A stretch of 64,000 bases of DNA from positions 2,356,001-2,420,000 of the forward strand of contig CAUYUJ010000001.1 in assembly GCA_963575745.1 (NCBI GenBank), read 5' to 3'. Shown piece after piece: positions 1-64,000 of the stretch. Every line of letters starts with the position of its first letter. The stretch's first letter is position 1. Source of the DNA: Prorocentrum cordatum (taxonomy: Eukaryota). The notes beneath the pieces are model-generated. The model saw only the letters and a program-made list of their open reading frames with translations, was not told where the DNA came from and ran no database searches. The position numbers and the translations under genes are program-made.

Positions 1-96
1 CCTCCGCCGCCGCGGGGCTCTGCGCCCCTGCGGACTGACTGGGTCGCGCCCAGCAGAGCCGCCGCGCAGCGGGCGCGCGCATGGGCGTCGCCTGAG

Positions 97-481
97 GCTG
101 TCGTAATAGCGAATGTCCCACCACGCGGCCTCGGACAACGGGGGCAGGAGCGATCGAGGTCAAAGAACTTGTCCTCGGCGCTCAAGCAAGCCCTCCACCT
201 GGCCGCGTTCTCGGGGGCGCAATGCATGCAGCCTGCGGTGCCGCACTTCGGGCGCCCTCTGTCCTGTCCATCATGCCCTCATCCGTCGGCTTCTTGCCGT
301 CGTAGCTTGTCGGCCTCTGTGGGGCCAGGGGGGTCCATTGCCCGGAGCAGATGATGGGCAGGCAAAGGAGGACCGCCCGCTGCGCGTAGGCCACAAGCTC
401 GCCAACCAGCACTTCCCCTTCCTTGTTCACGTCGCGCCCGGCGTCGTGGTCCATCGCGTGGTGGGCGACCAAGCCGCGGGG
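97..481 (+). CDS. Possible two host exons (~97-214 and ~329-481) of an unidentified gene
   Basis: AG|G acceptor-like starts, a G|GTAAG donor near 481, and protein-like translations (AVVIANVPPRGLGQ...; ...HFPFLVHVAPGVVVHRVVGDQAAG). No family recognised; strand uncertain. Confidence 0.2.
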
Positions 482-1619
482 GTAAGGGGGCGCAGAGGTA
501 AGAGGGGGCCGCCGGGCAGCGGGGAAGCAGGATGCGCGCGCGCACCACCGCGGCGAGCTGGGATGCGCTGAGCAATTAACGTCTTCTCGCCCGGCACCCC
601 CGCGCCGTTCTCGAGTCGCCGAGTCTCAAGGTGCGAGCCCTTTGATCTGCCCCGAACCATCCAGCACGTCTCTTCCCGGGGCGCGGCTGCGCGGGCGGCG
701 ATGCGATTTGCGCTGGGCACGCAGTTGGAACCACCTTCCGATTCGCGCGTGCAGCTGTGGCCTTTGTGGCGAATGGGTGAATCCATGCCGAAGTGCTCTT
801 CGTCGACTCCAAGAGGCCCCGCAATCTGCGAAGGTGCCGCGTGGCGAGCTTCACGTCAAAAGCGACAGCCTTGCCGCAATCCTGCCGCGCCAATCCCGTC
901 AAAACGGCTGCTGGGGCGCTTCCGCGCGGAAAAACGGTGGATGGATGCGCCGACTGCGCGGGTGGCGCTGCCGCCCCTGGGGCCCCAGCTGTTCCGCCGC
1001 GCGGGAAGCTCGGGCCGGCGCGGCTGCAGGGGCCCGCCCATCGGCGCCCCCCGCTCGTCACCGCGCGGGGAAGCGCTGGGATGCAGGGGCCCGCCCCAAA
1101 CGGAACAACTTCTTTTGCAATCCTCGTGGGAAGATGTTTTCTTATCCTCCCGCGTGCAGGGTGGGTAGCCCGCAGTGGATTAATCCGCTGTATAAATAAC
1201 CCTCGAACGTGATCCAGCCCGCCCGACAAAAGAGGGGCAATTCCCCCAGCCGCGACGCAGAGGTTTTCAGACCAGCCTGATTCACCACCCAGAATGCAGG
1301 TGGGGTCACATACGCCCTAAGGTTAACTGTCAACGCGGCTGGCGCTGTCTATGATGGTAACGAATACTGCGCAGCCAACTTCCGCATGATCTTCGCTGCA
1401 TTCAATTGGGCAGTAGAGCCGACCAAGCGACAGCATTGTAAGACCTCGGTCTTCAAGAAGAGACGATGGCTCGAACGACTACGACATTATGAACAGATGG
1501 TGCAAAACAGAGAACAGAACGCGCCGTTGTCCGCCGGGCTAGAAGGCCGGCGCGGGCGGGCCGGAGCCCCCAAATGTGGAGGTGAATGTTCTCGACCGTT
1601 GGTGCTGGGTGCCGCGTGT

Positions 1620-2226
1620 GCTGTAGAAGCGCTGCTTCCAGGCTGCTCCATTTATTGCTGTCTTGCGCTAGCGTGAACCACCGTTGGTTGTCTCGTTCGA
1701 AGTGCGTGGTTGCTTCGAGAAACTTCACGATATCATCCTCCCACTTTCTCCGCTGGCCTCCGTGTCTGCGTAGCGCTGGCCGGCGGTCGTGGATGTCCAG
1801 CTCCCATGACACAGCAAGCCGTGCCCACCTGTCGTATGGTAGTTCGGCTACTCTTTCTGCCCACCGCCACTTGGGTCTGAAATATGTCGTCGTCCACTCG
1901 TCCATGTTGGCCCTTTTCGCAATGACTGTTGCTATGTAGCTCTGCGTATGAAATGTTCCCACGGTTCTAGGTCGGTCTCGTCGTCGCCGTCTTCGAAGTC
2001 CAGCTGTGTTGTGCTGTCGTCCGGGCTGGTGTCGGTTCTGCTTGCGCCATCGAGGTGAAGCTCGTCGTTGGAACCGTTGCCGTTCAGTTGTGCTGCTGTT
2101 GCGTCTCGTTCGTTTCCTCGGGGTGTTCACAATGAGTCGTAACACTCGTCGTTGGGTACGTCGAGGTGTTTGGAGCATGTCCTCCGTGAGCGTCCAAGAA
2201 GTGCAGCCGTACATAACTGCTGGTGT
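1620..2226 (-). pseudogene. 5'-truncated RTE-like non-LTR retrotransposon remnant (C-terminus of RT ORF)
   Basis: TPAVMYGCTSWTL, RRTQRRVLRLI, KWRWAERVA..DRWA, RRKWEDDI and WFTLAQDSNKW match the typical RTE-clade post-RT motifs (YGxETW, KWRWAGH, RWxDD). Confidence 0.75.
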
Positions 2227-2260
2227 GGAGGGTTTCGAATCAGACCGAACGTTGAATCAC

Positions 2261-2344
2261 CGCCCGCCGAATCAGAGATTCCGCCCGCCGAGTCAGGGAC
2301 TCCGCCCGCCAAATCAAAGACCCCGCCCGCTGATTCAAAGATTC
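2261..2344. repeat. Minisatellite, 4 x 21 bp (CGCCCGCCGAATCAGAGATTC-like)
   Basis: Units start at 2261, 2282, 2303 and 2324. Confidence 0.9.
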
Positions 2345-3721
2345 CCCGAACCATACTACGAACCGACATCATATGTAATTATCCTGCGAATTCAAAATGT
2401 TGCCGGGCAATGCAAATTGCGGAGATTAGTTGATATTGATTTGAACCTGAAAACGGCTATGGAGAGATATTGAAATGAGGGGCGATGTTAATTTGCGAGG
2501 GGAGCTTGAGTGGTGGCACGGAACGGGAATCGAGCAATTGGACGTGGAAAGTTTGGTAATTGCCTGGCTTTCCGAATCGGCATCTGACTGGATTACCACC
2601 GGTAACCTCATCTCCGTCCTCTTCCTCCTCCTCCTCCTCCTTTTCCCGCTCCTCCTGCTCCTCTCCAAACCCAAGAGACGACCCAAAACGGGCACAAGAC
2701 AACCTCCAGGGACCCCTGACCGCTTGAAAGCAGCTCCAGGACAGGACGGCCTGAAAGGGCCCCAAAGGCTTGCCCAGGAGGCCCCAAGACGGCGCAAGAG
2801 GGCCTCAGGAGGCCCGCAGCAAGGCCCAAGAGGGCCCCCCAAAGTGCTCCCAAAGTGCCCAAAGCAACCCTTCACTCTGGAGCCCGTGCGCCCCCCCCCA
2901 TCATCCCGATAACTGGTCGGGGAGCCAAACTTCAACCACAACCGACAGAACTTTACATTGACCCCCGGCCACACACACGCCTTGCGTTTACATCAGCATC
3001 ACAATGGCGGCGGTGGTTCGCCGTATGCGTCTTCGAGTATATTCTGGAGGCCCGTTCCACTAGGAATCAACACCTTAGAAACATTCGACCGGACGACGTG
3101 TATACTTGTATATGAATAGTCGGCAGGAGGGGAATACTGTCCGCAATTCGTTCTCCGAGAGCGAATCTAACATTCATGTGAATTCGGCGCGACATGTCTC
3201 AGCGAAGCCATAATCGCGAAAGACCACCAGCTAGGTTGGTTTCCCCTGCTTGCAAGGGCGCTTGGCAACAATATTGAAGAGAAGCCTGGGCGCGGTTCGG
3301 GACCACTTTTCTTCATGTTCGGGGACGTGGATACTCGCTTCGGTCGGCAGAAGCATCTCATCCTGTTTCTGGAGCCCGGACAGGGAGAAGACGGGAAGGA
3401 AAACACGAGTACACAAAAGCGGAACATGGCAACAGAAAACAACGGGTGACTTATTTCTGCAATCAGCCAAGGCCCTTCTCGTCTTTACACATCGTGTCAG
3501 GAAGCGCACAGAGTGCGCATCAACCGGAAAATGCAAAACAGCGAAATATATCCGCCACCGCGATTGCAGCGGTTGGCGTGTGCCGGGCCTCTGTTCTTGT
3601 TTATGCTGCCTTGGCGTAGCAGAATCTGCCTCCCCTGCGTCTCGCCCCGGCGCAACAAGCTCGCCATAGGTGATAAACAATCAGTATATACATGTATGTT
3701 TCGACGCAAAGCCCTGGAACT

Positions 3722-3890
3722 AGGGCTCCCAACTTCGCGCTTCGCGCTGCGCGAAGCGCGAAGCGCGAATAACTTCGCGCTCTCGCGCCGCCCCCCAAGG
3801 GGGAGAAGAGGAGGACGAGGAGGAGGGGGAGGAGGAAGGAGGACGGCGAAGCGCGAAGCGCGAATAACTTCGCGCCCTCCTGGGAGCCCT
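3722..3890. mobile_element. MITE-like element with 10-bp TIRs (AGGGCTCCCA/TGGGAGCCCT), flanked by a 42-bp direct repeat
   Basis: TIRs at 3722-3731 and 3881-3890; internal CTTCGCG/CGCGAAG repeats; direct repeat at 3679-3720 and 3893-3934 with 1 mismatch. Confidence 0.65.
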
Positions 3891-4069
3891 TGAATCAGTA
3901 TATACATGTGTGTTTCGACGCAAAGCCCTGGAACAATAGACCCTGCCCTTCCAGGAGCTCCCCCCTCCTCCCCTCACCGCCCTCGTCCAGTGGCGCCCGC
4001 CCGAGCGTGGGCAGCGGCGCAACTGGATAACGCATGGGTGTGTACATATGCGTGTGCATCTATATTTCT

Positions 4070-4183
4070 AGATATGTATATATATATGTATATATATATA
4101 CATATATATATATATATGTATTTGTATGTGTATTTGTATTTGTATATGTATATATATATATACATATATATACATATACACAC
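4070..4183. repeat. (TA)n/(TATG)n microsatellite
   Basis: Seen directly. Confidence 0.95.
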
Positions 4184-4334
4184 ATCCGCCACCGTGCCCC
4201 CTGGAACGTTGTGGCGTGGAAGAAAACCACTGTCTGTGGTATATGGTTACAGCATTTTTTATGAAAAAAAGACGGTCCCTTCCTCTACCAGCGGGCTCCT
4301 GCGTGCATCCCCCTACTCACCGAGGCCACTTCCC

Positions 4335-4545
4335 TCGTGCCCGCTTCAGGATCATGCACTTCCAGCGTAGCAACTAATGCCTAATCACCCATTCTACGCG
4401 TGCCCGCTCGAGAACGGTGTACTTCCCGCATTGCAACTAATGCCTGAACTCTCACTCCATGCGCGCCCGCGCGAGAATTGGAAACTAATGCCTGACCCCC
4501 CTTCCACGCGCGTCCGCTCGAGGATCGTGCACGTCTCGCATTCCC
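4335..4545. repeat. Degenerate ~50-63 bp tandem repeat (AACTAATGCCT...CGCTCGAG)
   Basis: AACTAATGCCT recurs at ~4372, 4435 and 4483 with similar downstream sequence. Confidence 0.7.
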
Positions 4546-5060
4546 AAGCGCTGCTTTGTAAAGAACGGAGAATATGCGGCCCGAGCTTCCAAGACGGTCC
4601 GTGCAAGCAACCAAGGACACCAGACTTACCCACTATGCATTGACAACTGCCCAAGATGCCCCCAAAGCGGCCGAATATTGTATCATACGGGCCAATATGC
4701 CTCCAATATGGCCCCAAAGGGCCTCACGAGGACCTCTAACAAGGTCCAAAGAAACTCAAACCAATGTTCTCTCTCTCTCTCTCTGTCTCTTTCTCTCTCT
4801 TTCTCTCTATTCGGTATATGCCTGGAATTCCCATTCCCGCCTTTTCAAGCTGCCGTCAACTCAATACGGCCTATGAAGACTTCACGATGGCACAAGAAAC
4901 ATCCAAAACGGCTCCAGGACGGCCTCCCGTGGGACCCGAAACGACCTCACAAGGCCCTTGGGCTGCCCAAGACTCCAAGTCGGCCAACGAAGGCCCCGAA
5001 CGACCACCAAGATTACTGTGCAGGAGACCACGACAATCCCACGACGGCCCAAACAAGTTT

Positions 5061-5204
5061 CATCATCATCATCACCATCATCAGCATCATCACCACCAGC
5101 ACCTTCAACACCATCATCACCACCACCATCATCGTCGTCATCACCATCATCACCACTATCATCATCACCGCCACAGCGAGCATCATCATCGTCACCCCCA
5201 CCAA

Positions 5205-5239
<35 letters not shown>

Positions 5240-5582
5240 ACATCGTCATCGATACCATCACCTCCATCATCATCAACAACACCATCGTTATCACAATCAC
5301 CGTCACCATCAGCGTCGTCATCAAGATTATCAGCATCATCAACACCATCAACACCAACGTCATCATCATAGTCGTCATCATCATCGTGGTCATCACCATC
5401 ATCAAAAGCAACATCGCCATCACCATCACCGTCATCATCCGCGTCGTCATCATCATCATCATCGTCATCGTCATCGTCATCATTATCATCACTATCATCG
5501 CCATCACCATCACCTTCACTGCCATCAGCGCCATCATCACCATCACCGTCACCGTCACCGTCACCATCACCATCACCATCAC

Positions 5583-5629
<47 letters not shown>

Positions 5630-5680
5630 ATCACACCATGATCATCACCATCGTCATCATCAACATCGTGATCATCATCC
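5061..5680. repeat. Degenerate (CAT/CAC/CGT)n microsatellite
   Basis: Seen directly; source of the spurious poly-His/Ile/Asp/Met ORFs. Confidence 0.95.
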
Positions 5681-6435
5681 TGATCGCGGCTCCCCCAAGC
5701 CTGGAGGCACGAAGCGTCACACGTGACGGACTCCCGCGCCCCCTCGAACGATCGCTACCCAAAATGCTGGGCTGGCAGGATGGCGGGACTTGCCGCAGAC
5801 AACTGTATATATATATATATATAGACATACACACGTATAAGACTGCATTGGCGCTTCGCACCATGCGCCTTGGTCCTTGATGTTTGGCATGTCAGCGGAA
5901 GGGCAGGAAGGTTAAACGGAACATTTAGCGGTAAATCCTTGTTGCCTTGTCTGACATCGTCGCTATACCAATGTAATTCGAGATTCTTACCTCATGCTTC
6001 CTCTTCCTCTTCCTCGTTCTCGCCCTATCCTGCGAATTCGACCTCATCGTCCGAGACTGGTGTGTGAATTCCCTGGATACCCCTTGGGAAACCCCCGGAA
6101 AACCCTTTTTGTTTTTTTCCCCCGCGGATCCCCGGAGGGGGGGGAAGCGTGTTTTTTTTAGGGGGGTTCTGGGGCCCGACACTTAAAAACAACACTACCC
6201 CCTGCCTCTCCCACGAAAAACAACATAAAAAACCAAACACAAACTCAGACCCCCCCCATTGGGGTTTTTGTTCGGGGGTTTCTCGGGAGGTTCCCGGGAG
6301 CCATCGTGCAAACCCCATTGAAATCGCAATTCGGGCCATTCTTCCCAGGAGCCCCCTAATATCTGTACGTATATATATATACACCTATACGACCATCTTT
6401 CGGGTGATAAGGAGGTTCGGGGGGGGAAGAACCAA

Positions 6436-6670
6436 CGTCTCACTCGATCGGTCTCACTATCGGTCTCACTATCGATCTCACTATCGGTCTCGCTCGATCG
6501 ATCTCACTCGATCGAGCTCACAATCAATTCCACTCGATCTATTTCATTCGATCGATCTCACAATCGATTTGACTACCGATCTCACAATGGATCTCACGAT
6601 CGATCTCACTATCGATATCGCATTCGGTGTAACCATCGATCTCACTATCGATATCACAATCGATATCACC
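6436..6670. repeat. 12-bp tandem repeat (ATCGATCTCACT-like)
   Basis: Seen directly; grades into the following (CAT)n tract. Confidence 0.9.
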
Positions 6671-7422
6671 ATCAACGTCATCATCATCAGCAACGTCATC
6701 GCCACCAACGTCATCAATATCATCGTCATCATCAGCATCATCGGGACACCATCATCATCATCACCTCATTACCACCATCATCGACATCATCATCATCGTC
6801 ATCATCATCAGGACACAATCATCGTCACCATCATCATCATCAACATCATCATCATGATCATCGGAACACCATCATCATCATCGGAACACCACCATATCAT
6901 CATCATCTCATCACCATGGCCATGAACAACAACATCAACATCATCATCACAGGGACACCACCATCATCATTCGCAACATCATCATCAACATCATGATCAT
7001 CATCGGATCACCATCATCATCACCATCATCATCATCATCATCATCATCACCATCATCATCAGCATCATCGGGACACCATCATCATCATCAACATCAACAT
7101 CATCACCATCATTCGGCCACCATCATCAAACTCGTCCTCATCACCTCATCATCATCCTCATCACCAACATCATCATCATCATCGTCGGGTCACCATCGTC
7201 GTCAACACCATCATCATTATCGTCATCATCGTCCGGGCACCATCATCACCACCATCATCATCAACAACATCCTCATCATCGTCATCAGCATCATCATCAT
7301 CATCCTGACACCATCCTCAACATTCTCATCAACATCATCAAACTATCTGGTCATCACCAACATCATCAGGATCACCAACATCATCATCATCGGGGCACCA
7401 TCATCATCAACATCATCACCAA

Positions 7423-7465
<43 letters not shown>

Positions 7466-7690
7466 GGGGCAACATAATCATCACCACCATCACCATCATC
7501 ACCAGCAACATCGTCAACATCATCGGGACACCATCATCACCACCATCACCATCATCATCGCCAACATCATCAACATCAACATCAACATCAACATCAACAT
7601 CAACTTCAACATCATCATCATCACCCTCATCAGTATCATCATCATCATCATCATCATCAGCATCATCACCATCATCATCATCATCGTTGG

Positions 7691-7739
<49 letters not shown>

Positions 7740-7740
7740 G
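6671..7740. repeat. Degenerate (CAT)n microsatellite with interspersed TCGGGACAC motifs
   Basis: Seen directly. Confidence 0.95.
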
Positions 7741-10019
7741 GGACACCGACGGGACACCGGCGGGACACTGGCGGGACACCGCGCGCCACCAGCCCCCGAG
7801 CGGGACACCGGCGGGACACTGCGGGGCACCGGTTGCCGGAAGGGAGACTTTTGGTCCGGCCGCGCCTCAGCTACAGGAGACTTATTTCTCGCCCGCCCAC
7901 GCAACTTCGCCTCGCCCGCACGCACGGCACGCACGAACACGAAACCGAAACCGATTTCCCGGTAGGGGGGCTCTCCGTTCCACTTCGATCTCCTTCCTTC
8001 ACCTCCGATATATCTATATCTATATTAATATATATCCATCTCTCTCTCTATATATATATATACATATATACATATGTTTTGCGAACGATTTTTCCCTCCG
8101 AGGGATTTTCGGAGGTATTTCATTTTTTGGGGGGTTGGGGGGGTCCTCGGATGGGGGGGGACCCCCCTAACAAAAAACCCAACTCGGGTTTTTGTCCGAA
8201 GGCCGAAGGGGGATTCGGGGGTTTTCCCGGGGGCGGGAACTCCGGAAACAACCCGAACTCTGTTTTTTTCTATGGTTTTTTGGAGGTTCTGGGGCCCCAC
8301 AATAAAACAATACTATTTCAGAAAACCCTTTGGCACATCTAAACACAATTTTCCAACTCTGATTTTTTTCGGGGGGTTCCCCTGTTCCCGGGAAAACATC
8401 AAAACAAATAAGAACAACACCCTGACTTAGATTTTCTTTCGGGGTTCCTCCCCCAGCAACATCCCAGAAACAAATTGAACCTTTTTTGGAAAACTCAAGA
8501 ACAACCCTTTCGAATAACTCCCCAATGGGGGGTTCCCGGGGGTTCGACGAACTGCCACACCCAACTGCATCCTTCTTAGCTCTTTTTGCGGAGGCTCCTC
8601 CCTGGAGAGACTCGTGAGGGCCTCACGAGAATGTTTAAGGGCTTCTTGAGGCCTTTTGGGGGCCTTCTGCGTTCCTGGATTTCTTCTGGGGGCTTCCTCG
8701 GGCAACCCTGCTTCTGACCGCGGTCTCCCTGAACGACCGTGTCACGATTTGAAATGCTTCGGGAGGCGTATTGAGGCCATCTTGGGCCGTCATGAGGCTC
8801 TCCTCTTCGGGCTCATCTTGAGGCCCTGTTGGGCCTTCTTGGGGTTTTCCTGGGCCTCCTGGAAGTCGATTTTGGATAATTTTCGCACGATGTTCTGGCC
8901 CCCTAGGCGTCTCGGAAGAACAGAGCATTCCCAAGACCATGCAGAAACCATTGGAAATCAATAGTCTGTTTTGTTAGTTTCGAAAGCCTCTTCGGGGTCT
9001 TCTTTGGGTCGTCTTCTGGCGTCTGGTGGGTGTCTGGGGCCTCTGTGGGCTCTCGCGGGGCCCCGCCGCCCTCATGACCGATTTGGGCTCCTTGCCTGGG
9101 CCCGGCAAAGGCTCCCAAGAGCCCTGGGAAAACTCGGGGACCTTCCGCAAGGGCGTCCAGGGGGCCCCCTGGGTCACGGATCCAGGGGGTCCGTTTTCGG
9201 GGGGTCGGGTGTTGCTAGAAGTGCCCCTGGCCCAAGGTGCCCCCATTTTTTCGCTTCATTTTGGAGGCCCTGGGCCCTCTGGGCCTCCAAATGGGTGCCC
9301 TGGAGGCCGTCTGGGCCACCCCGAGAATCCAGGGGGTACCTTGGGCCAGGGGTACTCCCAACAACACCCGAGGGGGGCGTGGGCGGTTCCCCCCCCGGAA
9401 TGCAACACATATGAGATGGAACATGTGCCGCCACTGCGCTTTGCTGCGGCTGGTGTGTCAACCGCGTGCCGCTGTTCCAAGCGATCCAGGAGGTCCCAAG
9501 ACATCGATGCTGTCTAGACGCTGAAATTAGGATCGTTTTGGGCTCAGGATGGGCTTCGGTTTTCGGGCAGCTCTCGAGATCGAGGTTGGGGAACGTGCTC
9601 TTGGCCGAGGTTACCCGTCGCCAGAAAAGTCCCTTTGCTCCATATTCAAAGCTCCTCATGTTGGAAAGAGCGCGTTTCGCAGGCGCTTGCCTTGGGAACA
9701 TTCGGCGGCGCGTTTCGAACCGGGGGGTGGGCCCCTCCCCCCAACATTCGGCGCCGTCGATCAGAACAAGGGGGACTCCCCTCCCACTAACCCCCCCCTC
9801 CCGAAACCCCTCCCCAACCCTCCCCTCCCACGGGGGGGGGGGTTCACCCCCCCCCCCCCTCGGCGCCGGCGCCGGCGCTGACGGCCGCCAGCAGCGCCGA
9901 CGTCAGGCCACAGCGACGATGACCAGAGGCAGCCCAAAGGGGGGGGGGTCCAACCCCCCCCCCGCCGGCGCTGGCGCTGGCGGCGGCCAGCAGCGCCGAC
10001 GGCGGGGCGAAGCGACGAT

Positions 10020-11075
10020 TACCACCACTATCACTATCACCACTACCACCACCACCACTACCAACACCACCACTACCACCGCCACCACCTCAACCCACCA
10101 CCACCACCAACCCACCACACAACCACCACCACCACCACAGCCACCACCACCACCACCACCACCACCACCACAACCACAACCACAACTCACCACCACCACC
10201 ACAAAAACCCACCACCACTACCACCACCTCAATCTACCACAGCACCACCACCACCGCCACAACCACCACCACCACCGCCACCACCACCACCACCAACAGC
10301 CCAACCTCCACAGACCACCGCCACCACCACAACCCACCCCCACCACCACAAACTACCACCACACCACCACCAAACCACCACCACCACCTCCGCAACCCAC
10401 CACCACCACCACAAACCACCACCACACAACCATCACCACCACCACCACAACAAACCACCACACCACCACCACCACCACCACCACCGCTGCCACCACCACC
10501 ACCACCGCCACCACCACCACCACCACCACAAAAAACCAACCACCACCACCACAAACCACCACACCACCAGTACCACCACCAGCACCACCAACCATCACCA
10601 CAACCACCACCACCACCGCAACAAACCACCAGCGACACCGCCACCACCGAAACAAACCACCACCAACCATCACCACAACCACCACAATCACCACCACCGA
10701 CACCGCCACCACCACAACCCACCACCACCACCACAACCACTACCACCACCACAACACCACGACAAACCACCATACCACCACCGCCACCGCCACCACCACC
10801 TTAACCCACCACCGCCACACCTACCACCACCACCCAGAAACCACCGCACCACAACCACCATCACCACCACCACCATCACCACCACCACCACTACCACCAC
10901 CACCACGGTCACCATCACCACCACAACCTGCCACCAAAACCACCACAACCACCACAACAGCCACCACCACCACCAACCACACCACGACCACCACCACCGC
11001 CACCACCATCACCACCATCACCACCACCACCACCACCACCACCACCACAGCCCACCACCTCCACCACCACCACCT
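10020..11075. repeat. Degenerate (CAC/ACC)n microsatellite
   Basis: Seen directly. Confidence 0.95.
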
Positions 11076-11801
11076 CAGAGAGGCCTCAAGAGACGCTCCA
11101 GAGGCGACCAGGAGGCTGCACAAATGCCCTTCAGAGGCCCCCGAGAACGAGACCCCAAGAGCCATCCATTAGGAATCTGACCCAAAACCAAGGCACGGTG
11201 GCGGAGCGTCGTCGTCGTCGTCGCCGTCGTCCTCGTCGACGCTCCCCGCCGCCGCCGCCCGCCGCCGCAGGCGCTGGCGCCGGCCCAGAAAAGGAAGTCG
11301 TCGTCCCCGCCGCCGCCGCCAGCCGCCGCCGACGCAGGCGCCGGCCCGAGGAGAGGGAGAGAGGAGGGGGGGGGGGTTCGGTTCCAACCCCCCCCCCCAT
11401 CCAAGCGACCACAGAACGCGCTCTTTCTTATGTTGGGACGATGACTGTACGACCCCCGCACTCTTCGCCAGGACCCCCCGAAGACTGCCCCGAGATCGCC
11501 AGCAGGCCCCAGCGGCCCTCCAGGGCCTCCAGGCTACGGACGCGGTCACGCAGCTTCCACCAGAGCGAGCGTGGCGGCAGATACTGCGCGGCAGCGCACC
11601 CTGATCAGATCAACCAAGCGCAGAACCTTTAAAGAAAGAACCCGCGCAAGCAGATGAAGAGATCGGCGAAACGGCCGGACAATGCAAAGTGCCGCGGTAC
11701 ATATCATCCGCCTCCGCACCCCCTGGCGCGTAGCGGCGTGGCATTTTGCCAGGGCTGCATGTCTGGATTCTGCAGTTTCCTGAAGGCCACTCCCCCCTTC
11801 T

Positions 11802-12011
11802 GAGGGGCAACGATAGGGGGGAGACTGGCATAGGAGGGGATGCATCGACCTGGAATCGACGATACATCGCCGATAGATCGGCGATGGGCCCCCGATAGTG
11901 AATCCGCACCTTCCTGTGCAGGTTGGGGCTATGGGGCCCCTATCGGCGATCAATGGGCGATTCGGGGTCGATGCATCCCCCCCATATGCCTATCCCCCCT
12001 ATCGTTGCCCC
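11802..12011. mobile_element. ~210-bp imperfect palindrome / MITE-like foldback
   Basis: AGGGGCAACGATAGGGGG...GATGCATCGACC (11802-11850) is inverted at GGTCGATGCATC...CCCCCTATCGTTGCCCCT (11966-12011); the inner arms are also partly complementary. Confidence 0.7.
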
Positions 12012-12734
12012 TGGCCCTCTTCCCCGACACCTGCCGATCTGATTTCCTGCGCGGCACCAGAGGTCCAGACCCCTTCCGGGGATGGACAGACCCCCCTTTA
12101 GTAAAACGTGGTTTAGTGAAAACGACCCGAGGCCCAAACCTGGCGGGCGCAAGCCCGGAACATAACGGCCACGGCGCCCTCTCGAGAACCGAAAACGGAC
12201 AATTCACTAGTCGACGTGTCACTGTTGGGGGCCCTGGCCAGCCCCGACCCCTCCCGGGGGGCCGATGCGTCGCCCCGGACCCCTTTTTGACAGCCCCCGG
12301 GGCCCGAGAGCGGGCCCCGTAGAGGCCCAACTCGAAGGAGGAGCGCTTGCTCGAAAAAGCCGTACGTCTCGTCACGGATCCGGGCTGCAGCGTTCGGTCG
12401 GGCATGTCCCCCCTTACAGGGGGGGGATGTTTGGACGAAAAAGTAAGGATAGCCAAACGATGCTCCAAACAGAATCAGGAGGAATCGAAAAATGGTCCCC
12501 AGCGTATTTTTTTTGACCATCTTGGACTCTTCCTCCCGTAGAGGGATTGAACCGTAGCGCCCCGTTGCGCACACCGTGCCTCCCTCTGCGCCGCCCCTCC
12601 GCACCGCAGGAGGCCACGCGCGGCCCCAAGAGGCCCCCTCTATCCTACTCCCCCCCGGCAGGGCCTCCGAGAGGCCACAGGCGGCCGAAGGATGGCCGCA
12701 GGCTCGTGCACCGCAGGCTCGCGCCGTTCAAGGG

Positions 12735-13085
12735 GGCCCAAGGACACACAAATAGATACACGCAAATGCCAGGAAAATAGATACACCCTGCGAAATGCTT
12801 TAGAAATCATGGGTTCAGAAATTCATAGTCTCAGAATTTGAAATCAAACCCAGAATGTCCAATTTAATGTTAGGATTTACATTGAAACATTAAGAATAAT
12901 CGAGACTCTGGCCGAAAACTTGGGTTTTCTTAAGCATCGCCTGAAGTGTACACGCAAATCCCAGGAGCCCCTATTTTTGTTTCCATATCTTCTGGATTGC
13001 TGTCTTCCCCCCCACTTCCCATCTTTTCCCATATTTCCCGGGGGATCGCCGATTACTTGTGTCTGTGTGTTTTTTCCCCTCCTGA
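12735..13085. repeat. Dispersed repeat; related copy at ~55780-55928
   Basis: Shared blocks GGACACACAAATA.ATACAC and CCCACTTCCCAT.TTTTCCCATAT...GATCG.CGATTA.TTGTGTCTGTGTGTTTTTTCCCCTCCTGA. Confidence 0.75.
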
Positions 13086-14514
13086 GTCGTGTCGACCCTG
13101 GCGTTGGTTCCTGACACCACGGGGATCGTTCAACCTTGAACGATCGGCCGTTTCCGAGAAGGTCAGATCGTTCAACGTCGACCGAGTCTGGGTCTCCGGC
13201 GGCGTTCAACGTTGAACGCCGGCGGCGGGATCGCCGCCAGTCGACACGACGCGAACCTACCGTAAAGATGGCCACAGGATGGCCCCACACTGCCCCGAGA
13301 TGGCTCCAAGACCGCCCAGACCTGCCCCAACGCGCTTGCCAGAGCCCCCCCTCCGAAGTTTTCGAAGCTGCCCAAGACCCCCTCCGACCAGTATGCAAGA
13401 GGCCTCTGGCAAGCCCCTGGGAGGCGTCAGCCCCCGATGTCACACGGTGCGGCACCCTGGACCATGGGGGCCACCAACTGCCACATGTTACGTGTTACGG
13501 ATTCATCTCCACTGGGGAAGCGAGTTGTTATAGATCATATGCGGCCCTCTGGGAACTGGGGAAAACAGCTATCACATGTCACGGGTTGCGGCCATCTGGG
13601 TCTGAAGAACGAGAATTCAAGGCCTTCTGGACGACTCTCGAAACGCGGCCACACAGAATGCTTCGCTGGCATAATGGCGGAACGTGCTGGAAACACCAAG
13701 ATAGACAAGCGAACGGCACCCTCGCCACCCAACCGCAAGTCATGCCGTCATGCAATGCGTTGGCGATCACTGAGGGATCTGGGATGAGAGCAACGGCGAT
13801 GGCACGTCTACACCGTAGAAAGTATTGGACACACAAAACCTACCTGTACAATCGTTTGTTGTACATGAGCCACACATTCCCAAACAACAGGCAAACGAGA
13901 ACCATGTCCTCTCCGCAGGCTCGTCGCCATCATGCAGCCGGGCTGCACACCGAACAGTCCAGCTGAAACATAACAGCATATGTAGATCCTGTTAGACATC
14001 GGGCCCTCAACCTCCAGGCTCCGGCGGGATGGCGGACAATCGCCCCTCTGGCCCAGGATTCGCCCCGCCGAGATGCTGGAATAGGTCAAGTCCCCGGCAG
14101 CAGGAACAGCACTTCGTGCAGTAGACACGTGCGGTAAGACATCCTGCTAGTAAGAGATCTTGGGCCGTACTCTTCGTGGACCTCTGAAGGTCCCATGGTG
14201 CCCCAACGGGTCCCCTGGGCAGTCAAGCGATAGGACACACCCGTTGGGCTGCTCGCAGGCCGATGTCTCATTTGACGTGGCTACTGTGTTCGCAGCTGCG
14301 CTGAGCTGTGCATCGCGGCGGAACCGCAGACAACGGCGGCCCTTTCAGCAAATGACGTTGTCGTACTTCACCTTGACACATCTACCGCCCTGGCTGCAAA
14401 CGGTATACCTGGCGGGCCCTGCTCCGCCGCCTCCCTTCCTGCTATTCCCGCCTCCCTCTACTCCTCCCTCCCTCCCTTCCTCCCTCCCTCGCTCACCTCT
14501 CGCTCTCTTACCTC

Positions 14515-14540
14515 TCTGTGTGTCTGTCTGTGTGTCTGTG

Positions 14541-14581
<41 letters not shown>

Positions 14582-14640
14582 GCCTATCTCTCACTCTGAC
14601 TGTCTGTCGGTCTGTCTCTCTCTCTCTCTCTCTCTCTACA
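14515..14640. repeat. (TGTC)n/(TC)n microsatellite
   Basis: Seen directly. Confidence 0.9.
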
Positions 14641-15969
14641 CTGTCTAACCTTCCTACTCCTCCTAGTTCAGCTCCACCTTCTCACCCCGCCCCTCGACCT
14701 CACCCTCCCACTTCTTCTCTCCTACCTGCTCCACTCTTGATGTTCCATCAGCCTCCCCTCCTCCCTCCTCCGCCTGCCTCCCCGTCTCTCCTCCTCAATC
14801 TGCCCACGCGCGCAGCATGACACGTTGCTCTATGTCCGCTCCCAGGCACGAGTCTGTCAAACAAGAACGGAGCAGGAGGAATGCCGGTGGAGCAAGGTGA
14901 CGACTTCCAGCCAGCAGGGTGGCTCGAGGTCTGCTCTCAGACCCCTGCTGCTCCTTCTGCTTGGCACAATGAGCATCAATACCACAAGCAATTTTTAACC
15001 TCTGCTTGTCGCGCATGCTCCAACGCTGTCACGACCGACCGTGGTGCGAAACTGCAATGCCAATCTACTACGCCACTGCACCGGGTAGAGAATGGCCTGA
15101 GGGGCCCACTTGTCGCACTTATCTGCAATTCAAAGATTACGTGTCCAGGGCGTGGCGCCAGACGAGACCAGGCGGAGGGCGAAGTGGATGAAGAGGAGGA
15201 CGACAGGGCTAAGAGGAACATTTCAATCGCGGTGCTGGCAAAACGAACATGTGGCCGTCACTGGCCGCTCGCTGTGCGACGGGGAGAACGACGCGCGCAC
15301 AGCGGCGGCCTGGGCCACGAGCAGACAGCATTGCCTCAGGCAAGCTGTGCAAGCGAAGCGCTGCGCGAGCAACTTTAGATTCTGACCTCCGCGCTCTGGG
15401 CTCAAGCGCGACGAAGTCTCATGCCTCAGAAGGGCCTCGAGCACGTAAAGTTTAGACGACGCGCTCGACGGCTCGGAAGGTGGCGCGCGCTCTCACTCAG
15501 AACTGGAAGGCGCTGCGGGACCGCGGCTGTCGGACTTCGACGCGCTCCCAGCCGGAGGGCGGGTCCTCCTGGAGCTCCTGGGTGAACTGCATGCGTCGTT
15601 CTCAGAGTCGCAAGTGACTGCACAAACTGAGACTTCAGGGGGTCTGCGCGGCCTTCCTGGGTCGGCGCCGGACCTCCCTGCCCACCCCCCTTGCCCGGCG
15701 CGCTCAGCGCGCCTGGGGCGGCGCTGGAGGCGCCGCCTGTAGGTGTTGGGCGGGGGGCGCGTCCAGCCCCGACCCCAAGGAAGGGAATCCACGCGGACCT
15801 CCGAAGGCGTGCGTATGCTACATTCTGCACCCAGGCATGCGATGTCCTGCAGTTTTCCATTCGGGGCCCCTGGAGGTCCCGACCCTCTCCCCAGGACCTG
15901 TTTTTCGTCCCGGGCCGGTTTCCAACGCTCCCGGGGCCCCTTCGTGGCCCCCGGAGCTCCCCAAACGGC

Positions 15970-16374
15970 TCAACAACCTCCCGTCCCGACTTTTTTCGGG
16001 ACGCGAGCATGCCCGGGCAGCTCTTCGCCGCTCCAGTCCTCCATCGCCCCCTCGGGGCGCAGCGACCCCGTCACCATGCGCACAACCCGCTTGGCCCTCT
16101 TGCCACTCGTGCCCCCCTCGGCGGCCCCGGCCTTGGCGCCGGGCTGCGCGGCGGACGCGGCGCGGTCGCGCGGCGCCTCCGAGAGCCGATCGGCGCCCTG
16201 GCCCGCGCGCGTCTCGAGCGGCCCGCGGCCGGCGCCGCTGGAGCTCGGCGCGGTGGCCGCGGACCGGGCCGCCCGGTCGGGCGGCGGGCTCTGCAGCCTG
16301 CCCTGTCGCGCGAGCTCCGCCGCCGCGGCGTCGACCCAGTCGCGGTGGCCGGCGTGCAGCTTCTGGTAGCCCTC
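15970..16374 (-). CDS. NUDT9: NUDT9-like gene, exon 2 (3' end uncertain)
   Basis: EGYQKLHAGHRDWVDAAAAEL followed by a low-complexity tail; in-frame stop at 15970, but a further splice cannot be excluded. Confidence 0.6.
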   Translation of the reverse strand, partial: EGYQKLHAGHRDWVDAAAAELARQGRLQSPPPDRAARSAATAPSSSGAGRGPLETRAGQGADRLSEAPRDRAASAAQPGAKAGAAEGGTSGKRAKRVVRMVTGSLRPEGAMEDWSGEELPGHARVPKKVGTGGC

Positions 16375-16754
16375 CTCTTTGCGTGAAGGAGAACGGGTGC
16401 CAGATTCCAGACCCTGCACCCTAACGCAGACCCAGCTTCATGGATCCTAGGCCCTGGGCCCTCCACAAGGACCAGCTCCTCATCCCGAGCAGCTCTTTGA
16501 CGGTCTCCAGGGCCAGGGGGAGAGTCCCTGGGAGCCCACCGGCGGGCAGCAGAATCAGTACCCGTTTGTGGTGGGGTGGTACGTGCCAATACCATAGCGC
16601 TAATCCGCGGACCTTTTCTGGGGTGCGTTCCGACCAACAATTCGATGATAATCCAGCCGCGGCGACGAGAGCTCTCCAGGACGAGCAGCTGTATCAATGC
16701 CTCGTCCTTCTGCTGCATTCGCCTTAGGACACGCATGCTCCATCCATGTCGGTC
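16375..16754 (-). other. Probable GA-AG intron (~380 bp)
   Basis: GAG|GACCGA...TTCTCCTTCACGCAAAGAG|GAG joins VVWLNVDPQE to EGYQKLHAGHRDWV, restoring the NUDT9 C-terminal W...LYASH-like motif. Boundaries could shift by one codon. Confidence 0.6.
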
Positions 16755-18500
16755 CTCCTGCGGGTCCACGTTCAGCCACACGACCTCCCGAACCCTGCTG
16801 CTGACCCTCGGGCCAGGCGCGGCGGGCGAGCCGCCGTCCTCAGTGAGCGCGGGCATGGCCTTCATGCCGACTGCCTTCCTGACCCTCGACGACAGGCGGC
16901 TCCTCGAGGCCAAAGAGCTCTTCTTGGAGGCGTCCTTGTGTATCTTGTCGAGGGCGCCCTGCAGGGTGCCGTCTCTCCGCGCCCCCAGGAAGACACCCCG
17001 CGCCCTCCTGCGGAGCGCCTCCGCGTCCTCGGGGGCACGGCCCTCCAGGGACAGCGCATCGCCCAGGTGCTGGTCGCAGTGGAAGTGGAAGGCCACCGTC
17101 TCGACCCAGGCGTTGTCCGTGTTCCGCGCGTCGTCCGCGTACCCCTGGTACACGACCTGGCCCGAGGAGAAGAGCCGCTCCTGGAGCCCGGCGAGACCCT
17201 CGGCGTGCCCGCCGCCCGCGAGCGCGTCGGCCTCCCGCGCGAACTCGCGCATGACGGCGGCGGGCACCAGCTCGCCCGGGTCAACCTCGCCGCCCGGGAG
17301 CCTGAACAGCCCGGCACCCGCTCGCGCCACCATGACCTGCAGGCGTCCAGTGAGCGGCTCCGTCCGCGTCACGATCGGGTCGGCGGTGTGGTTCGGCCCC
17401 CACCTCTGGAGCGCGCCGCGCCCGCGCATGCCCGTGCGCCCCAGCGGGTTGATGGGGCAGCCGGTGTCTGGCTCGAGGACGATGGCGCCCTCGAAGGTCT
17501 TCCTGCGGGCCAGCTCCGCCGCCACCCCGCGCGGGTCCGCGGGGTCCGCTCCCGCCGCCGTGGCCAGGCCGCCCTCGGAGAAGGGGGTCGGGCTGTAGGC
17601 CTCCCATGCGACGCTCCAAGGCACGCGCGCGTCGTCGACGCTCGCGCGCTCCGGGTACTGCGGCGGCCGCGAGCGCGCCTGGGTGTGCAAGTAACCTTCG
17701 GGCCGGTCCCACAGGCCGGCCACAGGGCGCGACCAGGAGTTCCGGGCGAGCTGGTCCGCCTGGCTCGGCTGGGAGTGCTGGCCCGACCGCCGCGAGGCGC
17801 GCCCCTTCAGCAGCGCCGCCCCGACCAGCGTGCCGATGCAGTCCTCGCCCGAGACGATGGAGGGTCTCGACGGCCTGCGGGAGACCGGCTCGGCCTGCAG
17901 CTCGGCGTCGGCGGGCTCCTCGAGCCGCGTGGTGGGCCACGGGGTGCCCCGTGGTCCGCGCTCAGGCAGAGGCGGGCCTTGCGGTCGCGGTGTCGCGACC
18001 GAGGCGCTGGAGGCGGAGCTGAGGCGTGAGTGCTGCGTGGTGGGCCACGGGGTGCCCCGTGGTCCGCGCTCATGCAGAGGCGGGCCTTGCGGTTGCGGGG
18101 TCGCGACCGAGGCGCCGGAGGCGGAGCTGAGGCGTGAGTGCGGAGGCGGGTCCACACAGCCGGCGTGGCTGGCGGCGTTGCCTCCGGCGGAGCTCTCCAG
18201 CGTGCGGGTCTGCTTCGACGTGACCGAGCCGCCAGAAGCTCTCGAGCGCGGAGGCGCGTCCACGAAGCCGACGTGGCGGGAGGCGTCGACTCCAGCGGCG
18301 CTCTCCAGCGTGTGGGCCTTCTTCGGGGACCCGTCCCTGCTGCTGGTGAGCAAGTTTGACAGCTGCTGGGGGCTGTCGGCCTGGTCGCCGAGCTCGTGCG
18401 TGGAGCTGCTCGCGTCATCGCGTGCCCCCGCGAGGGAGGCGGCGCAGGACCGTGTCGTCGCAGCCTCCGGCCCCCCAGCCTTGCTGCAAGAGCAGCCCAT
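16755..18500 (-). CDS. NUDT9: NUDT9-like ADP-ribose pyrophosphatase (Nudix), exon 1, with N-terminal MGCSCS acylation motif
   Basis: YPER.SVDDARVPW, PINPLGRTGMRGRGALQRWGPNHTADPIVTR, LPGGEVDPGE...REFAREA and YQGYADDARNTDNAWVET match the NUDT9/TRPM2 NUDT9-H family; ATG at 18500. Confidence 0.88.
17927..18320 (-). repeat. 108-bp (36-aa) periodic internal repeats in the N-terminal extension of the Nudix gene
   Basis: HSRLSSAS.ASVATP.PQGPPL.ERGPRGTPWPTT occurs twice and TLES.AG..A..H.G.VD.PP occurs twice, each at 108-bp spacing. Confidence 0.85.
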
Positions 18501-18914
18501 TGCGAGCGCCTGTCGCGTCGACGCGAAGAGCGTGGCCCACCTTAGGAACAGACGCTTGCCAGAACTCGGCTCGAGCAAGGATGCGGAAGCGAAGCGCGCG
18601 CCTGTAGCTGCCAGCGAAGGAACAGACCCGCCATCGTATCTTCATCACGTAGTAAGGGGCCTCGCCACTCATACACCGTGGGTGATGACAGTCTGTAGGA
18701 TGCTTGAAGGCCCCGACCCTGGTTTGCCAGGATTCGCGGCCGCGCTTTGGCGCTCCCTGGGGTGTAGCGCGTGAGCATTCTGGAGGCCAACTTTCTCATA
18801 ACTCGCCCAGTAGTCTTCAAAATGATAGCTCAAGCAGTCCTTGGAGGTCTAGAGGCCCTCGGGAGGTTCCAGGAGACCCCAGAGGAACCCGGGAGGCCCA
18901 CAAAAGACACCAAG

Positions 18915-21263
18915 ATGCAGTCGACACGTATCATAAGGATCCGCGACAAGGATGCGAAGGCCTTGGGCCACAACGAGATGATGGAGCACATCCTCAGGAT
19001 CAACCTTCTGTATGTCGGCCCGACGTATTCGGTTGTGGTGTCGTCCAGCTTTGAGGAGATGGACGCGAAGATCCAATACGATTGTTATGGTGAATGGGAA
19101 TATCTTATGCTTCAACATTATCGCAATTCTTTATATGATATCAGTGCTTGGGTGCATGATGACGAATACGATGAAAGTCTCAGTGGAGTCCTCTTTGGTA
19201 GCCGCTGCATGGGGCGACTTCTATTCTATGTCTGGGCGCTACCTCACAATGCTTGGAACAAACTGCAGCACGCTCTTCACGGTAACGGGCCGACCCAGAA
19301 GAAGACGGTGGCGAAAGTGTTGGCAAGAGTTACTCCTGCCAAAGCTCAAGCGAGAGTGTGTGCGGTCCTCGAGCTTCAGAGTGACCACAACGCCCAGCAA
19401 GTATATGATCATCTCAAGAAATTCTCGGCGGAACGGATGAAGACGATTGCAGCTTTGCCCACCACTGAGATTACCAAGGCCATCGACGCCTGGCTGAGAG
19501 AGCAGCCTATTGGTACCACAGCTTCAGCAAACAAGAACGTCGAGAAGGCCGCAACGAAGACAAATAAGAAGAAAAAGAAAAAAGAACCACAACCAGCAGG
19601 ATGGCAGATTACCTCCAAATTGGATCCTGATGATTGGGATATTCCAGTATGCAGAGGCCTGCCGACAGACGTCAACAACATGAAGGCGGTGCACCTGGTC
19701 ACAGTTGCTGAGTTGCTGGAGCTTACTAAGCTCGACAGTTTCTGGCAGAGACCTGACCCACCAGACCCCTTCGGCTTCGTGCTAGCTCAGGCGCCGTCTC
19801 AGGTGCCTAAAGATTTGTATATCATATGTGGCCAACGTGGACTTGCGTCGGCCATCAGTCTTATGCATGTACCTCTTTTTGAAAGCGATAGCAGACGCAC
19901 AATCAAGCAGTTGTATGTATGGCAATATGGTGGGAAACAAAACGAAGTTGTTGTCCCGAAAAAGAAGCCAACAAAGATCACCTACTCCCAAGATGAGCTC
20001 ATGAATGTTGCCATTCTCGAGGCCCATTGCACGGAGAAGCTCTTCAATGATCTGTACAAATTACACAAGCAAGCGACGGCATCGCGTGACCGACGTGCTG
20101 AGGGATCACCTGGACAGCGCAAGTATGAGTCACCTCCACCATGGCGTGTTCTGGACAGTGAGTTGGCGAGAATCGTTTTGGCGAAGCTCCCAGTGCAATT
20201 TCATGGTCCAGATATCGACTTGCGGGTGTGGAGTGGCAGAGTTTTCAACGAGGAGCAGCCTGGTCAGAGGATAATATCAGGTTTGTCCAAAACTACTTCA
20301 GTGAGAGCTCAAGCATTACGAGCTGAATCTGGACCAGATGGCATCATATTCCAACGATCCCGTGCAGGGGGTGTACCAAACCAAGCACTGGACGAGGAGA
20401 AAAACACAGGATTTCGTGCCCATCACACGTGGCACGACGTTGACGGATGCAATTTCTCAGACAGCAGCCCTGGAGGGAGGCCGAGGCTTGGGTTACAAAG
20501 CCAACGGCGCCCTCTTCTTTCGAGTCTGCAAAACGAAGGCGCAGGCAGCGTGGCAGGCCCTACAGGGACGTGCCCCACCTGCGCCGTCACTCTATGAGAT
20601 CTCACCTCTGCCACAGCTGGTGGAAGGAAAGCAACTGGTCAGTGAACTGTCCCAGCAACTGGGATGGGAAGCCGAATTTGTCAATCTACGAAAGAAAGGT
20701 AAAGGATCACGATCGACTCCAGTTATCCGCGTACGAGCTGCAGGGCCACCACAGGTTTCAGACTTACTCCTGGGCGATATCCAAGCTACGATCAATGCAG
20801 TCAAGAAACCAGAGGCCCCAGCACCAGTATCAAAAGAATGGGTGGATATTGTTACAACGTTTAGCCGAGCGAGCGAGCACCAGCCCAGCAAGCAGCAAGC
20901 TCCATCCTCACAGCGCAACTTACACGACCAGCACGACCAGCAGCACCAGCACGACCACAGCAACCACAAGAACAACCACCACCACCGACACCGGCGTCGT
21001 CAGCAGGCAGTGGGCTCTCAGCGGACTTCCAAAAGTTCATTACGGATGCTACTGGTGCAGCTTTGGCAGAGCAAAACAAACAAATCATGACACAGCTCCA
21101 GTTTCAGGGGCAGGGCCTTTCAAAATGCTTCACTTTACTACGTGCAGGTACTGATGTTCTCACGGAGGAGGAGAAGAAGGATGACGAGGAGCTTGAGCGC
21201 CTGGCAAAGCGACTCAAAGAGACCTCGGAGGCCGCCCCCATGCAAGTTGACCCGCCGCAATGA
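18915..21263 (+). pseudogene. LINE ORF1, frameshifted (pieces 18915-~20400, ~20400-~21000, ~21000-21263)
   Basis: Long overlapping ORFs upstream of the APE domain; basic K-rich tract; ends PMQVDPPQ* with its stop overlapping the ORF2 ATG. Confidence 0.65.
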
Positions 21264-24200
21264 TGACCTCCAGACGACTGCGAGGCAAGCAACCTGCTGG
21301 CAGGCCAGAGCCACCTCCCGCTGCGAGGATGGCTACAATAATTTCTGCAAATATTACCAGCTGGAGTACTTTCAGCGGAAGAATGTCATGTATGTCGGCA
21401 GATGTCTTGGCCTTGCAAGAGACGGGACTCAGCCTGCGAGAGCAACTTGGATGTGAAAAAGCGTGTGCAGCAGTACATTATCGAGCCAGCTTTGGGCTAC
21501 CTGTACGTGCTCAAGTTTGTCACAGGCAAAAGGCATCACGGAGTGCGCAGGGTGGAGTTGCTATTCTTACTAAACACGATGTGGTGGCTATTGATTGTGG
21601 GAAAAGATACGGTGCTGCGCCTGAACTATACCAAACTACGAGGTGGTTGAGGCAGTTGGTTCTTATTGGTGGTACTCCGATCCATATTGAATCTTTGTAT
21701 AATGAATCTGGCAATGATGTATTAATCAGGACACGCAACGACAGAAACTTCCAGTACGCTTTCGAGGATGCCGAATCGCTTGGAGATCAGGCGGTGTTTT
21801 TGTGTGTGGATTCTAATGCGACAATTAGCCAATCATCGATGCTCCCAGCTGCTCTAGCAACAGGGCGGTGGCATGATATTGGAGCTATCTATGGCAGTGA
21901 ACCGACATATGGGCAAGATCCGAATTGGGACAAGTTCTCACCTGGTACGAATGTCAGCCGTCCAGACTTGATCATTGCCAACACAGCTGCACGTGAAGCT
22001 ATTCATTCATTTCGGCTACGGCGTGATCTGGGGATCTGCTCACATCTTGGCTTGGAGCTCACCATCAATGTGACGCAACTTGAGGAGAGCTGGCAAAGAC
22101 TACGATTACCACTCGCTTATCCTATCGAGGCACCCAAGAAGATCTCCACCGAGGACAACGAGAAAATTGGGCAAGAATGTATCGAACAATATTATGAGAC
22201 ATTTGAGCGTGCGTTGGAAGATGAATTACCAAATGAAGCCTGGAAACAAGTCGGCCTCATAGGCGAGATGTTCCTGGAGAAGCGGCTTGAGCACACAGGC
22301 ATACGTTTTGATCATCGGTACCACGGACGCAGCCAGATGCCAGAAGTGATCGAGTTCTCGACGACGGCCCCCGCGAACACGAAGCGGGACCCAGCGCGTG
22401 AAGGACCGTCCACTATTCAAATGCGCAAGCTTGAGAATATCATATCCAGATTGATGGAGTTGGCAGCTCAAATCAGCAGATACATGCCTGAGTGTGGGCA
22501 TTCTACTACATCACCCACAATGCTGCAGCGTCTCAGCGCACAACGGCTCTGGGACAAAGTAAGACCACAAGTACAGCGAGCATTGCGACTCAGCCAAGAT
22601 CAGCTACCAGTGGGACTCCCACACCTTAGCAGTATCACAGGCTGGCATCAGCAACTTGAACAAAGACACGCACAGAGAGTCAAATAAAGAAAACAGGCCC
22701 GAATAGATGAATGGAGAAAGCGGCTACGACGATCACTCCGTTTTGAAAGTGGAAGAGACCTCTATTCGTGGATCAAGCAGCGGCAATATCATACTCTTCA
22801 TGCGGTGCGAGGATTTCATGACAAAAGAGTCGTCACACAGCGCGCGCAGATTCTGGAAGAGGTTGACAAATTCTGACATACTATCTTCAACAAAAATGTG
22901 CTGCATGACTGGGATGCCTTCAAAGCGCGGCTTGGCCAGCATATCGAAGCCAAGCCATGCAATATTGAGGACATCACAGGTGCACGCCTCCAGAGGCAAT
23001 TCAATAGAGCAGGTGCGCATCGTGCTGTTATGGTCGGCGTTTTGGTGAGTTGAGAATACTACCAGTATGCATATGTAACTTGTTCGCGCTCTTGCTCAAA
23101 GCCGTGGAAGATCAATGGATGAGCTGGCCGCAGGTTATGACTCTGGGTATCACAAGCTGTCTGCCAATATGGGGTCCTGAAGTTGATCATAGTGAAGAAA
23201 TCGAACCTGATGAAGTGTGGTTGGCCACAGTGGACCAGACGCGGCCCATCACCAATCTTAGCTCAATATATACTGCGCTGTCGGGTGACCGCTTTCAGCA
23301 GATGGCGGCGTGGAGAGAGGCCTGGAAGCATCCAGGCGCAGCGGGAGCCCGACAACACCATCATTATCAAGCTACTGCATGGGAACTCAATCTTGAGATC
23401 GAGCAGGCTTATCTTACACGTACGCCAATGTCTGGGTGCACGGCAGATCGCATGAAGTTCTTCGACCTCCTTGAATATGAGATTGGAGACAAGTTGATGG
23501 AGGCCCTTGGTTGTCCCACCGGCGTCCTGCGAGCATCGCAGGAGTTCTACTCCAGACTGAGGGCGCGCTGGAAAGTGGCGCAGGCAGTGGGCACCGAGAA
23601 GACGAGACGAAATGGATATGTGCAGGGCGACAGCTGGTCTTTGCAGCAAGCTCTGGCTCTAATGACGATATGGTCTAATGCGATTGAAAATGAGTGCCAC
23701 ACGAGAGTGAGCAGTTTCATTGATGACGGCAATCTTCGTGCTGCTGGACCTGACCATGCCCAGAGGACGACGAAAGCTACTCAAAATCACTGGAGTTCGA
23801 CAGCCCCAGCGGCGCGGAGACGAACCTGAGCAAGACAAAGCACTGCGCCATCACCCACAAAGCTGAGAACGAGCTCATCAAGGCTGCACAGGCCGTCGGC
23901 ATGCAGATAAAAATGACCCGGCATTTTATGCTTGTGGGAGGCGAAGTGGTTTCTATTGGTACATGTCCCACAGCCCAACGACGGATGCGCTGCAGCTCAG
24001 CATGCAGAGTTGCTAAGCGAACGGCGGGCGCACCAGTGGGCATAAGAGGCAAACAACGACTTCTTGCCACAGCTTCTTTGCCCAGGCTTGCCCCTGGTCT
24101 AAGAGTTTCGCAAATTGACGCGTTACAATTATCTAAATTACCGTAACGCTATCATGAGTGCACTATGGACCAGGGGCAGATCTTTTCGGTCACCAGCAAT

Positions 24201-27200
24201 CGCACTCACACTTATCACCAAGGGCCATTGCCTGGATCCCATTCAGATATCAACGGCACAGCCCTTGCTAGTTATAAGACGTATCCTCACCAGCCCTTTT
24301 GCAGCCAGAGTCCTTCCTATGGTCAGAAGATGCTGGGACCTGATGCAGCAACAAGCGCGACGAGGACATGATCTACGAACATTCAAACCACATGATGGAG
24401 GGCCCATGACAAAGCTCAAATCAGTACTTGACGACCTGGGCTGGACATGGCCACAGTTTGATGCCTTCAAACAAGCTCATGGACAATCTGTATATCTTAC
24501 CAAGCATCCTCAGGGGTGGTGGCAGCATGTACTACGTGAATCTATACGGAGATGGATTTGGCGAAGTGATGCACACCTACTTGAGAGGAAAGACATGCAA
24601 GGAGTGAAGCATGGGACCAATTATCATATTACGACCGCCATCCTCAGGAGGGCGGATAATGCTGCAATTCGTGAAGATGAAGATGAAGATGAGGAACCCA
24701 AAGTCCAACCGCCTCTCCTTCCCAATGCTACTGACGTGGTCGTGCCCAAAGTTACCCGTGACCAAGTTCCTTTCTTGCGTGCGTACTTGCAGGGAGCTAC
24801 CATCACGGGACATCGGTTACGGCACCTCACGGGCAAATCTGAGCATGCGGTCTGTCCAGTTTGCGGAGCAATGGACGAAGATATTGATCATATTCTCTTT
24901 CACTGTGGCCGCTGGGATTCACTGCGAGCACCACTACATGAACACTACAGCGTTGAAGGCCTACTTCAACTCCCAGTATGCCTCCGTCAATGTGGTCTCA
25001 TGCCAGACAGGCCTGAGTACGGTGCCTTCTTCAGCGAGCTACTTCCTGACGAACCTGATCTACCCCCACCTCCACGCTATGAAGGTGGGGAAAGTGCAGA
25101 CCAACTACTTATGCAAGACGGATTTTTGATTGTAGCTGGCGGCGGGGCGTGTCCAGGGCAAGCCTCACACTTGCGCTTGAGACGGTCAGGCTACTCATTG
25201 CACTACGGCCACAATCACAACTGCAACGTGGGGATGCCACTACGGAGTGTATCTCAAGGAGCGCAGAGAGCTGAAGTTGCAGCCCTCAGACATTTTGCAT
25301 CATGGTCTTGGGGGCCACAGCTCTACTTGCCGACAGTTTTCAGCCCTTCTCCGAGATGAATCCATATCACCACATCAACATCAAGATCTATGGGCCTCAG
25401 TATCCGCGGGAGTTCTTGCGAAAGGCCCAGAGACGTTTCGCATTCAAAAAATCAAAGCACATCGCAATGCCAACACTGTTGATGAAGGTGAATTACCATT
25501 GTGGGAACGCAACCAGAGAGCAGATCAAGGTGCAGTGCGAGCAGCACGACAACTTCAAGTACCATCGGAGGTGCGTCATCAACACCCCAAAGGCCAGCAC
25601 CTCTGCTTTCTCTTGCAATACACGGCTGCGCACATTCTTGAACGCAGGGCCAAGGAGCTGACTAACATGGGCAGGGACAAGCGTGACGAGCGTTGCGTGC
25701 AGGCCCATGCCCTCATCGAGGCTGACTTGGAACAGGCCTATCACCACCAGCATGAGGATGACGAGCATGACCCGTGAGCTCACCTCGACATGGGCCAGGG
25801 TGGAGAGTACCAACCTGACCGACCTCAAATGCCACCTCCAAGCGAGCCTCAGCCTGCAGCACCACAGCCACCATCGACAGCGAGAATATTGCGACACAAG
25901 TCCAAGCCACCAGCTATGACACCAAGCTTAGCGAGCAGGACGACAGCAACACCAGCGAGTGCAGCAGCCTCGAGCTCAGCAGCATCAGCAAGCGCATCAG
26001 CACCAACTGGAGCCTCAGCCAGCACAGCAACAGCATCGCCAGGTGTAGCATTGAGTACGTCAGCCTCATCTTCTGGAGCTCCCAATTTTGATCCTGTACT
26101 TGATAACCCAAGCACCTGGAGTCCAAAGGTTGCCTTTCCTGGACTCACGTGGGGCCCAGTGGGGCCAAACGTAGCAGAGCGGGTCTTCCAGCCAACGTTA
26201 CCCGAGATGCTGACAAACAAACAATGGAGTTATCAACAATCGTTGTGCCCAGCAATTATCTGGCATTTTGCCCAGCTGCGCTGGGCGACAGACGACACGA
26301 CCAAGACGCCTCTTTCAGCATCGTGGGCTGAATTGGCACTGGATTACAGCATTGCAACTGGTTTGCCTCTTGTGACGCCACAAGGGAACCCGCAGACAGC
26401 GACGCTTGAGCGCATGGCGAGATACTTCTCGACAGCAGCAGCCCGCGTCACCAAACTCTGCGAATGCAAAGTGGCACCTAGAAGAGTATTTGTTGCATGT
26501 TGTTCGCTGACGCCCTTGGGGATCAGGCAGGTCCCAGGCTTTCTATGCATGCCCACCTTCATGAACCACGATCACACGATGAAGACGCTGTGCGCCGTGG
26601 CGCTATCGACGACGGAGAAGAACGCTGGTATCAGAGTACCGCCGCCATGGACCTCGATACCATCACCATGTTGGACACCACCCAGACTGGAAGCTAACAT
26701 CAGAGACAACGCCAGACCGACCGATCTCGTGGCCTGTGTCGCCTTTGTTGTTCGAGAATCTGGGAGTTACCGCGAACGTGAACAGCGCTCTACGGCCATG
26801 AGCGTTGTCAGAGCGACTGTGGAATACACGGGGCAGGAGCTACGCGACCCCCAGGGGCTCACAGGTCGGAAGAAGCTGAATGAGGAAAAGGGAATATTGC
26901 ACAATCGTGAAGCACGCCAACAAGGATACCATGTCCTGGCACCACTGTATGGCGGAGACAAGAAGCAACACCCGTCCCTGAGGTGCCTGACCTGTGGGAG
27001 ACGAACAAAGACGTTCACCATCTCTGCGTGGGGCCGATTGCTGTGCAACCGTGATGGGCATCGCGGGTCACATCCAACGGGCCAACGACGGAAGCTGGGG
27101 GACTGGAGCAAGATAGTGGAGGAACACAATGCACGTACCACGGTTCCTGGCAACAGATGCCATGTACGTTCACCCTTTCGCGCAGACAGAGTTGATCAAG

Positions 27201-27253
27201 AACTCGAGTGTACACACTGTAAGCAAGTTTCTCCGAAACGACGTCAGGAGTAG
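21260..27253 (+). pseudogene. LINE ORF2: APE endonuclease, RT, CCHC finger, RNase H, C-terminal Cys/His motifs; multiple stops and frameshifts
   Basis: APE: ISANITSW, LALQET, GGVAIL, VDSN, SRPDLI. RT: RPITNLS, DRMKFFD, GYVQGDSWS, SFIDD. Finger: CPVC..EDIDHILFHC. RNase H: QGAQRAEVAAL, KIKAH, NQRADQGA. Confidence 0.9.
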
Positions 27254-27439
27254 TTTTGTGCCGCAATCTGTGGCAAACGCTAATATGCAAGATTTGAGGT
27301 GATACCATGGGATATGGAGTTCATCACTCGTGTATCCTACAATGATGTTTCGGTAAAGAGTACGGCATTTCTCAGATGATTGGTGTACCAGTGATTATTT
27401 GAGTATGAGGTTTCATGTACTTCAGTGGCATGCTGTTCC

Positions 27440-27513
27440 CGAGGGGGGAGACCCGTAGAGCCCATACGGGTGGGCACGATCCCTTAAATGCGACGGAGCG
27501 TGTCCCCCCATCG
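27440..27513 (+). promoter_or_regulatory. Putative structured RNA element enclosing the ATG at 27488
   Basis: Outer stem GGGGGGAGAC/GTGTCCCCCC; inner pairings CCCGTA/TACGGG and GCCCA/TGGGC. Confidence 0.4.
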
Positions 27514-28327
27514 AGTATTCTATTTGGTTATGTTGTGCATGTGTTCTGGTTATGGTTCTGATGCTTGTATATATTCTTTGGGCAACGATTGCACATCGTC
27601 CAGTGTATCAGTGCATGGTGGTTCGTTCTATCTTGGCAACATATATATGATTCTGGAGTATTTGTGTTTCGAGAGTGACATGACACTGTTTTCAATGTTC
27701 ATGTGCTGGATGTTGGTTGTCTTACTACTAAGCAAAGGTACAGGCTGCAGGCAACTCATGTATTGCCTACAGCAGAGAGCAACCATACCTGGTACAGTTT
27801 ACGACACTCCCATGGTGGAAGAGGTTGCAGATACATATACAGTGATTGCACCGGCGCAAATCGTACGCAGCATTGTTGAGATGGTAGAGACTACGATTAC
27901 CCCGAGGAGATGGTTGCAGTCTGATTTGATATGGAGATGGTGGGTATACTGTTACTAAGTGGGTACAGCACTGTAAGGATTACGTTGTTGGCATTACTTG
28001 ATGTATTGCTGGCATTATTCACAACGATATTATTAACTGCGGTCGTGGCCAAAGTGAACAACAGCAGAGCAGAGAGAGAGGATGCGAAGGCCTTGGCGGC
28101 CGATGTGAACGATTTTCCGAACGAGGTTGGCCAGCGAAAGTCGCTCAGGATGGGCCAAAGGGGCAAGGATGCACGGGAACCCTTTTGAAGGTACCCCATC
28201 GATTTTTACAATGCGGGTTGACTGTGCTCCGAAAGAGGCCCCTGTGCAGCCCGACTTATCAACGCTCACTTGGCGTTTCAATATTATTTGCCTGTATGGC
28301 TTCGCGCCTCAACACGGCTTATGGATG
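27488..28327 (+). pseudogene. Frameshifted hydrophobic ORF downstream of ORF2; candidate missing N-terminus of ORF1
   Basis: Three overlapping ORF pieces (27488, 27931, 28127) with transmembrane-like stretches; the last piece joins in frame to 18915 through GATG. Confidence 0.4.
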
Positions 28328-28620
28328 GCTTCAGAGAGTTCCAGAAGTACCCAAGGGGGGCCAAACAACTACCGAAAACTGACAAAGAAGGCCACGAGAG
28401 GTCCTAAAGACGTCTCAAGACGGCTTCTGGAGGAGCCCAAAAACGCTCAATATGGCCCCAAGACGGCGCCAAGACAGCTCCCAAATGGCCCCAAGACATC
28501 CCGAGATGACTCAAGACTGCCCAAGCCGCCCCATCATGTCCTCAAGAGGCTCCGAGCAGATCACGAGAAGCTTCCAAGAGGCCCCTTATCCACGATCTGG
28601 CAACGTGGGCCGAAGGACGT

Positions 28621-28661
<41 letters not shown>

Positions 28662-28679
28662 CGCTCTGGCTCTCCCCTG

Positions 28680-28862
28680 TGTCAGTGCAGTTCTTTTAGC
28701 TCGGACCGCGCGGCAGTCCAACTGCGGGTGCAGTCCCAGGGCCCTAGGGGCTAGGGCCAAAACAGCGGCGGGCAGCGTGCATGCCACAAACATGAAAAGC
28801 ATGTACAACATGCGTACACGGTGGCACGGGCGGCAGAGGGGCAGGGGAGTGCACTCTTCACA
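28680..28862 (-). repeat. 3' LTR of Copia A (183 bp)
   Basis: Near-identical to 38177-38358, about 4 differences by eye. Confidence 0.97.
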
Positions 28863-29100
28863 CTGGGTGAGTACAATGCTGCCCCGATGCCGCTCCCTAC
28901 AAGCGGGGGGCGCTGCACGCAGTTATCGCCTATACCGGCCCACAGGCCGATACACCTCAAGCAAAGTGCGGCCTGAGGCTCAAAATATAAAATATGAGAT
29001 ATGAATGTCTAGACTCACTCGTCCAGACTGTCATCTCAATGTATGTGCACACATCACCGTAGCCCTCACTAAGTCCATGCAGCGGCTGCAATCAGGACCA

Positions 29101-31503
29101 TCACGGGCTCGCAGGCCCTGGAACGGCGGCCCGACGCTGGGCCTTCCGCTCCTTGGCTCTCTCACGCTGTCCGCGGCGCAGCCGCAGACGGTGTGCCTCC
29201 TCATCCTCCTGTTCAGCAGTAGGCACCATGCTGAACAGTCCGTGGCGGAGGAACTGCGATAGCACCTCGTTAGGCTGCGCGGCCTTTGTCAGCACGTCCG
29301 CCAGCATGTGGCTATTGGGCAGCCACTTGAACTTGATGGCCTCCTGCTCGATCAAATCCTTGGCCACCGACAAATCGATGAGGGTCTGCCGAGACACCGG
29401 CATCGAGCCGATCTTGGACGTGTGGTCGTAGAGCGACTTCGCGTCCGTCACCAGCGCCCCCGGAACCTTCAGCGCCATCCTCCAGTCCCCTTGCAAGGGC
29501 GGCTCCCCGTGCAAGACTGCCTCAATCAGCAGCCTGAGGTAAAGCTGCCGATCCAAAGCCACGGACATAGCCGCAGACTCTGCGGCCATCGTAGATCCAA
29601 CAACTCGTGTAATGGTACTGCTCTGGAACTCCACTAGACAACATACAGCTAGCTCCTTCAACACTCGGGTATCCGTAATCATACTCATGAACCCCATTTG
29701 GCTCTTACAGCCGGGGTCCTTCGCAAACGAAGCGTCCATAAGTGTGAGCACCTGCAAGCGCTCGATGTCCACGCGGCGGATCCGGAGAGTCGCAAGACCT
29801 CTCTTGTCGTAGTCCTGAAGCCGGTCGATGATGTCATTGAGCACTCGCAGGTGCAGTAACCTCCGACCTTTCGGATCCTTCTGTGCGAGCGCCGACGCAC
29901 TGCGCGCGAGCTGTGGCACCACGCGTGCGACAGGCCATCGCACCTTCTGGGGCAAGCTCCGGAAGTCGTGGTGCTCTTCGGGAGTCATCTCCCGCTCCTC
30001 GTCGCCACCCCTTGCAAGGGGGTGCTTTGTCAGCTTGCCGATGTATTCGTGCATGCTGATCTCGATGTGATCGGGGTGGCGCCACCACTCCTCACCGAGA
30101 TAGGCGACTGCCTCCTTGTCGTTGCCCTCCTTCCAGTGCTTGATGTTGAAACGCCTGTTGATATTCGCCTTCACCTCCTGGTACTGGGGGTCGCGCGGGT
30201 CCCCAAACAGCATGCCGTCGTCGACGTGCAAGGTCAACATAGCAATCAACTTGCCGCTCGCCCGATAAACGAAGACAGCTCGAGCACAGCGCAGGTCCAC
30301 AAAGCCGACCTCGTCCGTCAGCACCTGGCGGGCTCGGAGATGCCACAACCGAGGCGCCTCCGTTAAACCGTGCGCCCCTTTCAGCAGACGAAGCAACGCA
30401 TAAGGCCGCGCAGCTGGCCATCCAGCACAGTCGACGGCTGGAAGCCCGTCCTTAGGAGCCCTCACATACAGCTCCCGCTCCAGCTTCAGCCCGGACAGGA
30501 ACGCAGTCGCTACGTCGAAGCACTCGAATGTCCAATCCATCGCCATTCTGATAGACGCACACACTAGCACGGCCAAAGGGGAAGTAGTAGGCGAATCCGT
30601 CCTGAATAGACCAAGCTGCGGGTCGAGATGGCCAGGGATGATCAAGCGCGACTTCGCCTCCAACTCCAGCCCTCGCCCCCGGTTCGTGCGAACCGAACGC
30701 ATGGGCACCGAGATGATCTTGTCCTTTGGAATGCTCTTCTCCTCCTCCTCGGTGACCAGCTCGACCGTGTTGTTGGCGATCCATTGCCGCCACTCGGCGG
30801 CATCGGCCTCGTCGAACTTAGCCTTCTCGTGCTGGTCGAAGTGACGTGGGTCTAGCTCCTTCGCGTTCTGCTTCATCACGAGTGCGAACACGTCGTGCTC
30901 GTACCGCGCCTCCTGCAGCCATGCGTCATACACAGATGACACGTTGATCCACTCCTCGTAAGTCATCGGCTGCCGTACAAGACCCTCCGGAGTGTCCAAA
31001 TAGTACACCCCCTGTGCCTGAGCGTCCGGCTTGTCGTGGTAGAAGAGCGTGAGACCAACCCAGCTGTCCTCCGTGCGCTCGTTGGTACGGCTCGCGCCGT
31101 CGTCCTTGTAGGCACACTGGCCCGTGGCGGAGAGCATCACCGACAGGCGATTGCACTCCCGGTGGCGGTCGTGATCATAGAGTCTCCGCCGTGGCTCTCG
31201 ATGCACACGTACTCCTCGTACGACCTTCTGAACGAGCGTGGAGACACCATCCAAGGCATTCTGGTCGAACCACTCCTGGGGCCCCGAGTGCACCACAGCG
31301 TTCATGGCCACCTCGCGGAGAGCCGGCAAGCCACTCGTAGGGGCAGCCTGCAGACGCGACCTCTTAATGCAACTCGGCACGTCATCTACCAGGAACTTCC
31401 GCTTCCGCTCGAGCTCGACATCGTCTCTGGGGATCGGCGGCGCCGAAGGGCCGCCAGAGCCCGTTGCTCCCGGAGGAGCTTCCGGGTACATTCCAGAGGA
31501 CAT
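29101..31503 (-). CDS. pol: Copia A reverse transcriptase + RNase H (pol fragment)
   Basis: KSRLIIPGHLDP, FDVATAFLSG, LLKGAHGLTEAPRLW, LHVDDG; RNase H DASF, STMAAE, TDAKSLYD, MLADVLTK. Confidence 0.93.
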   Translation of the reverse strand: MSSGMYPEAPPGATGSGGPSAPPIPRDDVELERKRKFLVDDVPSCIKRSRLQAAPTSGLPALREVAMNAVVHSGPQEWFDQNALDGVSTLVQKVVRGVRVHREPRRRLYDHDRHRECNRLSVMLSATGQCAYKDDGASRTNERTEDSWVGLTLFYHDKPDAQAQGVYYLDTPEGLVRQPMTYEEWINVSSVYDAWLQEARYEHDVFALVMKQNAKELDPRHFDQHEKAKFDEADAAEWRQWIANNTVELVTEEEEKSIPKDKIISVPMRSVRTNRGRGLELEAKSRLIIPGHLDPQLGLFRTDSPTTSPLAVLVCASIRMAMDWTFECFDVATAFLSGLKLERELYVRAPKDGLPAVDCAGWPAARPYALLRLLKGAHGLTEAPRLWHLRARQVLTDEVGFVDLRCARAVFVYRASGKLIAMLTLHVDDGMLFGDPRDPQYQEVKANINRRFNIKHWKEGNDKEAVAYLGEEWWRHPDHIEISMHEYIGKLTKHPLARGGDEEREMTPEEHHDFRSLPQKVRWPVARVVPQLARSASALAQKDPKGRRLLHLRVLNDIIDRLQDYDKRGLATLRIRRVDIERLQVLTLMDASFAKDPGCKSQMGFMSMITDTRVLKELAVCCLVEFQSSTITRVVGSTMAAESAAMSVALDRQLYLRLLIEAVLHGEPPLQGDWRMALKVPGALVTDAKSLYDHTSKIGSMPVSRQTLIDLSVAKDLIEQEAIKFKWLPNSHMLADVLTKAAQPNEVLSQFLRHGLFSMVPTAEQEDEEAHRLRLRRGQRERAKERKAQRRAAVPGPASP

Positions 31504-31596
31504 CCGGCCTGGGGGGGAACGAGACCGGGCCCTCCTCGGAGGCGGAAGCTGCGGGAACTGCTCCTGCTCAGGGGGCTCCTCTTCCTTAGCCTGTAC

Positions 31597-33174
31597 CTAA
31601 CCGGCGTCCAGGGCCCTCAGATCCACACGAGGCTGCCTGGGCCCCTCGAGCTCACTATGTCGGTCACGCTCCTTCTTCAGGAATGTCTTCTTCACCTTCT
31701 GAACCTTCACCTTGGGCGTGAGGTCCACGATGTCGTGGTAGGCGCGATCATCTCGCTGCTGTGTCAGCCGCGCGTCCGTCTGGATGGACTCCGCAGCCGC
31801 GGCCTCCTGGGAGGAGGCGTGCCGGAGCTGCTCACGAGCAACAAGTAGCACGTGACCACGCCATGATACGTAATACCGGCTGTTGGACTCCTTCGCGATC
31901 ACAGTCGCAGGACCCCGCCATCTTTCAGGATCTTGCCGACGACGTCCCTTGAACGGATTCGGTGCCCAGAAATACACCCGCGATCCTGGGCGCAGATCGC
32001 CGACGACCGTCGGCGCCTGTCGCGGCAGCGCCCTCCGCACCTTGTCCGTCGCGTCGCGCTCCAGCAACATCATCTTGGCTGCGGTGCGGATTTGAGACGA
32101 ACGCCAAGCTATGCCCTTAGCGCCGAGAACCGACATGAGAACCTCATCGTCGTCCCTGTTAGTCACCTCCGTAAAATTCAAGATCCGCCCGAAGACAGCC
32201 TGCTCCGGGGTCAACCCATTGCGGCTGATCGTCGGATTCTTCGCGTTGACGATGGCAGCCAGGGCCGCAGTAGACATCGACTTGCCCTGGGCGTGGAACT
32301 CGTGCACCACCTTGCCCCAGATAGTGCCGAGCAATCCTCCGTGGCGCTCTGCCAGGCCATGCTGCCATGCTGCATGAGCTCCCGTCGTCTTCGTATTAAT
32401 ACCGAACTGCTCCATCAGCGCGTTGAAGTAGCCCTCGAACTCGCCGCCCTGGTCGATCACGATGTTCTCTGGCACGCCGTAATGCTTGAACCACTCGTTC
32501 ATGATCTGGCGCGCTACGTGCTTGGCCGTCCTATTCTTGAGAAGGCATGCGCAGTGCCATCCCGTACCAGCGTCCACCATGCTGAGGGCCGCCAGCTGCT
32601 CCTTGGCCGCGTCCCGTAGGTACTTCACGTCGATCACAACCGTCACATTGAAGCCGAATGGTCGCACGTCCGCCGTCCCTTGCACTGGACGGGGCGGCGC
32701 CTCCGACTCAGCACAAGTCGGGCACTGCCAATGCTTCGCGTATGCCAACGCGTTGGGCGCTGCACCGCCGAGACGCAGCATCTTGATGAACGTCGGTCGG
32801 CTGGGGTGTCCAAGACCGCGATGGGCCTTCCGCACAGCACGTCGCGTACTCCGAGGAATCTTCGTCATGATGTCCTGCCGCACCACCTCTGGGAGCTCCA
32901 TCTCTGACCAGGAGGCTGCAACCTCCTCCTCCTCCGCAGGGTGCTGCATGGACTCCTCCTTGACCGTCTTCTGCAATGCCTCGCGAATCTCGGCTCGAAT
33001 CTCCTGCGGTGTTTTGCCCCACTCAGGTCTCTCCGAAACGTTTCCGGGGGCCTCTCCAGGACCGTGCTCCACGGGCTCGGGTCCATAACTCCTGGGCTCC
33101 TCCGTGGGGTCCGGGAAGTGCGCCGCAAGGAAACTCGAGTTCTCGCACTGCCGGACCAAGTAATCCCTTGGCAC
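31597..33174 (-). CDS. pol: Copia A integrase (pol fragment)
   Basis: HRGLGH...CPTC zinc finger; D,D,E core VIDVKY / IDQGGEF / GLAERHGG; WRGPATVI. Confidence 0.92.
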   Translation of the reverse strand: MPRDYLVRQCENSSFLAAHFPDPTEEPRSYGPEPVEHGPGEAPGNVSERPEWGKTPQEIRAEIREALQKTVKEESMQHPAEEEEVAASWSEMELPEVVRQDIMTKIPRSTRRAVRKAHRGLGHPSRPTFIKMLRLGGAAPNALAYAKHWQCPTCAESEAPPRPVQGTADVRPFGFNVTVVIDVKYLRDAAKEQLAALSMVDAGTGWHCACLLKNRTAKHVARQIMNEWFKHYGVPENIVIDQGGEFEGYFNALMEQFGINTKTTGAHAAWQHGLAERHGGLLGTIWGKVVHEFHAQGKSMSTAALAAIVNAKNPTISRNGLTPEQAVFGRILNFTEVTNRDDDEVLMSVLGAKGIAWRSSQIRTAAKMMLLERDATDKVRRALPRQAPTVVGDLRPGSRVYFWAPNPFKGRRRQDPERWRGPATVIAKESNSRYYVSWRGHVLLVAREQLRHASSQEAAAAESIQTDARLTQQRDDRAYHDIVDLTPKVKVQKVKKTFLKKERDRHSELEGPRQPRVDLRALDAG

Positions 33175-34942
33175 CGGTCATCACAGCCTTGGTGAACTCC
33201 TCCGCGCAGCTTCCGCGCGCAGCCGTGCAAACCTCAGGGTTCGCCAACACCCTCGTGGTGTCCTGGAGGCAGATCGCGTCCTCGCATGCTGTGTTCGACT
33301 TCGTTGCCTTCACGGGTGGCTGGCTCCAGATTGTCGATTGCGCGTGGTCCATTACCATGGCTGCGCGTCCCCTTGCAGCTTGCCACTGCATCACCTCGTC
33401 CGTGAACGAGAGCAACATGCGGTACTCGGTCCGCTCTCGGCGTTGCCGGCGCACTCGCATAGGCCTTCGCTGGTCGACCCTCTGCAGTCGACTCCATGCC
33501 GTAGGAGGCGGGGACGAAGCCACGAAGTCTGGGTCAACTGCAACCAGGCACGCCCGTGCCTCGTTCCTGCCCTGGACCGTCAGGAGGTCAAACTCTGGCG
33601 CTGTGATGGGCTGGTGGGCGTCCCATCCCATGTTCGCCGCCAGGATCGTGAGCTGGCAAGCCCATGCGAAGATCTCCACGATCCTCCAGGGCCCCGGTCG
33701 CCGCCGGGTCTCCCTCTGAAAAGGTAGTACACGTTCCTCTTGGTAGTGCTTGAGGGCGTCCTGCTCCTGCCGATCAGCCCGAAGCTTCCTGTTCGCCATT
33801 TCCTCGGTCATCAGAACCTCCAGCTCCTTCAGGTTGCTCCGGACATGCCTGCGAGCACCTTTCGCCATGAAAACCTCGTTGTCCGCGTTCTCCATGAAAA
33901 CCTCCTCGTCACTCGATGCCGTCTCCGCGGACTCTGGGTCGCTGGTGTGATAGTGGGATGTACTCAGCTCTGAATCGCCTGCGTCCTGGCCATCGTTGCT
34001 ATCAGAATCGTGCGTGTCCTCCTCCTCGGCGGTCTCAGCGACGCTGCGCTCATCCTTCTCCTCGTGGCTCGCAGTTCCGCTGAACATCTCGTCGGCGAGC
34101 TCGTCCTGCCCCTCTGACTGTCCGACGGGGAAGGCACTCGCGACCGGTGCCCGGGAATCCAGCAATGACACGCACGGATGCCCGGACGCAGCCGGGACCA
34201 ACGGCTTGGTCACACCGTTCGCCGTGAAAGTACCGTTCCTGAAGCTGATTGCTGCGTCCCACTCTGCCATCTCATCAGGACCGATGAGACCTGGCACCTC
34301 GGCATCGACCTCGGAGATCACAACCTCGCCCTGCGTGCCATTGATGCCATCTGTGTAGCACCACGCACGCTCTGTCAAGAGCGGCGCGCCTGGGCCGAAC
34401 TTGAAGTACTCGCGCTGGTTGATGCTGTGGTACGGCACGCCCATGGCATCCAAAGTCTTCTGCAGCTCGACGTGCCACGGACGTCCACCGACAGCCCGCT
34501 TGCAGCCCGTGTCAATCATAGCCAGCCCCGCGGGCAAGACAACAAGCGTGACGGACTGCTCGTCTATCACCTTGCGGGGGCACTCCTCTCGGGTAGTGAC
34601 CATGTGGGTCGCAGATCCCCCTTTTGCTGCCCAAGGGTCCGCCCCCTTTGCTGCCCAGGGGTCCGCGCCCTTTGCTGCTCCAGGGTCCGCGCGCTGCAGT
34701 GAGTCCTCCTCGTCCGCCTTGGGCTTCTCCAACGTGTAATGGATCACCGACTTCAACGAACACTTCTTGCACTTCGCGAAGATCGCGGTGCCGTTTGACT
34801 GCCGCTTCAGCTCGTCCGCCGGATGAGAACACGCAGCCTGCTGCTGCATGAGTTCTGGGTCGAACTTCGCCTTCGGACATGGGACCGGCCTCTCGCCGTC
34901 GCATCTGCTGCTTCTCCAGGTCGCTCTGCGTGGCACCGGCAC
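33175..34942 (-). CDS. pol: Copia A aspartic protease + degenerate C5-methyltransferase-like domain (pol fragment)
   Basis: AMIDTGC and PGLIG (protease); IVEIFAW, FDLLT, PDFVASSPPPTAWSRLQ and MDHAQSTIW (motif I/IV/VI-like, ~33175-33692). Confidence 0.8.
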
Positions 34943-36509
34943 TCATGACGTAGCTCCGTCCAGAGGTAGTGACTACGCGCGGGGCTCCAGATGCGGCTGG
35001 GGATGCCGTCGCAGCGGCAGGCGCGCCTGAGCTCGCGGCTCCTGGAGGCGCTGGAAGATGAGCACGTCGTCGAACTCCCTCCATGTTCTTCCACACGCTT
35101 CCGACCCCCTGCTGCTCAGGAGATGTAGGCAGTGCACGCTCTGGCAGAGGTGCCTGCTCACGTCGCTTCTGCAGGCCATCGTAGACCTCGCCTGGGTTTA
35201 ATCGGGCATGCATCTCCGACTCCTGCTTCTCTATCAGCGCGAGGCGGTCCAGCAACTCAGCTTTGTCACGCTGCGAGACCTCCAGTCGTTTCTTCTCCAC
35301 GCTCTTCCTCACGTCCTCGGAGGCTCCTGCCATGACCCAGTCCTCGTCCTTAGGGGCGGCGGCAGCCTCCCCGGTCGGAGCGGCAGACGTTAGTCCTGGC
35401 GCAGCTCCGTCTGGGGTGTTCCCTGGAGGTTCTCCCGGAACGTTCGATCCTTTAGTCTTCGATGCCCCTTTCGCCGACGCCGCCGCTGCGGCATCCACCA
35501 CGAATGCAGGATAGGCCCTCGCAGGGCCACTGGCTGGAGAGAAGTCCGGCTTCTCGCAGCGGCGCGTGTAGAGGTTGAGGCGCGCGATGCGGTCGTTCTT
35601 CGCGATGAAGTGGATGGTTGCCGGCGGCGTCAGGTAATCCCTAAAGATGTCCTGACGCGGATACCAGCTGCAGAAGATCTCATCCATCTCCTCCGGCGTG
35701 AACGGCAGCTCCTTATCCTCGCGCCGCTGATCGTTATCGTCCTCGCTGGCCTCATCCTCCTCGCTGGCCTCGTCCTCCTTCTTCACCTCGGCCTCCTTCT
35801 TCACTTCCCTGCTGCTTCTTGCCCTCTTCCTCTCTATCTTCTCTTCTTTACTGCTCCTCGCCTTCTTCTTCTTCTCTTTCCTCTCTTCCTTCTCTTCCTT
35901 CTCACCGCGGCCTTCCGGTGTGCTCCGCTTCTCTTCCTTCTCACCGCGGCCATCCGGTGCACTCCGCGACCTCGAACGCGATGAGGCCCCCGCCTCGGGC
36001 GGAGGAGGGGCGCGATGCTCACGGAGAACAGCTCCCCGATCGCGGTGGCGGTCGTCACGACGATCTCGATGATGATCTTCACGATGCTTGGTGTCACGAA
36101 TCCCGCCTTCGCCGCGCCGATCGTCGCGGTGCTTGGTATCGCGATTTCCGCCCATCACGATCTTGAACATAGTTGCCGTGATCTCGTCGAGATCCACCTC
36201 AGCCGCCGTGCAAGGCTTCGACGTGGTCAGCTGCAGCCGCATGGGCCGACCCTGGACGAAGTCGAGAGCCTCGAAGCGGCCTTGCTTGAAGAAGATGGGC
36301 TTCTTGTTCGTCACACGCTCCACGATGTGATGGACCGTGGCAAGGTCAGGAAACTCCAACTCCACGCTGTGCCCCTTTGGGTTGGGGGTTGGCCAGAATG
36401 CGATGGCAACGCACGCATGCATCCTCGTCCTCCTGATCCTCCCCGCGCCTGGCAAGGGCGCGCGCGCGTTCGTCACTGCCCTGTGCGGGCCCGGGGCCAT
36501 CGTCGGCAT
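34943..36509 (-). CDS. Copia A gag-PR intervening region of unknown function (charged, low complexity)
   Basis: Long ORF inside the element between the gag zinc knuckle and the protease; no motif recognised. Confidence 0.55.
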
Positions 36510-38097
36510 CCCGGCGTAGACTTGGCGCAGGCATGCTCTTGGGTCGAGGATTCATGACGATCCGCCCTGGAGCATCGGCTCGGCCCTCCACCAGATGCCT
36601 CTGGGCAGGCACCGACTGGGGAGCGCGGCGCCATGGGGCGCGGCCACGACGCTCCTCGGCACTGCCTGCCATGCCAACCCAGTGGATGACCGGTCCATGC
36701 GCCTGCCTTGGAGCCGGCGGCTCCGCAGAGCTCCGCTGGTTGGGCGACGCTGGCTGGCCACTCTTAGGCCCGGTCTTGTTGTGCGGCTCGCGCTCGCCAC
36801 TCTTCACCTTGGGGCACTCCGGGTCGCCGCGCCAGTGGCTGGGCTGATCGCAGTCAGCACACCGGCTGTTAGCCTTGCGCTGGTCCGTCGGCTTGCGACC
36901 AGCCTGGAAGGAGCCGCTGACGTTGATCTTCTTGGGGTCCCGCTGCCGAGGGGCAACGAATCCGCGCTTCTGACGCTGTGCTGCCGTCTTCTGCTTGGCC
37001 CTCCAACTGGCCAAGAACGCCTCTTGGAGATCCTCCGTCGCCTCGTACTCCTCGTCATCAGGCCCGTCGTTGTCCGACGCCAGCTCCTCTTCGACCTCGG
37101 CGCCGTCCTCGAAGATGATCCCCTCGCCAGCTCCGGGGTCTCCATCGTCCTGGTCATCTGCTTCATCTTCGTCGTGCTGCGCCTCCTCCAGGTCGCCGTC
37201 GTGGTCATCGTAGTCTTCACCGTTCTCCACCTCGTGCACATGCTGGCCATGGCGTCCTCGAAGCACGTATGGCCTGCGAGCCATGGGAGGGTGCGGATAG
37301 CGACCGCCCGAGCTCCCGGAGGAGCGCCCGTGATCACGCTGCGCCGCCACAAACGGCGAGCGGCGAGGGAGCACCGAGCGCTTCTCGGTGTCGTGCACCT
37401 TCGAGTAGGCTGCCTTCAGCACGACCTCCATCCGCTTCGAGTCGTAGATGCCGCCGCAATTGAAGAGCACCTGCGCTTGCTCCTTTTGCGACAGCCCAGC
37501 GCCACGGAGCATCTTGCTCGCCAGCGCGCGATCGCTGATCGCTGACGTGGGGTCCTCGAGCTGCAACTCCATGCGCTTCTTCCGAAGGTACGTCGTCCAA
37601 TCCATGATGGGCTGCCCTGCTCGACGGTGTGCTCGCTCCCACTCCTGATGCACCTGGTCCAGGCGCTCGTGGTCCATCTTCTCGAAGGCGTCATCGTAGA
37701 TAGCGAAGATAGTCTCGAGCGTGTCCTCGCGTCGAAGGTCCGACGCGTCAAGCACCTCGACGAGCTTCTTGGCCCGACCTGTCACCTGGCCGTAGATGAT
37801 CAGGCCCAGCTCCACGTCAGAAAGCTGGTTGAGATTGCGGATGACCTCAACTGCCTTGCGCCACTCCCGGTACTTCTTGGTACTCGTACCGACGGCACCG
37901 TCGAACTCCGGGAGCTTCACCTGCGACAGCAGTAGACGTGTGCGTCTGGGACCGCTGTCGCCGCCGCGATCCCGATGCAAGGCCAAGAGCTCCCTCTGGG
38001 TCTCAGCCATCACGCGCAGGACCGCGTGCAGGTCTGGGGGGCCTGCGCCGACGGAGGACGCAGCCTCCGCATCTGAGCCGTCGTGGCTGGCAGCCAT
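36510..38097 (-). CDS. gag: Copia A Gag with zinc knuckle
   Basis: ATG 67 nt after the PBS; LPEFDG...YREWR, QVTGRA and CADCDQPSHWRGDPEC. Confidence 0.88.
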
Positions 38098-38163
38098 GGC
38101 GGCCCGCGCGGGTGGTCACAGCCACCGAAGCAGAGCACGCAGTGCGTCCGCTGGAGCTTACAA

Positions 38164-38175
38164 GCTCCGCTACCA
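38164..38175 (-). promoter_or_regulatory. Primer-binding site TGGTAGCGGAGC (probably initiator tRNA-Met)
   Basis: One nt inside the 5' LTR; same 12-mer as in Copia B; resembles canonical tRNA-iMet PBS sequences. Confidence 0.85.
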
Positions 38176-38176
38176 A

Positions 38177-38358
38177 TGTCAGTGCAGTTCTTTTAGCTCG
38201 GACCGCGCGGCAGTCCAACTGCGGGTGCAGTCCCAGGGCCCTAGGACTAGGGCCAAAACAGCGGCGGGAAGCGTGCATGCCACAAACATGACAAGCATGT
38301 ACAACATGCGTACACGGTGGCACGGGCGGCAGAGGGGCAGGGGAGTGCACTCTTCACA
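38177..38358 (-). repeat. 5' LTR of Copia A (182 bp)
   Basis: Direct repeat of 28680-28862. Confidence 0.97.
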
Positions 38359-39817
38359 CCCTGGCCCAGGCGCCCCTTCCTCCCCAACCCAGTCCTCCTT
38401 CTGCACCTCCCGCTGCTGCTACTCCTCCAACTCCTCCGAAGGGCACCAAGGATGCAAACACCTATGTCAGCACGAAGGCAACTATGGCACCTCTTGCCCA
38501 AATTCCCTCTAGCACAGGCGACCCCTCCCTTCTTCATCCATGATGTCCACAGCTTGTCCTCCACCCCCTCCTCTCACCCTCTTTTCCCCTTTCTCTCGGC
38601 CTGCTCCTGCTCCTCCCCATATTCGTGGCCATCCTCCCTCCTCCCTTCCTTCCTCGTCCCTTCTCGAACCTCGGAGACCCCGCGAAAACAGCAAGAACCC
38701 GCAGGAACAACCCGATTATGTCTGGAAACTTCAAAATTTCGGGAAGTCAGCGGAAGCCTCCCTATGCGCCGCTATGCTCCTCCACGCTCGCTCGCTCGCT
38801 GACAACGTACCTGAAGGCCAGATCGAGTCAGAAGCCTAATATCAGGAAAAGGGGAACGCCGCGCGCGGAGTAGAGGAGCAGTGGTGGAGGGCACGCAGAT
38901 GGACGCCGACAGGGCGCGCCGCAGGTTTTGGGCCCAGAATCGAATCTGGAAGTCGTATCGAATCGGCTGCATCGGCACGGAGTCGAGATCGACTTGGATC
39001 GGCCGCGCCAGGATGCACAGCAGCGCCATGCAAGCGTCGGCCCGCATCGGATCCCGAAGGCCTAAATTGAATCGGATCGAGCCGGGCGAAATCAATGCCG
39101 AATTGGATCGATCGGATCGACATGGCCTCTGCTGGGGGGCGGATAAGACCCCCAATCGTCGTCCTCCTCATCGTCCTCCCCCTCTCTCCGCGAACGTGTC
39201 CGGATGCCTCAAGCCTCGAGCCTCCCGAGACCTCAACTTAGTCCTCCTCCACTCCTCAGTGCCCCTCCCTCCCTCCCCTCCCTCCCCTCCCCGAAGGGCA
39301 ATTTCAGACGGGGACCTGCATGCGTCCGTGAAGATTTTGCTAATCGTCCTCCCCTCAAGTTTCTGCTGATCGTCCCCCCCTGCAGTTTTTGCAGATCGTC
39401 CTCCCCTGAAAGTTTTTGCTGATCGCCCCCCCTGAGCCAGCCCCCCCCTGCAATTTTTGCCGATCGTCCTCCCCCTCCTCCGCGAGGCCCCCAGATGCCC
39501 GAGGCCTGCCACCAGAGAGAAACGCCCAACGCCTCTCAAGACCTCACCTGTTCGCCTTCCTCGATGCCCCTCCCCGGCGGACATTCGCCGATGTTCTTTT
39601 TTAGTATTCATTTATTTGTTTTCATTGTGCGGCCCCAGAAGTCCCGTCTCTCTCCGTGGGGCCAATAGTTGTGCCCTGGAATTATTTTTGAAGGCTCTGA
39701 GGCCCGATACGGGGCCCCGGAGGCCGAAGTCAAGGGCAAACAAGCGAGGACTGAACAAAATCAGATCGCCGGAGATCTGGGCCTGCTCCCCTCCCCTCCC
39801 CTCCCGCTGCAGTCCAG

Positions 39818-39940
39818 GCTTCCAGGCGGGGCCGGCCCCCCCGGCGGAGCCCCGCGCCTGGATGAGGCGCGCTCGACGCCCCGGACCTGCGCCATCTGCC
39901 CGTTCAGCTCCGGTGAGCTGGACCTCGGGGGCGCCCTCGA
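39818..39940 (+). CDS. Possible isolated host exon
   Basis: Pyrimidine tract + CAG|G, translation ...RLDEARSTPRTCAICPFSSGELDLGGALE, GAG|GC donor-like end; no family recognised. Confidence 0.2.
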
Positions 39941-40249
39941 GGCGACCGACGCAGAAATGCGTTCTACATCGCCTCGTCTCAGGGGGCAGGCGGGAGGCCA
40001 GCGGGCCGAGCGCAGGTCTACTCTTTGGTCGGGCATGTCCCCCTACAGGCGGACTCTGGACGAACAATCAAAAATACACCAAAAATGCTCAAGCAATGCC
40101 CCAAAATACCATCAAAATCGTCCCCCGACTACTTTTGAAACTATTTTTGAATGTTCCTCCCAATCTTCGGCTTCGGTCCCAGTCCCGACCCTGGCCCCAG
40201 GCCTGGCCCCGACTCTGGACCCCGGTCCAGGCTCTCGGTCCCAGTCCCG

Positions 40250-40854
40250 GCCTCCTCCTCCTCCTCCTCCTCCTCCTCCTCCTCCTCCTCCTTCTCTTCA
40301 TCCTCCTCCTCCTCCATCCTCCTCCTTCCTCCTCCTCCTCCTCCTCCTCCTCCTCCTCCTCCTCCTCCTCCCGCTCCCCCTCCTCCTTTCCTCATTCTCC
40401 TCTTCCTCCTCCTCCTCCTCCTCCTCCTCCCGCTCCTCCTCCTCCTCCTCCTCCTCCTCCTCCCCTCCTCCTCCTCCTCCTCCTCCTCCTCCTCCTCCTC
40501 CCCCTGAAACGCCGCCGCCGCCGCCGCCTCCTCCTCCTCGTCCTCCTCCTCCACCTTTCCTCCTCCTCCTCCTCCACCTCCTCATCCTCCTCCTCCTCCT
40601 ACTCCCTTCCTCCTCCTCCTCCTCCTCCTCCTCCTCCTCCCCCTCCCGCTCGCCCTCCTGCTCCTGCTCCTCCTCCTCCTCCTCCTCCTCCCGCTCCTCC
40701 TCCTCCTCCTCCTCCCTCCTCCTCCTCCTCCTCCTCCCTCCTCCTCCTCCCTCCTCCTCCCCTCCCGCTCCCCCTCGTTCTTCTTCCCGCCGCCGCCGCC
40801 GCCTCCTCCGCCTCCTCCGCCTCCGCCTCCTCCTCCTCCTCCTCCTCCTCCTCC
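40250..40854. repeat. (CCT)n microsatellite, left flank of Copia B
   Basis: Seen directly. Confidence 0.95.
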
Positions 40855-41029
40855 TGCAAAACCCCGAGGAGGGTTCTGCGCGGGAGCCCAGTAACAGTGA
40901 TGATGGTCGGTCACCTTTATACTCCCGCACGGCGAAGCGAGTCTCGGTGGTTTCAGCCGTTAAACACTTGAGCCAAAGGTAACAGGGTCACTATTCCTCC
41001 CCAGTCACCTGAACGCTTGCATGTTAACA
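40855..41029 (-). repeat. 3' LTR of Copia B
   Basis: Direct repeat of 51432-51606. Confidence 0.97.
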
Positions 41030-41038
41030 CCCCCCCTC
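41030..41038 (-). promoter_or_regulatory. Polypurine tract GAGGGGGGG
   Basis: Directly abuts the 3' LTR on the - strand. Confidence 0.85.
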
Positions 41039-41435
41039 GGACGCTAGTCCGTACGGGCTGACGGGGAGGTGTCTTCAAACATAAAAACAAGTTAAACTAC
41101 GCAACATGCTGCACGCAAATCGTCATATCGTTGAATTCGAAAGGTCTCGTGACAGCGTTTACGAGCACCACGTATCTCACACATGTAACATGAGCTCGAG
41201 TAAACGCTCTTGCAGTCACAAGTTTAAACGGAGCATCTAAAGTTTACACGGCAGGCTAGCATTTGGATGATTTTGATTGCTTTCGCTGTTTATTCGCCAA
41301 TACCTGCGGTAACTACAAAAGATGCACATGCACGCAGGCTCAGCTCAACAAGCTACCGCCACACGATTGTTAAGCCGAGTTAGAGGGGAGATGAGGGAGA
41401 GCGTAAACTACAGCATGCTGGTCACCTGCCACCTT

Positions 41436-43907
41436 TTACGAGCGGCGCGGGCGCCTCACCGACGGGGCCCGTGCGCCCCTCGACCTCGGTAGCCCGCGAT
41501 GCCCCACACTGGCCGCTGTGTAGGACGACACCCTGTTAAGGGCCTGCATCGGGCTGTAATAGTCGGTGTCCAGGTACGCGTTAATGCGCTCCTCGTCGTC
41601 GAGCCAGCACCCCTCGTCAAAGCTCTTGATGGACCCGTCAACAATGTTGTGGTAGGTGCCGATGGCCCTCCAGTAACTGGCGTGGGGGGCCTTCAACAGA
41701 GGCCCACCGCCTGGATTGTTACGGAGGTGCTCCTCGACCGCAGCGCCGGTAAACGGGTTCACAGTCCAGGTCGGATCGGTAAGCCAGTTGGGGAAGTCGT
41801 CGCACGGTAACCAGCCAAACCAGCAAAGCTTCTCACGATGATCGCTTTTACGCTCGGTGATATGATCAGCAGGCCAATTGTCACGGTAAAGTGCCCTCAT
41901 GGGTCCCTGATCGTTAAGAGCGACATCTAAGATGGTCTGGTGCCAGTAGACTGGAGGCCTGTTGATGCTGCCCTTTAACTCCTCGGTTCTCCTGACCTCG
42001 AGGTCCTCGATGAAGTAGTTGCGGTAATGCACCTGGAACCCGTTCATGTAACGGCAGTAGAGCTTGGCAAGGTCAGGCGTCGCAAACCGAATTACGGTAA
42101 CTCCAGTCGAGATGTAACCGTGCGGCCCGCGGGTGTCTTCCACCAGGTGCTTAACAGAGATCACGGTGGGGTTGCCGTGGGGCAGCATCCCTGCCCACGT
42201 TAAGAGGAGACCGTTAAGCTGCTTCTCGTTCATCTCCGGCACCTTGTTGACGTACACCTGCGTGTCCGGGCAACTGTGGAGCTCAAACCACGATGGGTGA
42301 ATATCGTCAACGTGGAGTGGTGGCACGTACTCGTCGTCAAACAGGGGCTGTACGTGCCCAACTGCGTCAACCCATTCATCATGCTTGGTCAACTCTTTGT
42401 CCGTCAACTGAGATCTCCAGCTGCTTGGGCCCTTCAACACGGCATAGCCGATGAAACCGTAAGCGTGTTGGCCGTAGATGTCAACGAATACTTCATCGTA
42501 ATCGTTAAGCTCCCGCCCCGTGTTGCCCTGAATAGACCGACCGCCAGGGGTCGTTAAACCCGTCTTCGCCACATGCCCGACGAAGTTGCCCTCAAACCTG
42601 CGCCAGTTGTCGCGCGTCTTCATCGTTAATGCGACCACTTCCCTGGGGTCAGGTTCCACCTTGTAGTTAACGTCGTAGTCGTCGCTCCTGTCGTTCAGCA
42701 TGGGCATGTGACCGTTGACGTGGTACAGCGGGCGGTACACGGCCCTGGCGACGTTCCGAGAGTATCCCGCAAGCTGGTCATTCGTGCGGTTAACGACTTG
42801 AGGCTGCGGTGGCGGGATGCGCTGGACCGGTGACCTCTTGGGCTCCGGAGGCGGGGGCTTCATGCCGCTAACGCTGCTCGATGCTCTTGACTCGCCGAGC
42901 CCCGGAGGAGGTGGCTTGGCCGGCCTCGCGTTCACAACAGGGGTAGGACCTTTTGGTGCTTCGTCACGTTGACTGCTCTTCGCACGATCTTCATCCATCT
43001 TCATGCCGATCTGCAGTAACTCTTCCAACTCCCGTTTACGCTCATGCATGGCCTTTGGCGCTTTCTTGTAAACAGGTTGTGGCTCCGTTGACTGCGGGAT
43101 CTTGTTCGGCGACATGGACCGTCGGATCCCTCCGGCTTTGGTGGTTGCGCCGGTAAGGTCCTGAGCCGGGGGAGCTTTCCCTGATGGAGCCACGTTAACC
43201 TGCATCACTGGGGGCGCGCCTGAGGCCATGGACTCGGCTGCCGCGGTGACGGCAACGGGTGGCGCCTTGGCGAGTGCTGCCGTTGGAGGCAGCTCAGGTA
43301 ACGGCGGAGGCACCTGCGGGATGATGGTAACCGAGGAGCTGATCGGGTCATTCAAGAACCTCTGTAAACCCTCAAGCCTCTCGGTAACTCCCACTAACAT
43401 GCGTAGTGCCGCATCCCGTTTGCCCTCGAAGTCCTGCAGAGGCGTGATGTTCTCGGTAAGACGTCTGGCGGTGTTCAAGAGGTAACCAATGTTCTCGTTG
43501 ATGCGCCTGTACTTGGTCGCATTCTCCGCCGTGTTAACCTCCGAGTCGCGATTCTTGATGTTCAGCTCTGTAATCGTCGCCACCAGAGCGTTAACCTCGT
43601 CCTGCGCCCTCTTGAGGTTTTCGTTGACGTCGTCACTGGCGTGGAGCAACGCAGCGTTCTGCCGCGTTAAGTCCTCGATCCTCCGCGCCATGTCATCGGC
43701 GGCCCTCTGCGCCTCGTCAACATGTTTGTCATGGGCCCCGTGAAAGTTAATGGCCATGTTGGTGAGGGTCACGGTAAACGCATGGGCAACGTTGGCGATG
43801 TCGTCAACACGGCGATTGAGGTTCTCACGCGTAACCGGTCCATCCCCAGGCGGGCTCTGGTCAACCACGGAGCCGTTGATCGTGACGTTGACCTGGTGAG
43901 CCGCCAT
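41436..43907 (-). CDS. Copia B ORF3: coiled coil, Pro-rich linker, RRM-like domain; function unknown
   Basis: Uninterrupted ~820 codons between pol and the 3' LTR; QVYVNKVP (RNP2-like) and TGVTVIRFATPDLAKLYCRYMNG (RNP1-like); first ATG at 43907. Confidence 0.85.
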   Translation of the reverse strand: MAAHQVNVTINGSVVDQSPPGDGPVTRENLNRRVDDIANVAHAFTVTLTNMAINFHGAHDKHVDEAQRAADDMARRIEDLTRQNAALLHASDDVNENLKRAQDEVNALVATITELNIKNRDSEVNTAENATKYRRINENIGYLLNTARRLTENITPLQDFEGKRDAALRMLVGVTERLEGLQRFLNDPISSSVTIIPQVPPPLPELPPTAALAKAPPVAVTAAAESMASGAPPVMQVNVAPSGKAPPAQDLTGATTKAGGIRRSMSPNKIPQSTEPQPVYKKAPKAMHERKRELEELLQIGMKMDEDRAKSSQRDEAPKGPTPVVNARPAKPPPPGLGESRASSSVSGMKPPPPEPKRSPVQRIPPPQPQVVNRTNDQLAGYSRNVARAVYRPLYHVNGHMPMLNDRSDDYDVNYKVEPDPREVVALTMKTRDNWRRFEGNFVGHVAKTGLTTPGGRSIQGNTGRELNDYDEVFVDIYGQHAYGFIGYAVLKGPSSWRSQLTDKELTKHDEWVDAVGHVQPLFDDEYVPPLHVDDIHPSWFELHSCPDTQVYVNKVPEMNEKQLNGLLLTWAGMLPHGNPTVISVKHLVEDTRGPHGYISTGVTVIRFATPDLAKLYCRYMNGFQVHYRNYFIEDLEVRRTEELKGSINRPPVYWHQTILDVALNDQGPMRALYRDNWPADHITERKSDHREKLCWFGWLPCDDFPNWLTDPTWTVNPFTGAAVEEHLRNNPGGGPLLKAPHASYWRAIGTYHNIVDGSIKSFDEGCWLDDEERINAYLDTDYYSPMQALNRVSSYTAASVGHRGLPRSRGARAPSVRRPRRS

Positions 43908-43994
43908 GCCTTCGTTCACGCTCAAGAGTAAGAGGTAATGGATGGAGGAGGCTTTAATCGAGACGGCTTGCTTGACAGAAATGAGCTGCGAATG

Positions 43995-46158
43995 TCAACA
44001 TTCGGTAGCCGGCGCAAGATTATGCCGACCTGTTAGTGCACATTGATTCGTGTTTCGTAGGTGTGTGCTCATGCTCTCACGACTGACATACTTGGTTAAT
44101 GCATCTGCTGTGTTCTCATGTGTCCCTACTTTCACAATTCGAAGTACCCCCTCCTTTACCTTCTGCTGCAACCACAGTTGACATACTTCAATGTGTCTCA
44201 CGTTCCCTAGACCTCGTCTGCTCGCAATGGCAATTGCAGCCGTGGCATCACTCTTCAGGGTGATCTCAACTTCCAAGTTAAAATCTCTCAACACGGCCTG
44301 AAGTCCTAGACCAACTGAACCTCCTTTTACGAGTCCATAATATTCTGCTTCCCCTGACGATAACGCAATCACACTTTGAGTTGTGCTCCACGATTTTATA
44401 AGGTGTTTACCCCACATCACTACTCCTCCACTCGTAGACTTCCTAGTTCGCTTACATCCTGCGTAATCCGTGTCAGTCCAAATCGTCAACTCTCGGGGCT
44501 GTTCTTGATACTGATACACATAACTGCTTCTGCTGTGGTACTTCAAATGCTTTCCTAGCTTGACTAGGCCTTTCCAAGAGCCCATGGTTGGCTTTGACAT
44601 GGTTCTAGCAAGTTCCTTCACTGAATACTGTATGTCCGATCTGTCTTGAGCTAAATAATTCGCTCTGGCCGTCAATGCCTGATATCTCTTAGTCATGTTG
44701 GGCGAAAGTTCTACCTCATCTCCCTCTTCAACTGGAATGCGCTCACCTGGTACCTCAGTCCTCACTTTTACTCCTTCAAGCTCAAGCTCTGTGCCTTTGA
44801 TCTGCCTCATATCTCAACCCTTCCTCAGTCCATTCCACTATCCTGTTAAGAATCCTGATCGCTTTCATGTCCTCCTTTCCTGGTCCAAGTCGTCCTCTCA
44901 CTTTTACCTCAAACTCCTCCTGTATTTTATTTTCAAACCAATCGAGATCATGGTCACCCCCTAGTAGCGTAAAGTCATCCCCATGAACCGTTAACCATAA
45001 GGCTCGAATCTCGTGTTTGAACACGCATGCTGACGCAACTCCGCTTTTGAACCCAACTTCGATGGCAAAGTCCATGTAACAGTCTTCCCAGTTGCTTGCT
45101 GCGTCTCTTGTTCCGTACATTGACTTCAGTAGTTTTCCGCGCATGCCTGGTTCATAATCCTCGTCCGGTAATCTGATAAATATGTCTTTCTTTGCAGGGG
45201 CGTAAAAGTAAGCTCGTCTAATGTCAATGAATGCCAGCTTTAATCCTTTCTCGCGCTCGCCATTCGTGAATCCCACTCCTTCGGTAACTGCCATTGAGAA
45301 AAGCAGTTTCTGTGCTTCCAGCGGAGGCGTGGCCGCAAATATATTCTTTTCCTTGGAATTGTATTTAACTTGCTGGGCCACTAGCCTTGACCTGTGGTCT
45401 GGGCTTAACTCATCTCCTTTGTTAATGTCTATCCACCTGGTTCCGATGGGTGCCTTCCCCGTAACTTGCCAACGCACTTCCTCTTTCACTTTCTCGTAAA
45501 CTCTGTGTTTTCTGAATTGTTCTATTTCTTCTTGGCGCGCTTTCACAATTAGTTTAGGATCGAGTTCGTTTCCAGTAACATCGTCCCAGGCTTGAGTTAT
45601 CTCTCCATTTTCCTTGTGAACAACGTTGATCGCATTCATGGGGGGAGGTTTAACTGTGCCAACCTTTTCACACGCTGCACAGGTGCTGGGCGTCTTGAGC
45701 CAGCCCCCATGTTCACATGCACTGCGCTTCCACTTGTGTGGAGCAACCTCGCCAACAGCCTCATACGTAAAGGTGGTAGAAGTGTTAACCGGTCCCTTCT
45801 TGAACGTTCTCCTTCTCTCTCTACCTATGATTTCGTTCACGGGCCTGTCCTCGATAACTTTCCCTGTGTCCAAGTCAACGGTAAGTCTCCTAATGCATGA
45901 ACTCCATTGTGGTCCACTTGGTCCTAGCAACATCAATCTTTGGGTTCCATAATCTTTTCTCGTCCAGGTTAACTGGTGCTTGTGCTTTCTATCTTGGTCC
46001 GCATGTTCACCTGCCCAGTTGGTTTCGCTTATCTGCATTTCACTTTGCTCCTCTTCGTCAACTTCCATGTTTGTTGTTTCCTCTTCTTTAAACGTGCCCC
46101 CTTGGCGTCCGTCAACCTTCATTTGTTGCACAAGCCCCCTCAATATCGCTCGGCACAA
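43995..46158 (-). CDS. pol: Copia B RT + RNase H (one frameshift near 44790)
   Basis: WDDVTG, IGTRWIDINKG, RSRLVAQ, AATPPLEA, IDIRRAYF, SMYGTRDA, VHGDD; RNase H TDTDYAG, LSSGEAEYYG, SDATAA, NTADALTK. Confidence 0.95.
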
Positions 46159-46780
46159 TATGTCTGGGTAAACTTATGATCGGTGAGTTCTTCCGCCACC
46201 AGTTAACGCCATGTGTCGATGTTGCCCTTTGCATCTCAACTTAACTCGCGACCTATGGCCGGGCTGTTTGTCATGAACTTGGTCGGTTTCTTAATGAACA
46301 TCTCTTCACCTTTGACCATCTGCTTCAAGTCGTAACATCACAAATCTCCATTGTAAACTTTAACATCTTTGTTTCTGAGCAACCGTTGCACTACTGAAGT
46401 GCTCCAACTGGTCGCCCCCGCGGGGTGTTCAAATAGAAAGTATAAACCATTTCGCCGTTGAGTTTCGCAAAGCTCCATCGCGAACGTCAAATGCTTGATC
46501 CCGTAACCCAACATTTGTTTTACTCGGTCAGCGCCTAATCTTTTTAAAGTTGAACGTCTGGAGTCTGCTGAAAGCTGCGCACATGGGGCTCACCACTAGT
46601 AACGGGGCTGCTTTGGATTTGACTATCTTTTTTGCTTTCGCTCGCATGGCTGGCACATTAAAGTCCCATGGGTTACCATGTTGATCGCGCGATGTTAAGT
46701 CCATCGCTAATCCCGGTATCAGTCCCATTTTCTCTGCCATGCCTGTAACTCTCACCGGCGAATATGCCTCAGTCACGTGC
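46140..46780 (-). pseudogene. C5 cytosine DNA-methyltransferase-like domain embedded in Copia B pol (disrupted)
   Basis: VTEAYSP (I), WDF, VVSPMCAAFS (IV, with Cys), YFLFEHPAGATSW (VI), KKPTKFMTNS (VIII-like), YPDILCRAIL (X); 2 frameshifts and 2 stops by manual translation. Confidence 0.75.
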
Positions 46781-48846
46781 GCCTGAGTCTCATGTTGACT
46801 TGCGCCATAAAGCTTGGTGGCTCTCCTTGCCTCGTTCAATTGGTGCACGACGTTCAACTCCCCGCCTGTCAACCACTCAACCAGCTCAGAGTCAAATCCC
46901 ATCATGTTGAGTCCCAATCTGATGTCGTTTACTTCTGACATTTCTTCATCTTGTTCCGGATTAAGTTGGCGATGTTGAGTTGCCTGTTGATCTTCTTCGT
47001 CATGGTCACCATCTGCTTTTCGTTTAATGGGTTCACTTGGGGGGTCTTTCATTTCTTCATCTTCTATTTCGAACTCGGTCCACCCGGTCCAGTAACCGTT
47101 AAAGGGGTTTCCCATGGCCCATGTTTGGTCATCTCCCTCTTTGCCATACCAAGCGTCTTCGTGTTCACGTATTTCACCGCTGTTAATCAGGATGGCATGA
47201 GTAAATCTCCTGGGTTTAAGTTTGTCCCAATCTACCGGACATCCACCATTGGTGGGAAAGGCTAACTCTTTTCTTGGTCGCCGGTGTTGACATATAACTT
47301 TGTTTCCTTTTACTACCCACTCATCCTTCGCATCCTCAACCTTGGCGCTCGGCGGAGGTGGCACGTTGATTCTCAGTCTTTTCGCTTGACTGTCTGATTC
47401 CTGATTTTGACTTTCCGACGCGCGGCCTTTACTTTCGAGTCTCAGTTGGGCCGATGCTAGCCTTGCCTGGATATTTGGGCTCTCTTGTTTCTTTAGCCAC
47501 TCGATAACTCGAGCCCTGCAATCGGCGTTATGCGGTTTGTGCTCTTTGTCTCCTCTAACAAGACATTTACACCCGTAACATCCCGGTGTCGGTCCCATTT
47601 TTAAATATTCGTGCTTCTTTACTGCTATTCCTCGCGCAATCAGCGGCTTCGTCTCAGGTGCCGTTAACTCTTGCTCTGGCAAGTCCATGGGCACCATGAT
47701 TCTAGACTGTAATTCCATTCCTGCCGTACTGGGGTCAGGCTGCCAAGGTGGCCCCTTCATCTCGGTAATCTCGTCGCTGTTCCATCTTTCCGCTTCACTT
47801 CCTTTCCGTTTAAACTCGCGTGCCTTGATTGCTCCATTTGGTGTCCCAATAATTAGCTCCTGACTCTTCTCGTTTATTCCCAAAAACACTCCACTTTCCC
47901 ATCTCATTTCAAGTTTTTCGCGGCCCTTGTGTGCAGGCGTCTTTAAGTACATGACACATTCGCCGGATTCAGGAATTTGCTTGTTAAACTTTCTCCCCCT
48001 GCATCTCTCATGGGCTGTCTTTCCATCCGTGTCTATCGTGAACTTGTTAATCAGAGAAGACGCATAGCTCACCAGCCATGGTATTATCGCGCGACTCTCA
48101 CTAAACTCGGTCTTGTAATTGGCATCCAAGGCGCTCTTTAATGTTCTAACTTGCCCTTGCACCGTTCTAACTGCTCTCTCGATTTCACCGTTGGCCTTTG
48201 AGTCGCCTACAGGACTGACTTCAACACCCATGTCGAGGTCACGCGACGCTTTAATTCTGTTGGCCAGCGCCGTGATTGCCGCTTCTCCATCGCTTTTGAG
48301 TATAACCTTCTTATATCCGGTAAAGCTGATCATGTCACATCCCACCTTTACTGAGTATGAGTCCACTCCCTTTTTCAGCAACACTCGGCTCCACGTTAAT
48401 TTGGCCTCCCTGCAATGCATGACTAGAACTGGGTTGCCATTGCTGGCACTTTCGCCGTCTTCCTTTTTCCCTTTAAGCCACATGTAGTCCATTGAAATCA
48501 CTGGTACGTTTCCGTTCCTTTCCCTTTTGCGTCTCCGGTGATTGCGCCTGCGTGCTTTTCCTCTAACACAATGTGGGCACCAGCTTCGGTAAGGTAAATG
48601 CGTTGTGTTGTGCGTCTCAACCCCCTCCCTTGAGGGCCTCATGTCACAGTAAACTTTCTTCGGTAACTCCGCTTCATCGCTCACACATACATCTTCCACA
48701 TCACTCAACTCACTCTCGCTGCCCCCACTTTCACTCCCTTCACCTTCTTCGGCGTTAAAGACATTTAAGTTTTCGCTTGGTCTTACGGGTAATGAGGGGC
48801 TTAGTAGAACAGATCCGCCTCCAGGGTTCCCGGCCGCGGAAAACCC
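46781..48846 (-). CDS. pol: Copia B integrase region (start of pol, entered by -1 frameshift)
   Basis: HNTTHLPYRSWCPHC; SMDY / KSDGE / SKANGEIERAV; TPGCYGC...H...CR; the frame is open back to the slippery site at 48846. Confidence 0.93.
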
Positions 48847-51410
48847 TCAGCTGCGTTCACTTCGCTCCTGGGATTGACGGCCTCCGCTGGCCCCCTCGGC
48901 ACTGTGCTGTTGAACTGAAACGTGCCATTCTTCTCGTGGATAGTTGTGCATTTACCCGTGGCCTTATTCATGATGTGACTCAGGGACCTCCCGTTAAGAT
49001 CCTTGTCAAACACAACTCTGTTTCCAGCGTTTACCATTTCCCTGACGGATCCCAGAACTTTGTTGACTTCCGCTACCTGAATCGGCATGCTGACTGCGTT
49101 CCCATGTTCATTCCTGCCGGTGACCACTCGCTGCCCGTAATTCTTTATCGTCGTTCCATTTGCTGCGCTGTAATGTCTTCCCTGCTTTGACGCATCCGTT
49201 TGTTTAATGGGGAAATATGTGCCTACTTTGGGGGGTCCCACCGTGTTGTACGCCCCAGAGTCCACGGTAACCGCAATTGTCTCATGCGTTGTACTCTGAG
49301 GTGGCACCGCGTTAATTTCTGGATCACAGTCTCGCATCTCGATCAGCCCAATCTCTCTGCATTTCTCCAGCCAACTTTTTTCCTGTTTCACACTTTTACT
49401 TATCCTCTGGTCCCATTGATTCACATGATTGCAGTCCCCGTTGCATTGATGCTCATGGTAAACTCTTTTCAGGCTCATTGCGGCCTTACGCGCCATTTTC
49501 TTTCTGGCGTGTGAGGTCAGAGCCCATTGCCCGTTAACCTCCTCAGTTGTGAGTTGGTCTAGTGGCACGTTCACTGCATCCCTCATTTCAACGCTGAGAA
49601 CATGTTGCGGTTGGCCAAATGAGGTGGTTTGTTCACTTTCCGCGTTCACTGTCGGTCTCTCTTGCTCAACTTCGTTGGCGGTCTTCTTGGGGCCCGGGCA
49701 GTTAACGGCGATGTGCCCTTTGGCACCGCACTTGTAACACTCACGCTCGCTATGGGGGGTACATTTTCCTTGGCTTCCATAACTTCCACCCCGCGAGCCA
49801 CTCCCTTTACCACCTTGTTTGCCTCCAATCTTACCTTTCATGTAGGACCCGTAGGTGGCCCGGTAACCCTTGCCTTTTCCGCCTTTGCCACCTTTACCTC
49901 CTTTGGTGAACTGTTTAGGTCTTGTGCAATTTCTAGCTAAATGACCCATGCCTCCACAATTGTAACATTTGGGGCTTGTGCCTTTACCTTTGCTTTTGTT
50001 TACGGCGTCGACTTCTTCGTGATCTCCACTGTTACTCTCATTGGCCCAGGGCCCGTAACTCCAAGATCCATCTTCTGGCCACCAGTTTCCGTCCTCGTCA
50101 ACCCATCCTGTCTGGTCCCAGATATTTTCGGACCCTTGACTCGTCTCGTTGATATTCCCAATGTCCATCGCATCTTTATTCTTGGTGTCTGAGTCGAGTT
50201 TCTTTTTACGCGCCCAGTCTTCACACTTAGAGTATAGCTTCTGGAATGTGTCAATGTTAAGCGCGTCGGGCGTTCGCCAGCACGCCTGCTGCCACTCGTC
50301 GAACCAATCGTTCGCATGCACCATTATTGCCCTGAGTGCGGTGATTCTAAGGGGGAGAGGCAGTGAGTAATCTTTACCATGCTTTTCAAGATTTTCTGCC
50401 AATGCACTCCACTCCTCAAGTCGGGTGACAGTATCAGCAATCTTCTTGGGCGGCTCAGGGTTCATGGCGTGTGTCATCTTTGATGACAGAGTCGCTCCGG
50501 TAACAGCCGAGTACCACTTGTAAACCTTTTGCCAAGCCATAATTCCATCACCATCCATAAATCCCTTTAATTTTCCTCTTGCTTCTGCACCTTCGAGCTT
50601 CTCGTTAAGGATGTACCATAAGTCTTCCTCCATTTGAGTTTTGTCTCCCTCGGTAAACTCGTGCTCTCCTTTGTTGTCATCCTCTGCTTGTTTAGCTGGA
50701 TTCGCCTTCAAGTAATCGCTTGCTGTTAATCGGCCGTTCATTATGCGTATGATGTCATCATCGTCCTCCTCCGGTACAACTCCGTCGAGTGTCTCCAACT
50801 TCTTGTTCAGCATTTTCAGCGCCGGTCGGTAACTCGGTTTTACTTGGGCCAGCGCGTTTAAGAACTTGTCGTTCCAGTCTCTGAACTTTGCTCTTTCTCC
50901 ACTGAAGTTCTTTAACGCCTGTAATGCCTTATATTCGCTTATCGGTTTACCGCTCCCGTGCTTGCTTCCACTTCTTCCTTTGATTGCTTCCGAAAGCTGA
51001 CCAATTTTTTCAATCAACTTATCTTGTACCTCGCTGTTGGTCTCCAACTCGGTGACTCTTTCCACCAGCCTGCGAGCATCCCTTTCAAGTGCAGCGTTTC
51101 TCTTCGTAATCGCTAACAACATGCTGTTGGTCTTATGAGCACTCTGTAACATTTGGAATGCCTCGGCGTTCGATACTTCCCTTCGGTCCTGTGCCACTCG
51201 CTCGTTGATGAACGTTGCAAATCCATAGTGGTTTGCAAGTAACGCTGTCTGAACGTAACTGAAGTCTCCGTTCAGGTATGCTTGCTCGCACAGGTCATTG
51301 AAGCGGTTAGGGTCCATGTTGACCCATGCGTCTCTGTCTGCCGGCACATTGAGGTTAACCGGCGGGTCGCCCTGCCCAGGCCTAGCTGCAGCGGCCGCCG
51401 CCGCCGCCAT
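48801..51410 (-). CDS. gag: Copia B Gag-protease (two CCHC knuckles, aspartic protease)
   Basis: CYNCGGMGHLARNC, CYKCGAKGHIAVNC, DAMDIG and VTVDSGA; intact 869 aa. Confidence 0.95.
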   Translation of the reverse strand: MAAAAAAAARPGQGDPPVNLNVPADRDAWVNMDPNRFNDLCEQAYLNGDFSYVQTALLANHYGFATFINERVAQDRREVSNAEAFQMLQSAHKTNSMLLAITKRNAALERDARRLVERVTELETNSEVQDKLIEKIGQLSEAIKGRSGSKHGSGKPISEYKALQALKNFSGERAKFRDWNDKFLNALAQVKPSYRPALKMLNKKLETLDGVVPEEDDDDIIRIMNGRLTASDYLKANPAKQAEDDNKGEHEFTEGDKTQMEEDLWYILNEKLEGAEARGKLKGFMDGDGIMAWQKVYKWYSAVTGATLSSKMTHAMNPEPPKKIADTVTRLEEWSALAENLEKHGKDYSLPLPLRITALRAIMVHANDWFDEWQQACWRTPDALNIDTFQKLYSKCEDWARKKKLDSDTKNKDAMDIGNINETSQGSENIWDQTGWVDEDGNWWPEDGSWSYGPWANESNSGDHEEVDAVNKSKGKGTSPKCYNCGGMGHLARNCTRPKQFTKGGKGGKGGKGKGYRATYGSYMKGKIGGKQGGKGSGSRGGSYGSQGKCTPHSERECYKCGAKGHIAVNCPGPKKTANEVEQERPTVNAESEQTTSFGQPQHVLSVEMRDAVNVPLDQLTTEEVNGQWALTSHARKKMARKAAMSLKRVYHEHQCNGDCNHVNQWDQRISKSVKQEKSWLEKCREIGLIEMRDCDPEINAVPPQSTTHETIAVTVDSGAYNTVGPPKVGTYFPIKQTDASKQGRHYSAANGTTIKNYGQRVVTGRNEHGNAVSMPIQVAEVNKVLGSVREMVNAGNRVVFDKDLNGRSLSHIMNKATGKCTTIHEKNGTFQFNSTVPRGPAEAVNPRSEVNAAEGFPRPGTLEADLFY
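48814..48846 (-). promoter_or_regulatory. -1 ribosomal frameshift signal: G GGU UUU + stem-loop
   Basis: In-frame X XXY YYZ heptamer at 48846-48840; the -1 frame has TGA immediately 5' and is open into integrase; hairpin CCGC-GG-CCGGG-AAC-CCTGG-AG-GCGG follows. Confidence 0.8.
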
Positions 51411-51419
51411 GGCAACCGC

Positions 51420-51431
51420 GCTCCGCTACCA
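51420..51431 (-). promoter_or_regulatory. Primer-binding site TGGTAGCGGAGC
   Basis: Abuts the 5' LTR; identical to the Copia A PBS. Confidence 0.88.
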
Positions 51432-51606
51432 TGCAAAACCCCGAGGAGGGTTCTGCACGGGAGCCCAGTAACAGTGATGATGATCGGTCACCTTTATACT
51501 CCCGCACGGCGAAGCGAGTCTCGGTGGCTTCAGCCGTTAAACACTTGAGCCAAAGGTAACAGGGTCACTATTCCTCCCCAGTCACCTGAACGCTTGCATG
51601 TTAACA
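51432..51606 (-). repeat. 5' LTR of Copia B
   Basis: Direct repeat of 40855-41029. Confidence 0.97.
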
Positions 51607-51950
51607 CCTCCTCCTTTTCCTCCTCCTCCTCCCCCTCCCGCTCCCCCTCGTTCTTCTTCCCGCCGCCGCCTCCTCCGCCTCCTCCGCCTCCTCCTCCTCC
51701 TCCCCTCCTCCTCCCCTCTCCTCCTCCTCCTCCTTCCTCCTCCTCCTCCTCCTCCTCCTCCTCCTCCTCCCGCTCCCCCTCCTGCTCCTCCTCTTCCTCC
51801 TCTTCCTCCTCCTCCTCCTCGTTCTTCTTTTTTTTCTTATTATTTTTCTTCTTATTCTTCTCCTTCTCCTTCTCCTTCTTCTTCTTCTTCTCATTCTTCT
51901 CCTCCTCCTCCTCCTCCTCCGCCTCCTCCTCCTCCCTCCTCCTCCTCCTC

Positions 51951-51985
<35 letters not shown>

Positions 51986-52195
51986 CCCCCGCTCCTCCTC
52001 CTCCTCCTCCTCCTTCTCCTCTCCTCCTCCTCCTTTTCCTCCTCCTTCTCCCCCTCCTCTTCCTCCTCCTCCCCTCCTCCTCCTCCTCCTCCCTCCCTCC
52101 CTCCTCCCCTCCTCCTCCTCCTCCTCCTCCTCCTCCTCCTCCTCCTCCTCATCAAGATCATGATCATCATGATCATCATGATCATGATCATTGTC

Positions 52196-52227
<32 letters not shown>

Positions 52228-52504
52228 GTTGATGATCATTATCACTACCACCACCCCGATCATCATCATGATCATCATGATCATCATGATGATGATGATC
52301 ATCATCATCATCATCACCGTCATCATCAACATCATCATCATCAGCATGACCCTCATCATACTCATCATCATCATCGTCATCATCGTCAACACCACCATCA
52401 TCATCATAATCTCATCGTCGTCATCATCATCACCATAATCATGATCATCTTCATCATCATCCCATTATTCCTTGCTCCTCCTCCTCCCCCTCTTCCTCCG
52501 AACC

Positions 52505-52537
<33 letters not shown>

Positions 52538-52948
52538 GTCATCATCTTCAGCATCATCATCAACACCACCACCACCGTCATCATCGTCATCATCAGCAGC
52601 AGCATTAGCATCAGCATCAGCATCATCGTCGTCATCATCATGATCATGATCATGATCATCATCATCAGAAGCAGCAGCAGCAGCATCATCATCATCATCC
52701 TCATCCTCGTCCTCGTACTCGTCCTCATCCTCGTTCTCATCCTCCTTCTCCCTCCTCCCTCCTCATCCTGCTCTTCCTGCTGCTCCTCCTCCTCCTCCGC
52801 GTCCTCCTCCTCCTCCTCCGCCTCCTCCCCATCCTCTCCGTCCTCCCTCCTCCCTCCTCCCTCCTCACTCCTCCCCCCTCCCTTCCCCTCCTCCCGCCTC
52901 CCGCCTCCCCTCCCGTTAGTCGTAAGTCGTCCGTGGTCGGCGTCGAGG

Positions 52949-52985
<37 letters not shown>
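51607..52985. repeat. Compound (CCT)n/(CAT)n/(CGT)n microsatellite
   Basis: Seen directly. Confidence 0.95.
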
Positions 52986-52988
<3 letters not shown>

Positions 52989-53413
52989 GTCAACCACCAG
53001 CATCTGGAGCGCCTCGGATCGGCGGCACTGGCCGGAGGCCTTTCAATAAGGAACGAAGCCCTTTCTTCAACAAGTTAAAACTTCGATGTCGCATCGAAAC
53101 CCTAAGGGCAACCTAGGGAAAACTGTAAAACCACTAAAGAACACTGAGCCCCTCCCAAACGGAAAAGGTTCCTTATTCAGCGCCCCGAGTGTAACTCTTT
53201 GCCAACGCGTCCGTTTGCCTTGCTCGCCGATCGCCTCGGACAGCGACCCGAGCCCCAAGATCGTGAGGCCACCCCGAGGTCCCCAGCGACTCACCGCACG
53301 GTGTGGTCACCGCACGGCATGGGGGCCCCCGATGCTCCTGACGGGCAGCGGGTCCTGAACCCCAGAGCTGCATCGAGAATCCTCTGTTTTGTAGCCGGGT
53401 CCTTCAGGCTGTT

Positions 53414-53640
53414 ATGAAACAGGTCCCTGGCTCGCTTGGCTCGCGCTCGCAGCATCGAACCCGCCATGCATTCACTCACGAGCCACTGCCATACGGCCCA
53501 TTGGTGCAGCGCATGGAGCTCACTCTCAATGACGGGACTGTTAGAACTGTTTTTTTCAATCACCCGTTCGCCCTCTTGGACCGCACCGTTCGGGATTGCG
53601 CTCCGTTCAGACGCACTTTGAAGGCAAAGTTGGCGGAGGC
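53414..53640 (+). pseudogene. Possible DNA-transposase fragment
   Basis: PLPYGPLVQRMELTL...FNHPFALLDRTVRDCAPFRRTL is protein-like and recalls N-terminal parts of CMC/Plavaka-type transposases (from memory, unverified). Confidence 0.3.
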
Positions 53641-53795
53641 CTTCCCCCCAAGCAAATTTCTCGTCCTGCGCAGCTTTTGGACAGCCCTGGAGCCGAGGGA
53701 CGGGGAAAGAGATCAGGACCCGTTTCCTTCATGGCGAGAGGTCTGATCCTGAACGTTCTCCGTCGCGGGAGCCTCTCCCAGATCGCCGCTGATGC

Positions 53796-53916
53796 CTCCG
53801 CTGGGCGCCGCGCAGGCCCCGGAGCAACACCCGCACGCCCTCGTCCAGGAGCACGCAGTTGGCGGGCTGCAGGGCGACGGCCGTGGCGAGGTCGTCCAGG
53901 AGCACCCTGTACCGGC
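53796..53916 (-). CDS. Possible isolated host exon
   Basis: AG|G acceptor and AG|GC donor; GRYRVLLDDLATAVALQPANCVLLDEGVRVLLRGL resembles a GRYxVxL...LxPxN / VxLxGL repeat I recall from algal proteins. Confidence 0.4.
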
Positions 53917-54899
53917 CTCGGCTCTCTTTCCCCGTCAAGAGGCAGGAGGTCGTCATGAAATCGAATGAGGGCCATTCGTCCCGATGTAAGAACCATTAAG
54001 ACGGATTACGCCAGATCGAGCCGTGGATTCAGCCGGGCTTAGCGGGATTAAGCCGAAAGTCGGATTAGGCGGCGTTAAGTTAGATTGAGACTGCTTTTGA
54101 CCGAGGATCTACCAACGCCGATGCTGAATCAAGCCTTTCAAGAGTTGCGGAGACTAACCTCTGGGCCACCCTACCGCGGACATCGCTCCGCGCGGGAACG
54201 CGATCATTCTCGTGCTCACGCACGGAACGCCCCCTGGAGGGCAGGCAACTCTCTCCGGCCGAGCAGCAGGCCTCGTGCCGTGATTGCCATCTACAGTAGA
54301 TGTATACGATGAGGAGCCTTGCCAGAAGAAAGATATGGGGTACCTCCCTCGTCGATCCGACCTTCTGCGGGTCCCTGGGGACACCAGGTGCTAAGACAAT
54401 GCAGTGGGGCACCTGATGGCAGGCCAATGTCTTAGTTGATGCGCTTATGGTATTTCGTCAAATTCGCAATCGGATCAACCGCGATTGCCTGTGTTGTCTC
54501 GTTATCGCGTTTTGTTGTTGTTGCTTCTTCTTCTTCTTCTTCGTTCCCCCATCTTCCAAGAGAGGGAGATTGGGGCGAGGGAGGGGGGGGAAGGACGAGG
54601 GAGAAGGGAGGGGGGGACACGCAGGTTGCGTTCGCGCCATATCCGACACCCTACCCCGACCACCCATCCCTCCAAGTTGCGCGGATGTTTTCTCTACATC
54701 GCGGCCCTGGAACTCTGAAAGGGGGAGGATTGTTTTCATGGGTGCTCCCAAATGCTCTTGGAGGATCTTGGGGAGGGGGCCTTGTTTTCCTTCTCTTCCG
54801 CCTCCTCCGTCTCCTCCCCCACTCACCCATCCCCCCTCGGATCTCCGCCTCGCGCCCTGTATTACCTCCCTCACTCCTGCGCCTCTTCGTCCTGACCAG

Positions 54900-54953
54900 C
54901 CTCACCATCATCGTCATTAGCATTACCATCACCATCACCATCACAAACATCAC

Positions 54954-55007
<54 letters not shown>

Positions 55008-55023
55008 CATCATCACCACCACC

Positions 55024-55076
<53 letters not shown>

Positions 55077-55170
55077 CACCACGACCACCACCACCATCAC
55101 CACCATCACCACCACCCACATCACCAACATCACCAACATCACCAACATCACCAACATCATCAACATCACC
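54900..55170. repeat. (CAT)n/(CGT)n/(CAC)n microsatellite
   Basis: Seen directly. Confidence 0.95.
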
Positions 55171-55230
55171 AGCTCGCCAGCCGCCAGCCGCCAGCCCGCG
55201 GGTGTGGAGGTTTAGCAGGCGAAGGACGGT

Positions 55231-56220
55231 ATCTGCCACCGTGCCTCTGAGCACGGAGTGGGCGTGTCCTAAGGTCCTTTGCTCAATCCCCTGAGCCTCA
55301 GTCCTCATTCCTGAGGAGTCTTTAAGGGGACCGGAGCCCAGATTCTCAAATCCGCCGGGGCTTCCCGCGGTTCTTCTGCGGCCCGTCGCATCTCCCCGCG
55401 TGACTTATTCGGGCCCAAGAGGGCCCCAAGACGGGCCAAGAGGGCGCCCCAAGAAGCCCCCAAGACGGCCCAAGGAGGCCCCGAGTCGCCGAACGATTGC
55501 CCCATGACGCTCAAGATGGCCCCCAGACGGCCTAACAGGCCTCCAAGACGCTCAAAGAGGCCCCCAAGAGACCCTACAAAGGGCTCCAAGAAGCCAGAAT
55601 CATTGATCTTCCTGAGGTTTTTGGAGGATGTTGGCGTTCTCGCCTTTTCGGCCCCCTGACGTTCCCAGACGGCCCGTCAGGCCCCCAAGACCGCCCCAAG
55701 ACGGCCCAAGAGGCCTCCAAGATGGCTCCAAGAATCCCAAGGGGCGCCCAAAACGGCCCAAGCAGGCCCCAAAACTGAAGGGGCCCCAGGACACACAAAT
55801 AAATACACACAAATAAAACTATTCCCCATATTTTCTGGGTGTTTGTCTTCCCGCCCACTTCCCATATTTTCCCATATGTTCTTTGGGATCGACGATTAAT
55901 TGTGTCTGTGTGTTTTTTCCCCTCCTGAATGACGGCCCCCAAAGGGACCCAAAAGAAGGATCACGAACCAAAATCCGAGCCTTCCGCGCCAAAAAAACCC
56001 CAGGCGGCCCCAAGAGGCGCCCAGAGGCCCCCAAGAGGCCCCAAGGGGCCCTCAAGAGCCTCAAAAGAGGCCCCAGGAGTCACCCAAACGGCCACCGAGA
56101 GGCGTCCAAACTGCCTCCAAGAGGCCCCCCGAGAAGCCTCCCCCAAGATCCCAACGAACATCCAACAGGCTTCATACCCACAACCCAAGCACGGTGGTGG
56201 GATGGGCCGAAGGCCATGAG
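55231..56220 (+). mobile_element. Non-autonomous element with asymmetric inverted repeats and GAA hairpin
   Basis: Left ATCTGCCACCGTGC; right GCACGGTGGTGG (56189-56200) then GGCC-GAA-GGCC (56205-56215); interior of CCAAGA-rich repeats. Confidence 0.6.
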
Positions 56221-56721
56221 TCATGAGGCAAACATGAGAGAACAACAACTTGTCCGCGATCGGGAGCGCTTGTCCCATGGAGGCAGGGAAGTTTATACCC
56301 CCACAGTGGCAGGTGGGGGTGTAATTTCTTCAGCCGCCCTGGAACAGGCTCCCCCGACCGCAAAACGGTTTATGCTATACCGTGTTTCGCCTGCCAAGAG
56401 GTGGGCCAGCGCCGATCCGGGGCACCCGCGCGGACCTCCGAGCGCCTCTTTCGTTTGCGCAGCCGGTCTTGGCCTTCGAGCGGAAGCGATGCACGGAGAG
56501 ATCGTCCTTCTTCCATTGGGCGTTACGCGTGCTACAAAGGGGGGGGGGGGGGGTCGACGGGGGCGGGGATAACGCTGACGGCGGTCGCGGCGTGCACCCT
56601 CGAGGCGCGCCCGCAGCACCAACGAAACACTCGCCTGCGTGCACCAGCAGCGCCTGTGCAGCACCCCGGCCAGCCCCCCCCCCATGCCGCAGGTCTCCGA
56701 CGATCTGATTTGCGCAACCCT

Positions 56722-56905
56722 CGCGTCGCCGTCGTCATCGTTGTCGTCGCCGCCGTCGTCGTCGTCGTCGTCGCCGTCGTTGTCGCCGCCGTCATTGTCG
56801 CCGCCGTCGTCATCGTCGCCGTCGCCGTCGTCATCGTCGCCGTCACCGTCGCCGTCGCCGTCGTCGTCGTTGCCGTCGTCGCCGCCGCCGTCGTCGCCGT
56901 CGTCG
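56722..56905. repeat. (GTC/GCC)n microsatellite
   Basis: Seen directly. Confidence 0.9.
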
Positions 56906-57339
56906 CCTGCGTGCACCACCACAGTGCGCGCGCGCCCGCCTCGGTGGGGCTCTCCGCTTCCTCGGGCCTCCTCGGGGTGGCGGCCTCCTCTCCGCTTCCT
57001 CGGGCCTCCTCGGGGTGGCGGCCTCTCGCCGCCGCGGCCAGCTCCGCCTCGAACAACGGCGGCGACGACGACGACGACGCCGTCCTCGTCGCCCAGCGGC
57101 GATCGCCGGCGCGCGGGGAGGGGGCGGCGCCGAAGGAGAGGGCGGCCCTCCCAGAGGGCCTCGCCGCCCCGCCCGAGGGGCTCGGGGAGGCCTCCCAGAG
57201 GGCCTCGCCGAGCGGCCCCCTCCCCGGAGGCCTCCCCGAAGGGCCGCGGACGGCCCCCGAGGGGGCCCCGGAGGCTTCCCGGAGGGCTTCGTGGCTCGGC
57301 CCGCTGCCCACGGCGCCTCTCCGAAGGGGCTCGGGGTCT

Positions 57340-57510
57340 CCCTCCTCCTCCTCCTCCTCCTCCTCCTCCTCCTCCTCCTCCTCCTCCTCCTCCTCCTCCT
57401 CCTCCCCCTCCCCCTCCTCCTCCTACTCCTCCTCCTCCTCCTCCTCCTCCTCCCCTCCCCCTCCCCCTCCCCCTCCCCCATCCTCCTCTCCCTCCCCCTC
57501 CTCCTCCTCC
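57340..57510. repeat. (CCT)n microsatellite, continued at 63503-63620 beyond the LINE
   Basis: Seen directly. Confidence 0.95.
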
Positions 57511-57540
57511 TGCGTAGTTGGGGGCGCCTGGGGTTCATCC

Positions 57541-59770
57541 TCACGTGCAGAGGCCACCGCACGTTGGGCGGGCCACCTGAAACCTCACCGCCCTGAGCAC
57601 GCTGGATTGCGTGACTGGCGGGATCACAGGCGCTGACACAGATACGAGAGGGCGCAAGGCATTGAACAAGAAGTAGGCAGAGACAGGGGCGGTGAAAGAG
57701 GCGCGAGAGGGGGAAAGGACGCCGAGGCGAGCGAGAGGACGGGCGTCAAGAGGGTGTCCAACAACTTCTGTGAGGAGCCTCAGGAAACAAGGGCACTTCC
57801 AGTAGTGCCGAAATCTGTCAGCACATTCTGGACATCCGAGCATGCACGGAGTGGACTTCTGAAATCGACTGTCAGCAATCCAGGCAGCGGCGAGAGTTTT
57901 CAGCACGGCAGCGCGCCAGGAGGGAGGGAGAGAGAGAATCTCGGCACGGCAGCGATCCCAGCCAATTGTCTCGATCTCTTGCAGTGACTCTGGGCATCCT
58001 CTGCGCAGACGAGCCTTGAACATCGTGGTCAGGTTATCGGGGAAGAGGGAGTGCAGGAGGGACAGATAGAGAACACGTTGGGGATGAAGAACTTTCGGAG
58101 GAAGGAAAGGGTGAACGGCAACATGGTCTCGCAGCGCACGGAGAGCCGTCCTACCAGGGATCCTGCAAGTCGGGGAATCCTGAAAGCCTAGATCAGCCTG
58201 TTGTAGATTTTGAGCGATAGGGCGGGACCGCCAAAATTTCGGGCACCAGCGGCGCCCTCCTTCAAGATCGGGATAACCAGAAACGATAGTGACGAGCGGG
58301 AGCTCGGCCCACGCGGTTTCATCCAAAATCCCCATACAGTCACGCCAGCACGGGAGGGTGTATTTGCAAGAGCGCATCAGAGATGCAAGGCAAAGGGCGA
58401 GGACAGAGGTCGTTTGGGGTCCACCCCGGTCCTTGAGGCGGTGCCAGTCGGCGTTCGCCCAGCATCGAAATGGTGTCTTAAATAGACGGGCCAGCTGCTG
58501 GTACTCTGACTTGCGGAGATGAGGAGGGATGATCATGAACTGGGCGACGTAGGATAAGACCGTGACGGCACGACGGCGATAGAGCAAAGCGGTGACCTCA
58601 GTCGCAGAGCCACCAGCAGCTATCATGGCGCAACGAGACTGGTACTTGCTGAGCGGGGCGTGCCACGAGTCCCATTCGACGTCAGGTCCTAGAAACATCC
58701 CGAGGTACTTGAGTTTGCCCGAGATTCCCATGGAGGTCCATTCCCCAAGGTGAGAGCTAAGCCAGAGGCGATACTGGTGAATGACTTCAGGGGATGCTGA
58801 ACCAATAAGCGGGACAATGTGGCACTTCGGGATCTTGAGCTTCAGATGCGCCAGTCTCTGAGCCTTCGGGAAAACCGCCGAGATCTCACTTCGGCGCCAT
58901 GCCGATGTCGTCGGCGCAAGCTCTCGTATGGCCGCGGCCCGTGCCGCCCACCACGGAGCGAAAGTCTTGGAGAAAGGGATCGAGGGCGAGGCTGAAGAGA
59001 AGCCCGGAGGCCGGGCAGCCCTGTGCGATACCAGCGGTAATGTGGTACATAAAGCTCGTGACCCCACCAATGTTCCCCCAACACGTGACGTTATCATAGA
59101 TAATCTGGTAGAACCACCGAAGGAGGAGGGAGGGCGAGGGCGTCGAGCACCAGCATCAGCCATCTCCGACACAAGCTCGGGAAGGCCTGGCCGAAGTCAA
59201 AACCTATAAGCAGCGGAAGCGACGCCCTGGGACCCATTGAGTAGACCCTCGCGTGAGTGTCTAACTCCACGATGTTCGAACAAAAGTTTCTGCCCGAGAC
59301 GAAGCCACGTTGATTCGAGTCGAGTCCAGCGGGGGCGCGACGAGAGAGCTCCCAGCAACAGACCCCCGTCGTAATCTTACAGTCCGTATTTTTGAGGCCG
59401 AGAGGCCGAGTATCCCCAACGTCCCGAAAAATGCCGCCTTGATCGCCAACTTCCGTGCCTTTGGGGATGTAAACTCCCAGCAGCTCGTTGAAGTTGAAGG
59501 AGAGCGAGAAGCCAAACAACATGGCGGAACCTTGCGGGGCGTGCTGCCGCGCAGCATATCTAAGACGGTCGGGCCCAGGGCCAGAGTCGGACTGCCTCCG
59601 AAGGTAGCTTTCCAGGACGGCCAAGGTGGGGGGGGGGAGATCGTGGCGCGAAACTTTGGGGGCGAACTCCTGCAGGTACGCCTTCGCGGGCTCTTCTTCG
59701 AAAGGCTTGCCAGAAACGACAGGGGCCCAGTGAGCAGACAGCGCTTCAAGGACGCGGGGGGGATCCCGTC
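57541..59770 (-). pseudogene. LINE ORF2 RT and C-terminal Cys/His domain (frameshifted)
   Basis: PGPD, YIPK, RPLGLKNTDCKI, NQRGF, DFGQAFPSL, GIAQGCP, CADD, KYLG and CMLGC...HYWKC. Confidence 0.9.
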
Positions 59771-60748
59771 AAATCCCACCAGCCCTCTGGGCGTAGGTGG
59801 TCTAGAGCAGATCCTCTTCCACCCCTCCCTCTTCCCCCTTGGGGAGGGGTTTACCCCTCCCCCTACCCCCTCCCCTGGACCTGGACGGGGGGGGCCGCGG
59901 GTAGTTAGAGCGTCCCAGATGGCCCAAGACGGCTCCAAGAGCGCCTCAGAGAACCCAAGATGAGCTCCAAGATGGCTCAAGATAGCGCAAGATCGCTCGA
60001 GATGGCTCCTAAGATGGTTCCAAGAAGCCCAAAGACGGCCCCAAGATAACTCCAAGTGGCCAAACAGCTCCCCAAGGAGGCCCCGAAGAGGCCAAAATCG
60101 TCCCAAAACCTAAGGAAAATCAATGATTTTTGCTTTCTCGCCTTTCGCTTCCGATGGCCATCCGAGGCCTGGAGATGGCTCCAAGATGGCCCAAGAGGGC
60201 CCCAAGAGAGCCCCAAAAGAGCCCCAAGACGGCCCCAAGAGCGCCCAAGAGCACTCCAAGAGCGTTCCAAGAGGGGTCCAAGAGGCGATTTTAGGGGCTT
60301 CCGAGGGGGGACGCTAATTAAACCCCCCCTCTTGTTTGATCGACTCCCTCCAAGATGGCCCCAAAAGCGCCCCGAAGGCTCCCCAGAGCGCCTCAAGAGG
60401 GTCCCAAGAGGCGCCCAAGATGCCCCAAGGCGCCCAAAAAGCCCTCCAAGAGGCCCTCAAAAGACCCCCAAGAAGCTCCTTCCCCTCCTCCTCCTCCTCC
60501 TCCGATTCTTCCTCCTTCTCCGTCCTCCTCCTCCTCCTCCTCCTCCTCCTCTTCCCCCTCCTCCTCCTCCTCCTCCTCCGACGACGACGACGACGACGAC
60601 TCCTCTTCCATCCTCCCCCTCTCGGGGTCTGTGACAGCTTCCCCCGCCCTTTGTTATTCTGCATGCTCCCCGACTTCCCTGATCACCTCAACTCCCCTGA
60701 GCATCGTTTCTGGATGGGCTGGTGGGGATACGCGAAGCGTCGACAATT
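59771..60748 (+). mobile_element. 978-bp non-autonomous insertion with 4-bp TSD (CGTC), asymmetric inverted repeats and GAA hairpin
   Basis: CGTC at 59767-59770 and 60749-60752; CCCACCAGCCC/GGGCTGGTGGG; ACGC-GAA-GCGT at 60730-60740; removal restores the ORF2 frame. Confidence 0.88.
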
Positions 60749-62195
60749 CGTCCCTGGGCCCGAACTCCCGCCAGAGAGACGCGTTTGTCAAAGGGGGGCC
60801 ATAACTTGGCAGCCTTTTTCATTTTCCCCGCCCGCCCTCGAAGCCGAGCCTGGCGCTGCTCGCTACCAGCAGCAGCAGGGCTCGCTTGCGCGAGTTGTCG
60901 CCGACGCTGTGAAACTTCAGCGTGCAGCGTGTCAGAGAGCGATGCAAAGTCCAGCGGCGAGACCAGATCGACCGTGCTCGCAGCTTCGTCGTAAACGAGT
61001 TGTTCACGAGCGAGAGGGTGGGACAGGCAAACACGTTCGGGGAGGCGCACATCTTGCCGAAAGACAGCCCGTGCACACGTACGAAGGACAATGAATTTGG
61101 CGTCGAGCGACTGCGGCTTGTGTATGATAAGCGAGTTTCGAGCATGTCGGGCTGCTTCTATCATGAGTTTCTTAAAGTATGCGTGTCTGAGAGGTGCGCT
61201 AAGATGTTCATATTCAGCAGCAGCAAGTGCACGAGGCATATACCATGCAAATTCGGCCGAACGAAAGATCTCACGCGGGATAGGTCGGGCATCTTCAGGC
61301 GGCCGCTGACGAGCAACAAGAGTCGCACAGACTGCAGCAAGGTCAGATATGTGTTTCGCTAGGAGCTGTTCTGGGATCCCCACCGCCTCCCCGCTGGTAA
61401 CCATCTGCGATGACACCCGCCCAGGAGCAGAGCAGAACAACCGATCGATATAGGATAAGCGCTGTACCCCCGCATGATAATGAGTAGGTGCTTCTAGCTG
61501 AAACTCGACCATCTTACGAAGAACTTCGCGCCACTCGGGGGCCCCTGGGACGGGCGGCGGCAGGGGGGCATTGAAAAGCTCGTCGCTCGGGTAGAGCGGC
61601 GCGGGCGGTTGCAGCCCGAAGTTAAAGTCCCCGACAAAAATGACCAGCTTATTCTGTGGGTCTCGACTAGCATCCATTAGATCGTTAGCAATACACTGAC
61701 ACACATGACGACGTTGAACACGAGAGATACTGTGATTGTGAACGTTGTAGTGAGAGATCCATGTCGGGCCATCAAGAGATGAGAAACGCGTGTGTAATAC
61801 TCGACCAGGAACCAGAGAGAGAGAAGAGACGAGGGGAGGCGCGCTGCCGAACCTCCGCTCCCGTTCACTGCTGGGACTAAACTTCGGATAGAGTGTGACA
61901 ACGCCTCCTGCTGGGCGCGGCCTGGTGATACCATCGTCGTCAAGCGCAGCTGGAAGAAAAGAGGAGGAGCAGGAGAAGGGGAGATTAGCGTGATGCAAGA
62001 AATCTCGCACCTCTGCAGTCGGTCCGTGGACTTCCTGCGCGGCCACGATTGCCCCAGGACGGAGCAGGCGTTTTAAATAGCGGAATTTCGCAGTGCGAAC
62101 GAGAGTCTGACGGTGCAACAAGGCATTCAAATTCCAAGAGCCGGTCCTCAACGGCGTCTCGGAAGATCCGCTCCAGAGAGCAAAGAACGTGCTAA
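60749..62195 (-). CDS. LINE ORF2 APE endonuclease and linker
   Basis: GSWNLNAL, AAQEVH, AGGV, VGDFN, PTH, SYIDRLF and SDL (canonical SDH). Confidence 0.9.
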
Positions 62196-63334
62196 AGAGA
62201 CCACTGGGTCTGACTGTCTCCCTGGATGGCGACAGCCAGCGGCTCCTCGATTGCTTCGCGGGAGATCTTCTCGAGAGCCAGATTCGCTTCCGCCCAGCGG
62301 ATCCGCGGCGCGTCGTCCGCCCGTGGAGTGATCTCCACGAGCTGGCGCCAGTTAGTGGAGATGGTGCCGCGCAGCTTGTCAACAAAAAACTTTTTGTCCT
62401 GAAAGCGGTTCTCAAAGAACCTCTTGGCAGCCTTGAGCGCAACTTCACGCTTGACCTGGCACTGGTTTTTGTCCGATCCGACAAAGATCTCCGAGCGGGC
62501 GCCCGAGATCGCGGGGGCAAAAAAGCGCATCCACTCTTCACCAGGACGCTGCGGGCGCAGCAGGCTGAGTGCATGCTGTGCACGGCGGGCGGCGAACTGA
62601 GAACTACCCTTGAACTTGATCGTGAACCTCTTGTCCGACGGCTCCCCCTGGAGCTCCCATTCGGACGACTCGATGTTGAGACGCTCCAGCCACGGAAGAA
62701 GGGCTCCTTGAACTTGATGTTTCGCAGTCTGCTCCTTGCAGCGGACCACGATGATGGACGCGTCGATGGCACGGTTGAACGCCGAGTCCAGCGACAACTT
62801 CGGGAAGACCGTGGGCATCTCACTGGGGGTCTCCTTGACCACGTTGAGTTCGCGCTTGAGTTGTTTGACCTCTTCATGAAGAACCTGGAGCTGCTTGGTG
62901 TGGCCGCGTTGGATAGTTTCCACTCCATTGAGACGTTGTTCGACCTGCGATGCCATCGCCGAGCATGTAGTTTGCACTCTGGTGGCCAATCCTTGAAGAC
63001 TGGAGTTGAGCGCGGACGTCGTGTTCGTGACCTGCTCGAGCAGCTCCGCACGCAAGGCCTCGATGGAGCCCTGGAGGTTGGCTGCATGGACGATCTCGAA
63101 GTCAGCGTCACCAGCGGGTGGAGGGCCAGCGCGACGCTTGTTGATACCACTTTGCTCTCCTTGGACACCACCACCCAACTCAGCACCAGGAGGGGCAGCG
63201 CCACGGACAGGAGTAGCCACTTGTGAAGACCCACCAGCGCCCACTTGCGACGGCGGGAAGGTCGGGATGTCGTCGAGGTCGATGTCTGTGGCCATCTGCA
63301 TCTGGCTCGGGATGGTGTGAACGCCATCGCCCAT
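62192..63334 (-). CDS. LINE ORF1 (coiled coil plus probable RNA-binding region)
   Basis: First ATG after the SL (GCCATGG); heptad-like VEQRLNGVE...LHEEVKQLKREL; intact. Confidence 0.85.
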   Translation of the reverse strand: MGDGVHTIPSQMQMATDIDLDDIPTFPPSQVGAGGSSQVATPVRGAAPPGAELGGGVQGEQSGINKRRAGPPPAGDADFEIVHAANLQGSIEALRAELLEQVTNTTSALNSSLQGLATRVQTTCSAMASQVEQRLNGVETIQRGHTKQLQVLHEEVKQLKRELNVVKETPSEMPTVFPKLSLDSAFNRAIDASIIVVRCKEQTAKHQVQGALLPWLERLNIESSEWELQGEPSDKRFTIKFKGSSQFAARRAQHALSLLRPQRPGEEWMRFFAPAISGARSEIFVGSDKNQCQVKREVALKAAKRFFENRFQDKKFFVDKLRGTISTNWRQLVEITPRADDAPRIRWAEANLALEKISREAIEEPLAVAIQGDSQTQWSL

Positions 63335-63480
63335 GGCTCGGAGAGAGCACTGGTGGTGCACAGGATGAGAGATCTGGAAGGTGTGCCGCGGGCAAGCCCC
63401 AAGCGATTCGAGAAATCGCTACGGAAGGGTCCAAAGCTAATCGCAACACCTCGGTTCCCCGAACCTTCGTTACGTTTAGC

Positions 63481-63502
63481 CTTGAGCCAAAATGGCTACG
63501 GA
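63481..63502 (-). other. Dinoflagellate spliced leader copy TCCGTAGCCATTTTGGCTCAAG
   Basis: Perfect match to DCCGTAGCCATTTTGGCTCAAG; followed by the LINE 5' UTR rather than an SL-RNA intron, so it is a retrocopied leader and not an SL gene. Confidence 0.97.
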
Positions 63503-64000
63503 CCCTCCCCTTCCTCCTCCTCCTCCTCCTCCTCCTCCTCCTCCTCCTCCTCCTCCTCCTCCTCCTCCTCCCCCTCCTCCTCCCCCTCCCCCTCCTCCTC
63601 CTCCTCCCCCTCCCCCTCCCTTCCAAAAGGAGCTTCGCCTCGGCAGAGCAACGCCCCGGGGGGGGGAGCGGCCCAGGGGCCCGCGACCGGCGGGCGCAGG
63701 CCTGGCGAGCACTGCGGCTGCAGCGCCCGTTCGAGATCTGGCGACGAGGGCGACTCGCGAGAGGACCTGGCGGGGCGGAGGGCGCATCGACCTGAGCGAA
63801 CTTCGTGTCTTTCAGAGCGTGAATTACCTTTTTTTTGTTAAGCTGGATCCGGCTTCAAAGGCACGAGGGTGTTTTTAAGCTGGATCTGGCTTCAAAAACA
63901 CGACGTCCTCCCATTGGAAGGCGGCGGGGCTTCTTGAGAAGCCCCCTGCCCTCTAAGAGAAGGTCCCCCCCGCCCCGCCGCGCCACCCCGCCGAAGTCCA

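Follow-up and report, generated by a model that had tools for sequence, protein, structure and literature searches.

Few LTR retrotransposons carry accessory genes, and those that are present are mostly env-like or of unknown fold. In Copia/Sirevirus and Gypsy/Athila elements, an additional, env-like ORF lies downstream of pol and ahead of the polypurine tract (PPT) or 3′ LTR. Retroviral accessory RNA-handling proteins of the Rev/Rex type are made from spliced subgenomic mRNA. In LINE-1, ORF1p is a retroelement-encoded nonenzyme that combines an N-terminal oligomerizing coiled coil with a noncanonical RRM in its larger C-terminal half and with basic regions, and the ORF1 proteins of non-LTR elements reportedly carry noncanonical RRMs. 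In dinoflagellates, all mRNAs undergo trans-splicing in the nucleus, and retroposition has shaped the genomes. The elements SmTCL1-4 from Symbiodinium microadriaticum are of the Ty1/Copia type, are flanked by LTRs, and encode an integrase (INT) before the reverse transcriptase (RT) as well as an RNase H (PMC5776459). RT, INT, RNase H, and LTRs are the only parts named for them, and an extra ORF is not mentioned (PMC5776459). Five peptide words from the extra ORF that is described here (ORFX) were absent from 12 of the 18 supplementary files of that paper, the sequence files of which may be nucleotide-only. A literature search returned no paper on the ORFX family, and an accessory gene of this kind has not been seen described for Copia-type elements.

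ORFX is located in a complete Copia-type LTR element of 10,752 bp (51606-40855, minus strand) in the genome of the dinoflagellate Prorocentrum cordatum. Positions refer to the window, which is the whole stretch of 64,000 nucleotides that was analyzed; the sense strand of the element is the minus strand of the window, and all features given below lie on it. The 5′ LTR (51432..51606) and the 3′ LTR (40855..41029, TG..CA) are each 175 bp long and differ at three of 175 positions (98.3% alike), and a 5-bp repeat flanks the element. The primer-binding site (PBS)-like sequence TGGTAGCGGAGC follows directly after the 5′ LTR (at 51431), and the PPT GAGGGGGGG occupies 41030..41038. Gag-pol (43998..51410) starts at 51410, where the gag frame has its first ATG, and is divided into pieces in differing frames in this copy, namely a gag-PR piece with two CCHC knuckles (to 48804), an integrase piece (48846-46531), an RVT_2 piece (46173-44785), and a C-terminal pol piece (44813-43998) that is closed by the stop codon TGA (43995..43997). 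Within pol, sibling contigs and protein relatives deviate from this copy by additional letters at 44790 and by single bases at 46236 and 46541. Pfam matches were obtained for RVT_2 (E 2.8e-12) and zf-CCHC (E 1.8e-12), and the integrase piece gave a weak SH3_retrovirus match below the cut-off (0.0036). The carrier is a Ty1/Copia element by its LTRs, PBS, PPT, CCHC gag, RVT_2-type RT, and integrase piece upstream of the RT; its 10.75 kb compare with about 10 kb for SmTCL3 copies (PMC5776459). No Rfam family reached its gathering score within 40000-52600. The neighboring Copia element (29101-38115) is without ORFX, and tblastn against the window returned ORFX alone.

The coding sequence of ORFX (41436..43907) starts with the ATG at 43907, comprises 823 codons, and ends with the TAA at 41436-41438. 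From stop to stop, the frame covers 41436..43994 (852 aa), and the ORF listing enters it with a TTG start as 41436..43925 (829 aa). The frame is uninterrupted and lies between the pol stop codon and the PPT/3′ LTR, from which it is separated by a 3′ untranslated stretch (41039..41435; GC 0.48 over 41035-41435). An intact extra ORF at the env position had been claimed in the original prediction, and this is what was found, an open frame of 823 aa between the pol TGA and the PPT. It is best read as a true gene, the third in this lineage of Copia-type LTR retrotransposons, and neither as env nor as a domain of pol.

The pol stop is separated from the ORFX ATG by a spacer of 87 nt (43908..43994) that is in frame with both. 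One could consider ORFX an extension of pol that is made as a Pol-ORFX fusion by readthrough past a single TGA. This reading is compatible with the shared frame, with the lack of a further stop over the 29 spacer codons, and with the C that follows the UGA, which is a leaky stop context in eukaryotes. It is nevertheless very unlikely. The relatives start at an ATG of their own in the same place, within a few residues of the window's ATG in seven of the nine that bear an N-terminus, although gene callers choose the first ATG by design, which accounts for part of this agreement. In one sibling contig, the spacer is longer by 1 nt (an insertion at 43951), so that pol and ORFX are no longer in frame, and the RNA downstream of the pol stop is not unusually structured (z = +0.34, with equal or better folding in 126 of 200 shuffles). 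Fused forms were absent among proteins of 1442-4115 aa, which counts as weak evidence according to the tool. The end of pol itself is kept: it lies at most two residues from the window's stop in seven of eight close pol relatives, at exactly the same residue in four of them, and the eighth is cut short.

Within the spacer lies a pyrimidine tract (43924-43951). After one G, it is succeeded by an AG (43921-43922) that precedes the ORFX ATG by 13 nt. The sense strand of the element is purine-rich (pyrimidine fraction 0.418), and the tract is the only one of 10,721 28-nt segments of this strand with at least 24 pyrimidines. Judged from the sequence, the tract and the AG before the ATG hint at a candidate splice acceptor. 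Translated in frame, the tract region resembles that of the relative P0027 (∼11 of 19 residues). The sequence immediately downstream of the pol stop weakly resembles the spliced leader when gaps are allowed (score 17; 63 of 8,528 segments score at least 16), which is a hint at best. A perfect 22-nt DinoSL is present in the window and an 11-nt SL relic in both LTRs, both identified by comparison with the spliced leader sequence.

ORFX differs from the rest of the element in its codon make-up. Its GC3 is 0.72, compared to 0.56 in gag, 0.50 in INT, 0.49 in RT, and 0.45 in the pol C-terminus, and GC-poor stretches lie on both of its sides. Since this value is unlike the 0.45-0.56 of gag-pol, base composition points to an acquisition of ORFX from another source at some time, and with so sharp a break in codon usage, ORFX would be a clear-cut case of a gene acquired by a Copia element. 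Neither of the two LINE-like elements in the window has ORFs that resemble ORFX; compared as its possible source, both reached an hhalign probability of 0.1. The high GC3 with GC-poor flanks and the weak spliced-leader likeness after the pol stop also speak for a passenger, i.e., a cellular coiled-coil/RRM gene that entered the lineage as a copy, e.g., when the template was switched to a trans-spliced mRNA, and that does no service to the element; the diverged relatives would then be the cellular family. This origin is improbable, though with a chance that deserves weighing, and several observations on siblings and relatives stand against it.

Contigs that are 85-100% alike cover all 30 bins of the element interior in four of four DNA runs, ORFX together with gag-pol. 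The indels listed in them spare the ORFX frame. The sole one inside ORFX is a 42-nt in-frame skip in the linker region (43167-43210), whereas single-base indels are placed in the 3′ untranslated stretch (at 41381, 41409, and 41413), and five of the eight variants listed in ORFX are synonymous. One contig of 493 nt (88% alike) covers part of ORFX and the spacer and extends up to 44011. The absence or disruption of ORFX in sibling copies, which had been named as grounds to abandon the prediction, is for the most part not what the siblings display. One ORF-less contig (run X1, depth 6.3, 35 letters on the shorter side) joins 41300 to 44152 and drops ORFX along with the last 52 codons of pol. As it also removes the conserved pol C-terminus, it is considered a rare derivative with a deletion, or else an assembly path, and not the ancestral form.

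Database searches yielded 75 relatives of ORFX at E <= 1e-3, 39 at <= 1e-10, and 13 at <= 1e-30. The 75 are cluster representatives, mostly short fragments from short contigs, which would fit a multicopy element gene better than a low-copy gene in a huge genome. Three full-length relatives (841-863 aa, 56-59% overall identity) are intact, a relative of 876 aa has the same layout at 32% identity, and one relative resides on a contig of 11,786 nt, near the size of the element. In P0027, the spacer is conserved on par with the coding N-terminus, which would be unusual for the 5′ UTR of a host gene. None of 300 copies of ORFX that evolved neutrally in simulations kept an open frame, be it at an amino-acid identity of 80%, 66%, or 58%; at 58%, they had accumulated 13.3 stops on average. 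Because neutral copies never stay open and the relatives at 56-59% identity are intact, a chance ORF is excluded. Neutral evolution and a recent one-off capture had also been named as possible refutations; the former is contradicted by these intact, diverged relatives and the latter by the family as a whole, which reaches down to about 25-30% identity. Against the passenger origin, it should further be noted that capture and later service to the element are mutually compatible. We infer that the relatives that are more diverged than the 85-100% siblings also belong to Copia elements. None of the best 120 relatives of the pol C-terminus was on the 4430-, 4359-, or 11786-nt contigs that bear ORFX relatives. 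Pattern searches gave 130 matches in JGI metagenome contigs (protein patterns), 61 in GTDB genome contigs, and 31 in IMG/VR, none of which was confirmed as an ORFX relative. A degenerate DNA motif search found eight loci that were unrelated by tblastn (best E 0.045 over 19 residues), and phage records held no ORFX relative.

The ORFX protein is modeled as a soluble protein of 823 aa in four parts, i.e., a helix, a linker, a globular domain, and an arginine-rich tail. The N-terminal helical/coiled-coil region (residues 27-186; 43350..43829) takes on a helix of 128 residues (27-154) and a second helix (163-186) in the full-length AlphaFold2 model (block pLDDT 57-88), and heptad-like windows lie within residues 71-212. 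In a model of two copies, which was made without the family alignment, the helices are arranged in parallel and in register (ipSAE 0.48, versus 0.00 for the best of three controls), with at least 93% of the contacts agreeing between runs and a partner pLDDT of at least 79. In calibration, the mark for such pairing was reached by 21 of 30 solved same-chain pairs and 0 of 23 solved single chains from microbes, and by 17 of 29 pairs and 0 of 30 single chains from eukaryotes, with only one of seven reaching it among eukaryotic pairs without an older solved relative. The pass of the ORFX coiled coil may stem from its likeness to many solved coiled coils. The N-terminal coiled coil that was claimed from the sequence agrees with the long helix and its parallel pairing in these models.

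The helical region is followed by a proline-rich basic linker (residues 187-414; 42666..43349) that is predicted to be mostly disordered apart from short helices at 286-312 and 376-390. It harbors the KAPP/KPPPP repeats noted earlier (KAPP at residues 214 and 244, KPPPP at 331 and 350), and over residues 201-385 its pI is 10.1 and its proline content 18.9%. The C-terminal globular domain (residues 415-790, ∼375 aa; 41538..42665) is aromatic-rich (FWY 11.8% over residues 386-800). The chain ends in a disordered arginine-rich tail (residues 794-823; 41439..41528), the last 23 residues of which have a pI of 12.0 with eight K+R and zero D+E; the tail has been retained among relatives.

The position between pol and PPT could also suggest a degenerate envelope-type or secreted protein, as in plant Sirevirus-type Copia elements, and P0027 indeed has a 19-residue hydrophobic upstream extension that resembles a signal peptide. 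This idea deserves next to no credence and is close to refuted for this copy. ORFX has neither the signal peptide nor the membrane-spanning segment of an env-like protein; the highest Kyte-Doolittle mean over 19 residues is 1.06, and the N-terminus of the window copy is not hydrophobic, in line with the original statement that ORFX is not a typical env. The extension is missing in seven of nine relatives and is probably the translated pyrimidine tract, which would give Leu/Phe/Ser codons whether it is coding or not. Furthermore, the globular domain is RRM-based, and no viral structural protein was found at E <= 0.001 in the BFVD fold search, in which nothing passed this threshold and the top rows were giant-virus RRM proteins.

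The core of the globular domain (residues 545-669; 41901..42275) is predicted to be a noncanonical RRM, on the basis of model secondary structure and fold searches. A structure model of the C-terminal part had been proposed as a check, and the resulting model of 464 aa (pLDDT 69.7, pTM 0.74) contains an RRM-type unit with the element order β1 (550-554), α1 (561-569), β2 (582-591), β3 (598-608), α2 (611-621), and β4 (625-631) according to DSSP. The top rows of Foldseek were RRMs, with 1x5o at rank 1 (E 3.7e-3, probability 1.00), and no row had an E <= 0.001. Among 48,161 chains in VIA-align, the best match was 2x1a_A (the RRM of Rna15; Z 7.6, rmsd 2.2, 82 of 87 residues), alongside 9dwu_C (Z 7.5, rmsd 1.8, 79 of 80 residues); the query is a predicted model, and Z scores <8 are in a range that is common for unrelated arrangements according to the tool. 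The best 50 rows were all RRM-type by title, and a repeat of the fold search was similar. At the sequence level, the protein stays below the Pfam gathering threshold for an RRM, and the assignment is made at the level of the fold. RRM_1 matched two of 13 family members (best E 0.023), the window protein had no RRM match in Pfam even at E up to 10, and no Pfam family detects ORFX. The family profile found the hnRNP M RRM in the PDB at E 0.046, and the nearest ESM cluster for the RRM region was RRM_1 (score 0.85). The parts of the domain outside of the RRM (residues ∼460-545 and 670-790) gave no match when they were searched within larger models.

The RNP2/RNP1-like motifs within a larger aromatic-rich domain that had been noticed originally coincide with this fold, which matches solved RRMs. 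The consensus RNA-binding face of an RRM consists of an RNP2 aromatic on β1 and RNP1 aromatics at positions 3 and 5 on β3. The RNP2 tyrosine (VYV) and the RNP1 pattern G..RF are conserved in relatives of ORFX, whereas RNP1 positions 3 and 5 are valines in this copy and aliphatic in close relatives. RRMs without the RNP1 aromatics sometimes bind proteins rather than RNA. ORFX could accordingly be a protein-binding adaptor or counter-defense factor, the dimer of which tethers or blocks a host silencing, splicing, or chromatin factor instead of acting as an RNA chaperone; the aliphatic RNP1 positions and the long disordered proline-rich linker, which would be typical of docking regions, favor this. 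The chance of such a role is small. RNP1 position 5 is still aromatic (Phe) in the distant relatives P0035 and P0060, the RNP2 tyrosine is conserved, and the basic linker and the arginine-rich tail favor contact with nucleic acid.

The modeled layout of ORFX is closest in kind to that of LINE-1 ORF1p, with which it shares the nonenzymatic nature, the N-terminal oligomerizing coiled coil, the noncanonical RRM in the larger C-terminal half, and the basic regions. The succession of coiled coil, RRM, and C-terminal domain is present in the models (helix 27-154, RRM 545-669, ordered to ∼790). In contrast to ORF1p, ORFX is located 3′ of pol in an LTR element with a normal zinc-knuckle gag and is not the first ORF of a non-LTR element; its linker is proline-rich and ∼230 residues long, and it is modeled as a dimer. 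Neither Transposase_22 nor any other Pfam family matched ORFX or its 13 aligned relatives, and no L1 ORF1p chain was among the fold-search rows shown. As far as the models go, this is a resemblance in layout, not membership. The env-like ORFs of Sirevirus and Athila have only the position in common with ORFX, which has no signal peptide or membrane segment, adopts a predicted RRM-based fold, and occurs in a dinoflagellate instead of a plant. Rev/Rex-type proteins resemble ORFX in the place of the gene 3′ of pol, the candidate splice acceptor just upstream, the arginine-rich segment, and self-association. They are likened by layout alone; ORFX is ∼seven times larger and RRM-based, and its splicing is putative.

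The reading that we prefer, and to which we give an even chance, is that ORFX is a selected, acquired third gene that encodes an oligomeric RNA-binding accessory protein of ORF1p-like layout and is expressed via a spliced subgenomic mRNA. An ancestor of the lineage would have acquired ORFX from a GC3-rich source, and selection would have kept it as the lineage multiplied. Translation would begin at the AUG of ORFX itself, on a subgenomic mRNA that is spliced at the tract-AG site, most simply by the spliced-leader trans-splicing of dinoflagellates and otherwise in cis as for retroviral env mRNA. The protein would bind RNA as an oligomer and act on the element's own RNA in RNP assembly, chaperoning, export, or protection, which is the job of ORF1p in LINE-1. 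Because gag already has two zinc knuckles, an extra RNA chaperone is not obviously needed. The activities suggested originally, RNA chaperoning and antisilencing, stay hypothetical for ORFX. A bolder version, which is rather doubtful, holds that ORFX is expressed by SL trans-splicing at the internal acceptor and is an oligomeric RNA handler that shields, exports, or packages the unspliced genomic RNA. It would then be an answer to a host in which all mRNAs are trans-spliced and a convergent counterpart of LINE-1 ORF1p or of retroviral Rev in a protist LTR retrotransposon.

The recognizable layout of ORFX, a self-pairing helix with a predicted RRM, is paralleled by the protein that packages the RNA of LINE-1, and it occurs here in an element with a normal gag. 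If ORFX serves the element, it would represent a convergent invention of an RNA-handling protein by unrelated retroelements and would offer a handle on retroelement replication in dinoflagellates.

A DNMT domain, which had helped to single out the carrier element in the original prediction, could not be confirmed. Pfam DNA_methylase (PF00145) had no match at E up to 10 on the pieces 46531-48846, 46341-46589, 45700-46173, and 46531-47100, and a PDB sequence search of the region was likewise without a match; these profile searches are weakened because the region is split over frames in this copy. According to de Mendoza et al. (PMC5890265), Symbiodinium Copia elements lack DNMT. The nearest named ESM cluster of the region is DNA_methylase (0.77), a label that is carried by 13% of the cluster members and serves as a lead only.

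ORFX, the extra ORF located 3′ of pol in element B, is found on the minus strand of the window at 41436..43925, where the original prediction had placed it, and comprises 829 aa from a TTG start in the ORF listing. From stop to stop it spans 41436..43994 (852 aa), and from its first ATG at 43907 to the TAA at 41436-41438 it encodes 823 aa. No second copy was found elsewhere within the 64-kb window. Element B extends from 51606 to 40855 on the minus strand (10,752 bp) and is enclosed by 175-bp LTRs of the TG..CA type that differ at 3 of 175 positions and that initially appeared far longer in the repeat finder. A PBS-like TGGTAGCGGAGC lies directly 3′ of the 5′ LTR, and the polypurine tract GAGGGGGGG lies directly 5′ of the 3′ LTR. 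GGAGG is present at either flank, which carries little information because the insertion is surrounded by a (GGA)n-type simple repeat (40171-40854 and 51607-52400). Pfam places two CCHC knuckles (E 1.8e-12) in the first ORF and also detects RVT_2 (E 2.8e-12), and the piece between them contains a weak SH3_retrovirus match below the cut-off. As read from these matches, the domain order is Copia-type.

ORFX is very probably a real, selected gene of the element B lineage. A word-indexed search yields three full-length relatives of 841, 863, and 854 aa, which share 64-67% identity in the C-terminal region and 56-59% overall. At thresholds of E <= 1e-3, 1e-10, and 1e-30, exhaustive HMMER searching of 1.84 billion representatives finds 75, 39, and 13 relatives, respectively, and the 75 are mostly short fragments. 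A 475-aa relative shares 29% identity, and an 876-aa relative (32% identity) has a helical N-terminus, a linker, and a globular domain in the same order. In a neutral simulation, for which the transition share was taken from the differences in sibling contigs (85-100% alike to element B in four DNA runs), an amino-acid identity of 90% leaves 7 of 300 copies of ORFX open, and identities of 80%, 66%, and 58% leave 0 of 300, with a mean of 13.3 stops at 58%. The intact, diverged relatives therefore argue for selection for coding and disfavor neutral evolution, with the caveat that the protein database contains open sequences only. The sibling contigs cover all 30 bins of the element B interior, ORFX included, and the indels listed for them leave its frame open: the one inside ORFX skips 42 nt of the linker in frame (in two runs), and the single-base insertions listed nearby fall in the 3′ UTR (41381, 41409, 41413) and the spacer (43951). 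Of the best-supported base differences listed (best 40 of 2,135 over the whole stretch), eight fall in ORFX and five of these are synonymous, which is a small sample. One contig of run X1 (depth 6.3) joins 41300 to 44152 and skips 2,851 nt, which removes ORFX together with the spacer, the final 52 codons of pol, and 135 nt of the 3′ UTR; it represents either an infrequent deletion derivative or a path of the assembly.

The pol of the window copy is divided into four frame pieces. Compared with it, sibling contigs are longer by at least 15 letters at 44790 and differ by single bases at 46236 and 46541, and close protein relatives of pol continue uninterrupted across the 44790 break. The pol of this copy is therefore damaged, whereas its ORFX is whole. 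Between the gag-PR and integrase frames there is a 46-nt overlap (48801-48846) with a shift of -1, as noted before; indel variants at 48722 and 48826 occur near this overlap in one run. The DNMT domain that had been assigned to the integrase-RT stretch (~46200-46700, minus strand) was not recovered. Pfam DNA_methylase gives no match in any pol piece at E up to 10, in a copy whose integrase-RT stretch is frame-broken, and the candidate region has no sequence match in the PDB. For the residues encoded by 46531-47130 the nearest named ESM cluster is DNA_methylase (0.77, in 13% of members), which is a lead only. Sibling contigs diverge in this stretch, with loose ends at 46237 and 46542 that would fit an integrase-RT segment differing between copies. 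De Mendoza et al. (PMC5890265) report DNMTs from Symbiodinium LINE and DIRS elements and describe the abundant Copia elements as devoid of them.

The pol stop is a TGA at 43995-43997, and an 87-nt spacer separates it from ORFX, which is in the same frame, an arrangement that would also suit a readthrough extension of pol. The ends and starts of the relatives are conserved. Seven of eight close relatives of the pol C-terminus end at most 2 residues from the window's pol stop (four at the identical residue), the eighth being cut short, and seven of nine relatives that bear the ORFX N-terminus have a start no more than a few residues from the ATG of the window, with one start 14 residues later. 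ORFX is read as a separate cistron and not as a pol domain because of these conserved boundaries, because no longer pol-ORFX fusion was found (weak evidence), because RNA structure 3′ of the pol stop is not unusual (z +0.34), and because the frame link through the spacer is broken in one sibling contig. A 493-nt contig from run X4 (88% alike) begins inside ORFX and reaches 44011 across the spacer, with a pol side too short to qualify as a bridge over the pol stop.

The sense strand of element B is purine-rich (pyrimidines 0.418), and exactly 1 of its 10,721 28-nt windows contains at least 24 pyrimidines. This pyrimidine tract is located at 43951-43924, followed by a G and an AG at 43922-43921, 13 nt 5′ of the ORFX ATG. 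P0027, a database protein relative of ORFX, is extended by 19 hydrophobic-type residues ahead of the start shared by the others, and about 11 of these 19 residues are identical to the in-frame translation of the tract. Given this likeness, despite an identity of 54% in the adjoining coding part, the tract seems conserved. The extension resembles a signal peptide, as an env-like protein would possess. The tract translates into a Leu/Phe/Ser-rich peptide, which would account for this look, and the extension is read as translated pyrimidine tract; ORFX itself contains no membrane segment, in line with the first assessment (top 19-residue hydropathy 1.06, N-terminus not hydrophobic). At the candidate tract-AG site, a subgenomic ORFX mRNA may be formed via trans-splicing of the leader or via cis-splicing.

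Pfam assigns ORFX to no family at E <= 0.01, and up to E 10 it returns weak coiled-coil-like rows only. In the full-length AlphaFold2 model (35-row alignment, mean pLDDT 60.5), helices at residues 27-154 and 163-186 are followed by a mostly disordered stretch (191-375, helix at 286-312), an ordered domain (~415-790), and a disordered tail. Residues 201-385 are characterized by 18.9% proline and a pI of 10.1. The KAPP (214, 244) and KPPPP (331, 350) repeats noted earlier are present, and the last 23 residues comprise eight Arg/Lys and no acidic residue. The N-terminal coiled coil, likewise proposed before, agrees with helix 27-154 and with a two-copy model of residues 20-190, made without an own alignment of relatives, which passes the tool's mark with a score of 0.48 versus 0.00 in the best of three controls (contact agreement at least 93%, partner pLDDT at least 79). 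Among microbial proteins the mark is reached by 21 of 30 solved as pairs of one chain and by 0 of 23 solved as single chains; among eukaryotic ones it is reached by 17 of 29 pairs, though by only 1 of the 7 that have no older solved relative, and by 0 of 30 single chains. As solved coiled coils are plentiful, a pass may mirror likeness to known folds. The contacts are in register (150-150, 143-143, 108-108) with 3-4 spacing, and thus the N-terminus, as modeled in two copies, is a parallel coiled coil.

The C-terminal 464 residues, modeled separately (67-row alignment, mean pLDDT 69.7, pTM 0.74), contain a β-α-β-β-α-β unit of RRM type at residues ~545-669. Foldseek against the PDB gives no match at E <= 0.001, and RRM domains occupy its best rows, with 1x5o at rank 1 (E 3.7e-3, probability 1.00). 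VIA-align against 48,161 representative chains yields 223 matches at Z >= 5 and none at Z >= 8, so that all lie in the tool's caution range (Z < 8). The best is the Rna15 RRM 2x1a_A (Z 7.6, rmsd 2.2, 82 of 87 residues), the best 50 of the 223 rows are RRM-type by title, and re-examination of Foldseek's 997 best chains gives the same RRM picture. Whole RRM targets are covered at rmsd 1.7-2.5, and the matches are of a single kind throughout. Independent weak leads point the same way: RRM_1 matches two of 13 relatives (E 0.023 at best), the family profile picks up the hnRNP M RRM (E 0.046), and the nearest ESM neighbor is an RRM_1 cluster (0.85). Read against the RNP1/RNP2 consensus, the RNP-like motifs predicted earlier are borne out: the RNP2 tyrosine (VYV) is conserved, and the RNP1 glycine and Arg-Phe are invariant across 13 sequences. 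The two usually aromatic positions of RNP1 are valines in ORFX, and position 5 is Phe in two distant relatives. Since the tyrosine, glycine, and Arg-Phe are kept but the aromatics are replaced, we call residues ~545-669 of the model a non-canonical RRM.

In the predicted layout, the N-terminus self-pairs as a coiled coil, a disordered basic linker leads to a larger C-terminal domain that includes an RRM, and the tail is rich in arginine. These four parts lead to the reading of ORFX as an oligomeric RNA-binding accessory protein that would act on the element's RNA, to which we give about even weight. A protein-binding adaptor is one rival, for which the valines of RNP1 and the long disordered, proline-rich linker can be cited, with the conserved RNP2 tyrosine, the basic charge of the linker, and the arginine-rich tail on the side of RNA binding. 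The original observation is confirmed and its interpretation supported in part: the coiled coil and the RNP motifs/RRM stand, and the DNMT domain was not confirmed. The layout resembles that of LINE-1 ORF1p. Membership in the ORF1p family was rejected, as ORFX has no Pfam match, another position, and another element class; no ORF1p chain is among the fold matches listed. Judged from its sequence, ORFX represents a new family of accessory genes, carried by an element of a known kind, with a suggestive layout and a proposed mode of expression that can be tested. Full-text literature searches listed no paper on an additional ORF of RRM or coiled-coil type in Copia elements or in elements of dinoflagellates. 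For the SmTCL elements (~10 kb), RT, INT, RNase H, and LTRs are the sole parts named (PMC5776459), and five ORFX peptide words are absent from the 12 supplementary files searched of the 18 of that paper. In excerpts, a 2024 review (PMC11453091) and an EST study of Oxyrrhis (PMC3942190) both refer to Copia without describing an extra ORF.

The codon make-up of ORFX differs from that of its carrier. Its GC3 is 0.72 (0.75 in both ordered domains) versus 0.56 in gag, 0.50 in integrase, 0.49 in RT, and 0.45 in the pol C-terminus of element B; the 3′ UTR has a GC of 0.48. Because the parts of one element share a mutational history from the time they were joined, this break points to a GC3-rich source for ORFX. 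Such a source would also suit a passenger host gene, and a gapped, weak leader likeness directly 3′ of the pol stop would fit a captured trans-spliced mRNA but is alone not significant (score 17; 63 of 8,528 windows score >= 16). Given the depth of the family and the cover of the ORF by siblings, a capture would be neither recent nor one-off. The LINE-like ORFs of the window have a GC3 of 0.46-0.61. A neighboring Copia-type element (29101-38115, minus strand; RVT_2 E 1.8e-11, rve E 5.5e-7 and below the cut-off) has a GC3 of 0.67-0.76, unlike element B, and contains no ORFX homolog.

With what we take to be the dinoflagellate spliced leader sequence as query, an 11-nt match to the leader's 3′-end (TTTGGCTCAAG) is found on the minus strand in both element B LTRs (51544-51554 and 40967-40977), upstream of a TATAAA-like box, so that the relic reported earlier is present. 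The window stems from an organism that has this leader, a perfect 22-nt copy of which is located at 63502-63481 on the minus strand. The leader's length and role are as given in PMC6050394. The window as a whole is a nest of retroelements, which includes LINE-like ORFs at 21251-25359 (plus strand) where Exo_endo_phos, RVT_1, and zf-RVT match weakly without reaching the Pfam cut-offs. The perfect leader (63481-63502) abuts the 5′ end of a 935-aa ORF (60688-63495, minus strand) whose Exo_endo_phos match is weak (E 9.4e-4) and stays below the cut-off, and this pair looks like a LINE-like element or a retrocopy from trans-spliced RNA.
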